A stretch of 62,789 bases of DNA, the filler included, from Candidatus Methanoxibalbensis ujae (lineage in GTDB: Archaea > Halobacteriota > Syntropharchaeia > Alkanophagales > Methanospirareceae), in assembly GCA_026134085.1 (NCBI GenBank). It is 5 parts of 5 records of this genome, joined end to end, with 100 filler letters (N's around TTAATTAATTAA, not from the genome) between each part and the next. Parts side by side here need not be neighbours in the genome. Positions count along the whole stretch, not along the records: positions 14,052 to 26,538 come from JAOQIN010000049.1; 4 more parts are not named here. One strand, given 5' to 3'. The translations under genes were made by a program, and so were the position numbers. Position 1 is the first letter of the stretch, and each line of letters starts with the position of its first letter. Under the pieces are notes generated by a model. That model did not search any database. It saw only the letters and a list, made by a program, of their open reading frames with translations, and was not told where the DNA came from. Positions 1 through 62,789 of the stretch are shown here, piece by piece.

Positions 1-254
1 TCATTCCGCAAGGCCTGACAGGCCTCCTGTAGTGCATCATACAAAATGCTGCCGCCGTTATCCAGTGCCCCTGCTTCGCCTTCATACACCATATATAAAT
101 CTCACCTTTTCTATCCTTGAAAACTTGAAAAGGCGGGAATGGCAGCAACAATTTAAATACCCCAAGACTTCACCTGAAAGGATGGATCTAAATAACACAC
201 ATGGCAGAACAGATCTGTGATGGTTGGGGGTGCCTGATCATGATTTCCCCGTAG

Positions 255-1742
255 TTACCCGTGCTTGCTCAGCGCAAGCTCTTTTATAACATCATATGTC
301 TGAAATTCAGGTGCCATTGCGTCATACCAGTTGAATTTACCGTAAGAAAGCACTTTCACCTGCTTGACCCCCATGTTTCCGCCGTGAACAGGATATATCA
401 ATGTCACTCCTCTGTCCTGAAGGAACTCATCAGCCATTTTGAGAAAATCCTTCACATCTTCACTGTCCATTTCCTGACTGAGCACATAAAGAGGAGAGTT
501 GTCAAGTCCAAAATCAAATATTGCAAATATGGGAATGTCTCCCATTTTCTCGCGGATATCAGATATCATCTCATCCCATCTTTCCTCATCTATATCCATT
601 GAACGGACCTCCTCAGCTGAGAAAGTCACGATGACAGCATCCAAGTCTGGCTGCTTAAATGAAAATGTGGCTGCTTCTGGCCATGTCATCACATAAACAT
701 ATTTCCCCTTTGAAAGCCCATATTGATGAATCTTATGAACGAGCTGCGATGCCGCATCATAGGATTCGCGCACAGCAGTGTGATTCTCATCACCTGTGAT
801 TGATCTCATCTCTCTTGCCTGGCGAAAGAGCATATCTATCCAGTAAGCATCAACACCACAATCTATTTGCTTGTATGCCCAGCTCAGGAAAAGGTCCTGA
901 AAATCAGGATTTGTGATGTCCGGGAAATAAAAAGGCATTTCTTCCTCAGGATTATATCTATCATGAGGAGAAGTCCATCCCATTTTTATAGCCCATTGCC
1001 TCTGAAACTCCTCTTTTGATATGTCAATTCCCCATTTCATAGGGTCTAAAGCCATTTTCCATGTGTCTTCTCGTCCAAATTTCTCGCCTGTTATGGGATT
1101 CCAACATTCAGGATTCAGAAATTCAAGCGCTTGCCCTCCTCCAAAAATGACATCAGGCATCTCACTTTTAATGGAGGAAACCGCATTTCTGAGATGTTCG
1201 TAGCTGTATCCCTTCAACTCGCATGCTTCTTGCTTATCAGGAGGCAGATCCTCGCAGTGTTCGGGACAGGGTTCGTATCTCATCCAGCCCTGAAATATGA
1301 AATCTGCATTCAGATCGCGGAGGATTCCGATAACATCTTCCAGACTTCTGTTTATCACCGCGCCATCTGTCACACGGCGATACATAACCGCCACTTTGAC
1401 ACTTGATAGATTTGTTCCTGCACCCATCACCCGCATGACAGTTTTCTCCGCTCTTTCCAAGGCTTCAAATGCATTGTCAAGCAGACTGTCCGCGAACTCA
1501 TAATTATTCTTTGAAAATGCCCTCAGAGCTGCTCTAGCAAAGATCTCAGCCTTATTCACATCATATCCCTGCGCTTTTTTCTCATAGCACAACTGCTTGA
1601 AATCCGAAAAACGCTGAAGTAACCTCTGCTTTTCCTTCTCATGAAGTGTGTTCTGATAAAAAAACAACGCCGCGAGCAGTGCAGCCACCAATATCACTAC
1701 AAAAACCCTTCTGTCCATCCGCAGCCTCTTCACCGCAGCCAC
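255..1742 (-). CDS. Membrane-anchored extracellular protein with putative TIM-barrel glycoside-hydrolase-like domain
   Basis: 495-aa ORF; N-terminal basic stretch plus hydrophobic anchor (RRVFVVILVAALLAALFF); the segment 'PDITNPDFQDLFLSWAYKQIDCGVDAYWID' resembles the D-G/A-x-x-x-D motif of TIM-barrel glycosidases. Confidence 0.55.
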   Translation of the reverse strand: MAAVKRLRMDRRVFVVILVAALLAALFFYQNTLHEKEKQRLLQRFSDFKQLCYEKKAQGYDVNKAEIFARAALRAFSKNNYEFADSLLDNAFEALERAEKTVMRVMGAGTNLSSVKVAVMYRRVTDGAVINRSLEDVIGILRDLNADFIFQGWMRYEPCPEHCEDLPPDKQEACELKGYSYEHLRNAVSSIKSEMPDVIFGGGQALEFLNPECWNPITGEKFGREDTWKMALDPMKWGIDISKEEFQRQWAIKMGWTSPHDRYNPEEEMPFYFPDITNPDFQDLFLSWAYKQIDCGVDAYWIDMLFRQAREMRSITGDENHTAVRESYDAASQLVHKIHQYGLSKGKYVYVMTWPEAATFSFKQPDLDAVIVTFSAEEVRSMDIDEERWDEMISDIREKMGDIPIFAIFDFGLDNSPLYVLSQEMDSEDVKDFLKMADEFLQDRGVTLIYPVHGGNMGVKQVKVLSYGKFNWYDAMAPEFQTYDVIKELALSKHG

Positions 1743-1863
1743 CCTGAAAAGCCACAGAGGTTATCAATTCTTCCTCAAATATGTCATATAGGTTACGTTC
1801 AGATGGAATTATTTTTCACTTATTTCCAATTTCAAATTCACACTCCTTCATTCAGATGATCCG

Positions 1864-2982
1864 TCATTTCATCATGAACAATCTCACCATTGTCATCAAA
1901 TTCCTTATAATGCCGCTGTTGACTGCAAAAGCCATCTTTATATATGCATTCCTGTCAAACTTGCTGAGATACAGAAACATGCTGGACAGTGAATGATTCA
2001 GATCTATATGAGCATGATCCTCCGTTTTACGCCATAAATTCTGATAGACAGCCAGAGAAGAGAGGGAGAAGTCCCCTTCCTCCAGCGCATTGACGCACAC
2101 ATCTCCAGCGAGTCTCCCCGCATTTATCGCATGCTCAATCCCGCCCCCACTCACGGGGTCCACCATTCCCGCAGCATCACCCACAACCAGCATACGCTCG
2201 CCGAAAATGCGCTCAGCAGGAGCTGCAGGTATTAATGCAGAACCCGTCCATAACATGCGCCTGCCACTGAGCTTTCTGGCTGTCGGAGGATATTTGTTGA
2301 GCATATAGTGCAGCAACTCAATGATATTTTTTGAAAGTTTGCTGTATAAACATCCCACACCCACATTCACAGTATTTCTTTTTGGAAATATCCAGCCATA
2401 TCCCCACTGTGAAATTGCATGATTATAATGAAATTCAAAGCAATTCAGTGAATTTTCCCGCCATTCAATCTCGCATGCCACGGATACATATGTTGTATCT
2501 GCCCTGGGTTTGAATCCGATGCCGAATTTTCTGTATGCAAGTGTGTTTGGACCGTCAGCAAACACAACAAGCTCTGATTCAATTTTTTCCCTCGCTGAAA
2601 TCACAACTCTGTCATTTTTCACACGAACATCCTCAACAAGCATACCGGAGCGCAATTCAGCACCTTCTTCTGTGGCTTTTTCTGCCAATTTCCTGTCAAA
2701 CAAATTTCTGCATACAGAAATATGGTTGAGTTTCAGATGCTGTTCTCCCCATGGATAGTAATATGCACCTTCTGGAATGAATTTCTCAATTACATCGGTG
2801 CTCAAACCAGTTTCTCTGAATGTTTTCATCGGTATGCCTCCCGCACAGACGCTTGCCGCCCCCGGATTGTTCTCCTTCTCCACAAGCATGACGATGAATC
2901 CGCGCTTTGCAATAACCCTCGCCGCTGTGGAGCCAGCAGGTCCCGCACCTATCACCACAACATCAGCCCTCTTCTCAGGCAT
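1864..2982 (-). CDS. Geranylgeranyl reductase family FAD-dependent oxidoreductase
   Basis: GAGPAG Rossmann motif, FADG, YGWIFP and GDAAGMVDPVSGGGI motifs of the GGR/DGGR family. Confidence 0.9.
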   Translation of the reverse strand: MPEKRADVVVIGAGPAGSTAARVIAKRGFIVMLVEKENNPGAASVCAGGIPMKTFRETGLSTDVIEKFIPEGAYYYPWGEQHLKLNHISVCRNLFDRKLAEKATEEGAELRSGMLVEDVRVKNDRVVISAREKIESELVVFADGPNTLAYRKFGIGFKPRADTTYVSVACEIEWRENSLNCFEFHYNHAISQWGYGWIFPKRNTVNVGVGCLYSKLSKNIIELLHYMLNKYPPTARKLSGRRMLWTGSALIPAAPAERIFGERMLVVGDAAGMVDPVSGGGIEHAINAGRLAGDVCVNALEEGDFSLSSLAVYQNLWRKTEDHAHIDLNHSLSSMFLYLSKFDRNAYIKMAFAVNSGIIRNLMTMVRLFMMK

Positions 2983-3010
2983 TTATTAGTTTGTTCATGA
3001 ATTTCTGTTT

Positions 3011-3340
3011 ATGAAGTGCTTTGCGTGCGTTGAATGCTGCCCGACAGATGCTATCAAAGTGAGCAAAGATTCATGCGTGGCGCTTGGAAGAGGAAGAAAA
3101 AATCCGATAAGCGTGGATTATGAGAGATGCAACGGCTGTGACCTCTGCAACAGAATCTGTCCCATGGGCAATATAAAACGCTCAGCAAATGGCTGTTCAT
3201 TCTGTATAATATGCATGGGGCGGCCAAATTGCGTATTGCAAGCGGATACAGCAGCATCCTTCACCGATTTCGCACGCTCATTTTTCCGTTTTGTGATAAT
3301 GATGTGCCGCGTGAAGGTGATGAAGATGAAGAAAAGATGA
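3011..3340 (+). CDS. 4Fe-4S dicluster ferredoxin-like protein (first motif lacks its first Cys)
   Basis: KCFACVECCP, CNGCDLCNRICP and CSFCIICMGRPNC cysteine clusters. Confidence 0.7.
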   Translation: MKCFACVECCPTDAIKVSKDSCVALGRGRKNPISVDYERCNGCDLCNRICPMGNIKRSANGCSFCIICMGRPNCVLQADTAASFTDFARSFFRFVIMMCRVKVMKMKKR

Positions 3341-3346
3341 AGCAGC

Positions 3347-5371
3347 TTATTTGATGCGATATATATAAACAGTGACAGCATCAACCTTTTTCACTGACAT
3401 GGGGTTCTCATCAGATCTGAAATAGAGATTGACTGTCACAGGAAGTTTGCCGTCATACCTGCACATAGGAACAATTTTGAATTTTATCACAGCGGATGAG
3501 CCCTTATCAAGCGTCACATTGCACCAATCCGGTTCCACAAATATTATGTAACGGTTGTGATCAACGAATATGGGGAAGTTGGCACGCGAGTCTCCTGTGT
3601 TCCTGATTTCAAGCAATGCCGTGTATCTTTCTCCAACTTTCATAAAACCGGGCATGCTTATCCTGAAAACCTCCCCGGAAATCATACCCCTGTCCTCACT
3701 TTCCAGTTTCTTCTCGGGTTCAACATGCTTCCGCTTCAAAACAAAACTTCCATGCGGGTAGTTTTCTGAGTGAAAAACGATATCATAATCCTCAAATATA
3801 TCAATCTTGACTGTTTCCTTGAAGTATGCTTCGTAGAACGGCTCGCTCACTATGATGTAAGCTGGCTTTAAAATCTCAACTTTTTCAATGTCTATTATGG
3901 CATATTCACCCGAGTATTTCGGAGCACGCTTGAGCAGATTGCATGTTGATATGTTGAATCCGTCCAAATACAACTGATAATCCACCATTTTATTTGTCAC
4001 CATAACTGTTCCTATCATTATATCATCCCGATCATAGCCGTTCCGCATGATGTCAGTCTCAACATATCTGACAGCATCCTCCAGCCATGGATTGTATCCT
4101 CCTTTGTCCCATTTATGAGCTGTCGCAGTTGTGAAAGCGTAGAAAAGCATCACAATCCCCATAAACACGACAGCTGATATCCCCAGAACACCACGATATC
4201 CTCTCGTTCTCATGATCAAATCCGATGAGAATCTCACGACGAAATGCGAGAACATCACAAACACAAAGGGAAAAGTGTATATCAGATAATGACGACTGTT
4301 ACCTATATTGAGAAGTATCGCGATCAACATGGCGAGATGGATAACAAGGAAACAGCCTCTCACCTCCCTGATAACAAGATAGAAGAGGTAAAGGAGAAAA
4401 GACGACATCAGGAGAAAAATTGCAGAGATTTTGAAAATCCCTGTCAGAAAAGAACCCATTATATCACTGCCGGCACCCCATGTATATACATTGAGTATCT
4501 CACCACCGCCTCTCAGTATCAGCTCATCAAGTGTGAATGTTATGGGACGCTCACCGGTCAGACTCTCTCCCCTCTCATATCTCTCAACACTGTAATATAA
4601 GAATCCATGAAAGCCAACACCTGTGTAGAACAAACATATGAGCAGCGGCAGAACAGTTAGAAATGCGAGGAGGAAAAGCATAAGTATCCTCTTCTCCAGA
4701 AGGGCACCCATCCTGAAACGCCTCGTCCACAGAAGATACGCAGGAACTGAAAGGATGAGGAAGGAAGAAAGATATTTCGCATCAAACGCCAGACCCATCA
4801 TCACTCCCGCAACAATCGCGTAAATCTCGCTCTTCCTCCTCTCATTCATCTGCAAAGCCCTCTCACTAAGCTGAAAAAAATAAAGGAAAGATATGATGAA
4901 AAACAATGTGAATGCTTCAAGCATATATATACGACTGAACAGACAGTGATATGATGAAAGACATAGTAACATAGCGGACAACAATCCTGTCTTTCTGTCA
5001 TACATCGTCTTCCCCAATAAATACATGACGGGGACGCTCAGACTTCCAAAAACAACAGATATCATTCTCAGCGTGTTAAGGTCGCCTTCAAAGAGCAATG
5101 TGACCGCTGCTCCCACATATGGTAAAAAAGGGGTCATATAATCAAATACATCCGCTCTGGGAGCAAAGTTATCAGCCAATATCTTCTCAGTGTCTGTCCA
5201 ATAAAGCAGCTCATCTCCGCCATATATGCATATATTGGATACATCTATCGCTCTTATCAGAAATGCAACTGTGAAAAGACACAGAATTACGAGCACATTT
5301 TTCAGATCTCCTCTCTCCATTCTCCCATCATAACCACGCGTCAGTTCAATGCCTCTGTCAGCATTCATCAT
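3347..5371 (-). CDS. ArnT/PMT-type (GT-C fold) multi-TM glycosyltransferase with C-terminal Ig-like domain
   Basis: GGDELLY acidic loop after TM1, many TM helices, SRIYMLE and AKY motifs; start placed at the ATG that overlaps the upstream stop (ATGA coupling). Confidence 0.8.
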   Translation of the reverse strand: MMNADRGIELTRGYDGRMERGDLKNVLVILCLFTVAFLIRAIDVSNICIYGGDELLYWTDTEKILADNFAPRADVFDYMTPFLPYVGAAVTLLFEGDLNTLRMISVVFGSLSVPVMYLLGKTMYDRKTGLLSAMLLCLSSYHCLFSRIYMLEAFTLFFIISFLYFFQLSERALQMNERRKSEIYAIVAGVMMGLAFDAKYLSSFLILSVPAYLLWTRRFRMGALLEKRILMLFLLAFLTVLPLLICLFYTGVGFHGFLYYSVERYERGESLTGERPITFTLDELILRGGGEILNVYTWGAGSDIMGSFLTGIFKISAIFLLMSSFLLYLFYLVIREVRGCFLVIHLAMLIAILLNIGNSRHYLIYTFPFVFVMFSHFVVRFSSDLIMRTRGYRGVLGISAVVFMGIVMLFYAFTTATAHKWDKGGYNPWLEDAVRYVETDIMRNGYDRDDIMIGTVMVTNKMVDYQLYLDGFNISTCNLLKRAPKYSGEYAIIDIEKVEILKPAYIIVSEPFYEAYFKETVKIDIFEDYDIVFHSENYPHGSFVLKRKHVEPEKKLESEDRGMISGEVFRISMPGFMKVGERYTALLEIRNTGDSRANFPIFVDHNRYIIFVEPDWCNVTLDKGSSAVIKFKIVPMCRYDGKLPVTVNLYFRSDENPMSVKKVDAVTVYIYRIK

Positions 5372-6336
5372 GTGTCCGTCAGTTCGCCTCGTGATATCAC
5401 CCTCCATCTCAAAATGTTAAAAATGTTTTTGAAAGTGTAATACTGGGTGAAAAGCGCAAACAGCGTGACAAAGATGTATGAAGGATCTCTGAGAAAAAGA
5501 ATAAGAGAAAGAAAGACAGGAAATACATTGAACACAAGAAAATGCATACATGAGAGATACAGCGGATATATTTTTTCCTCCCTTATCAATTTTCCTTTTG
5601 ATATCAAAATGTGAAGGATGACATAAACTGCGGATGTCATTATCATCAGAAAATATGTGTATGGAATTCTCAAAAAAATAACACAGAGCAAAAACATGAG
5701 TGCAGCGGAGAGAAAATATATTATCTTCGATGTTTTAAATGCCTTCTCAATTGAGACAACAGCAAAAGTGCGGGTTCCTGTTCTCATGTCGGACTCGTAG
5801 TCGTATATCTGATGTGTGATGATTTCAGACATATGAACCGTGAAAGATGCTGCCAGGAATATTGCAGTTTCCACGCTGAAAATTGAGAAGAAGGAAAATA
5901 TCGCGAGAACGGGAAGCGCCTTTTCCACGAGTGCGCATACGACAATCCCGATGAAACCCATTTCCTTGAACCTTACTGGAGGGGAAGAATAAAAGGTGGC
6001 GAGCAGATATGAGGAAACATAAACAACAATAAAAAGAGGATTTCGGAGATAGAAAAAGTGAAGCGCACATATAATGGAGACCGCAATTATAATTATGATA
6101 AATGCTTTCCTTGATATATAATGAACTGCTCTTATTTTGCCAGTTGCGCTGTCAAATGGCATATCAAAGAAGTCATTTACAAGAAAACCATACATAAAAT
6201 AGAATCCAAGTGAGGATATCAGTGCGAAAAAATGCATCAGATCTACTTCACAAATGGTGGAAATGTATAGAAGCGCGAGAAGGGAGATATGCATGTCATA
6301 GCTCATCCACACCTTCCAGCCCCTGTATCCCATCAT
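5368..6336 (-). CDS. UbiA family prenyltransferase
   Basis: NDFFDMPFDSATGKIR and QIYDYESDMRTGTRT aspartate-rich motifs, YSSPPVRFKE, multiple TM helices. Confidence 0.85.
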   Translation of the reverse strand: MMGYRGWKVWMSYDMHISLLALLYISTICEVDLMHFFALISSLGFYFMYGFLVNDFFDMPFDSATGKIRAVHYISRKAFIIIIIAVSIICALHFFYLRNPLFIVVYVSSYLLATFYSSPPVRFKEMGFIGIVVCALVEKALPVLAIFSFFSIFSVETAIFLAASFTVHMSEIITHQIYDYESDMRTGTRTFAVVSIEKAFKTSKIIYFLSAALMFLLCVIFLRIPYTYFLMIMTSAVYVILHILISKGKLIREEKIYPLYLSCMHFLVFNVFPVFLSLILFLRDPSYIFVTLFALFTQYYTFKNIFNILRWRVISRGELTDT

Positions 6337-6374
6337 GTCTCATCTCTCTCCATCTCTTTATCCTAATCTCTCTT

Positions 6375-7037
6375 TTACCTGATTTTGCGCCCAACGACAA
6401 CCCAGTGTGTGAGGTCAAAAAATGGAGGATGAAATTTTACATCCACGAATCCTGCTTCTCTCAACACATCTTTTATAGGTTTGCGATGCTTGAACATAGA
6501 TGGCGATGGCGGAAAAACCTGTATGTGTGTGCCGAGTTTTCTGCTGATTCTTTCATAGGTGCTGAAGAGCAGATGACTCGGTGCGATTATCCATGGCCAG
6601 AGCAAAATGCAGTGTGCTCCAGCTCTCAGAACCCTGTTGAACTCCTTCAAAATCTGAAGCAGCTCTTTTTCAGTGAAGTGCTCCATCACTCCCACATTCC
6701 ATATGCCGTCTATGGATTCCTCCTTAAACGGAAGTCTGAATATATCCGCCTGAATGTAGAAGTGCATTATGCCGTTCTTCTTCGCTATTGCGAGAGCTGT
6801 GGCGGAAAAATCCAAAGCACCGAGTGTTCTGTTCTTCTTCGCTATTTTAACTGAGGATTCGCAGGTCCCGGAACCCATCTCCATGAAAATTCCTTCCCGT
6901 GGAAAATACCGCTCAATATAAAACCGAAGCTGATTTGCAATCAGGAATTTACGATAAAAGCTGCACACATGCTCAAAAATACTCTCCCTCCTCCCGCACC
7001 AATGCCGTTCCCATACACTTCTGAGCATTTTGCGCAT
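6375..7037 (-). CDS. Class I SAM-dependent methyltransferase
   Basis: EMGSGT motif I, ADIFRLPF, DGIWNVGVMEHF, RVLRAG. Confidence 0.85.
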   Translation of the reverse strand: MRKMLRSVWERHWCGRRESIFEHVCSFYRKFLIANQLRFYIERYFPREGIFMEMGSGTCESSVKIAKKNRTLGALDFSATALAIAKKNGIMHFYIQADIFRLPFKEESIDGIWNVGVMEHFTEKELLQILKEFNRVLRAGAHCILLWPWIIAPSHLLFSTYERISRKLGTHIQVFPPSPSMFKHRKPIKDVLREAGFVDVKFHPPFFDLTHWVVVGRKIR

Positions 7038-7279
7038 TAATAATTAACAGATAAAAAATTGAAAAATGATATGAGACAAAACCTCATCAGCTCAGATGAG
7101 AAGAACGATAATATCTTCAGTGCTGGATGTGAGATGAGAGGTTCAGGCATTCCCTCACAGCGCGAGGGGCTTTCCGCTGTAAAAAAGAAAAAAGGGATTG
7201 AAGATTAAAAAAGAACACAGAAGGACGGGAGCGAGTGCGATGCGGGATCCCGTGAGAGCGGATGAAGAAGTGATGAAGA

Positions 7280-9238
7280 ATGGAGGAGGAAGTTCGTATA
7301 GGAGTGTTTGTGTGCAGATGTGGCGTCAACATAGGTGGTGTTGTGGATTGTGAAGAGGTTGCGAAGTATGCGGAGACGCTTCCTGGTGTTGTATGCACAT
7401 CAGTCAACACATATACATGCTCTGATTCCGGTCAGGAGGACATAAAGGAGCACATAAAAAAGCACAATCTCAACAGAGTTGTTGTGGCGGCGTGCACTCC
7501 GAGGACGCATGAGCCCACATTCAGGGCGTGTTGTGAGGAGGCGGGCGTCAACAAATATCTGTTTGAGTTTGTGAACATCCGAGACCAGTGCAGCTGGACG
7601 CACATGCACGAGCCCGAGAAAGCGACTGAAAAGGCGAAGGACCTTGTGAGGATGGGAGTTGCGCGATCATGGATTCTTGAGCCTCTCAGCGATTCTGAGG
7701 TGCCTGTGAGGAGAGAAGCTCTCGTCATAGGAGGCGGAGTTGCTGGCATGCAGGCTGCGATGGACATTGGGGATATGGGATTCAAGGTTTATCTCGTTGA
7801 GAAGGAGCCTTCAATAGGCGGTCGCATGGCTCGTTTTGACAAGGTTTTTCCGACCAACGACTGTTCAATATGTATATTAGGCCCGAAAATGGTGGAAGTA
7901 GCTCGCAATAAGAATGTTGAGATAATGTCGTATTCAGAGGTTGAGAGTGTTGAAGGATATGTTGGCAATTTCAAGGTCAAAGTCAGGCACAAACCTCGCT
8001 ACATAGATGAGGACAGATGCACCGGATGTGGTGAATGTGCGAGTGTGTGTCCTGTTGAAGTTCCCTATGACTTTGACGAGGGCTTCGGAACGCGAGGAGC
8101 GGTATACATTCCTTTTCCGCAGGCTGTGCCTCTGAAAGCTGTTATTGACATGGATAACTGTCTTCGCAGCGAGGGGAAGAAGTGCAAGGCATGTGAAAAA
8201 GCATGTGGGAGAGGAGCGATAGACTTCACGCAGGAGGAGCGTTTCACCGAGCTAAATGTGGGAGTCATAATCGTTGCGACGGGATTTGCAACATATGACC
8301 CGGAGCCGAGGCACGATTACGGATACGGCATATACGACAATGTCATCACCACAATGGAATTTGAGCGCCTTTTGAACGCCGCAGGTCCTACGGAAGGTCA
8401 TGTGATCCGTCCATCTGACTGCAGGGAGCCGATGAGGCTCGGATTCATAAACTGTGTTGGCAGCAGAGACTTAAACACAAATGAGCACTGTTCTGGAGGG
8501 ATATGCTGCATGTTCAACATAAAAAACGCAATCCTTCTCAAGGAAAAGCGACCTGAGATCTCATGCTATATATTTTACATGGACATACGCACTCCTTTCA
8601 GAGGATATGAGGAGTTCTATAACCGTGCCCGCGAGATCGGAATAAGGTTTATAAGGGGAAGACCTGCTGAAGTGAGGGAGAAGCCAAACGGAAATATTGT
8701 TGTGAGGGTTGAAGACACGCTTAAAGGGGTGGTGAGGGAGATAGAGGTTGATCTGCTTGTCCTTGGAACGGGTGTTGTGCCGAATCCCGATACGGAGCGC
8801 ATATCAAAAATGCTCAAGATTCCGAGGGCGGCAGATGGCCTTCTTATGGAAGCACATCCCAAACTCGGTCCCGTTGACACGGTGATAGATGGCGTTTTCA
8901 TTGCAGGTTGCATCTCAGGTCCAAAGGACATTCCTTTCGCTGTTTCTCAGGGAAGTGGAGCAGCATCAAGGGCATCAAGATTGCTCTCAACCGGAAGAGC
9001 TGTGGTTGAAGGCATAACCGCAGTGTCTGATGAGCGGTGCATAGGATGCTCGCTGTGTGTTGATGTATGCCCATACGGCGCACTTTTCCTTGATGAAAAA
9101 AGAGTGAAGGTTATCGAGGCTCTATGCAAGGGATGCGGAACCTGTGCAGCAACATGCCCCACAGGCGCACTTGATCAGCGACATTTCAAGTGCACACAGA
9201 TATGTGCGCAGGTGAAAAACCTGTTCGCAATCGCTTAG
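7280..9238 (+). CDS. hdrA: Heterodisulfide reductase flavoprotein subunit A
   Basis: N-terminal GVFVCRCGVNI, CTPRTHEPTF, IRDQCSW, GGGVAG FAD motif, DCSICIL, inserted and C-terminal 2x[4Fe-4S] motifs. Confidence 0.97.
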   Translation: MEEEVRIGVFVCRCGVNIGGVVDCEEVAKYAETLPGVVCTSVNTYTCSDSGQEDIKEHIKKHNLNRVVVAACTPRTHEPTFRACCEEAGVNKYLFEFVNIRDQCSWTHMHEPEKATEKAKDLVRMGVARSWILEPLSDSEVPVRREALVIGGGVAGMQAAMDIGDMGFKVYLVEKEPSIGGRMARFDKVFPTNDCSICILGPKMVEVARNKNVEIMSYSEVESVEGYVGNFKVKVRHKPRYIDEDRCTGCGECASVCPVEVPYDFDEGFGTRGAVYIPFPQAVPLKAVIDMDNCLRSEGKKCKACEKACGRGAIDFTQEERFTELNVGVIIVATGFATYDPEPRHDYGYGIYDNVITTMEFERLLNAAGPTEGHVIRPSDCREPMRLGFINCVGSRDLNTNEHCSGGICCMFNIKNAILLKEKRPEISCYIFYMDIRTPFRGYEEFYNRAREIGIRFIRGRPAEVREKPNGNIVVRVEDTLKGVVREIEVDLLVLGTGVVPNPDTERISKMLKIPRAADGLLMEAHPKLGPVDTVIDGVFIAGCISGPKDIPFAVSQGSGAASRASRLLSTGRAVVEGITAVSDERCIGCSLCVDVCPYGALFLDEKRVKVIEALCKGCGTCAATCPTGALDQRHFKCTQICAQVKNLFAIA

Positions 9239-9327
9239 ATGCCATGCGGATAAAGAGCCGCAGATACAGAACAGAGACGCCGCCTGCACGGAAAAGAGGG
9301 GAGAGACGAAACAATGGTATATGAAAA

Positions 9328-10722
9328 ATGGATCTTGAGGGCTTTGCAAAGCGGATGATTGAATGCGGTGTCAGTGAAGCGCAGATAATGGCGGAGATGA
9401 CGCGCAGAATCATGGAGATAAAGGATATAAGCGAGGAATCCGCCGCTCGCATATCAAAGGCGGTGATAGAGGAGGCAAAATGCACGCTGCCCGCGAGTGA
9501 AGGATGCATTGACTCTGACATTGACTCCGATTACCTGCAGAGCGTGCTGAAATCTGTGAAATCAGGCGTGCGAGCGGGCGAATTCGGCGTTGGCTCAAGA
9601 GGCAGGGGTGATTTCCACACACATCAGAAAATAGCGGATATCATAGGAAAGACATCTGCTGTGGCAGATTCATCAACAATGAGCGATTCGGGCGTTGTTC
9701 GCATTGAAGATGGCAGATACATTGTTGTGACGGTTGACGGCATTCACTCACGGCTGAGCGATTTTCCTTTTCTCGCAGGTTTTCATGTGGCGAGAGCTGC
9801 GCTGAGAGATGTCTATGTTATGGGAGCCAGGCCTCTTGCGCTTTTCTCAGACATTCATGTGGCGGATGATGCTGATGTTGCGAAGATATTTGAGCATATC
9901 GCCGGCATATCCGCCGTTTCAGAGGCTGTCGGCGTCCCCCTGATAACAGGATCGACACTGCGCATAGGCGGAGACATGGTCATAGGCACACGAATGACAG
10001 GCTGTGCCGGAGCGGTTGGCGTTGCCACCCGGATATTCACAAAAAGCGCTGCGAAGCCCGGTGACATAATTCTCATGTCAGAAGGGGCGGGCGGCGGAAC
10101 AATATCAACCGCAGCACTCTACAACGGCGAATACGATGTGGTGCGTGAAACTCTAAACATAAAATTTCTGAAGGCATGTGATGCAATCATAAAAAATGAA
10201 ATAAAAATTCACACAATGACGGACATCACAAATGGAGGAATAAGAGGTGATGCAAACGAGATCGCGAGTGTATCGGGGGTCAAACTCGTATTTTATGAGG
10301 AAAAAATAAGGTCAATGGTCGACAGACGCGTGCTTGACATGCTTGAAAAACTTAAAATTGATTATTTGGGAGTTTCTCTTGATTCTCTTCTCGTGATATG
10401 CCCCGAAAATGAGGCTGAGGAAGTTCGCAGGGTTGTTGAGCGTGCAGGCGTCAGGATTTCAGAAGTCGGTTTCGTGTCATCTTCTGCCGGCGAAGATGCA
10501 TGTGCCGAGATCGTGAGCAGCACAGATGGAACTCGCAGAAGGCTTGAGCCCAGGTTCAGGGAGTCCGCTTACACTCCTCTCAAAAAAGTCGTGGGCGAAA
10601 ATGTAACTGAGACGGAATACGAGAAAATGCGTCGTCTTGTTGAAAGTGCTGCAGAAGCGGCTATCAGAAAGAAAGAGCTTGTGAAGATGATGCTCCTCAC
10701 GAGGAGTCACGAGGAGTCATGA
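9328..10722 (+). CDS. AIR synthase (PurM/HypE-fold) related protein of methanogens
   Basis: GEFGVGSRGRGDF, DGIHSRLSDFPFLAGFH, GSTLRIGGDMV and MTDITNGG motifs. Confidence 0.85.
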   Translation: MDLEGFAKRMIECGVSEAQIMAEMTRRIMEIKDISEESAARISKAVIEEAKCTLPASEGCIDSDIDSDYLQSVLKSVKSGVRAGEFGVGSRGRGDFHTHQKIADIIGKTSAVADSSTMSDSGVVRIEDGRYIVVTVDGIHSRLSDFPFLAGFHVARAALRDVYVMGARPLALFSDIHVADDADVAKIFEHIAGISAVSEAVGVPLITGSTLRIGGDMVIGTRMTGCAGAVGVATRIFTKSAAKPGDIILMSEGAGGGTISTAALYNGEYDVVRETLNIKFLKACDAIIKNEIKIHTMTDITNGGIRGDANEIASVSGVKLVFYEEKIRSMVDRRVLDMLEKLKIDYLGVSLDSLLVICPENEAEEVRRVVERAGVRISEVGFVSSSAGEDACAEIVSSTDGTRRRLEPRFRESAYTPLKKVVGENVTETEYEKMRRLVESAAEAAIRKKELVKMMLLTRSHEES

Positions 10723-10770
10723 CGAGATATGAAATAAAACAAAAAACCATATCAATTATATCAATGATCA

Positions 10771-11394
10771 ATGGAGCGATTGAGAGAGGAAATAGAGCGA
10801 TTGAGAGTGGAGTGGTGCGCCGCATTCGGCGAGATGAAGAGGTATTTTTACAGTGAAATATTTGATGCATTCAGCATAACTTATGACCCAACAACATGGT
10901 ATGGATCAAGAAATCCTGCTCTAATATACCCATTAGAGCGCGAGATGAGATTCTCAACACCCAATGAATGCGTTAAATTTGATTATTATCAATCATTCTC
11001 TTCAAAACTTGGTATTATAAGTCATAATTTTGCCTATCTTGCCGACATATATGAGTTTTACAATGGAGATCTGCGCATGTTTCTGGTTGAGCAGTCCCGG
11101 TTTATCACAACGATTCAGCGTGCAAATTTGAGAATTGCGCATTTTGTGCCTGATGCGCTTGTTGAAGTGACCGCGCAGGGGCTGCGGAGCTTCATGCGTC
11201 TTAAAGGGCTCATTTCCGAGGCTTCTTATGAAAATGCTGAGAGTTTTCTGAGTTCTGGGGGAGCGATTGAACATGAAGGGGCGAATGCGCAGAAGGAGAT
11301 GCGCGGAGGGATCGGAGCGGATAAAAAATCAAAAAATCAAAAAAATCTAAAAAATCAAAAAAATCAGAAGCAGGGGAAGATATGTCAGCGATGA
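10771..11394 (+). CDS. Hypothetical protein
   Basis: 207-aa ORF, co-oriented with neighbours; low-complexity KNQ tail from AAAAATCAA repeats. Confidence 0.65.
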   Translation: MERLREEIERLRVEWCAAFGEMKRYFYSEIFDAFSITYDPTTWYGSRNPALIYPLEREMRFSTPNECVKFDYYQSFSSKLGIISHNFAYLADIYEFYNGDLRMFLVEQSRFITTIQRANLRIAHFVPDALVEVTAQGLRSFMRLKGLISEASYENAESFLSSGGAIEHEGANAQKEMRGGIGADKKSKNQKNLKNQKNQKQGKICQR

Positions 11395-11954
11395 GCGATG
11401 AGGCTGTAGAAAGGGATTCGGACGGAGCACGGCGCATACTCAGCAGCGAATATGAGGAAGTTCTCGTGCTGCTTGAAACACTCGGTCTGATGGGAATGCC
11501 GCGCAGGGACGATGTCATCGCGTTCTTTGAGGAATTGAACGAGCATTCGCCTGAATTCGTCAGCGTTTTTCTCAAGACGCAGAACTTCTCATATGCGGGT
11601 ATTGTGACACCACCATGGCTCAATGAGGACAGCAGATTCGGGATAAGGCGCAGGACATCGCTCATACACGCGGGCGGCATAATCGCCAGAATGCTTGAGA
11701 GGAGGATGCGCCGTGAAGATGCGATGAGCGCACTTGAAAACTTCACAGTGTATCTCGAGGATTTCAAGCCTGAGGAGGTTGTTGATATGCGCTGGATAAA
11801 TATGGAGATTGCAATGGAGCGCGTAGAGCGTTCACTGAGAGTTTACGAGCATAAAGCTTCAAGAAGAAGCTCCTTCCACTGCTACGAGGACTTCTCAAAT
11901 GCCCTGCGCAGGATATACGAGAGGGAAGAGCGCGCACTTTCCTATTTCAGGTGA
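11382..11954 (+). CDS. Hypothetical protein
   Basis: 190-aa ORF overlapping the upstream stop; host-like codon usage. Confidence 0.65.
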   Translation: MSAMSDEAVERDSDGARRILSSEYEEVLVLLETLGLMGMPRRDDVIAFFEELNEHSPEFVSVFLKTQNFSYAGIVTPPWLNEDSRFGIRRRTSLIHAGGIIARMLERRMRREDAMSALENFTVYLEDFKPEEVVDMRWINMEIAMERVERSLRVYEHKASRRSSFHCYEDFSNALRRIYEREERALSYFR

Positions 11955-12494
11955 ACTATTTCAGGTGAACTGTGGATAAGCTCTGTTCCTCCTGAGGACG
12001 AAAAACACAAATATCGCCTCCGCTGTCAATCTTCAGCGAAACATGCTCCTCCGCAGGAAATGGCAACTTTTATATATTGCTGTTTCACCGGTGTTTCACC
12101 GGTTCATCATGGGCGTTATTTCCATCATGATGCCCGGTTCAGCAGCCAGTCCAAGATTCGCCTCATAGCCGGGCCTGTGGCCAACAGCAATATCAAGCTC
12201 TCCGTGCTTACAGGCTTTATGTTTACAATCCGTATCACCTGCACCGTGGTAAGTGGTCAACGCCTGTTCCTGTGCTCCCGCTTTGTTTTATGAACCATCA
12301 CAGTTTCGGCGAAGTTTCCAGCAGCATTTTCCATATTACCGGTGGCGGATGGAGCGGTTATGTTCCCTCCCCCCCTCCTTTTTCTTTAAAAGTAATATCA
12401 TCAAAGTAATATCATCAGCGGTTACTGATATTGTAGCTTCAACTGTCACATGGAATGAAGAGTCTGGAATGTTTAAAATATCAATTTTATCCGT

Positions 12495-12615
12495 TTTTGT
12501 GTATCTGAATCTCCATCCACCTCGTGAACTTTTAATGAGACCGTGTATGTTCCAGCCTTATCATAACTTGCTGCTCATTACTGTCAATAAAGCCATCTCC
12601 GTTGAAGTCCCACAT
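12495..12615 (-). pseudogene. Frameshifted PKD-domain remnant of a surface protein
   Basis: Minus strand reads WDFNGDGFIDSNEQ, then after a frameshift YDKAGTYTVSLKVHEVDGDSD, matching the PKD consensus WDFxGDG...Y..xGTYTVxL. Confidence 0.7.
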
Positions 12616-13639
12616 GATTCCAAAAAACGCCAAACCTCTGATTCAGCCTGATTAGCATAATATCTTCTTCACCTTCCCTTCGAACTACCACTTGTAATCG
12701 TCAGAATCACCATCAAACTTCACAATCAAACTCCCCGTCTTGAACCTCCTTTCTCAATCGCTTCTATCTTCCTCTCAAAAATATCAAATTCTCACATCCC
12801 GCTGTAAGGTTTGATTCGCATGTGCTTCAGTTTGTCAGCCGTAATATCAGTTATCCGATACACCTTCAAGGGTTTGTTTGGTATTTTGGTATAAACCAAA
12901 ATCTTTCTGATATTTTCCGTTTTTCAAAGAAGAAAAAGTTGCACAATTAAACTTCGCCATATTTACTGATTGCTTCTTTTATTCAGACCGGACTTGCGAA
13001 AAATGATGAGTTACATCATACTTTATTATCGCAGCACGTGCAAATTTTCCAAATTCACGCTTTACCCCCGAGAAGGTGCTCTCCTCTCCGCACACCATCG
13101 CTTTCCGGCACCTATCACGCAAACCCTCATAGCTCTCGAACCCTCCCCTGCCGTCGGTCCTTCATTTTTCCTTGTTTTTATCGCCGTGATCTTAACTATC
13201 ATTTGCGTCGTATGCCCCATCTGAGCCTGCACAACTTCTCCTCCCGCATCCTCAACATTCTCCAGGCCCTGCCATGTTCTTAAATTCTTTCTGAAATCAT
13301 CTGTGCACACAACTTGCTTTGGTCATCCGTATATTACCTGTTGTCTCATCCACTCTCCACGATTCGCTTCGCGCCGGAAAAAGGTAAACCACAATCTGTC
13401 CTGCAAGGTTTTTTTATAGCGATTTTACTCATCTGCAAATGGTGGTTCAGGCACATCAAAGCTGATAAGCCCAGATAAATAAATTAAGCCTCTGTTTAAC
13501 TTCTCTAAATATTAGACAATGAAATCCATATACCACGAGCTACGAGTTTTTCATTTCTCTCCAGTTTCGCTTATCCTCATCTTTCCCCAACGCTCTTTCC
13601 TCATAAATCATTCCATAGACATCCGTATTTATAGGCAAC

Positions 13640-13871
13640 ACAGCAAGGAGACCGCAAAATATTTAAAAATAGGGAAATTTACTGCCATAAAATGGCGGGG
13701 GAAGGCAAAATACCTGCTGTGAAAATTGAGTTTGTTGAGTTTGAGAAAAACGACAAGGTTATAATTCGCATTCCTTCAGGAGTTAATAAAGAAGATAAAG
13801 ATGATATCTGGAAGAAGATGGAATCCAAAAGGAAAACGGGAAGTCCCTTACAGCGAAGATTCGATATTTAA
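13640..13871 (+). pseudogene. Frameshifted excisionase-like HTH (HTH_17) remnant
   Basis: KETAKYLKIGKFTA in one frame continues as KMAGEGKIPAVKI in the next after a 1-nt loss, matching EVAxYLxIxxxTVYKMAxEGKIPAxKI. Confidence 0.6.
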
Positions 13872-13951
13872 AAGGAGGTGAAACATGAGGATAAAAACAA
13901 AGAACGATGGTCGTCCAGAGGGATGCGAATGGTTCGCATATGCTTCTCATT

Positions 13952-14051
13952 NNNNNNNNNNNNNNNNNNNNNNNNNNNNNNNNNNNNNNNNNNNNTTAAT
14001 TAATTAANNNNNNNNNNNNNNNNNNNNNNNNNNNNNNNNNNNNNNNNNNNN
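13952..14051. other. Artificial contig linker
   Basis: N44-TTAATTAATTAA-N44, stops in all six frames. Confidence 0.99.
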
Positions 14052-14305
14052 AGCGGATGAGCTTCATTTTGCCTTCAATCTGCACCCTGTAGCGATATAC
14101 TCCCATCGGCTTCCCGGGAGTGTGATGTCTGTGGGCATTTTCACATTCAACACCTCGCGCTCACTGACTGTCGCTTGCGTCTCTTCACTGAGCGGGTGAG
14201 CGTAAGGGTGAGCTGATACATAACAAAGACATCACAGATTCAAAATGAACGGAAATCTATTCAAGCTGGATGGCGGCTTCAAGCTGATGTTGCGGTGGCG
14301 GAGAT

Positions 14306-17300
14306 ATGAGTGACTATGAGACATCTCTGCGGATAGAGCTTGAGAGAGCACTGGAAACTGCGAGGGAGGCGAGGAGCACTGGATTTGATCCTGCGCCGCA
14401 CACTGAGATAAGCGTGACGAACGATATTGCGGAGCGTGTTGAGGCGATTGTGGGCATAGAGGGCATAGGCGATCGTATAAAGGAGTATGAGCGGGAGGGG
14501 CTGAGCAGGGAGGAAATAGCGATAAGGATTGCGGATGATTTTGTTGCAGGCGTGTTCTGCGGTCGTGATGAGGATGTGCGCATTGTGGAGAATTCCGTGA
14601 GAACTGCGGTCGCAATACTCACCGAAGGTGTTGTTGCCGCTCCGATAGAGGGGATTTCAAAGATATCATCAGCGAGAAACGACGATGGCAGCAGGTTCAT
14701 CAGGATATATTATGCAGGGCCAATAAGAAGTGCTGGAGGGACTGCACAGGCGCTTTCAGTTCTTATTGCGGATATGGTGAGGCGGAAGCTCGGGTTTGCG
14801 AGTTACAAGCCGCGTGATGAGGAGGTTGCGAGATATGTGCTTGAGATCGCCACTTACGACAGGATAAGAGGTCTGCAATACACGCCAAGCGATGAAGAAG
14901 TGCGGATGATTGTTCGCAACTGTCCAATATGCATAGACGGCGAACCATCTGAGGAAGAGGAGGTTGACGCTTACAGGGATCTGGAGAGAGTGAGCACAAA
15001 CAATGTGCGCGGGGGCATGGCGCTCGTGATATGTGAGGGGATTGCTCTGAAAGCTGCGAAGATACTGAAGTATGTTGAGAAGTTGAACATTGATGGATGG
15101 GAGTGGCTGCGTGAACTCATCGCTCTGAAAAAATCGGATAAAAAAGAGGGAGACAGCTACCTTGAGGACATCATAGCAGGCAGACCGATGATAGGTAAAC
15201 CGTCGTGCAAGGGCTCTTTCAGGCTGCGATACGGAAGAGCACGAAACACAGGTCTCGCAACTGTCGGCATACATCCGGCGACAATGGCACTCCTTGAGTT
15301 CCTCGCTGTCGGCACGCAGATAAAGCCCGAAATGCCGGGAAAGGGCGCATGCATAGCACCTGTTGACTCAATTGAAGGCCCAACAGTGAAGCTGAAAGAC
15401 AAATCGCTCGTCAGACTGACATCTGTTGATGATGTCCTCTCACTCAGAGATGAGATATCAGAGATTGTTGACCTCGGTGAGATTCTCGTCGACTTCGGTG
15501 ATTTCCTTGAAAACGGCAGGAGACTGGAACCCGCTGCATACTGCCACGAATGGTGGCTGCTTGAACTGAAAGAAAAACTGAATTCTGACTGCGCTCATTA
15601 TGATGCTCATCTCAATAAAGAGGATTCAACCGGTGTTGTCGCGGCGTTATTGCGCGAGAAGCGTGTTCCCGGGATGAAGGAAGCGATAGAGATATCGCGC
15701 AGGTATGATATGCATCTGCATCCAGCATACACCTATCTCTGGGAAGACATCTCAGCTGAAGACAGGAAATTCCTCGCATCGTATATTCGTGAGAGAGGCA
15801 TATTGGAGCAATGCAGAGAGTGCGGCGGAGTTCTCATGATTCCGAGCGATGAAAATGTGAAAGCGATTCTTGAGAACCTTCTTGTGCCTCACCGAATCAT
15901 AAAGAAAAAGCGTTTCAACACGCTTTTCAATGTTGAGGAGCGTGAGTTCATATGCATTGAGAATCCCGCTGCACTTCTGGAGTGCCTGGGCATCAGTCAC
16001 AGAAACCTGCGAGAATCTGTGACTCCGCTTAAAACAAGGCAGAAAGCGCCTACAAGAATAGGCGTGAGGATGGGAAGACCGGAGAAAGCAAAGGAGCGGA
16101 AGATGAAGCCAGCACCCCATCTGCTTTTTCCCCTCGGAAACTTCGGCGGGAGGAACAGGTCTCTGCGTGATGCTATGCGAAATCGTGTGATTGATGTTGA
16201 GATAGGCGTCTGGCGCTGTAAATGTGGAAGGGAGTCCCTGTTTCCGCGATGTTCGTGCGGATCTCACATAACCGCCGAGCCCGTTAAGATGCAGAAAAGC
16301 GTGAATATATACGAAATGTTCAAACAAGCAACAGAAAAATTGGGAATTCATGTTCCAGATGTGAAATGTGTTATTGGATTGATATCAAAGAAAAAGGTTG
16401 CTGAGCATATAGTGAAAGGTATTCTCAGGGCAAAACATAATGTTTTCGTGTTTAAAGATGGAACAATACGATATGACATGACAAACATGCCGCTTACACA
16501 TTTCAAAGTGGAGGAGGTTGAGGGGCTTGATGTTGAAAAGGCGAGGGAGCTCGGATACACGCGTGACATATTTGGCAATCCTCTTGTTTCGGACTCGCAG
16601 GTGGTTGAGCTCAAGCAGCAGGACATCATAATTCCGGTGGATGCTGCGTTTTATCTCATGCGTGTGGCTGAGTTTGTCGATGATGAGCTCACGCATTTAT
16701 ACGGGCTTTCTCCTTACTACAATGTCAATCGCAGGGAGGATCTCATAGGAAAGCTCGTGATAGCACTCGCGCCTCACACATCCGCGGGAATTCTGGGAAG
16801 GATAATAGGATTCACGAGGGCTTCAGCGTGCTTCGCACATCCATTCTTTCATGCCGCGAAGAGAAGAAACTGCGATGGAGACGAAGATTCAATTATGCTT
16901 CTTATGGATGCTCTCCTCAACTTCTCAGTTTCATTCCTTCCTGAGAAAATAGGAGGGAAAATGGATGCTCCCCTTCTTCTTATCCCTTATATAAACCCGA
17001 AGGAAATAGACAAGGAGGCGCATAATTTGTCAATTGCATATGAATATCCGCTGTCTTTTTATGAGGCGACGCTCTCACGGAAAAAGCCTGTGGATGTCAA
17101 TATACCCACAGCATCTGAGCGTGTTTACGAGAGAAAGGATGCATATGGCTTCGGATACACGCATGAAACATCTTCAATCACGGCAGGCTGCCTTAAATCC
17201 GCATACAAGCGGCTTGAAAAGATGAGTGAGAAGATGGACGCTCAACTCCGCCTTGCTGAGATGCTGCGCTCAGTTGATGAGCGTGAAGTTGCGGAGATAA

Positions 17301-17608
17301 TCATAAAAAACCATCTCATTCGCGATATAAAAGGAAATCTGCGCGCATTCGGCACACAAAAAGTGCGGTGCTCACAGTGCAATGCAAAATATCGCCGAGT
17401 CCCTCTGAGCGGGAAATGCAAGAAATGCGGCGGCAATCTGCTTCTCACAGTGCACGCATCAAACATATCAAAATATCTGCATATCTCAATCCAGATAGCT
17501 CACAGATATGAGATCTCCGATGCACTGCAGATGCTTGAGATGCTTTCTGAAGACATACAATCGCTGTTCCAGGAGGATAATCAGCGATCGCTGACTGATT
17601 TTCTGTAA
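14306..17608 (+). CDS. polC: DNA polymerase D large subunit (DP2), intein-free
   Basis: TEGVVAAPIEGI, YYAGPIRSAGGTAQALSV, GSFRLRYGR, FHAAKRRNCDGDED catalytic motif, C-terminal zinc finger and PIP-like QRSLTDFL. Confidence 0.98.
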   Translation: MSDYETSLRIELERALETAREARSTGFDPAPHTEISVTNDIAERVEAIVGIEGIGDRIKEYEREGLSREEIAIRIADDFVAGVFCGRDEDVRIVENSVRTAVAILTEGVVAAPIEGISKISSARNDDGSRFIRIYYAGPIRSAGGTAQALSVLIADMVRRKLGFASYKPRDEEVARYVLEIATYDRIRGLQYTPSDEEVRMIVRNCPICIDGEPSEEEEVDAYRDLERVSTNNVRGGMALVICEGIALKAAKILKYVEKLNIDGWEWLRELIALKKSDKKEGDSYLEDIIAGRPMIGKPSCKGSFRLRYGRARNTGLATVGIHPATMALLEFLAVGTQIKPEMPGKGACIAPVDSIEGPTVKLKDKSLVRLTSVDDVLSLRDEISEIVDLGEILVDFGDFLENGRRLEPAAYCHEWWLLELKEKLNSDCAHYDAHLNKEDSTGVVAALLREKRVPGMKEAIEISRRYDMHLHPAYTYLWEDISAEDRKFLASYIRERGILEQCRECGGVLMIPSDENVKAILENLLVPHRIIKKKRFNTLFNVEEREFICIENPAALLECLGISHRNLRESVTPLKTRQKAPTRIGVRMGRPEKAKERKMKPAPHLLFPLGNFGGRNRSLRDAMRNRVIDVEIGVWRCKCGRESLFPRCSCGSHITAEPVKMQKSVNIYEMFKQATEKLGIHVPDVKCVIGLISKKKVAEHIVKGILRAKHNVFVFKDGTIRYDMTNMPLTHFKVEEVEGLDVEKARELGYTRDIFGNPLVSDSQVVELKQQDIIIPVDAAFYLMRVAEFVDDELTHLYGLSPYYNVNRREDLIGKLVIALAPHTSAGILGRIIGFTRASACFAHPFFHAAKRRNCDGDEDSIMLLMDALLNFSVSFLPEKIGGKMDAPLLLIPYINPKEIDKEAHNLSIAYEYPLSFYEATLSRKKPVDVNIPTASERVYERKDAYGFGYTHETSSITAGCLKSAYKRLEKMSEKMDAQLRLAEMLRSVDEREVAEIIIKNHLIRDIKGNLRAFGTQKVRCSQCNAKYRRVPLSGKCKKCGGNLLLTVHASNISKYLHISIQIAHRYEISDALQMLEMLSEDIQSLFQEDNQRSLTDFL

Positions 17609-17656
17609 CTTTCTTTTTCTGTTATTGTGATGATGATGGTGAGGAGGGATTGAGAG

Positions 17657-18817
17657 ATGAGCGGTCTGACGAAGGATGATATAATGAGGGCGATATATCA
17701 CTGTGTGAAGTGCAAATTGTGCAGCATTGCATCATTTCATCCGAGAGAGGAATGGAGCCCTTTGTGTCCCAGCGGTGCATACTTTGGATTTCAGGCATTT
17801 TACGCGCCAGGGAAGATGGAGATATTCAGAGAACTGCTTGAAGGGCGTATGAATCGTTCTGAAGGTCTTATTGATGCTGTTTTCGCCTGCACGCTTTGCG
17901 GCGCATGCTATGAGAAGTGCCGTCGTGTGTCAAAGGTAGAGATTCCTCTCGTCGAGATATTTGAGGAGATGCGCAGTGAGCTCTCTGCTCTTGGATGGCA
18001 GTGCGATGTGCATCGTGAGATTGCTGATAAAGTGCGGAACACGAGGAACGCATATGGAGAGGAGCGAGCATCTTTTGATCTCAGGAATCTCAGGCCATCG
18101 GAAGGTGCGAATGTGCTCTATTTCATAGGATGCACCGCGAGATACAGGGTGCCTGAGATAGCAGATGCGATGCTGCGCATTCTAAACGAGAGTGTTGAAT
18201 ATCAGGTGCTTGAGGATGAGTGGTGCTGCTGCTCGGTTCTCATTCGGACTGGTCAGCGAAATACGGATATCGTGAGGGAGCATGTGCGTCACAATTATGA
18301 TGCGATAGTGAAAAGCGGCGCTGATACAGTGGTGTTCACATGTCCTGGCTGCTTGAAAACGCTGAAAATTGATTATCCGATGCAGGGCGCCGACTTAAGC
18401 GATGCTGGAATCGAGCTTATCCATGCTACAGAGTTCATCAGGCGTATATACGGCGAGAGTGCTCTTAAAAAATTGCCTCTAACTGTGACATATCATGACC
18501 CCTGCCATCTCGGTCGTGATCTCCGCATATATGATGCTCCTCGTGATGTGCTGCGCGGTGCTGTGCAGGAACTGCGAGAGATGCGCCGTGTGAGGGAGGA
18601 GGCCTGGTGCTGCGGTTCAGGTGGCGGCGTAAAATCCGCTTTCAACGATTTTGCAGTATGGTGCGCGTCCGAACGATTGAAGGAGGCGGCTGAGACAGGT
18701 GCTGATGCCATTGTGAGCGCATGCCCCTTCTGCAAGCGCAACCTGCGTGATGCTTCAACTGGCATGCGAGTGCTTGATGTTGTTGAGGTTATTGAGGAAG
18801 CGTTGCTGCGCCGCTAG
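17657..18817 (+). CDS. HdrD/GlpC-like Fe-S protein (4Fe-4S plus two CCG domains)
   Basis: CVKCKLC, CTLCGACYEKC, FIGC, WCCCS, CPGC, YHDPCHLGR, CCGSGGG, ACPFC. Confidence 0.9.
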   Translation: MSGLTKDDIMRAIYHCVKCKLCSIASFHPREEWSPLCPSGAYFGFQAFYAPGKMEIFRELLEGRMNRSEGLIDAVFACTLCGACYEKCRRVSKVEIPLVEIFEEMRSELSALGWQCDVHREIADKVRNTRNAYGEERASFDLRNLRPSEGANVLYFIGCTARYRVPEIADAMLRILNESVEYQVLEDEWCCCSVLIRTGQRNTDIVREHVRHNYDAIVKSGADTVVFTCPGCLKTLKIDYPMQGADLSDAGIELIHATEFIRRIYGESALKKLPLTVTYHDPCHLGRDLRIYDAPRDVLRGAVQELREMRRVREEAWCCGSGGGVKSAFNDFAVWCASERLKEAAETGADAIVSACPFCKRNLRDASTGMRVLDVVEVIEEALLRR

Positions 18818-18826
18818 CGGCTTAAG

Positions 18827-18901
18827 TGCTCCGCCGGGGATTTGAACCCCGGTCGTGGGCTCGAGAGGCCCACATGATTGGCCGAGCTACACCAGCGGAG
18901 C
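18827..18901 (-). tRNA. tRNA-Glu (CTC)
   Basis: Reverse complement GCTCCGCTGGTGTAG...GTGGGC-CTCTCGA-GCCCAC...GGTTCAAATCC...GCGGAGCA folds as a cloverleaf. Confidence 0.95.
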
Positions 18902-18910
18902 ATTTTTCTT

Positions 18911-18986
18911 CCCTCCCGACCGCCAGACAGGTTCCTGCTTCGGAAAATTACTTCCGCATGGCGGAGTTGACCATCTCAACCCCCCC
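18911..18986 (-). ncRNA. Candidate structured RNA / long 5' leader of tRNA-Glu
   Basis: Four nested inverted repeats with G-U pairs favouring the minus strand; TTTATAT box at 19012-19006. Confidence 0.45.
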
Positions 18987-19070
18987 ATTATAATATGAGC
19001 GGCCCATATAAATAATAACACTCCTTCTCCGCTCCAGAAATCAGCGGCAGCTTTCATTTGGTGGTGTGCC

Positions 19071-19125
19071 GCTGTTGCTCCGTGGGAGGTGCTGTTGCTC
19101 TGTGGGAGGTGCTGTTGCGGGAGGT
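19071..19125. repeat. 20-bp tandem repeat GCTGTTGCTCYGTGGGAGGT (about 2.5 copies)
   Basis: Read directly; lies just past the stop of the phoU-like gene. Confidence 0.85.
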
Positions 19126-19127
19126 CA

Positions 19128-20201
19128 TCAGAATTCCTCCTCTTCTGCCGACTTAATGCACATGTTTATGGTGACTTCAGCTATATCAGCGCAGTATTTA
19201 GATATTCTTGCGAGGCTTTCAAGTATGGAGAGGACATGAATTTTCACTGTCATATCTCCTTTATCTGTCAAAACACTCTCATAAGCTTCTTCAACATGTT
19301 TAACAATTTCATCTGTTTCTTTAATCACGGAATTTGAGCGCTTCATATCCATTTCAGAAAGTGATTCCATCACATCAGCAAACACTTTTTTCACATGATC
19401 TCCTATATCTCTTATCATGGATATCCGCTCTTCGGGTATAATTTCGTTTATTATGCTTTGAAACGCGATGTTTTCGATGTGGTCGCCTATGCGTTCTATG
19501 CTTTTAACGATTATACGATATCCGAGGCTGTTTCTGGGCGAGCCTATGCCTATTTTCTGAGAGAGTTCGTAATCACTCATAATAGCTTTAAGCTGTCTCA
19601 CGATGAGAAGATAGAATCTGTCTATTTCATTATCACGCTCCATCACATCTTTTGCGAGGTTTATATCGTGATTTTCAATTGCGCTCAGCGCGTCTTCAAG
19701 CATTGCGAGCACTATATCCCTCATCCTTTTTATCGCATCGCATAGCGTGAAGTCCTCATATTTGAGGAAGCTCTGCAGTTGTATTTCAGTTGATGATTCT
19801 CCGACCACCTCCATGCCTATCAGCCTTTTTCTCACCTCCTCCTTTATTCTTTTTCGCTCCTCGGCGTTGAATCCGTGCTCGGCGAGCAGTTTTATTTCGT
19901 CATATCCCACGAGATACAATGCGATGAGGTATCTCAGGTTTTCCTCAAACCCCTCTCTGTCAGATAGTTTGAACTCAACTCTCCGCATTATGCGCTCATC
20001 TCCGCCTTCAACTCCTCCGCGCTCTGGCATCAGAAGCAATGTGTTTCTGCCATATCTGAGAAGGAGCATCTCATCTCCCTTTTTGATGCCGAGCTCCTTC
20101 ACCCACTTTATCGGCAGCGATATTATGTATGTTGAGCCGCCTGTGAGCTGTATTCTCCTTTTCTCTCTCCTCATCTTCACGCGCCCCCCTTCCTCTGTCA
20201 T
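19128..20201 (-). CDS. phoU: Phosphate uptake regulator (AbrB-like N-domain plus PhoU domains)
   Basis: RRIQLTGGSTYIISLPIKWV AbrB motif; DNEIDRFY and ERIGDHIENIA PhoU motifs. Confidence 0.9.
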   Translation of the reverse strand: MTEEGGRVKMRREKRRIQLTGGSTYIISLPIKWVKELGIKKGDEMLLLRYGRNTLLLMPERGGVEGGDERIMRRVEFKLSDREGFEENLRYLIALYLVGYDEIKLLAEHGFNAEERKRIKEEVRKRLIGMEVVGESSTEIQLQSFLKYEDFTLCDAIKRMRDIVLAMLEDALSAIENHDINLAKDVMERDNEIDRFYLLIVRQLKAIMSDYELSQKIGIGSPRNSLGYRIIVKSIERIGDHIENIAFQSIINEIIPEERISMIRDIGDHVKKVFADVMESLSEMDMKRSNSVIKETDEIVKHVEEAYESVLTDKGDMTVKIHVLSILESLARISKYCADIAEVTINMCIKSAEEEEF

Positions 20202-20251
20202 GAATATACGCAGACACAGCTATCAATACCTTTATATTACCTATATGTAAC

Positions 20252-20284
20252 ATCTCTCCGGTATAGAAATCTCTCCGGTATAGA
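20252..20284. repeat. Direct repeat ATCTCTCCGGTATAGA x2 in the divergent promoter region
   Basis: Exact 16-bp copies with 17-bp period between phoU and the ATPase gene. Confidence 0.85.
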
Positions 20285-20373
20285 GAGTGGAAATACAGGA
20301 AAAGAGAGAGGGAGGTGCGATAAAGCGAGCATTTTTATAGGAGCATGCAGCATATAAAATAGGAGAAGGGGAG

Positions 20374-22002
20374 ATGGATATGGACGATTATGTGCCAAGG
20401 CATGAGTACGAGCGATTGGAAAGTGAATATCGCAGACTGAAGCGCAAGTATGAGGAAGTTGAAGCATACAAGGAGGACCTTGAGAAGCTCATATTCAGGG
20501 CAAGGTCTCCGCCTCTTGATTGTGGGTTCGTTGTTGAGAAGAGGGATGACGGTGCTGTCGTGAATCTGAACGGCGCGCTCAAGGTTCTTCCATATGGTCC
20601 GCTCAGTGATGAGGAGCTTGCGAAGATAGAGGAGGGCAAGTATGTCTTCATAGGCAGGATACCTGACAAGAACAGCCCCAACGGATTCACCATAGGAATC
20701 ACGAAGGTCTATGACCGCGCAGTCAATCTTGAGGTCGGCGAGGTAGAGGCTGTGTGGGAGGAGAACGGTGAGTGGATAAGTGTCATCGCAACCGGCAGAG
20801 GGCACACGAAGATATACAAGAAGCTCAATGAGAAAGAGCGCGAAATGGTCAGGGAAGGGCAGAAAGTGGGCATGCTGCCTGGCACTGGAGATGTGAAAAA
20901 GAGCTACAAAACCAAGGAGTTCGTGAGATATGAGGTCACGAAATCCCCTGGTGTGAGCTTCAACGATATAGGAGGACTTGAGGAGGTGAAAAAGGAGCTT
21001 ATAAGAAGCATAATATTGCCCATGCTGAATCCTGATGATTATTCTGTTTTCGGCGAGGCATCAAGAAGAATATTGCTTTACGGACCGCCTGGATGTGGAA
21101 AGACGATGTGTGCGAAGGCTCTCGCATCAGCACTTCCAAACTGTGAGTTTGTGAAGGTTGGTGCTGGAGAGCTTTTCAGCATGTGGCTCGGAGAATCCGA
21201 GAGGAATGTGCGTGAGATATTTAATATGGCGAATCGCAAGCTTGAGGAGGGTGAAAACGACTATGGCATCATATTTTTTGATGAGATAGATGCACTCGCT
21301 CAGGAGCGTGGGATGTATGCAGGCTCATCAGGAGCGCCTGAGAGGGTTACGGGTCAGCTGCTTGACATACTTGACGGTTTTTACTCACTCCACCCCCATC
21401 TCACTGTCATAGGCGCGACAAACAGGTTGCATCTCATAGATTCCGCATTCAGGGCGAGATTTGATAAGATCATAGAGGTTCCCAAGCCGGATAAGAAGGC
21501 TGCTCTCGCCATATGCGAGATATACGCGATGAAAGTGCCTCTTGACAAATATCTTGTTGAGGAGAAAGGCTCTGAGGATGACGCTCGCAGATATGTTGTG
21601 AATGAGCTCGTTGAATACATGTTCAGGGACGAGGTCATTGAGACTGAAATAGGCAGGATAAAGCGCGGAGAGACAATAACAGGAAGGTTCATCGCTCAGA
21701 TATTTAACTATGCAAAGGACAGGGCGCTTGAGGAGAGGACGCTTCTGAAAGTGCATGAGGGCATGGTTAGGGACAGGAAGCTGTTGAACATGTGGAGTGG
21801 GGAGGGCATCGCATCGCTGCTCAATGCAGATGAGCGTGTGAAGGAGCTCAAAAGGAAATACAAGAGCGCTGAGGAGATAGGTGTCACATTTGAACTTCTG
21901 AAAGAGGGCTTTGAGAAGTATGTCCAGCGGAGAGCTGAGGAAATACTCGCATCGGGATTTGACACGGAGAGCTTTGAGGTTGAAACAGGAATGCACTACT
22001 GA
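20374..22002 (+). CDS. ARC/Mpa-type proteasome-associated AAA+ ATPase
   Basis: N-terminal coiled coil ending in SPP, two OB-like segments, PGVSFNDIGGL, Walker A GPPGCGKT, pore loop MWLGESE, Walker B IIFFDEID, SRH GATNR...RFD; adjacent to PafA/Dop homologues. Confidence 0.85.
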   Translation: MDMDDYVPRHEYERLESEYRRLKRKYEEVEAYKEDLEKLIFRARSPPLDCGFVVEKRDDGAVVNLNGALKVLPYGPLSDEELAKIEEGKYVFIGRIPDKNSPNGFTIGITKVYDRAVNLEVGEVEAVWEENGEWISVIATGRGHTKIYKKLNEKEREMVREGQKVGMLPGTGDVKKSYKTKEFVRYEVTKSPGVSFNDIGGLEEVKKELIRSIILPMLNPDDYSVFGEASRRILLYGPPGCGKTMCAKALASALPNCEFVKVGAGELFSMWLGESERNVREIFNMANRKLEEGENDYGIIFFDEIDALAQERGMYAGSSGAPERVTGQLLDILDGFYSLHPHLTVIGATNRLHLIDSAFRARFDKIIEVPKPDKKAALAICEIYAMKVPLDKYLVEEKGSEDDARRYVVNELVEYMFRDEVIETEIGRIKRGETITGRFIAQIFNYAKDRALEERTLLKVHEGMVRDRKLLNMWSGEGIASLLNADERVKELKRKYKSAEEIGVTFELLKEGFEKYVQRRAEEILASGFDTESFEVETGMHY

Positions 22003-22054
22003 TGAGTGATGGTGTATCAACAGCAGCGCTGATGAGTGATGGTGTATCAACAGC
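21999..22054. repeat. 26-bp direct repeat spanning the ATPase stop codon
   Basis: CTGATGAGTGATGGTGTATCAACAGC at 21999-22024 and 22029-22054. Confidence 0.9.
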
Positions 22055-22152
22055 GGGAGGAGTATGACGGGTGATGAGTTACAAGAGATGAGTTACGAGT
22101 GACGAGTGACAGGAGATAAGTGACGGGAGACAGGAGGAGGAGAAAAAAAAGG

Positions 22153-23919
22153 ATGGAGAAGGAAGATCTCAACAGATGGCAGGGTATTGAGCACGAGTTC
22201 AGGGTGGGCATATCATCTGAATCCCCCGAGTTATACAGGTATGCGCGGTTTTATCATGTTGATGAGGTCATACATGCGCTTGAGAACTACGAATTCTTTG
22301 ACGGCGAGCGTGCGGTGTGCACGAGGATCTGCCGAAGGAACGATGGATTTCTGCGCAACGGATCTCGCATTTACATATGCACGGGAGGTCATCTTGAGAT
22401 CGCAACGCCTGAATGCAGAAACGCATTTGAAGTGCTGAAATACGACAAAGCATCAGAAATATACATGCAGATAGGCGTTGAGGAAGCGAACAAGAAGTAT
22501 AGGATAGGTGAGCGAAAGATAAAGAACGCACACATACAGTGTTGGAAGGCGAATGTTGAGCTTGACAAGCGATACAGCAGGGGCACTCACGAATCCTATA
22601 TCATAGAAAGGAAGAGGTTTGTCGGGAAAGAGCACCTTTTCATTCCTTTCCTCGTGCTTCGCAAGATTTTCTTCGGAGCGGGCGGCTTCATAGCTGAAAG
22701 AGAGGGCATAATATATGTGATATCGCCAAAAGCTATGGTCGCACGCCGTGTGTTCACAGAATCTCCATCTCAATGGCCTATACTGTCGTCAAGAGACGAG
22801 CCACTCACCACGAAGGACAAATACAGAGTTCATGTGACATCGGGGGAGGGACTGCGCTGTGAAGTCACGAGACTGCTCAACAACGCAATCACCTCATATG
22901 TGCTTGATGCGATCGAATCAGGAAAAATAAGGCATGTGGATGACATATGGAATCCCCTGCAGACATTCAAGGAGATATCATCAAATATCTCAGGAGAATG
23001 GCGGATAAAACTGAGGAACGGGAGGAAAGTGAGCGCACTTGATTACATTGAATCGCATTATCTTGAGCCAATAGAGTCTCTTTTTGAGGAGAGAGAGGTG
23101 TCATATTGGGATAAATATGCGCTTGATACATTTAAGAGACTGTGTGAAAAATTCCGTCAGGGATTGATAGAGGATAAATATGTGATTCGCAGAGTTGAAT
23201 GGGTGCTTAAGTGGTATGTTGTCATGCATGAGATAGAGGAGTTTGAATACAAATGCAGTCCTCGCAGCAAGTTTGACTATCGCAACATGTACATCATGAG
23301 CGAGCGCCTTGAGAAACAGATAGCAGCATCCTTTGATTTCACGAACCTCTGTGATTATGATCTGTATGAGCGTGTCGCAGATCGCATAGGCGTTGAGCGC
23401 ATACTGACAGACGAGGATATAGGGGAGGCGCTTCTGTTCCCGCCCAAGGACTCGAGAGCTGAGTTGAGGATGAGGCTCGCGAAGGAGTTCAAGGGCGCCG
23501 CTGTGAACTGGAACAAGATAACGATGAAAAGAGAGCCGAAGGTGCAGATAGAGCTCACGCGTCCCGGCACGGAGGAGTATGCAATGCTTTTTGAGAGGTA
23601 TCCCGAGCTGGCGAGAATGCCCAACGCGATGGTTGTTTTCCTCAGAGAGGAGCACGGCGGAAGAGAGCCATCAAGACAGGTGCTCGTCAGACTGCTCACA
23701 AATGAGGAGGACATAACGGGATGGGAGGAGGAGATAATACGGGAGATCAGAAGCAGAATATCCCGTAATCCCTATCTGGATTACCTGCTGTATGCGAACA
23801 ACCGCACATATCGGTTTGATGAGCTTGACGGATGGAACGAGGAGACGATACGCAGAAAGGTGGAGGAGATAAAAGAGAGCGAGCAGAATGATGAAGCCCT
23901 AATGCGCTCAGATGAATGA
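22153..23919 (+). CDS. PafA-like (Pup/UBact ligase family, GS/GCS fold) protein
   Basis: GIEHEF, FLRNGSRIYICTGGHLEIATPEC, YDKASE, GTHESY, IPFLVLRKIFFGAG, RDEP, RVHVTSGE and VEWVLK align with PafA motifs GIExEY, [51 protein letters not shown]. Confidence 0.85.
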   Translation: MEKEDLNRWQGIEHEFRVGISSESPELYRYARFYHVDEVIHALENYEFFDGERAVCTRICRRNDGFLRNGSRIYICTGGHLEIATPECRNAFEVLKYDKASEIYMQIGVEEANKKYRIGERKIKNAHIQCWKANVELDKRYSRGTHESYIIERKRFVGKEHLFIPFLVLRKIFFGAGGFIAEREGIIYVISPKAMVARRVFTESPSQWPILSSRDEPLTTKDKYRVHVTSGEGLRCEVTRLLNNAITSYVLDAIESGKIRHVDDIWNPLQTFKEISSNISGEWRIKLRNGRKVSALDYIESHYLEPIESLFEEREVSYWDKYALDTFKRLCEKFRQGLIEDKYVIRRVEWVLKWYVVMHEIEEFEYKCSPRSKFDYRNMYIMSERLEKQIAASFDFTNLCDYDLYERVADRIGVERILTDEDIGEALLFPPKDSRAELRMRLAKEFKGAAVNWNKITMKREPKVQIELTRPGTEEYAMLFERYPELARMPNAMVVFLREEHGGREPSRQVLVRLLTNEEDITGWEEEIIREIRSRISRNPYLDYLLYANNRTYRFDELDGWNEETIRRKVEEIKESEQNDEALMRSDE

Positions 23920-23944
23920 TCAATAACGAGATGACGGGCGGAGG

Positions 23945-25588
23945 GTGTGGGTGGTGTCAGCGATATCATCGTGTGGAACACTTCGCAAGATAAGGGGTGT
24001 TGAGCAGGAATATCCTGTGAGTGCGACAGCTTCATTCAATCCCAACATCCTTGTGAATGCAGCAATTCAGGGGCTCCGCCGCAGGAATTATTCGAGGATA
24101 GTGTTCTGGGACATTTCAACCGAGATATCGCAGGAGCAGCATGAGCACAGGATAACAAACTCATACGGTGAGAACGGCTGCCGCATATACAATGACATGG
24201 GGCATCTTGAGATCTCCACACCTTCTTACAACGATCCTTTTGATGCAATAGCATACGATAAGGCATCTGAGATATATGCGTTCATCGCATCAAAAAGCGC
24301 TGGTCTCGCGCTTAAGAACCGTGTTTTTATACATAAAAACAATGTTGCAAACTTCTTCGTAAGCATCGCAGGAGGAGTGACAGGACTGAGCGGTATAGGA
24401 GGAGCTGCTGTCAAAGAGGAGAGGCGCGTGCGAACAAACACATACGCAACACATGGAAACCTCCTCACCGAGCGAAGGGCATGCAAGGACTGGAGAAGGG
24501 TTGAGCGCGCACTTATACCGTGGGTTATCTCAAGGATAATATTCACAGGTGCCGGTGATGTGATATCGGGAGATGTCATGGGAAAAACAGGCATAAAATT
24601 CGTGATATCTCCGAGAGCAATGTTCGTCATGCGAAAATCCTCTCTCTCAACAACATCTGCAAGAGGAATTCTCAACACGAGAGATCAGCCACATGCCTCA
24701 TTCAAATACTGGCGCCTTCACGACATCCACTTTGAGGCTCTCCGCTCTGAATATGCTATTTTCATGCGGGATATAACCAACGCTCTTGTGATCCGTGCGT
24801 TTGAGCTCGGATATCTTGATGATGCTCCTGAAATAGAAGATCCTGTGGGCACATTCAAACGTATTTCAGCAGATACGCAGGATTGTGACTGGCGCATAAA
24901 CCTCAAAAACGGCGAAAAGACAGATGCAGTGGGCATACTCTGGTTCTATCTCTCCAAGATTGAGGAAATGCTCACAAGCTCCGAAACGGCTGGAGCGGAG
25001 ATGAATGAGGATGAGGACAGGGAGGAGCAGAAGTGGGAGAGCATTGGATTAAAAGCGTTTGAGGAGATGCTTGATCTGTTTTCGGAGAGAAGGGTGGAGG
25101 AGTTCGTAGATGGCATTGACTGGGTGACGAAGCTCGCGCTCCTCGTCAACTATAAGCCACGAAAAATATCCGAGGGCATACACATATGCAACCAGTTCGC
25201 ATTGCTTGATGAAAGTGTCCTCTTCTATGTGAACGACGGAAAGGAGAGGATGGAGAGCAAGTGCCTTTTCTCGCCGAAGGAATCACTCAGCTTCGCACGA
25301 AAGAAGCTGCATGAGGTGGCGTGGCATCGCCTGTTCGATCGTGTGAGATATGCGCTCAGGAACGCGCCTGAAGACACGAGAGACTTCTTCAGGGCGGAGA
25401 TGTTGAAGCACTTCAGCGCACATGTGAGGGGAGTCAGCTGGTCAACGCTGATCCTTGAGAACGCAAAAATAATACTGGATGAGCCTTTCATGCTGAACAG
25501 GCGTGAGATAGGAGATATATCTGAATATGAGCTCAGTGAAATCCTTTCAGAAGCGAAAAGGTTATATCCAGATAAACTCATTCTATAA
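23945..25588 (+). CDS. Dop-like (Pup/UBact deamidase/depupylase family) protein
   Basis: GVEQEY, Dop-loop-like insert with FWD, NGCRIYNDMGHLEISTP, YDKASE, HKNNV, SRIIFTGAG, RGILNTRDQPHA, RLHDI, IDWVTK. Confidence 0.85.
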   Translation: MWVVSAISSCGTLRKIRGVEQEYPVSATASFNPNILVNAAIQGLRRRNYSRIVFWDISTEISQEQHEHRITNSYGENGCRIYNDMGHLEISTPSYNDPFDAIAYDKASEIYAFIASKSAGLALKNRVFIHKNNVANFFVSIAGGVTGLSGIGGAAVKEERRVRTNTYATHGNLLTERRACKDWRRVERALIPWVISRIIFTGAGDVISGDVMGKTGIKFVISPRAMFVMRKSSLSTTSARGILNTRDQPHASFKYWRLHDIHFEALRSEYAIFMRDITNALVIRAFELGYLDDAPEIEDPVGTFKRISADTQDCDWRINLKNGEKTDAVGILWFYLSKIEEMLTSSETAGAEMNEDEDREEQKWESIGLKAFEEMLDLFSERRVEEFVDGIDWVTKLALLVNYKPRKISEGIHICNQFALLDESVLFYVNDGKERMESKCLFSPKESLSFARKKLHEVAWHRLFDRVRYALRNAPEDTRDFFRAEMLKHFSAHVRGVSWSTLILENAKIILDEPFMLNRREIGDISEYELSEILSEAKRLYPDKLIL

Positions 25589-25610
25589 TATGATGAGGGA
25601 GGAAGAAATA

Positions 25611-25898
25611 ATGAGTTATTCAGCAGCGGAGGATGCAATGATCGTGACACGGCCTTCGTGGCTCCTGCGAGCAGATGCGGAGGAGGAAGTGGAAGAGGAA
25701 ATTGAGGTGGAAGAGTCAAAACCTGAGGAGACAGTTGAGGTGAAGGATGAGGATAAAGGACTATCATCAATAATGGAGCGATTAAAAGAATATGAGAAAA
25801 AGAAAAAAGCCGCTGATCTCGTGAGCAAATTGCGAGGAAAAAAAAGAGTGAACAAGAAAATCATGCCTTATGAAATATACGCAACCGCCGGTGAATGA
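25611..25898 (+). CDS. Candidate Pup/UBact-like modifier protein (C-terminus YATAGE)
   Basis: Small Glu-rich, low-complexity ORF directly after the dop-like gene, ending G-E-stop; GGAGG-type SD before ATG 25611 (alternative start 25638). Confidence 0.75.
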   Translation: MSYSAAEDAMIVTRPSWLLRADAEEEVEEEIEVEESKPEETVEVKDEDKGLSSIMERLKEYEKKKKAADLVSKLRGKKRVNKKIMPYEIYATAGE

Positions 25899-25934
25899 TT
25901 TCTCCATCCCTTTTCGGCGGCTTGTTGCTCTCTG

Positions 25935-26015
25935 CTTTGTTTTTCTCTGTTTTAACTCCTGTTTTTTATTTTTTTTATCTTTTTTTCCTTTTTCTTTTAT
26001 CTCTTCATCTCTTTT
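25935..26015 (+). terminator. Oligo-T-rich archaeal terminator after the tagging operon
   Basis: Multiple T-tracts immediately downstream of the modifier gene. Confidence 0.55.
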
Positions 26016-26494
26016 GAGAGGCAAAGAGTTGGAAGAAGGAATCTGCTCAATCATCATTATCTGCTCAATCATCATTAAGTCACGCTTGCCACCACGGCGC
26101 CTCCACCTCAAATCGGGGCTGGACTTTCATCCCGGCTTTATTTTTTACCGATGGTCATTCAGGAGACAGGAGCATTTGCAGAAGTGGATAAATCGTAAGA
26201 GTGCGGAAATTGCAGTTTTGATAATATTAATATCTTTTACAGCATCCGGAAGCAATATCACATAGCAGTTAACGGTCACAAATTGTCAACTGTTGAGAAT
26301 ATCACTGTGATGTTAACAGAATGTGCAGTTCATGTGTGGTGAACAACTCTTTCAGGCGGAGTAACTTGGGCATCCTTCGTTCAATGTAGTGGTCTGGGTG
26401 CTTTCGCATCTTTACCCATAGCTCCTATATAAATATAGGTAAGTGATAGGTGAGAGAGGGCGTGAAAAGCGGAAGGGAGGTGATGAGAGAAGAA

Positions 26495-26538
26495 ATGGAA
26501 GGGAAGAGTAAGATTGCAGGGGCGTTGATTGCAGCAGT
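26495..26538 (+). CDS. 5' fragment of a signal-peptide-bearing protein, cut by contig end
   Basis: GGAGGTGA SD then MEGKSKIAGALIAA. Confidence 0.5.
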
Positions 26539-26638
26539 NNNNNNNNNNNNNNNNNNNNNNNNNNNNNNNNNNNNNNNNNNNNTTAATTAATTAANNNNNN
26601 NNNNNNNNNNNNNNNNNNNNNNNNNNNNNNNNNNNNNN
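26539..26638. other. Artificial contig linker
   Basis: N44-TTAATTAATTAA-N44. Confidence 0.99.
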
Positions 26639-26836
26639 TCCGTTTTGGTCTCCGGTAACTTCAATCAATGCCATGAGCCTGCAAAAGCTCGTCATGATGG
26701 GAGCAATGCTTTGCCTCTCCCTCACTCTCCCAGAATCTCAGCATCTCAGAATCTCAGCATCTCAGCATCCCAGCTCTAACAAAGAATATAAATAGCGTCA
26801 ACTGATAAAGGGCTGGCGGGGGGAGTGTGATGCGAA

Positions 26837-28309
26837 TTGGCGGAGCGTGTTGACATACTCCTCATATCCTACGGATCAAGGGCATGTGCGATCGCAGATG
26901 CGCTTAAACGCAGCGAATACGAGGTTCACCTGTTCATCGCAGACAGACAGCGAAACCCTTTCAACGCGAAAATTGCTGACGACCATGTTGTCATTCCCGA
27001 CCTGAACATCACACGAATATGCGAATTTGCGAAGAAACACAGTATTGATTTTGGGATATGCTGCCCTGAAAACCCAATAATTAAGGGTATAAGAGATGTT
27101 TTTGAGGGATATGGCATAAAAATGATATGTCCATCAAAGAAATATGCGCTTGAAGCAAGCAAAATAAGGCAGAGACTCCTCATTGAAGAAGTCTGGCGCG
27201 ATGCCAATCCGAGATTTTTCTTTTTCAGAAGATCGCAATACTCGGAAGGCGGCAGGCTGGATGTTGATGCGTTGAGAAAGGACCTTTTCGCAGTGCTTGA
27301 TGATTTCAACAACGAGGTGGCGGTGAAACCAGACATCCCCGCAGCCGGAAAGGGAGTGGGCGTGTGGGGAGAGCACTTCAAAAGCAGAGAAGAGCTCTGG
27401 GAGCATTTCATTTCAATATTCAAAAGCGGCAGTGATGTCATCGTTGAAGAAAAACTTATAGGCGAGGAATCCTCATTTCAAGCGTTCTGCGACGGCTCCC
27501 ATATTGTTGCGCTTCCCGAGACAAGGGACTACAAGCGCGCTTTTGACGGAGATATGGGCGAGAACACTGGAGGAATGGGCTCATACAAGGACAGGGAGGA
27601 CATACTTCCATTCATGCGGAGAGAGGATAGAGAAGCTGAGGAGCGCATAGTAGAGCGTATATTCTCAAAATTGAGAGGAAAGAGCAGGGAAGATGGACTT
27701 ATAGGAATGCCATTTTATGTTGCTTTCATGCATACAGCAGAAGGTCCCAAGATATTGGAGATAAACAGCAGACCGGGAGACCCTGAGATACAGAACATCA
27801 TGCCTGTGATGCGTGATGATTTCGTTGAAGTTTGCTTTAAAATGCTTGACGGAACACTCACACGCATAGAATTTGAGAAGAGGGCAACAGTTGTCACATA
27901 TGCAGTGCCCATGACATATGGAGGATACAGGCGGAAGTTCAGCGGTGATATGCGTGTTGACCTGAGCGGCGCTTATGAGCTGCAGAGGAAATACGGCGAT
28001 GAGGCACTTCGCATATATCCGGGCGCTATGGAGCTATCAGATGATGGGAGCACATACGCACTTTCCTCCCGCACTGTATGCGCGGTTGGCATAGCAGATT
28101 CGCTTGAAAATGCGAGGGACATATCTCTCGATGCCATCAGAAGCATTGACGGTCCTCTGTGGAACAGATGGGACATCGCGGCTCCTCACCACATACAGCG
28201 CAGCATTCATCAAATGAGCGCGCTGAGATCGGGTGTGAGTGAACATGAAAATAACGATAGGAGGGCCTCCAGGCAGCGGGACAACGACTGTTGCACGCAT
28301 TATCTCTGA
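26837..28309 (+). CDS. purD: Phosphoribosylamine--glycine ligase (archaeal type)
   Basis: LEASK, AAGKGV, VEEKLIGEESS, RDYKRAFDGDMGENTGGMGSY, LEINSRPGDPE. Confidence 0.92.
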   Translation: MAERVDILLISYGSRACAIADALKRSEYEVHLFIADRQRNPFNAKIADDHVVIPDLNITRICEFAKKHSIDFGICCPENPIIKGIRDVFEGYGIKMICPSKKYALEASKIRQRLLIEEVWRDANPRFFFFRRSQYSEGGRLDVDALRKDLFAVLDDFNNEVAVKPDIPAAGKGVGVWGEHFKSREELWEHFISIFKSGSDVIVEEKLIGEESSFQAFCDGSHIVALPETRDYKRAFDGDMGENTGGMGSYKDREDILPFMRREDREAEERIVERIFSKLRGKSREDGLIGMPFYVAFMHTAEGPKILEINSRPGDPEIQNIMPVMRDDFVEVCFKMLDGTLTRIEFEKRATVVTYAVPMTYGGYRRKFSGDMRVDLSGAYELQRKYGDEALRIYPGAMELSDDGSTYALSSRTVCAVGIADSLENARDISLDAIRSIDGPLWNRWDIAAPHHIQRSIHQMSALRSGVSEHENNDRRASRQRDNDCCTHYL

Positions 28310-28787
28310 GAATCTGAGAGTTCCGCTGATATCTGCAGGTGAAATCTTCAGGAAGCTTGCTGAAAAGCGAGCTATGAAACTGGATGAAATGAGCAGGGCT
28401 GCCGAGCATGACGAGCACATAGACAGGCTCATTGATGAGATGCAGCGCGATGAAGCAGCGAAAATGAGAGATACAATCGTTGAGGGAAGGCTTTCCGCAT
28501 TCTTCGTGCGTGATGCAGATCTGAAAGTGTGGCTCAAAGCACCGACAGATGTCAGAGCGAGGAGGATCGCGAACAGAGAACATATATCATATGAGGAGGC
28601 ACTCAGCGCGATGAAAAGAAGAGAGCGCTCTGAGGTTGAGAGATACAAAAAGTATTATGGGATAAACCCAAATGACCTCTCCGCATACGACCTCGTTATA
28701 GATTCCTCGAAATTCACAGCCGAAGAGATTGCTTCCATAATCATTCTCGCCTCTCAACATCTGCAGCGACGAGCACGAGATCAGTGA
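28245..28787 (+). CDS. cmk: Cytidylate kinase (archaeal type), copy 1
   Basis: ITIGGPPGSGTTT, SAGEIFR, EGRLSA, RYKKYYGI...YDLVIDSS. Confidence 0.93.
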   Translation: MKITIGGPPGSGTTTVARIISENLRVPLISAGEIFRKLAEKRAMKLDEMSRAAEHDEHIDRLIDEMQRDEAAKMRDTIVEGRLSAFFVRDADLKVWLKAPTDVRARRIANREHISYEEALSAMKRRERSEVERYKKYYGINPNDLSAYDLVIDSSKFTAEEIASIIILASQHLQRRARDQ

Positions 28788-28826
28788 TCATTGAGCGGTG
28801 ATTATTGTGCACAGCTGCTGATGTGA

Positions 28827-28899
28827 TAGTCCCGGGCGGATTCGAACCGCCGTCACAGGCTCCAAAGGCCTGTATGCTTGACCACTACACCACGGGACT
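28827..28899 (-). tRNA. tRNA-Gln (TTG)
   Basis: Reverse complement AGTCCCGTGGTGTAG...ACAGGC-CTTTGGA-GCCTGT...GGTTCGAATCC...CGGGACTA. Confidence 0.95.
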
Positions 28900-29026
28900 C
28901 CTCTTCTTTATTTTATTATCAAATTATCTAATATTTATCTGTGCCATTTTATCTGTGCCATCAGCCCACAGCGCTGAGAAATGCATCCGCACCGCAGGCA
29001 AAACTCTCCTGTGAGTGGTTTGTTGA

Positions 29027-29098
29027 GACTGGTTGTGACTGATTGTGACTGATTGGGACTGATTGTGATTGGGACTGATTGGGACTGATTGTGACTGA
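29027..29098. repeat. Degenerate 10-bp tandem repeat GACTGATTG(T/G)
   Basis: About seven imperfect units read directly. Confidence 0.85.
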
Positions 29099-29200
29099 GA
29101 TAGTATGACAGTATGTATGCCCAGCTACCCGCGCATGGCGTTGTCTTCTCATGATTGATGAGAGGCAACAGGGATGAGAGGCAGCAATAGGCAGTGGCTC

Positions 29201-29881
29201 TCAGCGTCGCATGACAAGCAGTTTCAGTATCTCATCACACTCAACATGCGTGCCGACGCACCCGGCGCTCTTAAGCGGGACGCCCTGTGCGGGTATACCT
29301 GCAATTTTCACATACATCGCGCCCTCATACAGGTTCGGATAGCAAGCGACGCCCACGACAGCCTTTTTTCGCCTCATAATTATGCGCTTTGTAAATGTGC
29401 CTCCCGGCGATATGTAGACTTCGATGTGCAGCTTCCTGCATATTGCGATGATCTTGGCTATGTCACATCTTCCACATCCAGCACAGATTATACCGTTTTC
29501 AGCATCAAGTTTCGCGGGACAATGAACGCTGCGCAGACATTGCGGCAGTATCAACATGCGCTCTGATACCGGAACAGACATGAAATCCCGCATGTTCGCC
29601 TTGTTTGCAAGCTCAACTGATACACGGTCAACAATTTCACTGTCATAGCCTATGAGAGCGAACAGACGTTTCACAGGCTCGTGAAAGATGTTCAACACAA
29701 AAAGTGAAAAATCAGGAAAAAGCGCACGATTATACCTCAGAACAATAACGCATGAGAACAGTGCAAACATCATGAGAAGTATGACCGCCGCTGCCAGAAT
29801 GACTACAGCACGCCCTATCACATCCAGCAATATCAGCACGCTGCCCCCCCTCAACTGCCCTCTGCTGACATCATATATCAC
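29201..29881 (-). CDS. DUF116 family protein
   Basis: N-terminal TM; LPQCLR...CPA, CAGCGRCDI, PGGT, GVAC and GC cysteine pattern. Confidence 0.85.
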   Translation of the reverse strand: MIYDVSRGQLRGGSVLILLDVIGRAVVILAAAVILLMMFALFSCVIVLRYNRALFPDFSLFVLNIFHEPVKRLFALIGYDSEIVDRVSVELANKANMRDFMSVPVSERMLILPQCLRSVHCPAKLDAENGIICAGCGRCDIAKIIAICRKLHIEVYISPGGTFTKRIIMRRKKAVVGVACYPNLYEGAMYVKIAGIPAQGVPLKSAGCVGTHVECDEILKLLVMRR

Positions 29882-30023
29882 AGTATCGGTGAACTATCCT
29901 GCCATGACATCATGAGTTAATGAAAACTCAGGACGCAGCCACCGGGAGCCGCTTCAATTACCAACAGCAGTGGCGGCAAACGAGAGAGAATCCCACATTG
30001 CTTGATTTGATTTCCCGCTTCTG

Positions 30024-30076
30024 TTGCGATGCTTGCGATGCTTGTGATGCTTGTGATGCTTGTGATGCTTGTGATG
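30024..30076. repeat. 9-bp tandem repeat TTGYGATGC (about 6 copies)
   Basis: Read directly. Confidence 0.9.
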
Positions 30077-30327
30077 TGAGTCCCTGGAGCCGTTGTGCTG
30101 AGAGGAGATTATCTAACTGACAAAAATCCGTCACATCTGATGTTGTTTTCGAAAGCATACTCTGCTTTCGGAAGAGGAAGGGATCAAGCAACATAAGGAC
30201 AGAGCGAAAGAGGGACAACCGTTCCGATCCTCCGCCAGGGGATCTTCTCCACTCAGGCTTCATTGGAAGCGGGTCCTCACATTCTTCAGTTTCTTTGCTT
30301 CGGTTTCTTTGATCTGATCCTCAGCAC

Positions 30328-31167
30328 TCACCATATGCACCTGCTGCACACATCATGATACTCCATGTTTTTGACAAATTTCCTGTATTTCTCAGATTTC
30401 AGCACGCTTTCTATGCTTTCCTCATGCGCATCTCCAACAAAATATTCAGGGAGGAAACAGCATGGCGTGATCTTCCCATCATAGGTCACAAATATAGTGT
30501 TTTTCACTATACGACAGGGGAGAGTGTGCCGCCTGGGCATGTATATTTTGAGCCTCAACTCGCGCCCGAGCTCGCGTAAAATCCTGAAAAACTCACGCTC
30601 TTCATCGCTTGAAAGCGTCTCATATGGGCTGTCAACATAAATATTGAATAATCTGTGCAGGACAGCGGCATCTACACCTATTTCGCTGCTTTCCTTTATG
30701 ATTCTTATTATTTCCTCTCTGTTATCCTTATACAGTGTGATGTCAAGATAAACAGCCAATTTTGACCCGCGCTCTTTTCGCTCTTTCAGGAGATCTTCAA
30801 GATTATCTATGCTTTTCATCAGTATGTTCGTGTCATAATATCCGAATGCAATACTATCAAGTCCAGAATCAAGAATTTCGTTTATATATTTGCCCACGAA
30901 TGTTCCGTTTGTTGTGACGCTCGTTCGCATTCCGAGGGATTTTGCATACGCTATCATCCTGAATATATCGCCGTTCAACATTGGCTCCCCCCATCCGTGC
31001 AGCGCAACTTCGCTGAATCTGCACGTTAAAATTTTTTTGAAATCCTCAAAGGACATGAATCCCGATTTCTGCATGAGATTTCCTCGCATACATATACGAC
31101 ACTCAAGATTGCATGACCTGCTCACTTCCACCTGCAATATCCTGTGACTCCTGCAGCGCATCATCAT
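30328..31167 (-). CDS. Radical SAM protein with SPASM/Twitch domain
   Basis: CNLECRIC, GWGEP, TTNG; C-terminal C...DGKITPCC...VGD...CSRC. Confidence 0.9.
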   Translation of the reverse strand: MMMRCRSHRILQVEVSRSCNLECRICMRGNLMQKSGFMSFEDFKKILTCRFSEVALHGWGEPMLNGDIFRMIAYAKSLGMRTSVTTNGTFVGKYINEILDSGLDSIAFGYYDTNILMKSIDNLEDLLKERKERGSKLAVYLDITLYKDNREEIIRIIKESSEIGVDAAVLHRLFNIYVDSPYETLSSDEEREFFRILRELGRELRLKIYMPRRHTLPCRIVKNTIFVTYDGKITPCCFLPEYFVGDAHEESIESVLKSEKYRKFVKNMEYHDVCSRCIW

Positions 31168-31263
31168 ATATCGCTCTACCCATGCACACTGCTCAGCGAA
31201 CGATGCAAAAAATTAAAAGGGAAGGGGGAAAGAGGATGGCGGGTGCACGCCCCCTCATCTCCC

Positions 31264-31425
31264 TCATTTACCCATACGACTTCTGGAGAACAGCCGCTTT
31301 ATGCTGTCCCGAAACACAACAAGGAGCGCTCCAACGGAAGCCGTCGCTCCAACAACATATCCTATCAGCAACGGACTCCCGGTTGTGAGTGCTCCTCCCA
31401 CAGTCACAGCAACAGGTGCACACAT
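31264..31425 (-). CDS. Small 53-aa hydrophobic peptide (missed by the ORF track)
   Basis: GGGAGGTG SD about 10 nt before ATG; MCAPVAVTVGGALTTGSPLLIGYVVGATASVGALLVVFRDSIKRLFSRSRMGK. Confidence 0.65.
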   Translation of the reverse strand: MCAPVAVTVGGALTTGSPLLIGYVVGATASVGALLVVFRDSIKRLFSRSRMGK

Positions 31426-31454
31426 TTTTCCACATCACCTCCCTTTTCTTTTTT

Positions 31455-31570
31455 TCCTCATCACATCACCAGCATCATCACATCTCCAGCATCACCACCA
31501 TCACCACAGCATCACACAGCACACGCATTACACATCACATCATGCATCCACCCACACATCACACGCATCA
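31455..31570. repeat. CATCA/CACAT low-complexity intergenic tract
   Basis: Read directly. Confidence 0.75.
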
Positions 31571-31591
31571 TTTTCGTTTTTCAGGCAGGGC

Positions 31592-32893
31592 TCAAAGCTC
31601 ACTCAGAAGTCTGTCTATCTCCTCAATTTTCTTCTCCGTTTCCTGTCCCGCCTCACCGTATCTCTCATACATATCCCTTGCTATTTCAAGCAGTTCTCTT
31701 GCCTTTTCACTCTGTCCGAGTGCTTTGTATGCGGTTCCAAGCCCTTTATATGCATCAGCAACATAAGTATCATTTTTATTCGCCATTTTTACAGTCAAAT
31801 TGAAGTTTTCAATTGCTTTATCCGGTTTTCCGAGCTCCAAGTAAACATTTCCTATGCTGACATATATCCGATATTCCCTTTCCGGAAGTTTTTTCCTGCA
31901 TTCTTCAATGGCTTTTTCATACATTTGAAGCGCTTTATCGTGTTCTCCGAGATGATAATAGCAGTCTCCCTTCCCCTGATAGCTGTGATATAACCATTTG
32001 TATGTCGGATCATCTTTTTTCAGTGCGATCGCCCTGTCATAAAGTTCTATTGCCCTCTCATATTCTCCGATGAGTTTGTAGTTGGATGCCTGATGACTTA
32101 TAGCTGTGAAGAGTTCGGGATCAAGTTCCAGCGCCTTGTTATAATAGAAGATGGAGCTGTTGTAATCCCGCATTGCCTTGAGATTTCGTGCTCTGCTTGC
32201 GTAAACGCCTGCAAGACCCTTTTCACCGACTTTCCTGATTATCCAGTCCTCCTGTTCCAGCGCTTTTGCGAAGAACTCTTCAGCCTTCTCGTATTCCTTG
32301 TTTCTGTAATATGCATTGCCCATGCCCGCGTATGCGAGTGCGAAATTGTGATCAATGCTCAAAACCCTTTCAAAATCTGCAATAGCCTTCGCGTGATAGT
32401 CTGTTGTGTCGTTTTTATCGTAGTTTCTGCCGCGATTGTAATGCTGATTGTATGCGAGACCGCGGTTGTAATAGGCATCTGTGTATTCAGGGTTGAGTGT
32501 TATGGCCTTTGTGAAGTCCTCAATTGCGTCTTTGAATGGCGTTCTGTTTGTATATCCTCCCTTTTTAAAATGTGCAATGCCCCTGTTGTAGTAAGCCTCC
32601 GCGAAATCGGGCTTCAGCTCTGTTGCCTTTGAGAAATCTGCAATCGCACGGTCATATTCACCCGTCTCAATGTAGCAAAGACCGCGGTCATTGTATGTGT
32701 AGGGATTGGTGGGATTTTTCTCTATCGCCGCTGTGAAATGCGATATCGCTTCATCATATCTTCCCTGCTGAAACGCCGAGATCCCGGCTTCTATAAAGCC
32801 CTGCTCATGCAGCGCGCCTGCAAGCCCCCATGCACAGAAACATAGCGCTCCTGTGAACACGACAGCACATGCGGCTTTCACCGCCGACCTCAT
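31592..32893 (-). CDS. Secreted tetratricopeptide-repeat protein
   Basis: Signal peptide followed by many TPR repeats (AYYNRG, AIADFxKA). Confidence 0.9.
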   Translation of the reverse strand: MRSAVKAACAVVFTGALCFCAWGLAGALHEQGFIEAGISAFQQGRYDEAISHFTAAIEKNPTNPYTYNDRGLCYIETGEYDRAIADFSKATELKPDFAEAYYNRGIAHFKKGGYTNRTPFKDAIEDFTKAITLNPEYTDAYYNRGLAYNQHYNRGRNYDKNDTTDYHAKAIADFERVLSIDHNFALAYAGMGNAYYRNKEYEKAEEFFAKALEQEDWIIRKVGEKGLAGVYASRARNLKAMRDYNSSIFYYNKALELDPELFTAISHQASNYKLIGEYERAIELYDRAIALKKDDPTYKWLYHSYQGKGDCYYHLGEHDKALQMYEKAIEECRKKLPEREYRIYVSIGNVYLELGKPDKAIENFNLTVKMANKNDTYVADAYKGLGTAYKALGQSEKARELLEIARDMYERYGEAGQETEKKIEEIDRLLSEL

Positions 32894-33050
32894 CCCCTCG
32901 CACCTCTTATCATTTTTCTCGTATCATCTACATTATTCGCACCTTTACATATAAAGGTGTCATCATGAATTTCATAAATCCCTCAATTTAAAAATAAATG
33001 TTATTTTTAAACAAATATGTCTTACTGTGAGGATATGAGGAGGCAGGAGC

Positions 33051-34064
33051 TCAGACAGGCATTTTCCGCATCCACATACTCACCGCTTTTCTCGCCTGCT
33101 TGGCGTTTGAGAAGTTCTTCTCTATTTCCTCATCATTCTCTCTCCCGCATAACGGGTTGACAGTCCTTCGCATAATATCAACGACCCATATGCTTATATC
33201 GGGAATGTCCTCGCTGTGATGTCTGAAAAATGATATGAAAGGTGCGGGTGTCCTCTCTGTGGGAACAACGATTTTCAGTTGTGCCTGTTCACATCTCAGG
33301 AGTGCCTGCTCCCATCTCAGGAACTTCAAAAATCGCTGCACAAACTTTATTGAAGGAAATATAAAAACGCGTATCTCTTCCTTCTCCTCTCCTTTTTCGG
33401 CACCTCTGACCTTCACAGCGGATATCTCCACACACTCATCAGGCGCAGGCATCACGCCTCCCTCCTCTTCTGCCACAGCCTCTTTCTCAGCCTCTTTTTC
33501 AGTCTTCCTTTCGTCTTCTCCGGCACCTGAAGCTCCGATAGACGATTTTCTGATGACCTCGTATCCACATCTCGTCAGGAATTCCTCAACGATAACCTTC
33601 AGCGAAGAAGGAGGGTTTCTCATCTTAGAAGCTCGCAGGAATGCCTCTTCAAGTTCATCGGCGAAGAACCTGTGAGAAGGTAAACAGTAAAAAATCTCTC
33701 CCTGATAATTTATCCTGGTGCGCACATCAGGCGAAAACACGGATATCTTGCCGTTCTCCGTTGTGACGCTCCTGAAAATAACATCCTCAATATCGTCGCC
33801 GCCGCTGACATCTGTTATCAACTTCTTCAACGCTTCACGCTCATCATCTCCGATGGAAGCAATGCATTCTCCTATCTTCATCCGCAGTTCATCCTCTGAA
33901 ACCGCTTTCCTCTCGTTTATAAATGCGGAAATTTCTCTGAAAATCTCCTTCAATACATCTTCCGATCTGAAATCATCTTCCGATCTGAGATCGCTCATCC
34001 CGCATCTTCCCCTTTCGTTGCTTGAGTTCCGCGTCTGTTCAATTTGAAATAGCGGAGTGTTCAA
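33051..34064 (-). CDS. Hypothetical protein
   Basis: 337-aa ORF following lysS; start may be the downstream Met (MSDLRS). Confidence 0.65.
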   Translation of the reverse strand: MNTPLFQIEQTRNSSNERGRCGMSDLRSEDDFRSEDVLKEIFREISAFINERKAVSEDELRMKIGECIASIGDDEREALKKLITDVSGGDDIEDVIFRSVTTENGKISVFSPDVRTRINYQGEIFYCLPSHRFFADELEEAFLRASKMRNPPSSLKVIVEEFLTRCGYEVIRKSSIGASGAGEDERKTEKEAEKEAVAEEEGGVMPAPDECVEISAVKVRGAEKGEEKEEIRVFIFPSIKFVQRFLKFLRWEQALLRCEQAQLKIVVPTERTPAPFISFFRHHSEDIPDISIWVVDIMRRTVNPLCGRENDEEIEKNFSNAKQARKAVSMWMRKMPV

Positions 34065-35689
34065 TCTTTTGCCGCATCTTCAAACCGTTTCACAAGAAAT
34101 TCCCTCCGGAGTGAGGCGAGCAGCCAACCCGCACGAGGTCCTGAATCCCTGCCGAGTAGAGCAATATAGACTGCTCTGAACACCTCTTTCGCGCTTATGC
34201 CCAGATTCTCAGCCACCTCATAAATCCTGTTATGATAATCCTCAGCGGAGAGCTTTCTCTTTTTGATCTCTTCGGAAAGCATTTTAAGCGCTTCTTTCTG
34301 CTTTTGCGATAGAGAGCGAGCGAGTTCGGGAAGCGAATCTTTTATTTCAAATTTCACATCAGGCTGTGCGAATTTTCGCAGCCAGTTCTCCGCATATCTC
34401 GCTTTTTTCTGAATTTCCGCTATCTCCGTTTTCATCTGCTCTTCATCACGCGCCAGTGCAAATCCACTTCTTCTTATGATTTTGAGAAGGTTGTTTATGT
34501 CTCCTCTTGCCACCTGGACGAGTGTGATGAAGTGTCTGAAAGGGATTTCAGCTGCCACGCCTCTTCCGATAGGTGCTATTTCGCGCTCATATTCGTCAAT
34601 AAGATTGAGCAGGCCCATGGAAGGATCAAACTCTATGTGCTTCATGGGCTTTACCCTCAGCATGATGAACTTCAACACCTCAGGCGGCACGACCGTGAGA
34701 ATTTCATCAACCGAGATGTTTGTTCCTTTTGATGATGACATTGCCTCCACTTTTCCACCGACTTTGAGAAGCACATGCTCAAAGGGTATGGGATAGGGCG
34801 CCTCATACCCGTATATCTCCTCCGATATTCGCTTTCCAGTTTCGTAAGAGCCTCCTGCGGATGCATGATCCTTTCCAAATGGCTCCACCGCCACATTCAG
34901 TATCTTCCATCTCGCAGCCCAGTCAACGCGCCATGTGAGCTTTCCACCGTTTTTGAGAGATGCAAACCCCTCATATCCACACGCATTGCACCTGTAAACA
35001 CATTCTCCTCTCTTGAGATCACATTTCAGCACATCCGTCGCATTCATACGACCGCAGTTTTTGCATACGGGCATGAAGGGATACCAGTCTCGCTGCAGAT
35101 CTCTGCCTGTGACCTCGGCTATTATGCGCATGATTCTCTCTCTCTCTTTTATTGCAAGCCTTATCGCATCTTCATACATTCCTCGCTTATACATCTCATC
35201 CGCTCTGAACACTTTCATTGAGATGCCGAGTTTGTCAGTCGCAGCGAGAAATGGCTGCAGGAAATGCTCACTGTATGATGAATGACAGCCATCGGGATCT
35301 GGAATATCTGAAAGTGGCTTGCCCACATGCTCCTTGTAATCAGGAGGCAGAAAAGGATAGAGCCTGCGCAGGGGATCATATGTGTCCGCAATATAAATCA
35401 GTGATGCTTCAGCTCCATTTTCTCTGAGTGCATTGCACACAGCATCAGCAATGAGAGTCTCTCTCAGGTTTCCGATGTGAATTGCGCCTGATGGTGTGAT
35501 GCCCGTGGCGACGACGAGATTCCGCATGCCTTTCCGCCGTATGATATCCTTCGCTATTGCATGCCACCACTCCTCTCTCTCTCCTTTTCCTTTCTCTCCT
35601 TTCCCCTTCTCTATTTTCTCTGTTTTCCCTTTTTTCTCTATTTTCTCTCTTCTCTCTCCTCCGCCTCTTCCATCGCGCATCTCATTCAA
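34061..35689 (-). CDS. lysS: Class I lysyl-tRNA synthetase
   Basis: TGITPSGAIHIGN, GKLTWRVDWAARW, EPFGKDH, MSSSKG, SGPRAG. Confidence 0.97.
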   Translation of the reverse strand: MNEMRDGRGGGERREKIEKKGKTEKIEKGKGEKGKGEREEWWHAIAKDIIRRKGMRNLVVATGITPSGAIHIGNLRETLIADAVCNALRENGAEASLIYIADTYDPLRRLYPFLPPDYKEHVGKPLSDIPDPDGCHSSYSEHFLQPFLAATDKLGISMKVFRADEMYKRGMYEDAIRLAIKERERIMRIIAEVTGRDLQRDWYPFMPVCKNCGRMNATDVLKCDLKRGECVYRCNACGYEGFASLKNGGKLTWRVDWAARWKILNVAVEPFGKDHASAGGSYETGKRISEEIYGYEAPYPIPFEHVLLKVGGKVEAMSSSKGTNISVDEILTVVPPEVLKFIMLRVKPMKHIEFDPSMGLLNLIDEYEREIAPIGRGVAAEIPFRHFITLVQVARGDINNLLKIIRRSGFALARDEEQMKTEIAEIQKKARYAENWLRKFAQPDVKFEIKDSLPELARSLSQKQKEALKMLSEEIKKRKLSAEDYHNRIYEVAENLGISAKEVFRAVYIALLGRDSGPRAGWLLASLRREFLVKRFEDAAKD

Positions 35690-35730
35690 ACACCCTCAGT
35701 TTTATTATCATTGCGTCTTAGGAACAATCT

Positions 35731-36261
35731 ATGGTTCGCTCGTTTTACGGATATGTGCGGGAAGCCTGGAAGCGACCGATGGACAATGAACTGCTGAGGG
35801 GATTGATGAAGGAGAGGCTTGTGAAGTGGAGGCGTGAGCGCGCAGTAACCAGAATTGAGCGTCCCACACGCATAGACCGCGCAAGGGCACTCGGATACAA
35901 GGCGAAGCAGGGCATCATCGTCGTCAGAGTGAGGGTTCGCAGGGGAGGTCGCAGGAAGGCAAGACCGAGAGCAGGAAGAAGACCCCGTAGAATGGCTGTT
36001 CACAAGATAACTCCCGCCAAAAGCATTCAGCGCATCGCCGAAGAAAGAGCCGCAAGAAAATATCCCAACATGGAGGTCCTCAACTCATACTGGGTCGCCG
36101 AAGATGGTCGCTGGAAATGGTATGAGGTCATACTGGTCGACCCTCATCATCCCTCAATAAAAGCAGATAAAAACCTGAACTGGATATGCAACACAGTCCA
36201 CCGCGGAAGAGCTTTCAGAGGTCTTACATCCGCCGGCAAGAAGGGCAGAGGACTGCGCTAA
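35731..36261 (+). CDS. rpl15e: 50S ribosomal protein L15e
   Basis: [42 protein letters not shown]. Confidence 0.98.
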
Positions 36262-36274
36262 GGCCCTCAACTCA

Positions 36275-36390
36275 ACACATCATTGATTCTATCATATCAT
36301 CACAACATCACAACATCTCATCATCACATCATCATATCATCTCATAATCTCATCATCACATAATCACATAATCACAGCGCATCATCACAG
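36275..36390. repeat. CATCA/ATCAC low-complexity intergenic tract
   Basis: Read directly. Confidence 0.75.
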
Positions 36391-36485
36391 CATAACAGCG
36401 GCGTCGGAGAGCTCAGCGCGAGCGAGGCGAGCGAGAACGGGAGAGAGAAGCGTGAGAGGATGCACAGCAGGATGGCAGGAGGAAG

Positions 36486-37214
36486 GTGGGAAGGATGCCT
36501 AGGATTTCAGTTGTGGTCCCGACTTTGAATGAGGAAGCGTACATAGAGCGTTGCCTCATGTCATTATCATCACAGGATTTTCCGCATGAGATAATTGTTG
36601 TGGATGGAGGGAGCGCCGACAAGACAGTTGAGCTCGCGGAGAGTTATGCAGACAAAATTTTCGTTGTAAGCGAGCGAGGAATTGCGTATGCGAGGATTTT
36701 TGGAGCGAAAAATGCAAATTCAGCACTTATATACACAACAGACGCGGACTGCTACGCGCCTGACTGCTCACTTTTGCATCGCTTTTACGAGGAATTCACA
36801 TCACTCAAGAAATCTCACAGAGCTGTCGCACTCTCAGGCATAACAAAATTCCCAAAACTGCGTGGAAAAATCCTCGAACACTGGTATTACATTTACGGCA
36901 GGTTCATCTCTCCCGTCCAGTTCGGTGTGATCTCTCTGAACGGTCAGAACACGCTCTTTGAGCGGGATGCCCTGCTGCGCTGCGTGTCTGGCAGGAGACT
37001 GCCTCTTTTCATGGATGACAACTTTTTTTCAATCCATCTCAAAAAGTTTGGAAGCATAATATTCTCAAGATCTCCGAAACTCGCAAATTTTGGAAGCGAA
37101 AGGCGTGTAAAAAGTCTCATATTTGCCTTAAAATCTCTTTACAGATACTCAATAGCAGCATTTCAGCTCAAAAAATACGGAACTGTGTTCATAGAGCAAA
37201 TAAATGCGCGGTGA
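36486..37214 (+). CDS. Glycosyltransferase family 2
   Basis: ISVVVPTLNEE, VVDGGSAD, DAD motif. Confidence 0.9.
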   Translation: MGRMPRISVVVPTLNEEAYIERCLMSLSSQDFPHEIIVVDGGSADKTVELAESYADKIFVVSERGIAYARIFGAKNANSALIYTTDADCYAPDCSLLHRFYEEFTSLKKSHRAVALSGITKFPKLRGKILEHWYYIYGRFISPVQFGVISLNGQNTLFERDALLRCVSGRRLPLFMDDNFFSIHLKKFGSIIFSRSPKLANFGSERRVKSLIFALKSLYRYSIAAFQLKKYGTVFIEQINAR

Positions 37215-37598
37215 TTATCTGTCCAATATGCTTTCTATCTCACTTAGAAACAGTTTCAATGAGAATGGCTTTTTGAGGAAGCCCACTGCACCCATCTGCA
37301 ATGCTTTCTCCCTCACAGATACATCCGCACTTGCAAATAATATCCTCGCATTTTTGTTTATGCTCAATATTTCCGCTGCCGCTTCAAGACCACTTTTGAC
37401 AGGCATCCTGTGATCCATTATAATTAAATCCGGCTTTTCATCAAACTTCATGTATTTTTCCACCGCTTCTTTTCCATCCATCGCGATCTCCACTTCATAT
37501 CCCTTTTTTTTGAGAACAGTTCTATATAATTTAATTATATCAGGCTCATCTTCAACAATGAAAATTTTGCACTTTCTCATATACACGCACCTTCGCAC
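37215..37598 (-). CDS. Single-domain response regulator (CheY-like receiver)
   Basis: IVEDE, PDLIIMDHRMP, SG, FLKKPF. Confidence 0.92.
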   Translation of the reverse strand: MRRCVYMRKCKIFIVEDEPDIIKLYRTVLKKKGYEVEIAMDGKEAVEKYMKFDEKPDLIIMDHRMPVKSGLEAAAEILSINKNARILFASADVSVREKALQMGAVGFLKKPFSLKLFLSEIESILDR

Positions 37599-37695
37599 AC
37601 CTGTCCACCGCCCTCACATCCTCCTCATCTGATTCTAATTTTTCAACTCAATTTCAATTCCAATTCAATCCTCAATCTCCTGTCTCTCTCAGGCT

Positions 37696-38835
37696 TCATT
37701 TTGTATTTGTTATTTGTGCATTCCTTGCATTTCTGAGCAGGACTTTGAACACACTGCCCTCTGTGTGATTGCCCTTCACGCGATCTTCAACCCATACATC
37801 TCCGCCGTATCTGCGAACGAGCGTTTTGACAAGCAGCAGTCCTATGCCGCTGCCGCTTGTGCCTTTCTCGCTTGAGTGCTGTCGCTGTATCCTCTCAAAT
37901 ATCATCTGCTTCTCCTCATCAGGCACCCCTTTTCCTCTGTCTTCCACGCTGATCTCGTAGAAATCTGGATTTTCGTGCTCTCTGACTCTCACACATATCC
38001 TGACATCCTCAGAACTGAATCGCACAGCATTGTCCAGTAAATTCCAGAAAACCTCCGAAATGAACTCGTCAGCAATAATAATGCAGCCGCTGCATTCATA
38101 CACAGTGCGCACTTCCATTTTTCTATCGGGATATTCCGCTCTTATGCGTGCAATGCTCTCCTCAATAACAGGAATCACATCAACAGCGAAAAGTTCCGGC
38201 GCTTTATTCATGACAGTGATCAATTTATTCGCGGAATTTATCAGATTTTCGCATCTCCTTAGAGTGAGAAACATGTTATTGACATACATTCGCTGCTCAT
38301 CATTCAGTTCAGTGTTCATAAGCAGTTCCAAATAGCCTTTTAACACGTGGTTTATGTTGCTTATGTCGTGGGAGATGACATCATTCAGGAATTCCGCCTG
38401 CTCCTTCAGATAGATTACGCGCTTTTCAAGCATTCGCTCCCTCAGTCCTCTCTCTATCCTGCGCAGAAGGTCATCAACAACATAAGGTTTCTGTATATAA
38501 TCAAAGCAGTTTTCTCTGACAGCTTCTATTGCTGTATCCAGAGATGCATATGCTGTTATGACGATGCCAACGACATGAGGGTCCTTTTTCTTCGCCTCTC
38601 TTATCACATCTATGCCGTTCACACCACCGGGCATCCGTATGTCAGCCAGTATCACATCGTAATCCTCACATCTCACAAGGTCAATCGCTTTTTCTCCCCT
38701 GTCGGCTGTGGTGACAATGTATCCCGCATCCTCCAGTATGACCTTCGTGGTGACCAGGAAGGCCTCCTCATCATCAACTATCAGTATCTTCGCCCTGTCC
38801 TCAACACCATCCACAACACGCTCACCCTCCTTCAT
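37696..38835 (-). CDS. Hybrid receiver-histidine kinase
   Basis: N-terminal receiver (VDDE, DIRMP, KP), SHDISN H-box, NLLDNA N-box, DRGKG and GSGIGL G-boxes. Confidence 0.92.
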   Translation of the reverse strand: MKEGERVVDGVEDRAKILIVDDEEAFLVTTKVILEDAGYIVTTADRGEKAIDLVRCEDYDVILADIRMPGGVNGIDVIREAKKKDPHVVGIVITAYASLDTAIEAVRENCFDYIQKPYVVDDLLRRIERGLRERMLEKRVIYLKEQAEFLNDVISHDISNINHVLKGYLELLMNTELNDEQRMYVNNMFLTLRRCENLINSANKLITVMNKAPELFAVDVIPVIEESIARIRAEYPDRKMEVRTVYECSGCIIIADEFISEVFWNLLDNAVRFSSEDVRICVRVREHENPDFYEISVEDRGKGVPDEEKQMIFERIQRQHSSEKGTSGSGIGLLLVKTLVRRYGGDVWVEDRVKGNHTEGSVFKVLLRNARNAQITNTK

Positions 38836-38873
38836 TTTTCATTCTTCTCTGATCTCCCTTCATCCGCACTCAC

Positions 38874-39118
38874 GTAAACTACTCCCCGCTATCGCAGGGA
38901 GCTTTGTAGGGCTATAAGACCTACGGGGTGGTTTACGCACCCTCTGGCATCAGGGAGCGTCGCCCTAATGCCAATGTTCGCAGATGCATTGAAATCTGCA
39001 TTGTAGGTGTGTCGGCAATGTTCGCAAAAGAAAGTTGCATAGGTTCTCAAACCTTGAGAACCGCAGAGATGGCATGTCTTAGATGTGTTTCTAGGAGAAA
39101 CAAGCTTAACTCTTATCC
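38874..39118 (-). mobile_element. tnpB: IS200/IS605-family element right end with tnpB 3' fragment (coding 39118-38889), cut by contig end
   Basis: Minus-strand translation VSPRNTSKTCHLCG...FFCEHC...YNADFNASANIG (zinc ribbon plus RuvC-III); terminal hairpin GCTCCCTGC-GATA-GCGGGGAGT then GTTTAC. Confidence 0.88.
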
Positions 39119-39218
39119 NNNNNNNNNNNNNNNNNNNNNNNNNNNNNNNNNNNNNNNNNNNNTTAATTAATTAANNNNNNNNNNNNNNNNNNNNNNNNNN
39201 NNNNNNNNNNNNNNNNNN
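39119..39218. other. Artificial contig linker
   Basis: N44-TTAATTAATTAA-N44. Confidence 0.99.
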
Positions 39219-39480
39219 GCTATATTCAGCATACAAGATGCGAAGTGGCTATACAAGAAGGCGAAGCGGATGAAAGGGGTTCCAATAAGGAAAGATTTGA
39301 TAGACAGAGAAGAAACACTAAGATTAGTATTGGGCGAGGATAAGAGTAAAAGGTGTGAGAGGAGGCGTAAAAGTTGCACTCGCTCATCAACATTTCAACT
39401 TTGAGGAATGGGAGGCGAGTCTTTGCTCGTCAGGGAGGATGGAGAGTTCTACCTTTATGTCACGGTCAAGATCGTTCAGG
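39219..39480 (+). pseudogene. tnpB: Degraded tnpB N-terminal fragment
   Basis: Frameshifted segments WARIRVKGVRGGVKVAL and GESLLVREDGEFYLYVTV resemble archaeal TnpB N-terminal regions. Confidence 0.6.
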
Positions 39481-39582
39481 CACCTCCGCCAGGAAGGCTG
39501 AAAGAGCGGTGTGGGTGAAGATGAAAGCTGCGTGATAGTTCACATGGAAAAGAATAAAAATAGAAGGGAATAATAAGGGGAT

Positions 39583-39873
39583 ATGACGGAGGAGATATCA
39601 CTGGAAGAATATAAAAAAGCGTACAGAGAGATAAGAAAAGAAGAAGAAAAGAGAGGCTTTTTAGTTCATTTGGTGGTGTATGTGTTGGTTAATGCGATGT
39701 TGATAGCCATTAACCTCATATATTCTCCAGAGGATATTTGGTTCTTTTATCCTCTTATAGGTTGGGGAATTGGAATATCAATGCATTATCTATTTGGTGT
39801 TCGTTGGTTGGAAAAAGAACTTGAGGAAAGAGAAGCTAAAGCTGAGTATAGGGCGAGGGAGATGAGGAGATAA
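39583..39873 (+). CDS. 2TM domain protein
   Basis: GFLVHLVVYVLVN...WFFYPLIGWGIGISMH. Confidence 0.85.
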   Translation: MTEEISLEEYKKAYREIRKEEEKRGFLVHLVVYVLVNAMLIAINLIYSPEDIWFFYPLIGWGIGISMHYLFGVRWLEKELEEREAKAEYRAREMRR

Positions 39874-40063
39874 CGATCTTCCCCGACAGCGCTCACTGCT
39901 GCGACAGCGGATAAAAGGCTTAGCTTCGGCAACTTATTTTATCCAACTTATTTCATCCAACGCTAAACTTATAACAACGCTGAGTTGTGATATAATTGAT
40001 GCCAAGAAGATGCGGCGACTTTCGGGTGCTGCGGAGGTCGCTGTTGATGCGGTGATGTGAGAA

Positions 40064-40660
40064 ATGTCTTCGGATTGGATTGTGGAGATAGGCAAGACTG
40101 CCATGGAAGTTCTGGTTGTAATTGCGGTTGTCGTTTCGGTATCGTATGCGATGACTGGCTCATGGAACATAGGCTTTGCGGTGGAATCGCGCAGTATGGA
40201 GCCCAACATTCATGTCGGCGACCTGATTTTTGTTGTGTCTCCATCTCACACGGATATCATCACATATGAGGAGGGCATGAAAAAAGACTACAAGACATTC
40301 GGCGATTACGGGGATGTCATCATATACCGACCCAATGGTCGCAGTGATGCCACACCCATCATTCACAGAGCGATTAAGTGGGTTGAAAAGGGGGAGAAGA
40401 TGCCTGATGGGAGACCTGCACCTCATTCAGGCTACATAACCAAAGGAGATGCGAACACATTTCCGGATCAAGTCGCGCTCACCACCATAGATGGCGAGAG
40501 AATAGAACCTGTGAAGGAGAAATGGATAATAGGTGTTGCTCGTTTCAGAATTCCTTATCTCGGATATCCATCTCTCGCACTTCACGGAGCTCTATCCTAC
40601 ATCCGCTCTCTCTTCCTGTCCTGTGCGCAGACATCGCAGACATCGCATCAGCAGCGTTGA
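40064..40660 (+). CDS. Signal peptidase I (S26, archaeal Sec11 type)
   Basis: TM, VESRSMEP catalytic Ser, GDVIIY, PIIHRA, ITKGDAN, IPYLG. Confidence 0.93.
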   Translation: MSSDWIVEIGKTAMEVLVVIAVVVSVSYAMTGSWNIGFAVESRSMEPNIHVGDLIFVVSPSHTDIITYEEGMKKDYKTFGDYGDVIIYRPNGRSDATPIIHRAIKWVEKGEKMPDGRPAPHSGYITKGDANTFPDQVALTTIDGERIEPVKEKWIIGVARFRIPYLGYPSLALHGALSYIRSLFLSCAQTSQTSHQQR

Positions 40661-41158
40661 AGTTTGAGTTGTTTCTCCTCCCTCCGTCTTACGTCTTTAC
40701 GTCTTAGGAGCTCTCCTTCAAGCCGCCTCACAATTCTATCAAAGTCACCATTCATCAAATTGTGATTGCTGACTGTGAGCTTGGGCTCTCTTCACACGCA
40801 ACACATAATGACACCCCATCAGCAGTGCTGAGAGGGAATTGCTCCTCATGTGCCAACATCAGTCCTCTCAGAGAAAGCCTATCGCATGCCTGCTGTGCAT
40901 CTAAATGGGCATGTGCGCCAACTGAAAGACCGATAGGGATAAGAACTTACGAATCTCGGCGGGCTCTGGTGGAGGGTGGAGTTTACTCCGGTGGAGGGTG
41001 GAGTTTAGACAGGGGTGTTGAAATGGATTGTTGAAATGAATGGATGGGATGATTTGCTGTTTGGGGAGTTTTGTGAGAGGCACATGAGCATTATGCGTTT
41101 CAGTGCGCCCTCTGAAGCTGCAGTGTGGGGAAAGATAACACAGGCAGTGCTGGCGGGC

Positions 41159-41620
41159 TCAGATATGAGAGAACATCTGCATTGCCTCACGGTTCCTTTG
41201 TATGACTTCTTCCTCTATCGCCTTTGCGATTTTCCTGCTCCGCTCAGCCTTTTCTTCATCGCCCATGAGCGAATAAACGCGTGCGAGGTTGCGAAACACG
41301 GAGATACCATCGTCTATCAGATATTCTCGCAGACTTGCAGCTGCGTTGAAAAAGCCAACAGCCCTGTCATATCGCTCCATGCTCGCATATGCGACACCAC
41401 AGTCATTGCACACTTTTGCAAGCGTGGGCAGGGATGCTCCCCGCTTTATCACTTCCTTGTAAATCGCAATCGCCTCGCCGTATTTGCCATCATACAGATA
41501 CTGTTCGCCGACATCAAGAAGGTCTTCGGGAGTTTTCTCGCTCACATCTCCTTCCACCGCGCAGCTCTCCTCCTCATCCTGCGCTATCAGCTCCTCAAGA
41601 ATTTTCCGAATGTCCTCCAT
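41159..41620 (-). CDS. TPR-repeat protein
   Basis: Helical repeats (GEQYLYDGKYGEAI, GVAYASMERYDRAV, NLARVYSLMG). Confidence 0.8.
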   Translation of the reverse strand: MEDIRKILEELIAQDEEESCAVEGDVSEKTPEDLLDVGEQYLYDGKYGEAIAIYKEVIKRGASLPTLAKVCNDCGVAYASMERYDRAVGFFNAAASLREYLIDDGISVFRNLARVYSLMGDEEKAERSRKIAKAIEEEVIQRNREAMQMFSHI

Positions 41621-42387
41621 CTCTCCACCTTCCTTCCCCTTTTATTTATATCTGTCGCAGATCCTCATCTCATGACATAAAAGTGGAACAGGCGTTCAAT
41701 GAACGGGAAATGAACATTCTTCACCGTGAGAGTGATGTTTCGTCTCTCCGTATACTCCCTCTTCTGCTCCTACCTCTGCCATCCACAGCGGAGGCTTGGA
41801 CTTTCGGATGGCTGACAGCGGTCCTGTCATCTACTTTTGCGCCTCGCGACCATGATAATGTTTTTGTTTTCAGTATCCGACGGAGGAGCGGGAGGAGAAG
41901 TTGTTTTGTGGGTGGCCATATGGAAGGGTAGCGAGGAGTTGCCATTGAGGTTTGATCTTCAGGCGATGTTGTCAATTAGCGATGTTGTCAATTAAAGAGA
42001 AGCCGGTAAAGACGGTGCAAAGACGCTCCAGATGTCAGGTGGAAGAAGAGAGGAAATGAAGGTTGAGAATTAAAATTATAATAATAAGAGGGACAGGCTT
42101 TATCAAAGGCTGGAGAAGTCCGATACCGACCCTTGGAAGTATAGAGAGAAATAAAGTAAAAAGCGGTGAGTTGCGCTTATTGGAGGATGGAGCCGACAGG
42201 GAATCTCCCCGCTCGGGCGAGAGTTTCAGAGTGAATCAGAGTGAAAGGGCAGCAGCATCAAGGAGCATGATGTTGTTCCGGTGAGATCTCGCTCTCACGC
42301 TTCCGAAAAATCCGCAGAGCGACCATACGGAACACGCGTGATATATGTTGCGTGAATATAAAATGGGTAGGAGTTCAACAGGAGAAG

Positions 42388-43395
42388 ATGGATTTTGAGA
42401 ACTGCAAATTATGTGCGTGGGAATGTGGTGTTGACAGAACTGCGGGGGAGAGAGGTGTGTGTGGTGTTTTGAATCCTGAGATCGCATACACAAATCTCGC
42501 GCTTGTTCTACGTGCGTATTCTGTGACGATGCTCGGCTGCTGTTTCAGGTGCATATACTGCAATGCATATCGCATATCGCAATATCCGCTGTCAGCGTGG
42601 TTTTATCGTGGGTTTGTGCCGCCTGAGGAGGTTGCCAAAGAAGCGGTTGATCGTATAAATTCGGAAGAAGGTCGTGAGATGAATGTGAGAAGGATGAGCT
42701 TTACAGGTGGCGAGCCCACAATTCACCTGCCGTACATAGAGGAGGTTGTGAGACTTGCGAAAGATATGATGCCTTCTCTTGAGATAGGATTTGCGACAAA
42801 CGGATTTGCGTCTGAGGATGCGATGCGCAGGATTGTTGAGATATGCACACACATAAGTTTTGAGATTAAGGCGTTTAACGATGACACGCATCGTTCAATA
42901 ACAGGTGCGCCTGTTGAGCCGGTGCTGCGGAATGCGGAATTTCTGATAAAGCGTGCGCGTGCGAAAATACGGACGATAAGAACGGTTGTGATACCTCATA
43001 TAAACGAGGATGAGATCACCGCGATAGCGGAGTTCATCGCATCTCTCGACCCCTCAGTGCCTCTGCGCATCATACCTTTCAGACCGAGTTTCATGCTTTA
43101 TTATCATCCAGGACCCACAAAACGGAGGATGGAAGAGCTTGGAGAGGCTGCGAAGAAGGCGGGACTTGAAAATGTGTGGTGGGGAGGATACTATCCCATA
43201 GGCACATCAAAGAACGCAATGGAAACACTCCGGCGCGAGAGGTTTCAGGTTGAGCATGACGGTGCGAAGCTTGCGCTCGCCTATGCAAAACTTGCGGGAT
43301 GCACAAGAGGTGAAGCCCGAAACTGCGGCTCATGCCCTCTGAATGACAGATGCCCAGCAGTGCTGAAAGAGCCATGGCTTCTTGACATTGACTGA
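42388..43395 (+). CDS. Radical SAM protein, PflX/activase-like, with extra N- and C-terminal Cys clusters
   Basis: CKLCAWEC...CGV, CCFRCIYC, FTGGEPT, ATNG, C-terminal C...CGSCPLNDRC. Confidence 0.88.
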   Translation: MDFENCKLCAWECGVDRTAGERGVCGVLNPEIAYTNLALVLRAYSVTMLGCCFRCIYCNAYRISQYPLSAWFYRGFVPPEEVAKEAVDRINSEEGREMNVRRMSFTGGEPTIHLPYIEEVVRLAKDMMPSLEIGFATNGFASEDAMRRIVEICTHISFEIKAFNDDTHRSITGAPVEPVLRNAEFLIKRARAKIRTIRTVVIPHINEDEITAIAEFIASLDPSVPLRIIPFRPSFMLYYHPGPTKRRMEELGEAAKKAGLENVWWGGYYPIGTSKNAMETLRRERFQVEHDGAKLALAYAKLAGCTRGEARNCGSCPLNDRCPAVLKEPWLLDID

Positions 43396-43434
43396 TGCCC
43401 ATTCGCCATCTCAATCTCCGTTCTGTTTGCCTCT

Positions 43435-44058
43435 GTGCTGCTCTGTGAGGTGCTGCTCTGTGAGGAGGGCGGGCTGCGAGAGGTGGCAATGGTGATGGTG
43501 ATGGCAATGGCGATGGCGGTTGAGCTGCTGCGGAATGAGGAGGAGCTTGTGAAGGAGTTATGCAGGCGTTTGCGGAGGATGAATGCGTCCAGAATACTTG
43601 ATGTTGGCTGTGGGACGGGCAAGCTCGCACTTTTTCTGGCTGTTCATCTCTCATGTGAGGTTATAGGGATAGACATAGACGCTGAAAAGGTTGCGAAAGC
43701 AAGGGAAAGAGCGACAGAGCTCGGATTTCCGAGCGAGAGTGTGCGGTTTTATGTGCAACCGGCGGAGCGGACGATGTTTCCTGACGGATATTTTGATTCC
43801 GTTGTCTCATTGAAGGCATTACATGAGCTTGCGGATGCCAGTCGCTCGCTGAGTGAGGCTTTCCGAATTCTGCGGCATGGAGGCATCATCTGCATAATAG
43901 ACTGGGTGAAGGACACTCAAACAACGAGATCACATATGCATGCGCCGTTGTATTTCTCCGAGGAGCGACTGGTTGAGGAGATGCATCGTGCAGGATTTTT
44001 GTGCGTGCGTGTTGAGAAGAAAGAGGATCTCATGCTTGCTGAGGGATTGAAAAAATAA
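43435..44058 (+). CDS. Class I SAM-dependent methyltransferase (start uncertain)
   Basis: ILDVGCGTG, GIDID, FDSVV, RILRHGG. Confidence 0.88.
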   Translation: MLLCEVLLCEEGGLREVAMVMVMAMAMAVELLRNEEELVKELCRRLRRMNASRILDVGCGTGKLALFLAVHLSCEVIGIDIDAEKVAKARERATELGFPSESVRFYVQPAERTMFPDGYFDSVVSLKALHELADASRSLSEAFRILRHGGIICIIDWVKDTQTTRSHMHAPLYFSEERLVEEMHRAGFLCVRVEKKEDLMLAEGLKK

Positions 44059-44059
44059 G

Positions 44060-44110
44060 ATATAATTTATGATTTTTAAAATAAAATGATAAAATAATTT
44101 TAAAATAGTC
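44060..44110 (+). promoter_or_regulatory. AT-rich candidate promoter of the mcr operon
   Basis: Two TTTTAAAAT boxes in a very AT-rich stretch about 100-130 nt upstream of mcrB; AGGAGGT SD before the start. Confidence 0.45.
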
Positions 44111-44202
44111 GTCTCAAAATTGGAAGGGGCAAAAAAATGAAAAGACTTAAAAATAGCTCGCTGGAAGCTAAGGAACGGAAGGAAGAAAGGAGGTAAAAAG
44201 CC

Positions 44203-45525
44203 ATGGCGCGGAAGATAGAGGATAAGGTGGACTTGTATGACGAGAGGGGCAACCTCCTTGTGAAGGATGTGCCCCTTGAGGCGCTGAGTCCACTGAGGAA
44301 CCCGGCGATAAAGAAGATAGTGAGTCTTGTTGTTCGTGCGGGAGCGATAGATCTTGCAGGTATGGATGCGAGGCTTAAGACAGGGAAGCTGGGCGGCAAG
44401 GGCATGATGATAAGAGGACGAGAGATGGACTTGGACCTTGTCGGCAAGGCGAACGAGATAGCAAAAGAGGTGGAGGATCTGTTGAGGGTGGAGGAAGGAG
44501 ACGACACGGAGGTCAAGGTCATTGCTGGAGGTAAGAGGATACTGGCGGTATGCCCGACTGCGAGAATACTCACGGACTACTCAGCAGCGTTCACAGCCAT
44601 AATGGCTGCGCTGACGCAGGCGGTCATAGATGTGTGCAATGTGGACATGTGGAAGGTTGACACGATAAAGGCAGCTGTATGGGGAATGTATCCACAGGAC
44701 CCCGACGCGGCAGGTGCTGCGGTGAAGATGCTTGTTGATGTTCCTATCAGGAATGAAGGTATGGGATATGTGTTGAGGAACATTCCTGTGAACCACATCG
44801 CTGCCACTGTGAGGAAGCGAGCTATACCTGGTGCGTGCCTGTCAATGACGCTTGAGGAGGCTGCGTGCTACGAGATGGGAGATGCGATTGGGCCATTTGA
44901 GAGAGGTCATCTCCTGGACTTCGCATATGAGGGTCTGAATGCGAACAACTTGCTCTACACGCTCATTAAGGAGAACGCGAATGGAACGCTCGCAGATGTT
45001 GTTTATTCGACGGTTGAGAAGGCGAAGGCGGACGGCGTGATAAAGGAGAAGAAGAAGATGCCCTCAGGCTTCGTTGTGTATGGCACTGATGACCTGCAGC
45101 TGTGGAACGCATACACATGTGCGGGACTTCTTGCGGCTGTCTGTGTGAACTGTGCTGCGATGAGAGCGGGACAGGCGGTCCCGTCAAACATCATGTACTT
45201 CTGTGACCTGATTGAGCATGAGACTGGGCTGCCATCACCTGACTACGGCAGAGCAATTGCAACTTCTGTGTCATCGTCGTTCTTCTCACACTCCATTTAC
45301 GGTGGCGGCGGTCCTGGTGTGTTCCACGGAAACCACATCGTGACAAGACACTCAAAGGGTCCGTTCATACCGTGCTTCACGGCGGCGATGTGTCTGGATG
45401 CGGACACGCTGTACTTCACGCCGGCGAGGACATCTGCGCTCTACGGTGAGGTGCTCGGCGCAATCCCAGAGTTTGCAGAGCCGATGAAGGCGATTGCGGA
45501 GGGAGCGAAGCAGATAATGAAGTGA
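44203..45525 (+). CDS. mcrB: Methyl-coenzyme M reductase beta subunit
   Basis: DLYD...VPLEALSPLRNP, SFFSHSIYGGGGPGVFHGNHIVTRHSKG. Confidence 0.98.
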   Translation: MARKIEDKVDLYDERGNLLVKDVPLEALSPLRNPAIKKIVSLVVRAGAIDLAGMDARLKTGKLGGKGMMIRGREMDLDLVGKANEIAKEVEDLLRVEEGDDTEVKVIAGGKRILAVCPTARILTDYSAAFTAIMAALTQAVIDVCNVDMWKVDTIKAAVWGMYPQDPDAAGAAVKMLVDVPIRNEGMGYVLRNIPVNHIAATVRKRAIPGACLSMTLEEAACYEMGDAIGPFERGHLLDFAYEGLNANNLLYTLIKENANGTLADVVYSTVEKAKADGVIKEKKKMPSGFVVYGTDDLQLWNAYTCAGLLAAVCVNCAAMRAGQAVPSNIMYFCDLIEHETGLPSPDYGRAIATSVSSSFFSHSIYGGGGPGVFHGNHIVTRHSKGPFIPCFTAAMCLDADTLYFTPARTSALYGEVLGAIPEFAEPMKAIAEGAKQIMK

Positions 45526-45604
45526 TCGTGCAGCGGCGTGAGGAGTCAGGATAAAGAGTCGGGAATCCCATTAAAAAAAGAAAAAAAAAAGAGAGGAAAA
45601 CGCT

Positions 45605-46000
45605 ATGGAGCTCTTCAACACCTCCACCCCTCACCGTTCCCCTGATCGTCAGCGACATGATGAGGAGCAGCGTGAGGATGTGAAGCCCGAGATACAGATT
45701 GTGCCGCACCGTCTGCTCAGTGAGCGGACAGGTATGAGGCTGATAGATGAGTTGAAGACGGTCGGGCTTGTGTCCAGGATAGGATATGCAGGTCCCGGTG
45801 ACATGATCGGATACATCTGGGTGGAGGTGTACGGGTTCCATAGCGAGACTATGGAGCGTATAAGGACCATTTGTGATGAACATCTCCCCTTCGGATATGA
45901 TCTGAGTATTGGAAGGTTCACCAAGCATCGCAAAACCGTCTCAGATTATATCCGGGAAGATATGATGAGGAGAAGACGGGAGGGAGATGTGGAGAGATAG
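45605..46000 (+). CDS. mcrD: Methyl-coenzyme M reductase operon protein D
   Basis: IQIVPHRLL, GYIWVEV, ICDEHLPFGY, GRFTKHRKTVSDY; position between mcrB and mcrG. Confidence 0.88.
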   Translation: MELFNTSTPHRSPDRQRHDEEQREDVKPEIQIVPHRLLSERTGMRLIDELKTVGLVSRIGYAGPGDMIGYIWVEVYGFHSETMERIRTICDEHLPFGYDLSIGRFTKHRKTVSDYIREDMMRRRREGDVER

Positions 46001-46039
46001 GATAGGATGAATGATAGGTGAAGAAGGAGGTAAGGAGAA

Positions 46040-46879
46040 ATGCCACAATATTGTGCTGGCGGGAGCCATATAGCTGAGAACAGAAGGAAATACATGAACC
46101 CTGAATACAAACTGGAGAAGTTGCGAGACATACCAGAGGAGGACATCGTGAGGTTGCTTTCGCACAGGGCGCCCGGCGAGGAATACAAGAGCATTCACCC
46201 GCCATTGGAGGAGATGGAAGAGCCAGAGTGCGTCGTTCGTGAGCTTGTTCCGCCGACGGAGGGTGCGAAGGCGGGAGACCGCATCAGGTTCCTGCAGTTC
46301 ACAGACTCAATGTTCTTTGCGCCTATCACGCCTAGGCAGAGACCATGGGTGTATTACAACAGGTGGAGAGGCATAGATGTCGGTGTGCTTTCAGGCAGAA
46401 CGATCATTGAGTGCAGGGAGCGTGATCTGGAGAAGATTGCGAAGGAGTTGATTGACTCGGAGCTGACGGATGCCGCACGCACTGGAATAAGAGGCAGAAC
46501 AGTTCACGGACACTCTGTGAGGCTTGATGAGCACGGCATGATGTTTGACGCACTTCGCAGATACATGTATGATGAGTCAACGGGCGAGGTCATATATGTG
46601 AAGGACGCTGTTGGAGGTCCTCTGGACAAGCCCATATCAATGGGCAAGCCGCTTCCTGAGGACGAGCTCCGAAAGAGAACAACGATGTACAGAAATGCGC
46701 AGGGTGGTGTTTGGATAGAGGCTGACGACCCAGAGGCAAATGATGTGATATCAGAGGTGCACTGGAACAGGACACTCGGCGGATTCCAGCCATGGAGGAA
46801 GAGAGAGGAGATACCGGGCAACAAAGACATAGGCGTTCCCGGGCTGAAGCTGTACGTGCCTCGCGGTGGTGTTGAGTAG
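46040..46879 (+). CDS. mcrG: Methyl-coenzyme M reductase gamma subunit
   Basis: HRAPGEEYKSIHPPL, GDRIRFLQFTDS, LSGR, VHGHSVRLDEHGMMFD. Confidence 0.98.
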   Translation: MPQYCAGGSHIAENRRKYMNPEYKLEKLRDIPEEDIVRLLSHRAPGEEYKSIHPPLEEMEEPECVVRELVPPTEGAKAGDRIRFLQFTDSMFFAPITPRQRPWVYYNRWRGIDVGVLSGRTIIECRERDLEKIAKELIDSELTDAARTGIRGRTVHGHSVRLDEHGMMFDALRRYMYDESTGEVIYVKDAVGGPLDKPISMGKPLPEDELRKRTTMYRNAQGGVWIEADDPEANDVISEVHWNRTLGGFQPWRKREEIPGNKDIGVPGLKLYVPRGGVE

Positions 46880-47003
46880 GTGAAGTAAGTAAGCATCTCA
46901 AAAATGGAAAGATTTTCAAAAGCGAGAAGAATGTGAATGGTATGGTGAGGATGTGAGTAATAGGTCATAAGGTAAAAGAGGAAAAAAGGAGGAGGTGGAT
47001 AGA

Positions 47004-48689
47004 ATGCCATATAGGGATATTTCCCACAGCTTTATGAGGGCGATGTCCGAGAAGTTTGCGGAGAAGCCTGAGGACACGAAGACGAAGTTCTTTGTGTATG
47101 GTGGCTGGAAGCAGTCTGTGAGGAAGAAGGAGTTCGTTGAGGATGCGCAGAAGATTGTGGACAGAAGAGTGAATAAGACACCCGCATACAATCCTGATGT
47201 TGGAATGCCTCAGGGTCAGAGATTGCTGATGTCATATATGCTCAATCACACTGACATATTTGTGCATCATGATGACCTGCACTTCGTGAACAACGCAGCG
47301 ATGCAGCAGTGCTGGGACGACATGCGCAGAACGATCCTGCTTGGACTGGATGATGCTCACAGGCTGCTTGAGACGAGACTCGGAAAGGAGGTCACACCTG
47401 ACACGATAAACCACTACATGGAAGTGCTGAACCACGCGCTTCCTGGCGCTGCTGTGGTTCAGGAGCACATGGTTGAGACGAAGCCAGCACTTGTCTGGGA
47501 CTCCTATGCGAAGTTGTTCACAGGTGATGATGACCTTGCTGATGCGCTTGACAGGAGGTTCCTCATAGACATAAACAAGGAGTTCGCAGCAGGCTGGGAC
47601 AAGCCGCTTGAGCAGGCAGAGCAGATAAAAGGAGCGATTGGAAAGACGACATGGCAGGTCCTGAGAATGCCCACAATTGTCGGACACATATGCGACGGCG
47701 GGACAATGTTCAGATGGGTCGGCATGCAGGTTGGAATGACAATGATAAACGCCTACAAGATGTGCGCTGGTGAATCCGCAACTGGAGAGTTCGCTTTCTA
47801 TGCGAAGCACGCAGCAGTTGTTCAGCTGGCGAACTACATGCCCGTCAGGAGGGCGAGGTCTCACAATGAGCCTGGTGGAATTCCACTCGGCATAACTGCT
47901 GACTGCACGCGCTCAATGGCGCTGTTCCCGAATGACCTTGCCCGTGCGGAGCTTGAGGCGATTGCTGTCGCCGCTCTCATGTATGATCAGATATGGTTCG
48001 GCTCTTACATGAGCGGTGGTGTGGGATTCACGCAGTATGCGAGTGCAACATACACGGACAACATCCTTGAGGACTTCTGCTACAAGGGTGATGAGATCGC
48101 CATTGACATGTATGGAGAGCGTGGAAAGGCGCCTGTGAACATGGACACGATTGAGCGCCTCATAAGGGCGGAGAGTGACTACTGCCTGACGCAGTATGAG
48201 GCATACCCGACAACCGCAGAGAGCCACTTCGGTGGTTCTGTGCGTGCATGTTGCGTGGCTGCGGGCGCTTCAACTGCGGTAGCAAGTGCGACTGCTTCAG
48301 CGCAGGCTGCGATAAACGGCTGGGCGCTCTCAATGCTGCTGCACTATGAGCGTGTCGGAAGGCTAGGATTCTACGGATACGACCTGCAAGACCAGGCGAA
48401 CAACCCGAACTCATACTCATACAGGGGCGACGAGGGTCTGCCTTTCGAGATGAGAGGCGTGAACTACCCGATATATGCGATGAATGTCGGTCACCAGAGC
48501 GCTTACTGCGGTCTCGTGCAGGGCGCACACGCAGCTCACAAGGACGCTTGGGTGCTCTCACCGCTCATAAAAGTAGCATTCGCAGACAGGGACCTGCCTT
48601 TCGACTGGGGCTACGTCACCAAGGAGTTCGGAAGAGGCGCTCTCAGAGAGTTCACGCCTGCTGGCGAGCGCGACACAATTATACCATAG
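47004..48689 (+). CDS. mcrA: Methyl-coenzyme M reductase alpha subunit, ANME-1 type
   Basis: [65 protein letters not shown]. Confidence 0.99.
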
Positions 48690-48714
48690 ACAACGGCATA
48701 AAAAGAGGACATCG

Positions 48715-48850
48715 CTTCTCTCTCTTTTTTTCTTTTTTTCATTTTTTGTTTGATTGATTGTTTGTTTGATTGTTTGATTGTTTGTTTTAGTGTTCGCTTG
48801 CTTTTGTCATTTATTTCGCCATTTTATCACTTTATCATTTCTTCTTGTAT
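48715..48850 (+). terminator. T-rich terminator region after mcrA
   Basis: Extended T-tracts and TTGATTG repeats. Confidence 0.55.
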
Positions 48851-48965
48851 TTTATCTCCTCGTTGCTTGTGGGACTCAAGAGGGATGAGAGGGAGAATGA
48901 GAGGGAGATACACAGGGAGGGTTATCTACTTCCTTTATATAGAGAGGTGGAAAATAGGAAATCAA

Positions 48966-49574
48966 ATGACGCGGAGAAATGGATATGTCAGGACGACTGC
49001 CGCAGTCATATGTGCACTGATACTCTCAGCAATAGGCTGTTTTGCAGTCACACAGGATGCAAGCATTGAAATCACGAACCTCACAATCTCACCAGAAATA
49101 GCAGAAATCGGTGAAAATGTTACGATAAATGTAACTGTTCATAATCCGACAAATGTGTCGGTGAATGAGACATTGAATTTCAGCATGGACGGTGAGATTG
49201 TATGCACGAAGAATGTGAGCCTGGAAGCAAATGAGACGGAAGTGATTGAGTGTGTCTTCACCGCAAACGAGACGGGAAATTTCACGATAACCCTTGATAA
49301 TCAAAGCGCAAATCTCACAGTTATTGCTCTTCCACCGATTACACCGACACCATCTCCAACTCCAACTCTGACGCCATCTCCAACTCCAACCCCGACGCCG
49401 ACTCCATCTCCATCTCCGACTCCATCTCCAACGCCGACTCCGACTCCGACACCAACTCCGACACCGACTCCATCTCCATCTCCAACGCCTTCGCCAACGC
49501 CCGGCTTTGAAGTGATATTTGCTGTGATAGCGGTAGCGGCGGCAGTGGTCGTGTATGTTGCGAGAAATAAATAA
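48966..49574 (+). CDS. Surface protein with CARDB/Ig-like domain, Pro/Thr linker and PGF-CTERM sorting signal
   Basis: Signal peptide, many N-x-S/T sequons, (PT/PS)n linker, TPGFE plus TM plus basic tail. Confidence 0.88.
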
Positions 49575-49757
49575 CGAGCTTGCTCTTTTCGTTCTTTCTT
49601 TTTTTTCTTTCTATTATTTTATTTATTCATTTATCATTCAATTTTTTTATTCAACTGCAAGTCGTAGCACGGCACTTTAAGCTCATGCTGTTTGAAAACA
49701 TTCTGCTTATTAAGCAACAGCATCAGCAACCACGCAGCATCACGCTGCAGTGCACGA

Positions 49758-49840
49758 TGCGGGGGGCGGGATTCGAACCCGCGAATCCCTTCGGAACAGG
49801 ATCTTAAGTCCTGCGCCTTTGTCCTCTTGGCTACCCCCGC
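49758..49840 (-). tRNA. tRNA-Leu (TAA)
   Basis: Reverse complement GCGGGGGTAGCCAAG...CAGGA-CTTAAGA-TCCTG, variable arm, GGTTCGAATCC...CCCCGCA. Confidence 0.95.
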
Positions 49841-49903
49841 TTATTGTTGTTTTGCTTCTTCTCTATCTCTATTAAAGTAATGAAACAATGAGGTGAGAAA
49901 TCC

Positions 49904-50503
49904 TTGTGCACCACTGATATTGAGAGTGTGAATGTCGCAGTCATAGCGGGACATGATGCAGACATATCTGTTGAGCTCCTCAGGGGATTGAGATTGCGTG
50001 AGATCAGGGTTTTCTCAAATCAGCTCGCAAATCAACAAAAATGGCATAAATTAAGACCGCCACGCGTTTTTGCTTCTGAAGTGCCATCTTCCATTTCTGA
50101 ATTCAAGCGAGCGTTCAGGGGAGTTGATGTTGTTCTCGGCGGCGATGACATGAAAACGCAACATATTGCAGCATTCGCAGCATCCGAGATAGGCGCTCCT
50201 TTCATCACATGGGGAATTGTAACCGTCATACTGCCTGACGGATATGCATTTGACGAGCTTGAGTTCAGCTGTGATCCAAACATGCTCCCCGGCGACACAG
50301 CAGCAGATCAGCCGTTGAGATGGATTTTCAATTCGGTTGTCCGTGCTTATCAGATTATGGAGCTCTTTAATCTTTTCACGGGGATCGGCGAGCCTACTTT
50401 TGCTCCTTTCGCATGGAAATTCTCATGCATTCCCAACATAACCGCACGGAAAATTGAGCTGAGCATACGCCGCTTGTCACGGCGACTTAATACGACGCCT
50501 TAA
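49904..50503 (+). CDS. Hypothetical protein with weak ThiF/MoeB (E1-like) resemblance
   Basis: VAVIAG, GVDVVLGGDD, IGAPFI and AYQIMEL...TGIGEP echo the ThiF layout but without GxGxxG or zinc motifs. Confidence 0.45.
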   Translation: MCTTDIESVNVAVIAGHDADISVELLRGLRLREIRVFSNQLANQQKWHKLRPPRVFASEVPSSISEFKRAFRGVDVVLGGDDMKTQHIAAFAASEIGAPFITWGIVTVILPDGYAFDELEFSCDPNMLPGDTAADQPLRWIFNSVVRAYQIMELFNLFTGIGEPTFAPFAWKFSCIPNITARKIELSIRRLSRRLNTTP

Positions 50504-50614
50504 TACGACGCCTTAACTGTCCTCTCCCTCTGTATTATCACATTTTTTCCTCCTCTATGGCATGACAAGGCACGCTTAAAATGCAACTTAAAATGCAAAT
50601 ATGAATAATAAAAG

Positions 50615-50870
50615 GCATCTGATTTGAAGAGGGAGCTGCTTGAGGAAGGGACGGGGCGCCTATCAGTGACTTCTCGGAGGAAATTCTTGAGCGTCTTGAG
50701 GCTCAAGGAAGTTTGCTCGCTGTGCTGAATGAACATAGCCGATCAAATTTTAGATTGGACAGGCATGAAGCCCGCTTCGCCGAACAGAAAATTCAATGAA
50801 ATTCTTGCGAGACTTGATGAGCATGACAGGAAGTTCAATGAGGTTATTGAGAGGCTTGATGACGATGATA
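50615..50870 (+). pseudogene. Remnant of an archaeal heptad-repeat coiled-coil protein (DUF3782-like)
   Basis: Broken frames DLKRELLEE, EEILERLE, RKFNEILARLDEHDRKFNEVIERLD. Confidence 0.5.
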
Positions 50871-51580
50871 GCAGTTCTCGTTCTGTAATCCATGATTTTC
50901 ATCGGTTAACACATCTCTTTTTCATGATTACAATAGAATTCGTGGATATTGACCTAATAAGCTTATCTTCTTTGTCTTTTCCGGATGAGAACAAACTTTT
51001 TGTTGTGCTCCGCGTGAATGGGGAAATTGTTGATGATGCAAGATATTGGCATCTACACAGGCATCTACACAAAAAGGTGAAGCAAGACAAACGGAATGGG
51101 CGATGTTGCCCCCATCACTCCTTTACACCTGATTATGGATGGAGGGGGAAAGGAGAAAATTCCGGGAGAGTGAGAAATGAATAATAAAATTGCATATATT
51201 TTATTTTGCTTGGTTTGTTGATTTTTCATGCAATAATTGTGATAGAACCCCTCCCTCTTTCCTTTTTATCAGAAGATATGCGGTAATGGGTAACTAATAA
51301 TGAGCACCAAAACATCATAACATGTAGCAACGTTTGCACTAAATATCTTTTCAAGTCTTTCAGTGCCAAATCAACTTTCTTCTCTTCTATTTTGGCTTTT
51401 ATCAACTTATGGACAATTAAAGGAGCTATTTCCGCCCTCTTCTGGTTTCTTTATTATATAAAAAATCCCCCTCTGCCAAAATAAAATCGCAATTTGCATC
51501 TATAATTCAGCTTGCCAGTCATATCCGCATATATCATGGATATCAAGCGATGTGAGCCCCTTCATCGTGGTATACATTGC

Positions 51581-51680
51581 NNNNNNNNNNNNNNNNNNNN
51601 NNNNNNNNNNNNNNNNNNNNNNNNTTAATTAATTAANNNNNNNNNNNNNNNNNNNNNNNNNNNNNNNNNNNNNNNNNNNN
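51581..51680. other. Artificial contig linker
   Basis: N44-TTAATTAATTAA-N44. Confidence 0.99.
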
Positions 51681-51778
51681 AATCCTCCTCAATCCCTCAT
51701 GATAGCGAGAACAATATAATCCTCTCAATAAAGAGCAAGGGTGACATAAATCCCAGATGAAACACTTTATTTAAAACT

Positions 51779-52132
51779 ATGAAGTTGGGCGTCTGCTCTC
51801 ACTTCAGTGCAGCACACAAGCTTCCAAAGCATACGGGAAAATGCAAGCAACTGCACGGACACACATACAAAGTTGAGATTGTCGTTGAAGGCGAGAAAGA
51901 CAAAGAAACGGAATGCATCGTTGACTTCAGCGAAGTGAAGGCACTCTTAGATGAAGTTCTTGAGCATCTTGACCACAAATATTTGAATGATGTCATTTCT
52001 TATCCGACAAGTGAGAACATAGCGGAGTTCATTTGGGAGGAATTAGAGGGGAAAGTGGAGGAAATCGGCGTGAAATTGAAATCTGTGAAAGTTTGGGAGG
52101 GCGAGGGAAAGTGGGTAATGTTGGAAAAATGA
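51779..52132 (+). CDS. queD: 6-carboxytetrahydropterin synthase
   Basis: FSAAH, CKQLHGHTY, LDHKYLN, PTSENIA, VWE. Confidence 0.93.
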   Translation: MKLGVCSHFSAAHKLPKHTGKCKQLHGHTYKVEIVVEGEKDKETECIVDFSEVKALLDEVLEHLDHKYLNDVISYPTSENIAEFIWEELEGKVEEIGVKLKSVKVWEGEGKWVMLEK

Positions 52133-52180
52133 GTTAGTGGAAAAATGAGTTAGAAACGACAGAGGAAAATGGCATAGGAA

Positions 52181-53083
52181 ATGAGCACTGCGAAGGATGT
52201 GCGAGAGATTTTCGCCGAAAGAGGAATAAGACCCTTAAAAAAGGAGGGACAGCATTTTCTTTTGGACGATGGTATTGCTGCTCGCATGCTTGAGTATGCC
52301 GATGTTTGCAGTGAGGATGTCGTTCTTGAGATAGGTGCGGGCGTCGGAAACCTCACGGAGAAGTTAGAGCGAAGAGCAAAAAAAGTAATTGCGGTTGAAA
52401 AAGACAGCAGGCTTTGTGAAGTCTTGCGAGAGCGTTGCAAGAACGCTGAAATCCTGCAAGGAGACATTTTAGATATTGAAATTCCGCCGTTCAACAAGGT
52501 AGTTGCGAACATTCCATTCGCACTCTCATCACCAATCACGCTTCGTTTGCTCCTTTTTCACGATTTTGATGTCGCAGTTATGATGTATCAGCGTGAATTT
52601 GCGGAGAAGATGGTCGCAAAGAAGGGTGAAAAATTGAGGGAAAGAGGCAAAACTAAAAAATTGTATGGGCGTCTCTCTGTTATTGTGCAGACACTCGCAG
52701 AAGTTGAGATTTTGGAGTTCGTGCCTCGTCGTGCATTCTTCCCGCAACCTTCTGTTGACGCTGCTATCGTGAGACTGAAGCCGAGAAGCGTCAAAGAATT
52801 GGAGACAACGGCGGAGAAAACACTCTTCGCAAGCGTCGTAAGCGCTGCATTTGACAGCAGACGGAAAAAATTGAAAAACATCCCTGCGTTCAAGCTCATT
52901 TTTCGGCACGCATGCGAGAGCAGCTCAACACAGGCTGAATGGCTGCGTTCAATTGCGAATTTGCGACCTGAGGAGCTTCAACCTGCGGATTTCGTGAGGT
53001 TGAGCAGGGCAATTTTGGCATTTGAAAGAAAGGAGCGGGAAAGGGAGAGAAAGGGGCTCGCAACAGCCGATAAGTTTATATAA
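52181..53083 (+). CDS. rsmA: 16S rRNA adenine dimethyltransferase
   Basis: GQHFL, LEIGAGVG, VANIPF, MYQREFA, YGRLSV, FFPQPSVD, RRKKL. Confidence 0.95.
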   Translation: MSTAKDVREIFAERGIRPLKKEGQHFLLDDGIAARMLEYADVCSEDVVLEIGAGVGNLTEKLERRAKKVIAVEKDSRLCEVLRERCKNAEILQGDILDIEIPPFNKVVANIPFALSSPITLRLLLFHDFDVAVMMYQREFAEKMVAKKGEKLRERGKTKKLYGRLSVIVQTLAEVEILEFVPRRAFFPQPSVDAAIVRLKPRSVKELETTAEKTLFASVVSAAFDSRRKKLKNIPAFKLIFRHACESSSTQAEWLRSIANLRPEELQPADFVRLSRAILAFERKERERERKGLATADKFI

Positions 53084-53297
53084 TATCACGCCCCTCACAA
53101 GGAGTATGAGGGAGTGGCGTGGTGTTCAGGAATTAAAATAGAGGTGTTTGTTTCGGACTAAAACGGCTGCGGAGGAGATGATTCTAAATGTAAGGGGGCT
53201 GAGAATGTCATTGTGGAGTGAGATGGTAGTTTGGCATGCGTAATGAAACAAAATATGAAGTTCGGATAATAATGAGTGAAATTATAGGCGATGAGAA

Positions 53298-54119
53298 ATG
53301 CAAAAAGAACTGAGGGACATTATAAGGAAAATGATTGAGAGAGCGAAAAACTATCCTTTTGATATTCCAAACTACTCGTATGTTTTCATAAATGGAAATG
53401 CATTCAAGCTCGTAAAATTCAATCTCCATTCACTAATGGATAGCATAATACAAGTAAATGAGGGGAGACAAAAGCTCAGAAGATATTTGCATTTGAAGAA
53501 AATTGATTTAAGCCTTGATTTTCCGGATTGTTTTCCTGTTCTTGCTTATGGATCAAATGCCTCGTTCATGCAATTACAAGAGAAATTTTCAAATTTTAAT
53601 GATCATGTTGTAATACCCGTTATAAAGGCTTATTTATTTGATTTTGATGTTGTTTACTCCGCTCATTATTCCCCTTATGGCTCGATACCTGCTACTTTAC
53701 AATATTCTCCGAAGACTGTGGTTAAAACTTTTGTTGCCTATTTGACAAAGCCGCAACTTGACCACTTGCATGAAACAGAAAAGAACTATTGCTTTGGAAA
53801 GCTATTTAATATTCAATTAGTCTTAGAGAACAATGCAGTCTTACGAGAGATATTTGCGTATTTAAGTCTGCACAACTGCCTATATATAAATGGCACTCAT
53901 ATCGCTTTGTCTGCAATAAATGCCAAAAATAGAATTTTTCCACAAATGAATGAAGTTGAAGTGCTAACTTTGGTCAGAGATATTATTGAGAAGGATAAAG
54001 ATTTAGATACTTTTATTTTAGAGAACATCAGGAATCCTAAAATAAGGGAGGAAAGGATTAAAAAGCTGAAACTAATGTCAAGAAAGTTCTCTTACAAGTA
54101 TTGGAAAGTGCAAATTTAG
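53298..54119 (+). CDS. Hypothetical protein with gamma-glutamylcyclotransferase-like motif
   Basis: VLAYGSNAS, DVVYSAH, LHETE..Y; markedly AT-rich. Confidence 0.6.
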   Translation: MQKELRDIIRKMIERAKNYPFDIPNYSYVFINGNAFKLVKFNLHSLMDSIIQVNEGRQKLRRYLHLKKIDLSLDFPDCFPVLAYGSNASFMQLQEKFSNFNDHVVIPVIKAYLFDFDVVYSAHYSPYGSIPATLQYSPKTVVKTFVAYLTKPQLDHLHETEKNYCFGKLFNIQLVLENNAVLREIFAYLSLHNCLYINGTHIALSAINAKNRIFPQMNEVEVLTLVRDIIEKDKDLDTFILENIRNPKIREERIKKLKLMSRKFSYKYWKVQI

Positions 54120-54131
54120 GGATGAGATGCC

Positions 54132-55031
54132 ATGAGTAAGTTTTTCATACTGCGCACTGAAGACCGAAAAGGAGCTAAAGATGACTATATAATATGTGTC
54201 AACCCTTCAATCAAAAAAAGCAAGCACCTGGGCAGATTCGCAGTGCTTGTTCGCAAGCGGAAGATTGACAAAAGATTAAAAGAATTAAAGGTGCCTTGTC
54301 GGGTTGTAATTGATGAGACTCTCGGAGATTATGAAATTAGAGTCGACCAGAGTTTAAGAAATGCTCTTGGAATACCATATGAGTTCTCGGATGCCGACAA
54401 AGAAAAATTTACTATGGATATCTATCCATTACGTTTGTCTTTGTTTCAACATTTACGATATTTTATCTCTTATATACTTGGAAGACGTTATCTGTTTTTC
54501 CGCGTATGTAAAGCGGATATTCCAGATATGGAAAAGAATATATGTAGAATACCTTCAGACAGTTTTAAGCTTTTAGGTTGTGAAGAAGGTGATAGAGTAA
54601 TATGTGAATATCCCGTTCGTGATGGAGATATTTACAGATTAAGAGAATGCAAAATAAAATGTTATGAAGCTTCTGAAGAAATGATTAAAAAGAGAGAGGA
54701 AATGGAGAAGGAAAATATTTCAGCACGCTATCCATCTGCTGAAAAGCTGTTGAAAGTTTCTCCAGATATTCCCCGCATATTTCTTGATGCCCATGCCAGG
54801 GATGGGTTACATGTAGAACCTATTGACCCTGTGCGTGTAAGGCGTGACCTATTCCATTTATTTCTTAAACAAATAAGAGAATTTGGTATTATTTTCTTCT
54901 TATCTCTACTTACATTTGCATATAGTCTCCCAATTATGATTACTTGGAAATCGTTTATTCTAATATCTGTAATTTCAGTAGTATTTGCAATTTCGCTAAT
55001 ATTAGTGAATATAAGAGCAAAAATAAAGTAG
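54132..55031 (+). CDS. Hypothetical protein with repeated double-psi-barrel-like segments and two C-terminal TM helices
   Basis: IRVDQSLRNALGI, CRIPSDSFKLLGCEEGDRV, IFLDAHARDGLHVEPIDPVRVRR; two hydrophobic helices at the C-terminus; AT-rich. Confidence 0.6.
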   Translation: MSKFFILRTEDRKGAKDDYIICVNPSIKKSKHLGRFAVLVRKRKIDKRLKELKVPCRVVIDETLGDYEIRVDQSLRNALGIPYEFSDADKEKFTMDIYPLRLSLFQHLRYFISYILGRRYLFFRVCKADIPDMEKNICRIPSDSFKLLGCEEGDRVICEYPVRDGDIYRLRECKIKCYEASEEMIKKREEMEKENISARYPSAEKLLKVSPDIPRIFLDAHARDGLHVEPIDPVRVRRDLFHLFLKQIREFGIIFFLSLLTFAYSLPIMITWKSFILISVISVVFAISLILVNIRAKIK

Positions 55032-55324
55032 TAAACTAATGTAACGAGAAATTGTTGCCTTTCAAAGAGCGTATTTTTCTTTGGCTAACGCCTTCGTCAA
55101 AATCCCAGGGGAACTTCCGATTCGCTCCGTTGTCCGAAATTGTAGGCAGCTGAAAGACAAGAAAGACAACTTTAATAAGGTGAAAAAAATAAAAGGTCTA
55201 ACAATGAAGCCTCCTATGACAGAGACTACTCCACAATTCCTGTGTGGTTTATCCCTCTTGGATAACTTGAAAACCGACTTTGCATATCTTCATGTGAATA
55301 TTAAGAAGTGACCAGGGGAAAAGC

Positions 55325-57085
55325 ATGCTGAATGCACCGAGATTGCATCGGATAGAGAGCGTTGAAGAAGCATGCGAAGGCGTGAAAATTTTCAAATTCC
55401 ACGCACCGGAGATTGCGAGAAGAGCGAAACCGGGGCAGTTCGTCATGGTTTGGCTTCCCCGCTACGATGAAATTCCGATAAGTGTTGCGGATGCCTCGCA
55501 AGATGAAATAGAGATTGCGATTGCTGATGTCGGCGACTGCACGCACCGTTTGCACCAGAAGAAAGCAGGCGAAATGCTCGGACTGCGTGGTCCTTTCGGC
55601 AGAGGCTTCTCCCTTCACGAGTTTCACGAAGGAAGGGTTTGCCTCGTTGGGGGAGGCTACGGAGCGGCACCGCTGAAATTCGCAGCGAAGGCTCTAAAGG
55701 CGAAAGGAGCGGAAGTGCTTGTGCTGCTCGGTGCTCGTTCCGCAAGAAATTTGCTTTATGCGGATGCGTTTGAGCGTTTTGGATGCTCTGTTAGGGTTGC
55801 AACAGAAGACGGTTCTGCTGGCTTTAAGGGAACTGTTGTGGAATTGCTCAATGAGATATTGCGTTCCGAGAATTTTGACGCCGTTCTGACATGCGGACCA
55901 GAGAGAATGATGCTTCGTGTCTGCGAAATCACAACGAAAAGAGGCATAAAAACGCAAGTTGCGGTGGAACGCATAATTAAGTGTGCGAGCGGTGCCTGCG
56001 ATTCCTGCGACATCGGTGGATTTCGTGTGTGCAAGGAGGGTCCTGTGTTTCCTGCGGAGCAGTTGCTTGAGACGGAGTTCGGGAAGTGGAAGCGTTCAAA
56101 AAGCGGAAGGAGAGTCCCTCTCTCCCCTGTCTCCGTTGAAAGTTCGCCCCTTCCGAGGCTTAAGCCCGAGAGCGAGCCGTTGCTTCAGACGGAAGTCTGC
56201 GGTATTCGCTTTCCGAATCCGCTGATGAACGCCTCAGGCTTCGCCCTCTCTGGCAGAATGCTTTACCGCTTCGCAAAGGCGGGGGCAGGCGCAGTCGTCA
56301 CGAAAAGCATCGGCATCGCTGAAAATGAAGGCTATCCGAACCCTACTTTTGTTGAAGTCGCACCGCAGACTTACGCAAACGCAATCGGACTCGCAAATCC
56401 CGGCATAATTGAATACAAAACAGAAATAGAGGAAGCAAAAGCAGCAGGAGTTCCGATAATTTTGAGCATTTTCGGCAAAAGTGTTGAGGAATGCGAGAGA
56501 ATTGCAAGAATCGCAGTGAATTATCCCATAGATATGATTGAGTTGAACGCATCTTGCCCGCACAGTGCATTTGAACCGCTTGAGAAACGCCCAGAAATGC
56601 TCTGTGAGATTGTCTCTGCGGTCTCAGCGATTGCACACCGCTCTGGCATCCCGCTGGCTGTGAAAATCTCTGCGAACACGGAAGACCCTGCGAGGCTCGC
56701 TGCGATGCTTGAGCGCTGCGGTGCGGATGCCGTTTGTGCGACGAACACGCTCATTGCGAGACCCGTTCATGAAGGCATTCCACTGCTGGGAAGTCCCACA
56801 GGATACGGCGGAATTTCGGGCAGAAAAATCGCAAATGTCGGGAAAAAAGTCGTTTTTCAAATCGCAGAGGCAGTAAATATCCCTATTATTGCCGTCGGTG
56901 GCATATTCTCTGCGAAGGATGTGCTTGATTACGCCGCTGCTGGCGCCTCGCTTTTCCAAATAGGCTCTGCAATAGTCAGTGAAGGTCCCGAAATATTCTC
57001 AAAAATAAAGGCTGAACTGCTTAAAATACTCGCATCGCAGCGCAAGAAAATTTCCGATTTCGTGGGCGTCGCACACAGACGCTGA
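55325..57085 (+). CDS. pyrKD: Fused dihydroorotate dehydrogenase 1B: PyrK electron-transfer domain plus PyrD catalytic domain
   Basis: PGQF, RGPFG, GGG, CGP, C-ASGACDSC..VCKEGPVF (PyrK); NPLMNASG, VTKS, NAIGLANPG, ELNASCPH, TNT, GGISG (PyrD). Confidence 0.92.
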   Translation: MLNAPRLHRIESVEEACEGVKIFKFHAPEIARRAKPGQFVMVWLPRYDEIPISVADASQDEIEIAIADVGDCTHRLHQKKAGEMLGLRGPFGRGFSLHEFHEGRVCLVGGGYGAAPLKFAAKALKAKGAEVLVLLGARSARNLLYADAFERFGCSVRVATEDGSAGFKGTVVELLNEILRSENFDAVLTCGPERMMLRVCEITTKRGIKTQVAVERIIKCASGACDSCDIGGFRVCKEGPVFPAEQLLETEFGKWKRSKSGRRVPLSPVSVESSPLPRLKPESEPLLQTEVCGIRFPNPLMNASGFALSGRMLYRFAKAGAGAVVTKSIGIAENEGYPNPTFVEVAPQTYANAIGLANPGIIEYKTEIEEAKAAGVPIILSIFGKSVEECERIARIAVNYPIDMIELNASCPHSAFEPLEKRPEMLCEIVSAVSAIAHRSGIPLAVKISANTEDPARLAAMLERCGADAVCATNTLIARPVHEGIPLLGSPTGYGGISGRKIANVGKKVVFQIAEAVNIPIIAVGGIFSAKDVLDYAAAGASLFQIGSAIVSEGPEIFSKIKAELLKILASQRKKISDFVGVAHRR

Positions 57086-57132
57086 CGCTTGCTACGCTGA
57101 CACTACGATTTCACTCTCGCCCCTCTCAAGGC

Positions 57133-57618
57133 TCACTTCTTCCACCTTCGTCTGAAAGGGCTTGGTCCGACCTTTTTGACATTCTCGGTGACTTCTCGCA
57201 CCATCTCCGCAAATATAGGACCTTCAGAGGCGGAAATCCAACGCAGTCCAATCCTCTCAGGCTCCAAACCGAGCTCGTCAACAAACTCCTTAAGGAACTC
57301 GTATCTGTTTCTCGCCTTGTAGTTACCGTCAATGTAGTGGCAGTCGCCGAAGTGGCATCCAGTCATGAGAACTGCGTCAGCACCCTCTAAAAGACCGAGC
57401 AAGACAAATGCGGGGTCTATGCGACCTGAACACATCACTCTCACGACCCTAAATGTGGGTGGCATTTGCCTCCTTTCAAGCCCTGCTGCGTCCGCTCCTG
57501 CGTAAGAACACCAGTTGCAGCAGAAAGCAAGAATCTTCGGCTCCCAGTCTCCCCCCTCTTCCTTACCCTTTTCCCTTTTCCTTTCCTCCTCCTCGCCTCT
57601 CGCCTCTTCAGAAGGCAT
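57133..57618 (-). CDS. mvhD: MvhD/FlpD [2Fe-2S] hydrogenase delta subunit
   Basis: FCCNWCSYAGAD, RVMCSGRID, GCHFGDCHY, WISASEG. Confidence 0.95.
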   Translation of the reverse strand: MPSEEARGEEEERKREKGKEEGGDWEPKILAFCCNWCSYAGADAAGLERRQMPPTFRVVRVMCSGRIDPAFVLLGLLEGADAVLMTGCHFGDCHYIDGNYKARNRYEFLKEFVDELGLEPERIGLRWISASEGPIFAEMVREVTENVKKVGPSPFRRRWKK

Positions 57619-58605
57619 CTGTCCCGTTCCACTTAAGGAGTTTAAAAAGCATACTACTTTCTTTTTCTCTTTTTGCTTTGTGCCTTACTGCTACCGCTAA
57701 CTGCTGCTGTCTTTTCCTAAAGGCATTACAAAATTCTAGGAAATTAGGAAAATCTCGTCCTAATGTGCCTTCCCGGTTGTGTATGAAGAATTTACACATG
57801 CTTTCCGCTCGAGATCACACCTAAAGGCATTCAGAATGCAATCTTCCGTGTAGGAGATACATGCAAGACCGCTTATTCCGCAAATATCGATAAGAACTGC
57901 GGCGTGGAATTATATGGACGGTCAGGTTCTCGGTAAAAAGGTTCTGTCCTTTCAGGACGCCTGATGGCGAAATGGTGGTAGCGATCAGACAGTTAAGGGG
58001 ACGTTTTGCGTGAGATTTTCGGCGTGAGCATCAATGGTGCGCGTTGTCGATGGCTGGCGAGCCTGCATTCCGGTCTTACAGCGATACTGGGCGCACAGAT
58101 GCGGAAAGTAGATGTGTTCGTTGAAAAACCCAGGGGTAAGGAGCTGTCAGAAGCCATTCACAAAAAATTTAAGGCGTTAAAAGGGTTCCTCGGTGAAGAG
58201 CCGCTTGCATCTATGGAAAAGCGGAAACAGCAGAAAGAAGTGTGGGATAAAATAGCGGAGTTAGCAGCGAAGCAATTCGCAAGTTCACGGGACTGAAGAA
58301 GCCAATATTACTGCAAAAATATATCATAAACGATCTGAGAAACTGGTATATACATCTTATCCCAGGAGCCAATAAATAATCTTCTCAGCGAGCAGGTTAT
58401 CATTTAGTACATCGCTTCCGTCTTCGCCACGTAGAGGTTACAGGGAAGTGTATAAACTCAATTGCTCGTCAATGAGCTTTGTTTGGGGCGGGTAAAAAAA
58501 AATGCAAAAAGCCGAAAACTTTTTAAAGGGATATTTACGCTATACAAATGCGTAAAGGTTTTTTCACCAAAGGTAAAAAGTTGTTTAGGAGGTGTGAAAG
58601 GAAAA

Positions 58606-60723
58606 ATGAAAAAAAGTGGAAAAGATATGAATAAAGCGATACAACACAGCGGGGGGCATGTCGGTGGAAATCGGGGTGCTTCGAGAACAAACGATTTAAA
58701 AGGGTTATCTTCTAAGAGGCTTTCTTCTTTTGTGTTAACAGCGATTTCGGTAGTTTCGGTATTTGTAACTGTGGCACTGCTAATGACAGGAACAGTAGAG
58801 GCGCAGGTCGCACCGAATTCTACTTTCGTTACGGTGGATGTTTCCCCTCCTAATCCTCCGACCATTCCAGCTGATCAGATCACCATTGGATGGAGCACTG
58901 GACAAGTTCAAAAGGGAAGTCACAGTATTCACGTGACTACAACAGCGGCGACACCAGACTACGCAATGGTGGGTGTGCCTACGAACTTTACATTACAGAG
59001 CGCTACCCAGATTAGCTACTGGGGATACACTGCAGGCGGCGACGTTGACGTTCCGGACGAGATATTCCTCTTCCTAGATACTGACAACGATGGAGAGGTT
59101 GATGTTATTTTGGGTAACCACTGGGGTCCCCCTGGGACTGGTAGCTGGCAGCAGTGGAATATGAGCAAAGGAAGCTGGTTCACAGTTGACCCAAGGACCG
59201 GTGTTACCATCCCAGCTAACATTTCCGATTACTGTGACAAGGGATACAAGGTTTTAGGCGTAGCCATTGGAGCAGGCGCACCTGAGAGTTATCCTACTGG
59301 TGGTGTTACGGTGAATGTTTACCTCGACAATCTCACGATAGATGTAGATGGTGATGGAAATCCTGAGTACACTCTTGACGATGACACCGGCACAATAGAA
59401 GTCTTCTGTGAAACAATAAATGAAACGACCTATTGCGCCAGCATCCAAGATGCCATAAACGCTGCCCTTCCCGGCGACACCATCCTCGTGGCGGCGGGGA
59501 CGTATAATGAAAATGTCGGTGTGGACAAATCGGTTACCCTGCAGGGTGAGGGCAGGGATGTAGTGACTGTAGCGGCAGCAAACCCTGAGAGCATCGTCTT
59601 TGATGTGACCGCAGACTGGGTGAACATAAGCGGGTTTACGGTAACTGGGGGAAGCCGTGGTATCCTTCTCTACTACGCAGATCACTGTAACGTTTTTAAT
59701 AACACCCTCTCGGGCAACGGCTGGGGCATCGGAGTGTATGGTGAGATCGGGGGTGGTGATTATGCAGACTACAACACAGTAAAGGATAACATTATATTAA
59801 ATAACACGCACGGCATCTGGATGTATAAGGCACGCTACAACACAATCGCGGACAACACGATATTAAACAACACAGGCAAAGGCATTCACTTAGATACATA
59901 TTCGGACAGCAATACGTTTAGAGGCAACGATATTCAGGGCAATAATTATGGAATAGAGATTGGTGGACCTCAAGAATACCCTTGCTCAGGAAATGTCGTC
60001 AATTATAATAATATCGTGGGAAACAGCGTTTATGGTGTCTATAATAGCCCTTATAATCCTCGCCTTGATGCCACCAACAACTGGTGGGGAGATGCCACCA
60101 GCGGACCTGGACCGGTTGGCAGCGGCGATAACGTAAGCAGCAATGTGGCTTATGAGCCATGGCTGGGAGCACCTCTGGAATTGCCGGGGCATTATGAAAC
60201 CCTTGGTGCGGGCACACACACAGTGGATGCATCAGCGGAAGCGGATACCAAAGTAACCTTAAACCTCACCAGGGACACCGAAATATATGTAGTTAGATAT
60301 GAATCTCAGCCATTCCCTGATAAGCCATTCCCCGACAAAGCATTAGGCAAATGGATAGACATCCATGTTTCCAATCCTGATGCGGTTGAGTGGCCAATAT
60401 ATATTGAGTTGAGCTACAGCGATGCCGAAGTAGCTGCGGCCGGTATAGATGAGAGCACCCTGGGCTTGTATTATTACTATAATGACACCTTCCACCGCTG
60501 CTCTGATACTGGGGTAAACATAGCGGAGAACTTTATCTGGGCCTATGTGAACAAAACGGAAGCTACGGGCTCAGCGAGCTTGGTGGGTAAAGAATTTGGT
60601 GCCGGTGGTAACCCAATACCCGAACGAGTCCCAGCACTAACGCCAATTGGAATAATAGCATTGATCACGATATTGAGCGTTGTGTTCGCAGTAGCAACGA
60701 TGAAGAGGAAAAAAAGCAAATAA
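58606..60723 (+). CDS. Secreted NosD/pectin-lyase-like beta-helix surface protein with IPTL-CTERM-like anchor
   Basis: SIQDAINAA.PGDTILVAAGTYNE, ISGFTV, Asn/Gly-rich repeats, DATNNWWG, C-terminal VPALTPIG plus TM plus KRKK. Confidence 0.85.
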   Translation: MKKSGKDMNKAIQHSGGHVGGNRGASRTNDLKGLSSKRLSSFVLTAISVVSVFVTVALLMTGTVEAQVAPNSTFVTVDVSPPNPPTIPADQITIGWSTGQVQKGSHSIHVTTTAATPDYAMVGVPTNFTLQSATQISYWGYTAGGDVDVPDEIFLFLDTDNDGEVDVILGNHWGPPGTGSWQQWNMSKGSWFTVDPRTGVTIPANISDYCDKGYKVLGVAIGAGAPESYPTGGVTVNVYLDNLTIDVDGDGNPEYTLDDDTGTIEVFCETINETTYCASIQDAINAALPGDTILVAAGTYNENVGVDKSVTLQGEGRDVVTVAAANPESIVFDVTADWVNISGFTVTGGSRGILLYYADHCNVFNNTLSGNGWGIGVYGEIGGGDYADYNTVKDNIILNNTHGIWMYKARYNTIADNTILNNTGKGIHLDTYSDSNTFRGNDIQGNNYGIEIGGPQEYPCSGNVVNYNNIVGNSVYGVYNSPYNPRLDATNNWWGDATSGPGPVGSGDNVSSNVAYEPWLGAPLELPGHYETLGAGTHTVDASAEADTKVTLNLTRDTEIYVVRYESQPFPDKPFPDKALGKWIDIHVSNPDAVEWPIYIELSYSDAEVAAAGIDESTLGLYYYYNDTFHRCSDTGVNIAENFIWAYVNKTEATGSASLVGKEFGAGGNPIPERVPALTPIGIIALITILSVVFAVATMKRKKSK

Positions 60724-61147
60724 CCAACATTAAAAGGGTTGTTGAGGGGATAATTTTTTTTCTTCCCCTCTTTTTTATCTTTTATGCAACCTGTATACAA
60801 GGCGACAGTCCAATACAAGCGAGGAATTGCTGTAAAGGAATATGTGGTAGATTTGCACAGAATAACAACGAATGTATCATTAGAAGTCATTACACTGGAA
60901 AATATAGTAGATGGATAGCAGATATTTGGCTTGGAGATCCTTAATGAAGAACTATTGGATATGGGATTGGCTGATAAGATATGAAGATGAAGAAGGAAAA
61001 GGGGATAAAGGACGCTGAGCGAAAAGAAGCATTAAAAGCAGTCTCCCTATTCCTTCTCCTCTGTTTCACGCTCAACTTCGCTTATTTCAAGCTCGCAGTG
61101 AACAAATAACACCAGGAGAGATTACCGCTTCCTTAGTTGCATTATTC

Positions 61148-61447
61148 CTACGCTTTTCGGATTGAATGCAAAAGCAGATGGCACTTTCGTGCTGTGACGA
61201 ATCTCTCTCGACGTAATCTGTGAACGGGGATATACTCATCGTTTATTGCTCTGTCATATATCCACCTCGCTTGGAAATAATACCAGAAATCCAATGTCGT
61301 TGAATATGTTATTTTATCCAGCTTTGATAGCGTTGATATAAAGTGTGATGCAAATTTCGCTCTAAATGAGACAATAGAAACAGCTAATATAATTTTTACA
61401 ACAATGGTAGGTGAAATCAGATCAATATTATGGAGATAGTCGCTCAT
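61148..61447 (-). CDS. Hypothetical, possibly truncated, protein
   Basis: 99-aa ORF with AGGAG SD directly after cmk copy 2. Confidence 0.35.
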   Translation of the reverse strand: MSDYLHNIDLISPTIVVKIILAVSIVSFRAKFASHFISTLSKLDKITYSTTLDFWYYFQARWIYDRAINDEYIPVHRLRRERFVTARKCHLLLHSIRKA

Positions 61448-61459
61448 ATAAACAGCTCC

Positions 61460-62017
61460 TCACTCTATTTGCTCTTTTCCTTTGCTTTCGTCGGCTTTCA
61501 AACGCTCTAAGGCGTGCAGAATGAGCGAAGCGATGTCTTCAGCGGTGAATTTTGAAGAGTCAATTACGATGTCGTATGCGGAGAGGTCGTTTGGATTCAA
61601 GCGGTAGTAACGCTCATACCTTTTTATTTCTGAATGCTCACGCATTTTTATTGCGGAGAGTGCCTCCTCGTATTTCAAGCGGTCTCTGCTTGCGACCCTT
61701 TTTGCACGAACCTCCAAAGGTGCTTTAATCCAGATTTTGAGCGTCGCATCTTTCACGAAAAAAGCGGAGAGCCTGCCTTCAAATACCGCATGCTGAAGCG
61801 AAGAAGCGTATGCTTGCTGACGCCTGTCAATCTCTCTGTCAAGCGATTCATCCTGCTCCGCAATCTCGCTCAACTGCTCAATGCTAAGACCTCGCTCCGC
61901 AGCAATCTGCCTGAATATCTCCCCTGCGGATATGAGTTTTGCGTTCAATCTCGCTGCGAGTATTCTTGCGACTGTCGTCGTTCCGCTGCCAGGAGGGCCT
62001 CCTATTGTTATCTTCAT
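61460..62017 (-). CDS. cmk: Cytidylate kinase (archaeal type), copy 2
   Basis: MKITIGGPPGSGTTT, SAGEIFR, EGRLSA, YDIVIDSS. Confidence 0.93.
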   Translation of the reverse strand: MKITIGGPPGSGTTTVARILAARLNAKLISAGEIFRQIAAERGLSIEQLSEIAEQDESLDREIDRRQQAYASSLQHAVFEGRLSAFFVKDATLKIWIKAPLEVRAKRVASRDRLKYEEALSAIKMREHSEIKRYERYYRLNPNDLSAYDIVIDSSKFTAEDIASLILHALERLKADESKGKEQIE

Positions 62018-62364
62018 TTCCGCGCCGCTCCTTTTCAGTGAGGCAAAAGAGGTTCGCAGATTCAATAACTAATTTGGCTCTGCAAACGACCCCTTTTATA
62101 ATTTTCCATTTGCGTCAAGATTTCCATCCAGTTGCCTCCGCATGTTGAACCGGTGCGAATGGTGCGTTTCTCATGCAAAACAACTTTCTTGTCGGAAGTG
62201 ATGTTATGTTGCCAGAGCAAAGATTTTCTGTTCTTTAAAGAAAAGGCTAAATGGAAAAGAGACTTTGCAGGATTTTGCAGAATGTTTATGTTTTACTTCA
62301 GTGGGAGGGATGTTATTAGGGTTATTAGGACATGTCCCTTCAAATAAGCAAAATAATGAGCGGA

Positions 62365-62440
62365 GTGCAACGTGCGGACGAATTTCGGCTTTGCCGAATT
62401 TTTTGCGTAGCGAGGCGTAGTCGTATATCCGCTGTTAGAC
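62365..62440 (-). other. attC-like imperfect palindrome
   Basis: GTCTAAC-AGCGGA...TTCGGCAAAGCCGAA...TCCGC-AC-GTTGCAC beginning 16 nt after a stop codon. Confidence 0.4.
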
Positions 62441-62456
62441 GCAGCTGACAAAAATT

Positions 62457-62789
62457 TCATATCATATTTTTTATCTTTCCAAGTTCCTTTATTCGTTCTC
62501 CAAGTTTTTTAGCAGCGTTAATAGCTTCTGTATCTTTTATTATTTCTCCTTCTTCAAAGGCTATCCCACAAACACCTCTGTTTGCTACGATCATCTCATG
62601 TTTAAGGAAAAATGCATTAATAGCAGTAATAGCACTTTCTATACCGTATCTCCGACCAACAACAATTGCACCACCAATTTTGTTTCTAAGTCGTCCTCTA
62701 ATACACCATGTGCGGTCTATGAAGGCTTTAGTTTGGGCGGATACATTGTTGAAATAAACCGGACTGCCTATAACAATAGCATCGGCTTT
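62457..62789 (-). CDS. Flavodoxin-fold / iron-sulfur flavoprotein family protein (5' end outside window)
   Basis: Manual translation KADAIVIGSPVYFNNVSAQTKAFIDR...LRNKIGGAIVVG. Confidence 0.85.
   Translation of the reverse strand, partial: KADAIVIGSPVYFNNVSAQTKAFIDRTWCIRGRLRNKIGGAIVVGRRYGIESAITAINAFFLKHEMIVANRGVCGIAFEEGEIIKDTEAINAAKKLGERIKELGKIKNMI

Follow-up and report, generated by a model that had tools for sequence, protein, structure and literature searches.

A candidate Pup-like protein-tagging operon with its own tag family and altered enzymes in ANME-1 archaea

Introduction

Pup, the tag of actinobacterial pupylation, ends in Gly-Gly-Gln or Gly-Gly-Glu. SAMPs, which serve protein tagging in archaea, are beta-grasp proteins that are E1-activated at a C-terminal Gly-Gly. 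The UBact system of Lehmann and colleagues (2017) reportedly combines PafA/Dop homologues with a small Gly-Glu-ended tag outside Actinobacteria. An excerpt of Iyer et al. 2008 (PMC2588565) describes Pup as a small protein of 50–90 amino acids with a C-terminal G[EQ], encoded beside a PafA-family gene. The abstract of that paper counts the PF03136 enzymes among the relatives of gamma-glutamyl-cysteine and glutamine synthetases, enzymes whose substrates are small amines.

The ANME-1 operon described here resembles the actinobacterial Pup system in combining two PF03136 paralogues with a small, largely disordered, G[EQ]-ended protein, in pairing them with an AAA ATPase that carries a coiled coil and tandem OB domains (a predicted fold in ANME), and in having a tag whose predicted position is in an enzyme groove, the tail reaching the active site. 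The size of the tag, its G[EQ] end and its PafA-family neighbour are those of the Iyer-type definition. As far as that description of UBact goes, the operon shares with it PafA/Dop-type enzymes and a small Gly-Glu-ended tag. With SAMP/Urm1 tagging (E1 UbaA) and PAN/Cdc48-20S it would have in common a proteasome-linked marking of proteins in archaea, but its tag is predicted to be helical and disordered with a Glu end, and its enzymes have a glutamine-synthetase-like fold.

Several features distinguish the operon from the Pup-proteasome system. Its host is an archaeon, and its enzymes are not PafA or Dop orthologues; gene 2 carries Cys at the catalytic Asp position, and two Glu are missing from gene 3. 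Unlike Pup, the tag ends in YAT[SA]GE and has no Pup model match. The gene order is ATPase-enzyme-enzyme-tag with the 20S genes unlinked, and the ATPase is no closer by sequence to ARC than to PAN and ends in GMH[FY] rather than GxYx. A literature search found no paper describing the ANME-1 system; the 2017 UBact paper lay outside that search.

A four-gene operon resident in an archaeal order

The window is a 62,789-nucleotide stretch of DNA from Candidatus Methanoxibalbensis ujae (GCA_026134085.1), composed of five contigs and artificial linkers of the form N44-TTAATTAATTAA-N44. The operon lies on a genuine single contig of 12.5 kb (window positions 14052–26538). The initial annotation had placed four closely spaced, co-oriented genes with a T-rich end on this contig together with polC, and all of this is borne out: the ORF list and the sequence contain four plus-strand ORFs in the same direction (20374–22002, 22120–23919, 23945–25588 and 25527–25898; 542, 599, 547 and 123 amino acids, respectively), and polC occupies 14306–17608 (TIGR00354, 1336.5 bits). 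With probable starts taken into account, the gaps between genes are 150, 25 and 22 nt. The features of the locus, with the genes in the order ATPase, gene 2, gene 3, tag, are:

19128..20201, minus strand: neighbour with a SpoVT/AbrB-type N-domain and PhoU domains (PhoU 101.4 bits; PF04014, MazE_antitoxin, 40.8 bits)
20202..20373, plus strand: intergenic region with A/T-rich TATA-like boxes TTTTTATA and ATATAAAA, a putative promoter as read from sequence
20374..22002, plus strand: AAA+ ATPase (PF00004, 123.7 bits)
22153..23919, plus strand: gene 2, PF03136 enzyme (196.3 bits)
23945..25588, plus strand: gene 3, PF03136 enzyme (217.1 bits)
25611..25898, plus strand: tag, 95 amino acids, with homologues directly after gene 3 in 33 loci
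25899..26010, plus strand: T-rich tract after the tag stop (62% T, five T runs of 5–8)

Two starts differ from those of the open reading frames. The gene 2 ORF opens at GTG 22120, and its probable start is ATG 22153, where the orthologue consensus begins and GGAGGAGG lies upstream. The tag probably starts at ATG 25611, with GAGGGAGG 8 nt upstream; the alternative start at 25527 (123 amino acids) would overlap gene 3 by 62 nt. A purine-rich ribosome-binding stretch within 20202..20373 precedes the ATPase start, and the T-rich tract is probably an archaeal oligo-T operon terminator. The PhoU-domain neighbour, a possible regulator, points away from the operon. In 42 of 58 loci a homologue occupies this position with the same orientation; both Alkanophaga loci (L041, L042) lack it despite more than 3 kb of upstream sequence.

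Across the ANME-1/Alkanophaga order the gene set is nearly universal. PF03136 occurs in 53/54 genomes of the family and both genomes of the sister family (55/56 of the other genomes sampled in the order), and a survey of 344 further genomes from the phylum turned up no example of the set. Linkage is conserved at the front of the operon, where an ATPase gene precedes gene 2 in 52/52 operon-type loci, and gene 3 follows gene 2 in 47 of the 52. The initial annotation had proposed a neighbourhood survey, and the near-universality of the set makes the long residence it had suggested credible. Its description of the codon style as matching neighbouring core genes likewise agrees with the data: codon use of the operon genes falls at the 55th–77th percentile, typical of the genome.

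These observations contradict an origin of the operon from contaminating bacteria or as a recently acquired foreign insert on a mis-binned contig. The window is indeed a concatenation of contigs, and a few public records of the gene carry labels that are bacterial or otherwise out of place, among them Desulfobacteria, Nitrosotalea and Bathyarchaeia. Yet the operon shares its contig with an archaeal DNA polymerase II large subunit, has the codon use of its genome, recurs across the family, including on ANME-1 contigs of up to 123 kb, and is tiled by contigs of four other studies with even depth across polC and the operon. A PADLOC search matched no family except generic AAA. Contamination thus has next to no chance of being the explanation.

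Two divergent PF03136 enzymes with complementary active sites

A PF03136 (Pup_ligase) profile search, the check that the initial annotation had put forward, identifies both enzymes as family members, with scores about eight times the gathering score of 25 bits. Both conserve GxExE[YF], NG.R.Y, HxE, H157, R225, R236 and H238. The annotation had gone further and called gene 2 PafA-like and gene 3 Dop-like, and here phylogeny disagrees. Both fall in a separate divergent clade outside canonical PafA and Dop, and approximately unbiased (AU) tests reject the pairings of gene 2 with PafA and gene 3 with Dop (p 0.00012 and 9e-5; p-AU 0.00012 for each pairing, and a log-likelihood difference of 84.7 for the Dop pairing). 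Tree and test together rule out gene 2 as a PafA orthologue, and gene 3 as a Dop orthologue is likewise rejected. The two labels, like that of ARC/Mpa-type for the ATPase, stand as statements of family and architecture; they fail as statements of orthology and, for the ATPase, on ARC model score. Because both enzymes lie outside the canonical clade, function is not transferable to them by orthology.

Model scores fall below the curated cut-offs. Gene 2 scores 161.8 bits with the PafA model TIGR03686 (cut-off 551.3), which gives canonical representatives 400–697 bits, and 155.3 bits with the Dop model TIGR03688 (cut-off 492.3). Gene 3 scores 181.9 bits with the Dop model (same cut-off) and 143.8 bits with the PafA model. 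Against PDB entries, gene 2 reaches 93.7 bits for Dop versus 74.1 for PafA, and gene 3 128.7 versus 59.4.

The two active sites depart from the canonical one in complementary ways. Gene 2 keeps the full Glu/His/Arg set, with GxExE, HxE, TPE and HE all retained; we take these residues to be the nucleotide-metal site. Its Cys87 aligns with the catalytic Asp of PafA (4b0t) and Dop (4b0r), and Cys occupies this position in 54/54 sequences of gene 2 and a third paralogue, a further copy of the Cys-type enzyme that is unlinked to the operon. Gene 3 retains the Asp in 44/44 orthologues and carries the substitutions E98S and E158G, each in 44/44, at positions where Glu is conserved in PafA, Dop and gene 2 (STPS versus STPE and THGN versus CHEN in the alignment). 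With the Asp missing from gene 2 and two Glu missing from gene 3, neither active site is canonical.

The Asp after NG.R.Y is the proposed catalytic base or nucleophile of PafA and Dop, according to an excerpt of PMC3511204. The Cys in gene 2 means that its second chemical step may differ from PafA's, and the two substitutions in gene 3 make ATP-dependent phosphorylation less likely there. On this pattern of residues, gene 2 is a candidate ligase and gene 3 a candidate deamidase or de-tagging enzyme, or a non-ligase partner.

The roles could instead be swapped, with the Asp-bearing gene 3 as ligase and the Cys-bearing gene 2 as a thiol-type amidase active in tag removal or deamidation. Cys is a typical amidase nucleophile and would suit gene 2 in that capacity; gene 2 is also not more PafA-like than Dop-like in PDB and NCBIfam scores, and the unlinked third Cys-type copy suits a trimming enzyme. 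Moreover, the excerpt of PMC3511204 names the Asp as essential in both PafA and Dop, and only gene 3 of the two has it. However, two Glu that every sampled ATP-using relative has kept are gone from gene 3, gene 2 retains both, and the same complementary pattern recurs in the metagenome cassette described below. We therefore consider the swap unlikely and keep gene 2 as the candidate ligase.

A tag family of its own

The initial annotation had described the last gene as a small acidic protein ending in GE. Its GE end and its conservation behind the enzymes hold, but only residues 1–50 are acidic (pI 4.05, versus 9.93 for residues 51–95). The ORF ends in YATAGE. Its N-terminal half is variable and predicted to be disordered, and its C-terminal half is conserved, basic and helical, with the end KKIMPYEIYATAGE. 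Across homologues of about 74–95 amino acids the family always ends in YAT[SA]G[EQ], so that the terminal G[EQ] is invariant, with GE in 38/39 and GQ in 1/39. Of the 40 loci whose downstream sequence is long enough, 33 have the tag next to gene 3 (32 ending in GE, one, L038, in GQ), and each of the five genomes checked that lack an adjoining tag has one copy elsewhere.

By its sequence, the tag is a protein family of its own. Apart from chance-level matches, it has no relevant Pfam or NCBIfam family at E<=10; no UBact model was among the matches, and the Pup model PF05639 matched 0/6 tags at the same threshold. A six-frame Pup search of the whole genome gave a best score of 14.3 bits (E 0.148), at a different site.

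Structure prediction suggests that the tag binds gene 2 and that its tail reaches into the region of the active site. The model of gene 2 with tag residues 46–95 reached an ipSAE of 0.88 over three runs, compared with 0.00 for the best of three controls; the score mark used for such models is reached by 116/157 solved complexes and 2/215 mismatches. Partner pLDDT was at least 76, and at least 80% of contacts were common to the runs. In the model, tail residues 81–94 contact gene 2 residues 26, 28, 89–91 and 147–155. Since a PafA-Pup complex has been solved (4bjr), the score may reflect likeness to that complex rather than binding by this pair itself.

A related cassette on metagenome contigs

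An enzyme-enzyme-tiny-tag cassette occurs on metagenome contigs (L066-L102), with enzymes in the same divergent clade as genes 2 and 3. Three NCBI records among its protein relatives carry the label Candidatus Bathyarchaeota. The two enzyme types of the cassette and their order match those of the ANME-1 operon, and the complementary pattern is repeated: the first enzyme lacks the Asp (His in 25/28), and the second has the Asp but neither E98 nor E158. A small ORF directly follows the second enzyme in 15/15 complete loci of that order. These tags end in E[VI][VI]AP[PS]G[EQ], that is, APPG[EQ]-type, and unlike the ANME tag they are 33–54 amino acids long and mostly Gln-ended (9/14 distinct sequences). 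Only the final 9 residues are similar between the two kinds of tag, and this likeness is not significant alone (hhalign E 0.04, probability 1.3%).

Such short products fit another reading, in which the small protein would serve as a carrier or precursor and its C-terminal Glu would receive a small-molecule amine or some further modification. LysW-type amino-group carrier proteins and peptide natural products are models for this. Altered active sites could reflect a different acceptor, and the kinship of PF03136 with synthetases that use small amines (PMC2588565, excerpt) points the same way. Nevertheless, small-molecule synthesis has no place for a proteasomal-type unfoldase with coiled coil and double OB such as the operon encodes, conserved biosynthetic genes are absent from its surroundings, and the long conserved helical region of the tag beyond its C-terminus fits a second recognition partner. 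We regard a carrier as very unlikely; a protein tag remains the preferred reading.

An unfoldase and the genome's proteasome

The ATPase comprises an N-terminal coiled coil (predicted helix, residues 9–43), an RSPPL junction, two OB barrels, one classic AAA module and a conserved tail. An AF2 model of residues 40–190 contains two 5-stranded barrels (pLDDT 82), and its best Foldseek matches are the Mpa/ARC inter-domains 3fp9, 7px9, 5kzf and 2wfw (TMq ~0.5, E ~1e-4). An N-domain profile also matches PAN (2wg5) where coiled coil and OB domain meet (E 0.0039). The computed N-domain fold is, on this prediction, Mpa-like.

Sequence scores tell a different story. The ATPase scores 159.9 bits with the ARC model TIGR03689, below its curated cut-off of 504.75, and 165.4 and 179.3 bits with the PAN models TIGR01242 and PRK03992, below their cut-off of 500. 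The genome's own PAN scores higher with the ARC model (226.3 bits) than the operon ATPase does (about 159.5–159.9). The label of ARC/Mpa-type ATPase is thus apt for the predicted tandem-OB N-domain, which is most like Mpa/ARC, but not for the ARC model score.

The genome encodes a canonical PAN on another contig (608.3 bits) and a Cdc48-like ATPase. As the initial annotation had noted, prcAB is not linked to the operon: the operon contig has no PF00227 gene (20S subunit), and archaeal 20S alpha and beta genes lie on other contigs (C25 and C2). The ATPase ends in E[ED]TGMH[FY] in 44/45 orthologues, the remaining one ending in L. The proteasome-docking motif of Mpa is a C-terminal GxYx (PMC6466877, excerpt); compared with it, G-M-H-[FY] keeps the Gly and the terminal hydrophobic residue but has His for Tyr.

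Tagging need not lead to degradation, and the ATPase might be a tag-dependent unfoldase or disassembly machine that works without 20S. Proteasome-less corynebacteria use Pup and ARC without 20S degradation. The location of the alpha and beta genes outside the locus and a tail that is not canonical HbYX/GxYx would accord with such a machine, as would the metagenome cassette, where an ATPase is nearby in 0/39 loci, so that tagging and unfolding appear separable. On the other hand, the conserved aromatic extreme C-terminal tail is typical of proteasome-docking ATPases, and the genome has a complete 20S. We judge a purely non-degradative role quite unlikely and tentatively favor delivery to the proteasome.

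A model for archaeal tagging

Combining these observations, we infer, with a probability of roughly 60%, that the operon encodes an E1-independent gamma-glutamyl-to-lysine tagging system that feeds an unfoldase and the archaeal 20S; it would be the equivalent of pupylation in archaea. Gene 2, with its glutamine-synthetase fold, would activate the terminal Glu of the tag at its side-chain carboxylate, at the expense of ATP, and link that carboxylate to target lysines, with no E1 enzyme needed. Gene 3 would take the tag off its targets and, where the tag ends in Gln, would first turn that Gln into Glu. The ATPase would form a ring-shaped unfoldase bearing coiled coils and two OB domains; it would recognize the conserved helical half of the tag, unfold the tagged protein and probably pass it to the unlinked archaeal 20S, docking through its conserved C-terminal tail. 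A Pup-like tagging system with its own tag type and altered enzymes suggests that such protein tagging also exists in archaea.

An operon on an archaeal contig

Contigs C42, C44, C46, C47 and C49 of the draft genome make up the window, joined by artificial linkers at 13952-14051, 26539-26638, 39119-39218 and 51581-51680 (each N44-TTAATTAATTAA-N44). Because these are five separate contigs, neighbourhood across the linkers is meaningless. The genes considered here all lie on the contig at 14052-26538 (12,487 bp), except for a third enzyme gene found elsewhere in the genome.

Features of the operon and related genes

19128-20201, minus strand: AbrB/SpoVT-PhoU protein, upstream of the operon and divergent from it
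20374-22002, plus strand: ATPase ORF; PF00004 (AAA module), 123.7 bits (Pfam)
22120-23919, plus strand: gene 2 ORF; PF03136, 196.3 bits (Pfam, cut-off 25)
23945-25588, plus strand: gene 3 ORF; PF03136, 217.1 bits (Pfam, cut-off 25)
25527-25898, plus strand: tag ORF; C-terminus ...YATAGE, no relevant Pfam match
4095-5672 of contig C56 of the source draft genome (G000), outside the window: third PF03136 paralogue, 525 aa from the first Met

The four operon genes are co-oriented, closely spaced and followed by a T-rich tract, as the initial annotation had described. Gene 2 likely starts at ATG 22153, the point at which the orthologue consensus also begins, with GGAGGAGG upstream. The likely tag start, ATG 25611, has GAGGGAGG 8 nt upstream and yields a 95-aa protein. 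With these starts the intergenic gaps are 150, 25 and 22 nt. Downstream of the tag stop, positions 25899-26010 are 62% T and include five T runs of 5-8, the composition expected for an archaeal terminator. Six bases at the gene 2 stop/gene 3 start (window 23919) are missing from the contigs of all four other runs, a spacer difference between strains.

The draft genome comprises 86 contigs and 1.99 Mb (89% completeness, 0.7% contamination). Besides the operon, its contig encodes an archaeal DNA polymerase II large subunit (TIGR00354, 1336.5 bits), an HdrD/TfrB-like iron-sulfur protein and a tRNA-Glu. Codon use of the three large operon genes falls at the 55th-77th percentile among the genome's long ORFs, and contigs from four other studies tile the contig end to end at even depth. 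The initial annotation had noted both the polymerase on the same contig and a native codon style, and both observations hold. The archaeal origin is thus sound, since the polymerase, typical codon use and even tiling by other studies all point to it, and we reject contamination as the source of the operon on the polymerase, codon use and even depth. PADLOC found no match for the enzymes or the tag and returned only generic AAA matches (IetA, TRIP13) for the ATPase, and we likewise reject a known defence system as the identity of the operon.

Two divergent enzymes of the Pup-ligase family

By their profile matches, genes 2 and 3 certainly belong to PF03136. The initial annotation had further called them PafA-like and Dop-like, and as statements of orthology these labels fail. 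On the NCBIfam models (cut-offs 551 for PafA and 492 for Dop) gene 2 scores 161.8 bits for PafA and 155.3 for Dop, and gene 3 scores 143.8 and 181.9; canonical PafA and Dop representatives reach 400-697 bits on the same models. A 68-row tree of the window genes, their orthologues, the third paralogue and representatives of the best 150 of 2063 matches contains a fully supported split. Canonical PafA, Dop and intermediates fall on one side; on the other are the gene-2 types and the gene-3 types, both accompanied by unnamed relatives. In AU tests on a reduced 28-row set (LG+G4, unrooted, groups defined after inspection of the tree), two groupings were rejected: the gene-3 type with Dop (p 0.00012), a split identical to that of the gene-2 type with PafA, and the gene-3 type with PafA (p 9e-5). 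Neither enzyme is, strictly speaking, a PafA or a Dop. The third paralogue is of the gene-2 (Cys) type and unlinked to the operon; some other ANME-1 genomes carry its orthologues (at loci L057 and L060).

We aligned the active sites of 54 gene-2 or third-paralogue sequences, 44 gene-3 sequences, 28 and 18 metagenome relatives of the first and second enzyme, and 4 canonical sequences. GxExE, NG.R.Y, HxE, H157, R225, R236 and H238 are conserved throughout or almost throughout each group, the sole sizeable exception being Leu or Val for the NG.R.Y Arg in 25 of 28 first-enzyme metagenome relatives. The groups part at the Asp to which passages in reviews (PMC3511204) assign the role of base or nucleophile in catalysis. 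This column holds Cys in all 54 gene-2-type sequences, third paralogue included, and Asp in all 44 gene-3 sequences. Alignment to PDB entries gives the same column, which is where the PafA-Pup fusion entry 4bjr departs from 4b0t. Gene 3 in turn has Ser and Gly in place of two Glu found in gene 2 and in both canonical PafA and canonical Dop.

How might these two sites divide the chemistry? With its full ATP/metal site, gene 2 would phosphorylate the side chain of the tag's terminal Glu and transfer the tag to lysines, and gene 3 would cleave the isopeptide by hydrolysis and deamidate Gln-ended tags. The main rival swaps the roles, so that gene 3, which keeps the Asp, would be the ligase and gene 2, with its Cys, a thiol amidase; the two Glu that such a ligase would lack are present in gene 2. 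We favour gene 2 as the putative ligase.

A conserved putative tag with a Gly-Glu end

The small protein had been described as acidic and ending in GE. The end stands, and the acidity applies to residues 1-50 (pI 4.05), residues 51-95 being basic (pI 9.93). Using the 95-aa window protein as the phmmer query, we found a homologue directly 3' of gene 3 in 33 loci. The N-terminal half is Glu-rich and variable among homologues, and the last ~50 residues are almost invariant, closing with KKIMPYEIYAT[SA]G[EQ]. The final residue is Glu in 32 of the 33 and Gln in one. This one, at L038:7120-7365, is the only ANME-1 tag we saw with a Gly-Gln end, which implies that its lineage has a deamidating activity.

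Fourteen loci have gene 3 and no tag match, seven of them with short downstream sequence and seven with at least 499 bp. In five genomes of the latter seven, including both Alkanophaga, a search recovered exactly one tag gene each, located elsewhere, and all five (E <= 1.5e-26) encode the C-terminus YATSGE. Searched against Pfam and NCBIfam at E<=10, the tag gave no family beyond chance-level matches; the Pup model found no match above chance in the whole genome, and an ESM Atlas look-alike search for the tag gave no usable match.

Structure prediction places the tag on gene 2. When gene 2 was modelled together with tag residues 46-95, the predicted complex scored ipSAE 0.88 (three runs) against 0.00 for the best of three controls, with partner pLDDT no lower than 76 and 80% or more of the contacts common to the runs; 116 of 157 solved complexes attain this mark, as do 2 of 215 mismatches. 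In the model, residues 63-79 of the tag sit on the gene 2 C-terminal domain, and the tail (81-94) contacts gene 2 residues 26, 28, 89-91 and 147-155. Because a PafA-Pup complex has already been solved, the score speaks for likeness to PafA-Pup more than it proves binding.

An ATPase with a predicted Mpa-like architecture

The label of an ARC/Mpa-type ATPase survives for the modelled architecture and falls for the ARC profile, which prefers the genome's own PAN (226.3 bits) to the operon ATPase (159.5 bits). On NCBIfam the operon ATPase ranks PAN first (179.3 bits), then CdvC, ARC (159.9) and Cdc48, all well under cut-offs; a canonical PAN (608.3 bits) and a Cdc48-like gene are encoded elsewhere in the genome. 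Its N-terminus is a long predicted helix, and its coiled-coil/OB junction carries RSPPL, as in PAN (E 0.0039).

The full-length model is weak (mean pLDDT 56), and the fold search used residues 40-190 only. This segment is modelled confidently (pLDDT 82) as two OB barrels, and the structures that match it best are without exception Mpa/ARC inter-domains (3fp9, 7px9, 5kzf, 2wfw; TMq ~0.5, identity 13-16%). At the extreme C-terminus, 44 of 45 orthologues end in E[ED]TGMH[FY]. The Mpa docking motif is GxYx, according to part of one paper (PMC6466877), and the operon ATPase tail comes near this motif yet does not fit it. Because the N-domain model and the operon partners point one way and the sequence-model scores another, we regard the ATPase as Mpa-like by predicted architecture and company, and by no score as an ARC orthologue. 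It would bind the tag at its conserved helical half, unfold the substrate and hand it to the 20S proteasome.

Conservation across the order

A related-locus search returned 58 loci, nearly all labelled ANME-1/Methanophagales or Alkanophaga. Fifty-two are operon-type, all with the ATPase gene upstream, and in 47 of these gene 3 follows gene 2. Four of the five operon-type loci that lack gene 3 have just 0-1067 bp downstream; the fifth, L022, has other genes, with two small ORFs and an inositol-monophosphatase-like ORF at the expected place (L022:9762-12060). The AbrB/SpoVT-PhoU gene is divergently upstream in 42 of the 58, being absent from both Alkanophaga loci, and its product may be the operon's regulator.

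We sampled 401 genomes across the phylum. PF03136 is present in 53 of 54 members of the same family and in both members of the order's sister family; it was found in none of 10 genomes that belong to the class's other families and in none of 334 others.

Two details of layout vary among the loci. Spacing between genes 2 and 3 is 455-1137 bp in L010, L019, L020, L024, L025 and L051. In the closest relative (L043:9823-11786; gene 2 88% identical) gene 3 is present as overlapping ORFs, 9823-11154 and 11067-11786, a split due to a frameshift or a sequencing error.

A wider cassette family on metagenome contigs

The nearest non-ANME relatives of the enzymes (30-46% identity) likewise have low PafA- and Dop-model scores, and NCBI labels three of them 'Candidatus Bathyarchaeota archaeon'. 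With these relatives as the query alignment we retrieved 39 metagenome loci. In L066-L102 a gene-2-type enzyme and a gene-3-type enzyme are followed by a 33-54-aa ORF in all 15 complete loci with this gene order; three more loci have the small ORF before or between the enzymes. None of the 39 has an ATPase near the cassette. The first enzyme carries His at the Asp position in 25 of 28 sequences, and the second keeps the Asp and lacks the two Glu.

The small ORFs end in E[VI][VI]AP[PS]G[EQ], in APPG[EQ] or APSGQ forms, with Gln last in 9 of 14 distinct sequences. In a profile-profile comparison of these proteins with the ANME tag, only the last nine residues align (E 0.04, probability 1.3%). 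This similarity is not significant, and homology of the two tag families is unsupported by sequence. Among neighbouring genes, an Amidohydro_3 gene (568-576 aa) lies divergently upstream of the cassette in L074, L077, L087 and L093, and L093 has a MoeB/ThiF/UbaA-like E1 gene just 3' of it (10354-11406, minus strand).

An archaeal Pup-like tagging lineage?

Combining these observations, we propose a reading to which we give roughly one chance in four. Here the loci would represent an old archaeal Pup-like tagging lineage, not a recent bacterial copy, with an obligatory pair of enzymes, divergent and of the glutamine-synthetase fold, whose active sites complement each other, and with tags of a new family that ends in G[EQ]. 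The first enzyme would have the full ATP/metal site with Cys or His for Asp, and the second the Asp with a reduced metal site. In ANME-1 the Cys may hold the activated tag as a thioester until its transfer, and a dedicated double-OB unfoldase would feed the archaeal 20S. The steps set out above for gene 2, gene 3 and the ATPase are all inferred from family knowledge and protein anatomy.

Pupylation is described, in passages of three papers, as a bacterial invention that recruited an archaeal-type proteasome (PMC2588565, PMC6466877, PMC3511204), and part of Iyer et al. 2008 places Pup outside Actinobacteria in bacterial phyla only (PMC2588565). Our literature search, outside which the 2017 UBact paper falls (it may mention archaeal homologues), returned no report joining ANME-1 and pupylation, and the main texts of two large ANME genomics papers contain zero occurrences of pup, proteasom or ubiquitin. 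Public records already annotate these genes as 'Pup--protein ligase' or 'PafA2 family protein'.

A Pup-like system in archaea that have PAN, Cdc48 and the 20S would reopen the origin of the tagging chemistry and its relation to the proteasome, and would give archaeal proteostasis an additional E1-independent tagging route. The substitutions that occur naturally in the active sites (Cys or His in place of Asp; two Glu lost) bear on the debated PafA/Dop mechanism, and a tag-Cys thioester, if true, would put ubiquitin-like chemistry onto a scaffold other than ubiquitin. ANME-1 archaea control marine methane release and no pure culture of them is possible; for these organisms, a regulatory system conserved across the order is a useful handle for metaproteomics.

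Follow-up and report, generated by a model that had tools for sequence, protein, structure and literature searches.

A small Gly-Glu-ended protein encoded behind a Dop-like gene in Candidatus Methanoxibalbensis ujae: a probable tag of an archaeal pupylation-like system

In this study, we analysed a 62,789-nucleotide stretch of DNA from Candidatus Methanoxibalbensis ujae (hereafter, the window), and the small ORF at positions 25611..25898 (+ strand) is most probably the cognate covalent tag of an archaeal pupylation-like system; by analogy with the known systems, we give this reading a probability of roughly 0.85. The anatomy of the gene, the conservation of its Gly-Glu/Gln end, its operon context, its co-distribution with two PF03136 enzymes, and the family and fold of these enzymes are established here. 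The whole tagging scheme, in which a PafA-like enzyme (LigA) would serve as the ligase, a Dop-like enzyme (LigB) as the recycler and an ARC-like ATPase as the unfoldase, is likewise argued by analogy, and we hold it to be slightly better than an even bet. The window consists of five contigs with N spacers between them (13952-14051, 26539-26638, 39119-39218 and 51581-51680), and gene order across the spacers is artificial because separate contigs are joined there; the tag locus lies in window 14052-26538, which comes from JAOQIN010000049.1.

The tag gene encodes 95 aa without an internal stop and ends in YATAGE, and an alternative start (ATG 25638) would give 86 aa. Each start is preceded by a GGAGG on the + strand that may act as a ribosome-binding site, one at 25598..25602 (8 nt 5' of ATG 25611) and the other at 25628-25632 (5 nt 5' of ATG 25638), and the gene begins 22 nt downstream of the LigB stop. 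A first-pass annotation of this DNA had described a protein of 86-95 aa ending in Gly-Glu after a dop-like gene, and the translation, the two ATGs and the 22-nt gap agree with it. From the N-terminus, the protein is laid out as an acidic disordered half, a long basic helix, a short helix and the terminal Gly-Glu. Its net charge is -14 over residues 1-48 and +8 over residues 49-95, and an AlphaFold2 model built from a 51-row alignment predicts helices at residues 47-80 and 86-93, with pLDDT below 50 at residues 1-15 and 18-44, that is, over most of residues 1-44; the annotated picture of a Glu-rich, low-complexity N-half followed by a Lys-rich half predicted to be helical agrees with this. Behind the gene, a T-rich tract (25899..26018, + strand, 61% T, runs of up to 8) may be an archaeal terminator. 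As a conserved terminator it was rejected, because a run of five or more T within 80 nt is found in just 13 of 49 orthologous loci, and a scan for bacterial promoters and terminators gave signals no better than the shuffle level.

The evidence that this ending matters comes from two sources. First, the terminal G[E/Q], which the first-pass annotation had put forward for comparison among orthologues, is conserved. A protein search gave 146 candidates and 64 matches, and with the query a set of 65 proteins (74-124 aa as called) was obtained, two of which share 99% identity with the query. GE ends 64 of the 65 and GQ ends one, as against a G[EQ] end in 8 of 1276 ORFs of at least 200 aa in the source genome, a comparison in which the homologues are kin, not independent, and were found through the same C-terminal stretch. 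The YATAGE ending named in the annotation is present in the window tag but belongs to a minority of the family (9 of 65); the consensus is YATSGE (55 of 65), with YATSGQ in the remaining protein. A genome scan gave 51 tag loci, of which two form an inverted duplicate within a single contig; their ends are SGE (49), AGE (1) and SGQ (1), so that all 51 carry G[EQ]; Thr occupies position -4 in 51 of 51, and position -3 is Ala or Ser. Two partial tag matches, P0066 and the second match in one genome (G118:C24), are without the terminal motif and may be fragments or remnants. Second, selection can be read at the codon level. In the window copy and 50 loci (51 copies, the duplicate dropped), the last 33 codons of the tag, which with the stop occupy 25797..25898 (+ strand), are near-invariant, with 17 of 33 positions invariant, and pairwise differences amount to 15,913 synonymous versus 3,774 non-synonymous, indicating purifying selection. 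The stop codon varies among these copies (TGA 36, TAA 11, TAG 4) and G[EQ] precedes every one, with all four Gly codons and both Glu codons in use. The tag gene is a genuine coding sequence with a selected end, and a chance ORF or shadow frame is rejected.

The sole Gln-ended tag (locus L024:7111-7368, CAG codon) is identical to P0010 and sits in an intact operon, and it offers a natural test case for deamidase activity of LigB. The first-pass annotation had taken the Glu end as the mark of a distinctive, ligation-ready subtype. This claim found no support: the actinobacterial Pup of Nonomuraea itself ends in GGE, and the one orthologue ends in Gln. The alternation of Glu and Gln at the tag end is the same as in the Pup signature G[EQ], and it counts in favour of the tagging scheme.

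The tag resembles Pup and UBact by every indirect test and falls outside both in tests of sequence membership, in line with the annotated view that it is distinct from either by sequence. The Pup family PF05639 was absent, for all 51 tag members, from the 25 families shown at E <= 10, and its genome-wide search gave no match at the tag gene while a Corynebacterium control passed; hhalign of the tag against Nonomuraea Pup returned a probability of 0.07. The UBact model NF033388 matched none of the 51 members at E <= 10 and had no genome match at the tag gene, in a search where no control genome reached the cut-off. When a profile of the tag alignment was run against 1.84 billion representatives, four matches were obtained, all of the tag's own family type, with no bridge to Pup or UBact. 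A PDB sequence search and a Foldseek search with the tag model gave nothing at E <= 0.001, and the ESM Atlas gave no usable match for the tag.

The likenesses are those of build and setting. The signature of Pup given by Iyer et al. 2008 (PMC2588565), namely proteins of 50-90 residues ending in G[EQ] beside a PafA gene, is fitted by the end, the size and the ligase-adjoining position of the tag. Bound to its enzymes, Pup is described with C-terminal helices and a disordered N-part (PMC8599861), and a threading model is described for Mpa (PMC8755798); the predicted disordered N-half and two C-terminal helices of the tag resemble both descriptions. As in the Pup-proteasome system, a small, largely disordered, G[EQ]-ended protein is encoded immediately after a Dop-like gene, in the company of two PF03136 paralogues and an ARC-like ATPase, and its C-terminal part is predicted to form two helices. 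In contrast to Pup, the tag has no detectable sequence homology, ends in T[SA]G[EQ] rather than the di-glycine GG[EQ], and has a basic C-half where that of Pup is acidic (the last 30 residues average +5.1 in the 65 homologues and reach -9 in Nonomuraea Pup), the last point having been noted already in the first-pass annotation; the system also differs from the actinobacterial one in its archaeal host and in the absence of prcBA from the operon. UBact has a basic C-terminal stretch and ends in R[ST]G[EQ]. The present tag is like it in being a small G[EQ]-ended protein from a PafA/Dop/ATPase locus outside Actinobacteria, but it has no Arg before [ST]G[EQ] and is, at 74-124 aa as called, longer than the 54-position NF033388 model. 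Like the SAMPs of the SAMP/UbaA system, the tag would be a small covalent protein modifier in archaea, its covalency being presumed; SAMPs, however, have a beta-grasp fold, a Gly-Gly terminus and E1-type adenylation (PMC2948915), whereas the tag is predicted to be helical, ends in Glu and is accompanied by enzymes of the glutamine-synthetase fold, and the two are unrelated.

The operon reads, on the + strand, ARC/Mpa-like ATPase, LigA, LigB and tag. LigB is directly upstream of the tag in 38 of 50 loci, and the full set of three partner genes can be seen at 33 loci. In the 12 loci where LigB is not directly upstream, fewer than 300 bases lie upstream (three) or other genes do (nine), and in two genomes (G237 and G222) the tag is detached, with the ligases on another contig. 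In most full loci, the upstream neighbour is a divergently oriented gene (19128..20201, - strand, in the window) for a PhoU-family regulator whose N-terminus carries a MazE/AbrB-type domain. In five loci (L002, L003, L023, L026 and L028), a gene resembling ribose-phosphate pyrophosphokinase, judged by eye from its N-terminal sequence, directly follows the tag, and in four of these the tag is detached from the operon. Two loci are irregular: in the closest named relative (L001:6886-8828), LigB appears as two overlapping ORFs of 436 and 211 aa, through a frameshift or an assembly error, and at L029:1839-4781 the ATPase is cut to 323 aa and is followed by LigB and the tag, LigA being absent from the locus, through a deletion or a misassembly.

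Tag and ligases also travel together across genomes. Within the family, 53 of 54 genomes carry PF03136; so do both genomes of the sister family, and the 344 other genomes sampled from the phylum gave no match. The tag was found, mostly in single copy, in 58 of 65 family genomes, in both of the sister family and in none of 11 other class members; since the genomes are incomplete, blanks in this distribution mean 'not found'. Among the genomes searched, tag and enzymes are confined to the ANME-1/Alkanophaga order, and the named tag homologues carry the labels Methanophagales/ANME-1 and Ca. Alkanophaga. The same operon occurs in two records titled Desulfobacteria and Nitrosotalea (L030 and L046), which we take to be mislabelled or misbinned because of about 70% identity to ANME genes. 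In viral contigs, 88 matches to the tag pattern were obtained and none was confirmed. In NCBI records the enzymes go by 'Pup--protein ligase' or 'PafA2 family', and the tag by 'hypothetical protein', apart from one evident mislabel.

This distribution and the fixed end bear on the weakest of the alternatives: that the tag is no covalent modifier but a small acidic/basic protein binding an operon protein or nucleic acid through a plain Gly-Glu motif is very unlikely, since the last residue is only Glu or Gln, the two that this enzyme family handles, the stop never moves and the tag tracks the ligases, even though the Lys-rich helix is unlike Pup, nine of the 50 copies are found outside the operon and LigA has no catalytic Asp. 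That nine tags are detached from the operon and preceded by other genes also counts against the tagging scheme as a whole.

LigA (PF03136; 22120..23919, + strand, likely start ATG 22153) resembles PafA by several measures. It scores 159 bits with the PafA profile versus 114 with that of Dop, and it carries PafA-type marks (a one-residue insertion, Phe, Gly and Ala) at positions given as diagnostic in Hecht et al. 2020 (PMC7947786), most of which fit the profile scores of the two enzymes. Its structural model has a pTM of 0.81, the top 10 Foldseek matches are Dop and PafA structures, and its ESM Atlas matches are Pup_ligase clusters only. The ATP/Mg residues, including the GhExE motif, are invariant in 34 of 34 sequences (E24, E26, R83, H91, E93, H157, R225, R236 and H238). 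An insert of about 85 aa near the C-terminus (window 23540-23800, residues ~475-560) is conserved, has low model confidence and lacks a counterpart in PafA, in Dop or in the short paralogues; it is a candidate substrate- or partner-binding module.

The most distinctive feature of LigA is the TGC codon at 22378..22380 (+ strand), which encodes Cys87 (with GTG 22120 as codon 1) in place of the Asp that serves PafA and Dop in catalysis; this change had been missed in the first-pass annotation. Cys is found there in 34 of 34 LigA proteins from the loci, and in all 115 site-spanning homologues among the 120 listed of 160 found (113 by pattern and two by alignment), the other five of the 120 being fragments without the catalytic site. 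As given in the supplement of Hecht et al. 2020 (PMC7947786), this column is 100% Asp in PafA, and three Nitrospirae PafA there keep the Asp; LigA shares with Nitrospirae PafA the motif around this site, a Thr-Gly after the catalytic position and then Thr-Pro-Glu-Cys, but differs from actinobacterial PafA in the Cys and in the insert. In PafA, the Asp (Asp57/Asp64) is described as required for pupylation, which is abolished by Asp-to-Asn (PMC5358908), and the D64N enzyme is reported as catalytically inactive (bioRxiv 10.64898/2026.04.10.717840); its suggested role is that of a base or of a nucleophile (PMC5358908; bioRxiv 10.64898/2026.04.10.717840; for Dop, PMC8599861). The alpha-loop Thr-Thr, one Arg and one His are likewise swapped in LigA for other invariant residues. 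The lack of the Asp needed for pupylation and of the alpha-loop Thr-Thr counts against the tagging scheme. Because the lost residues are replaced by other invariant ones and the ATP/Mg residues are kept, the acceptor side of LigA reads as a rewired rather than a decayed site, as far as residues can tell. A third PF03136 gene of the source genome (G000:C56:4095-5672; L085:1095-2672), 40% identical to LigA, also has Cys at this position; it has neither the RDEP motif nor the insert seen in LigA, has no adjoining tag and is convergent with a Cas4-like nuclease gene.

At the same diagnostic positions (PMC7947786), LigB (PF03136; 23945..25588, + strand, start codon uncertain) has the marks of the Dop type: the insertion that follows the Asp in PafA is missing, a Ser-Thr-Pro is present, and the Dop-loop position opens with Trp-Asp in 37 of 37 sequences, the loop being shorter than that of Dop. 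The catalytic Asp (codon 24194-24196, + strand) is kept in 37 of 37. The Dop profile gives 150 bits versus 109 for PafA, and the score of 182 lies below the TIGR03688 cut-off of 492. The first-pass annotation had cast this Dop-like enzyme as the de-conjugase, a role that is favoured by these motifs and by the reciprocal profile scores of the two enzymes, but is weakened by a partner without the catalytic Asp and by an AU test that rejects a clade of LigA and actinobacterial PafA (p = 0.0017; a quick tree of 10 rows, two of them bacterial, with long branches).

The alternative that survives best keeps the tag and exchanges the roles: LigB would ligate, or do both, and LigA would be a thioester de-conjugase, transferase or activator, or else a non-catalytic adaptor. 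LigB retains 16 of the 19 first PafA/Dop anchor residues compared (with one further Asp-to-Glu) and LigA 11 of 19, the same small tree lends no support to a simple LigA-PafA orthology, and few changes are described as turning Dop into a ligase (PMC7947786). For a de-conjugating LigA, the Asp at the position of Cys87 has been proposed as the nucleophile of depupylation (PMC5358908), a role open to Cys. The Dop-type marks of LigB and the PafA-type marks of LigA point the other way, and the invariant ATP/Mg residues argue against LigA as a dead adaptor. We regard this exchange of roles as doubtful, though the likeliest of the alternatives.

The ARC/Mpa-like AAA+ ATPase (20374..22002, + strand) was recognised by its similarity to an actinobacterial ARC (28%, E 2e-34), in an alignment that takes in residues 22-420 and spans both the coiled coil and the AAA domain; its score of 160 is below the TIGR03689 cut-off of 505. 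Its C-terminus is [ED]TGMH[FYL] in 31 of 31 sequences, thus ending in H-[FYL] without a penultimate Tyr, and the C-terminal motif of Mpa is given as GQYL, with that Tyr (PMC8755798). The source genome carries two proteasome-family subunit genes unlinked to the operon, a PAN scoring over the TIGR01242 cut-off, and genes for a ThiF-family enzyme and for ThiS/SAMP-like proteins, and the tag system is therefore additional to the usual archaeal machinery. In corynebacteria, ARC acts without a proteasome. It is conceivable, although unlikely in our estimation, that the tag is conjugated for non-proteasomal ends, with the ARC-like ATPase remodelling or disassembling tagged complexes and PAN serving the 20S. 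The absence of proteasome genes from the operon and of the penultimate Tyr from the ATPase tail counts against a proteasome link, and the presence of PAN and of the ThiF and ThiS/SAMP-like proteins fits the non-proteasomal use; however, the tail is as strict as a docking motif would be, and proteasome subunit genes are present in the genome.

In the preferred scheme, with LigA as the ligase, the near-invariant C-terminal ~33 residues of the tag would fold as two helices on the Pup-ligase-family enzyme, and the side chain of the terminal Glu would be set into its active site. LigA would phosphorylate the terminal Glu carboxylate with ATP and then pass the tag on to an acceptor; its route would dispense with the usual Asp base and either use or tolerate Cys87. 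LigB would remove and recycle the tag and deamidate the rare Gln form. The ARC-like ATPase would bind the long helix of the tag via its N-terminal coiled coil, thread the disordered acidic N-half and unfold the target, which would probably be handed to the archaeal 20S proteasome of the host, whose genes lie outside the operon. A more specific form, a separately evolved ANME-1 pupylation-type system in which a tag-phosphate gives a tag~Cys87 thioester and then the acceptor conjugate, possibly with non-lysine acceptors or tag chains, is tentative and we would not favour it; it would amount to thioester chemistry of the ubiquitin-like kind carried out by a Pup ligase of the glutamine-synthetase fold; such a thioester relay is allowed because the Cys is invariant, the ATP site is intact and the acceptor-side changes are coordinated and fully conserved.

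A literature search, with most subscription journals outside its reach, found no paper on an ANME-1 Pup-like tag. Under the terms searched, the 2025 review PMC12288473 has no passage on such an archaeal tag; the text of PMC11354881 and PMC5751360 that concerns UBact mentions it in passing only; the survey of Hecht et al. 2020 covers bacterial phyla only, with archaea unmentioned in its main text (PMC7947786); and the Pup-like candidates that Makarova and Koonin 2010 put forward in archaea are CC-ended proteins of halobacterial origin (PMC2948915). The tag may nevertheless already figure in the UBact paper of 2017. Two ANME-1 loci were reportedly named UBact in connection with that work by Lehmann et al., and these we presume, on balance, to belong to the present tag family.

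In conclusion, the interest of this locus rests mainly on its archaeal setting and on the Asp-to-Cys ligase. A ligase that naturally does without the 'essential' Asp would make the question of base versus nucleophile testable, and with four genes that are short and soluble-looking, in vitro reconstitution is feasible; a pair of tag and ligase with no relation to Pup might also find use in orthogonal proximity labelling. If the reading is true, the tag would be a third kind of tag sequence besides Pup and UBact, and methane- and alkane-oxidising archaea would possess an order-wide tagging system as a second route beside sampylation.
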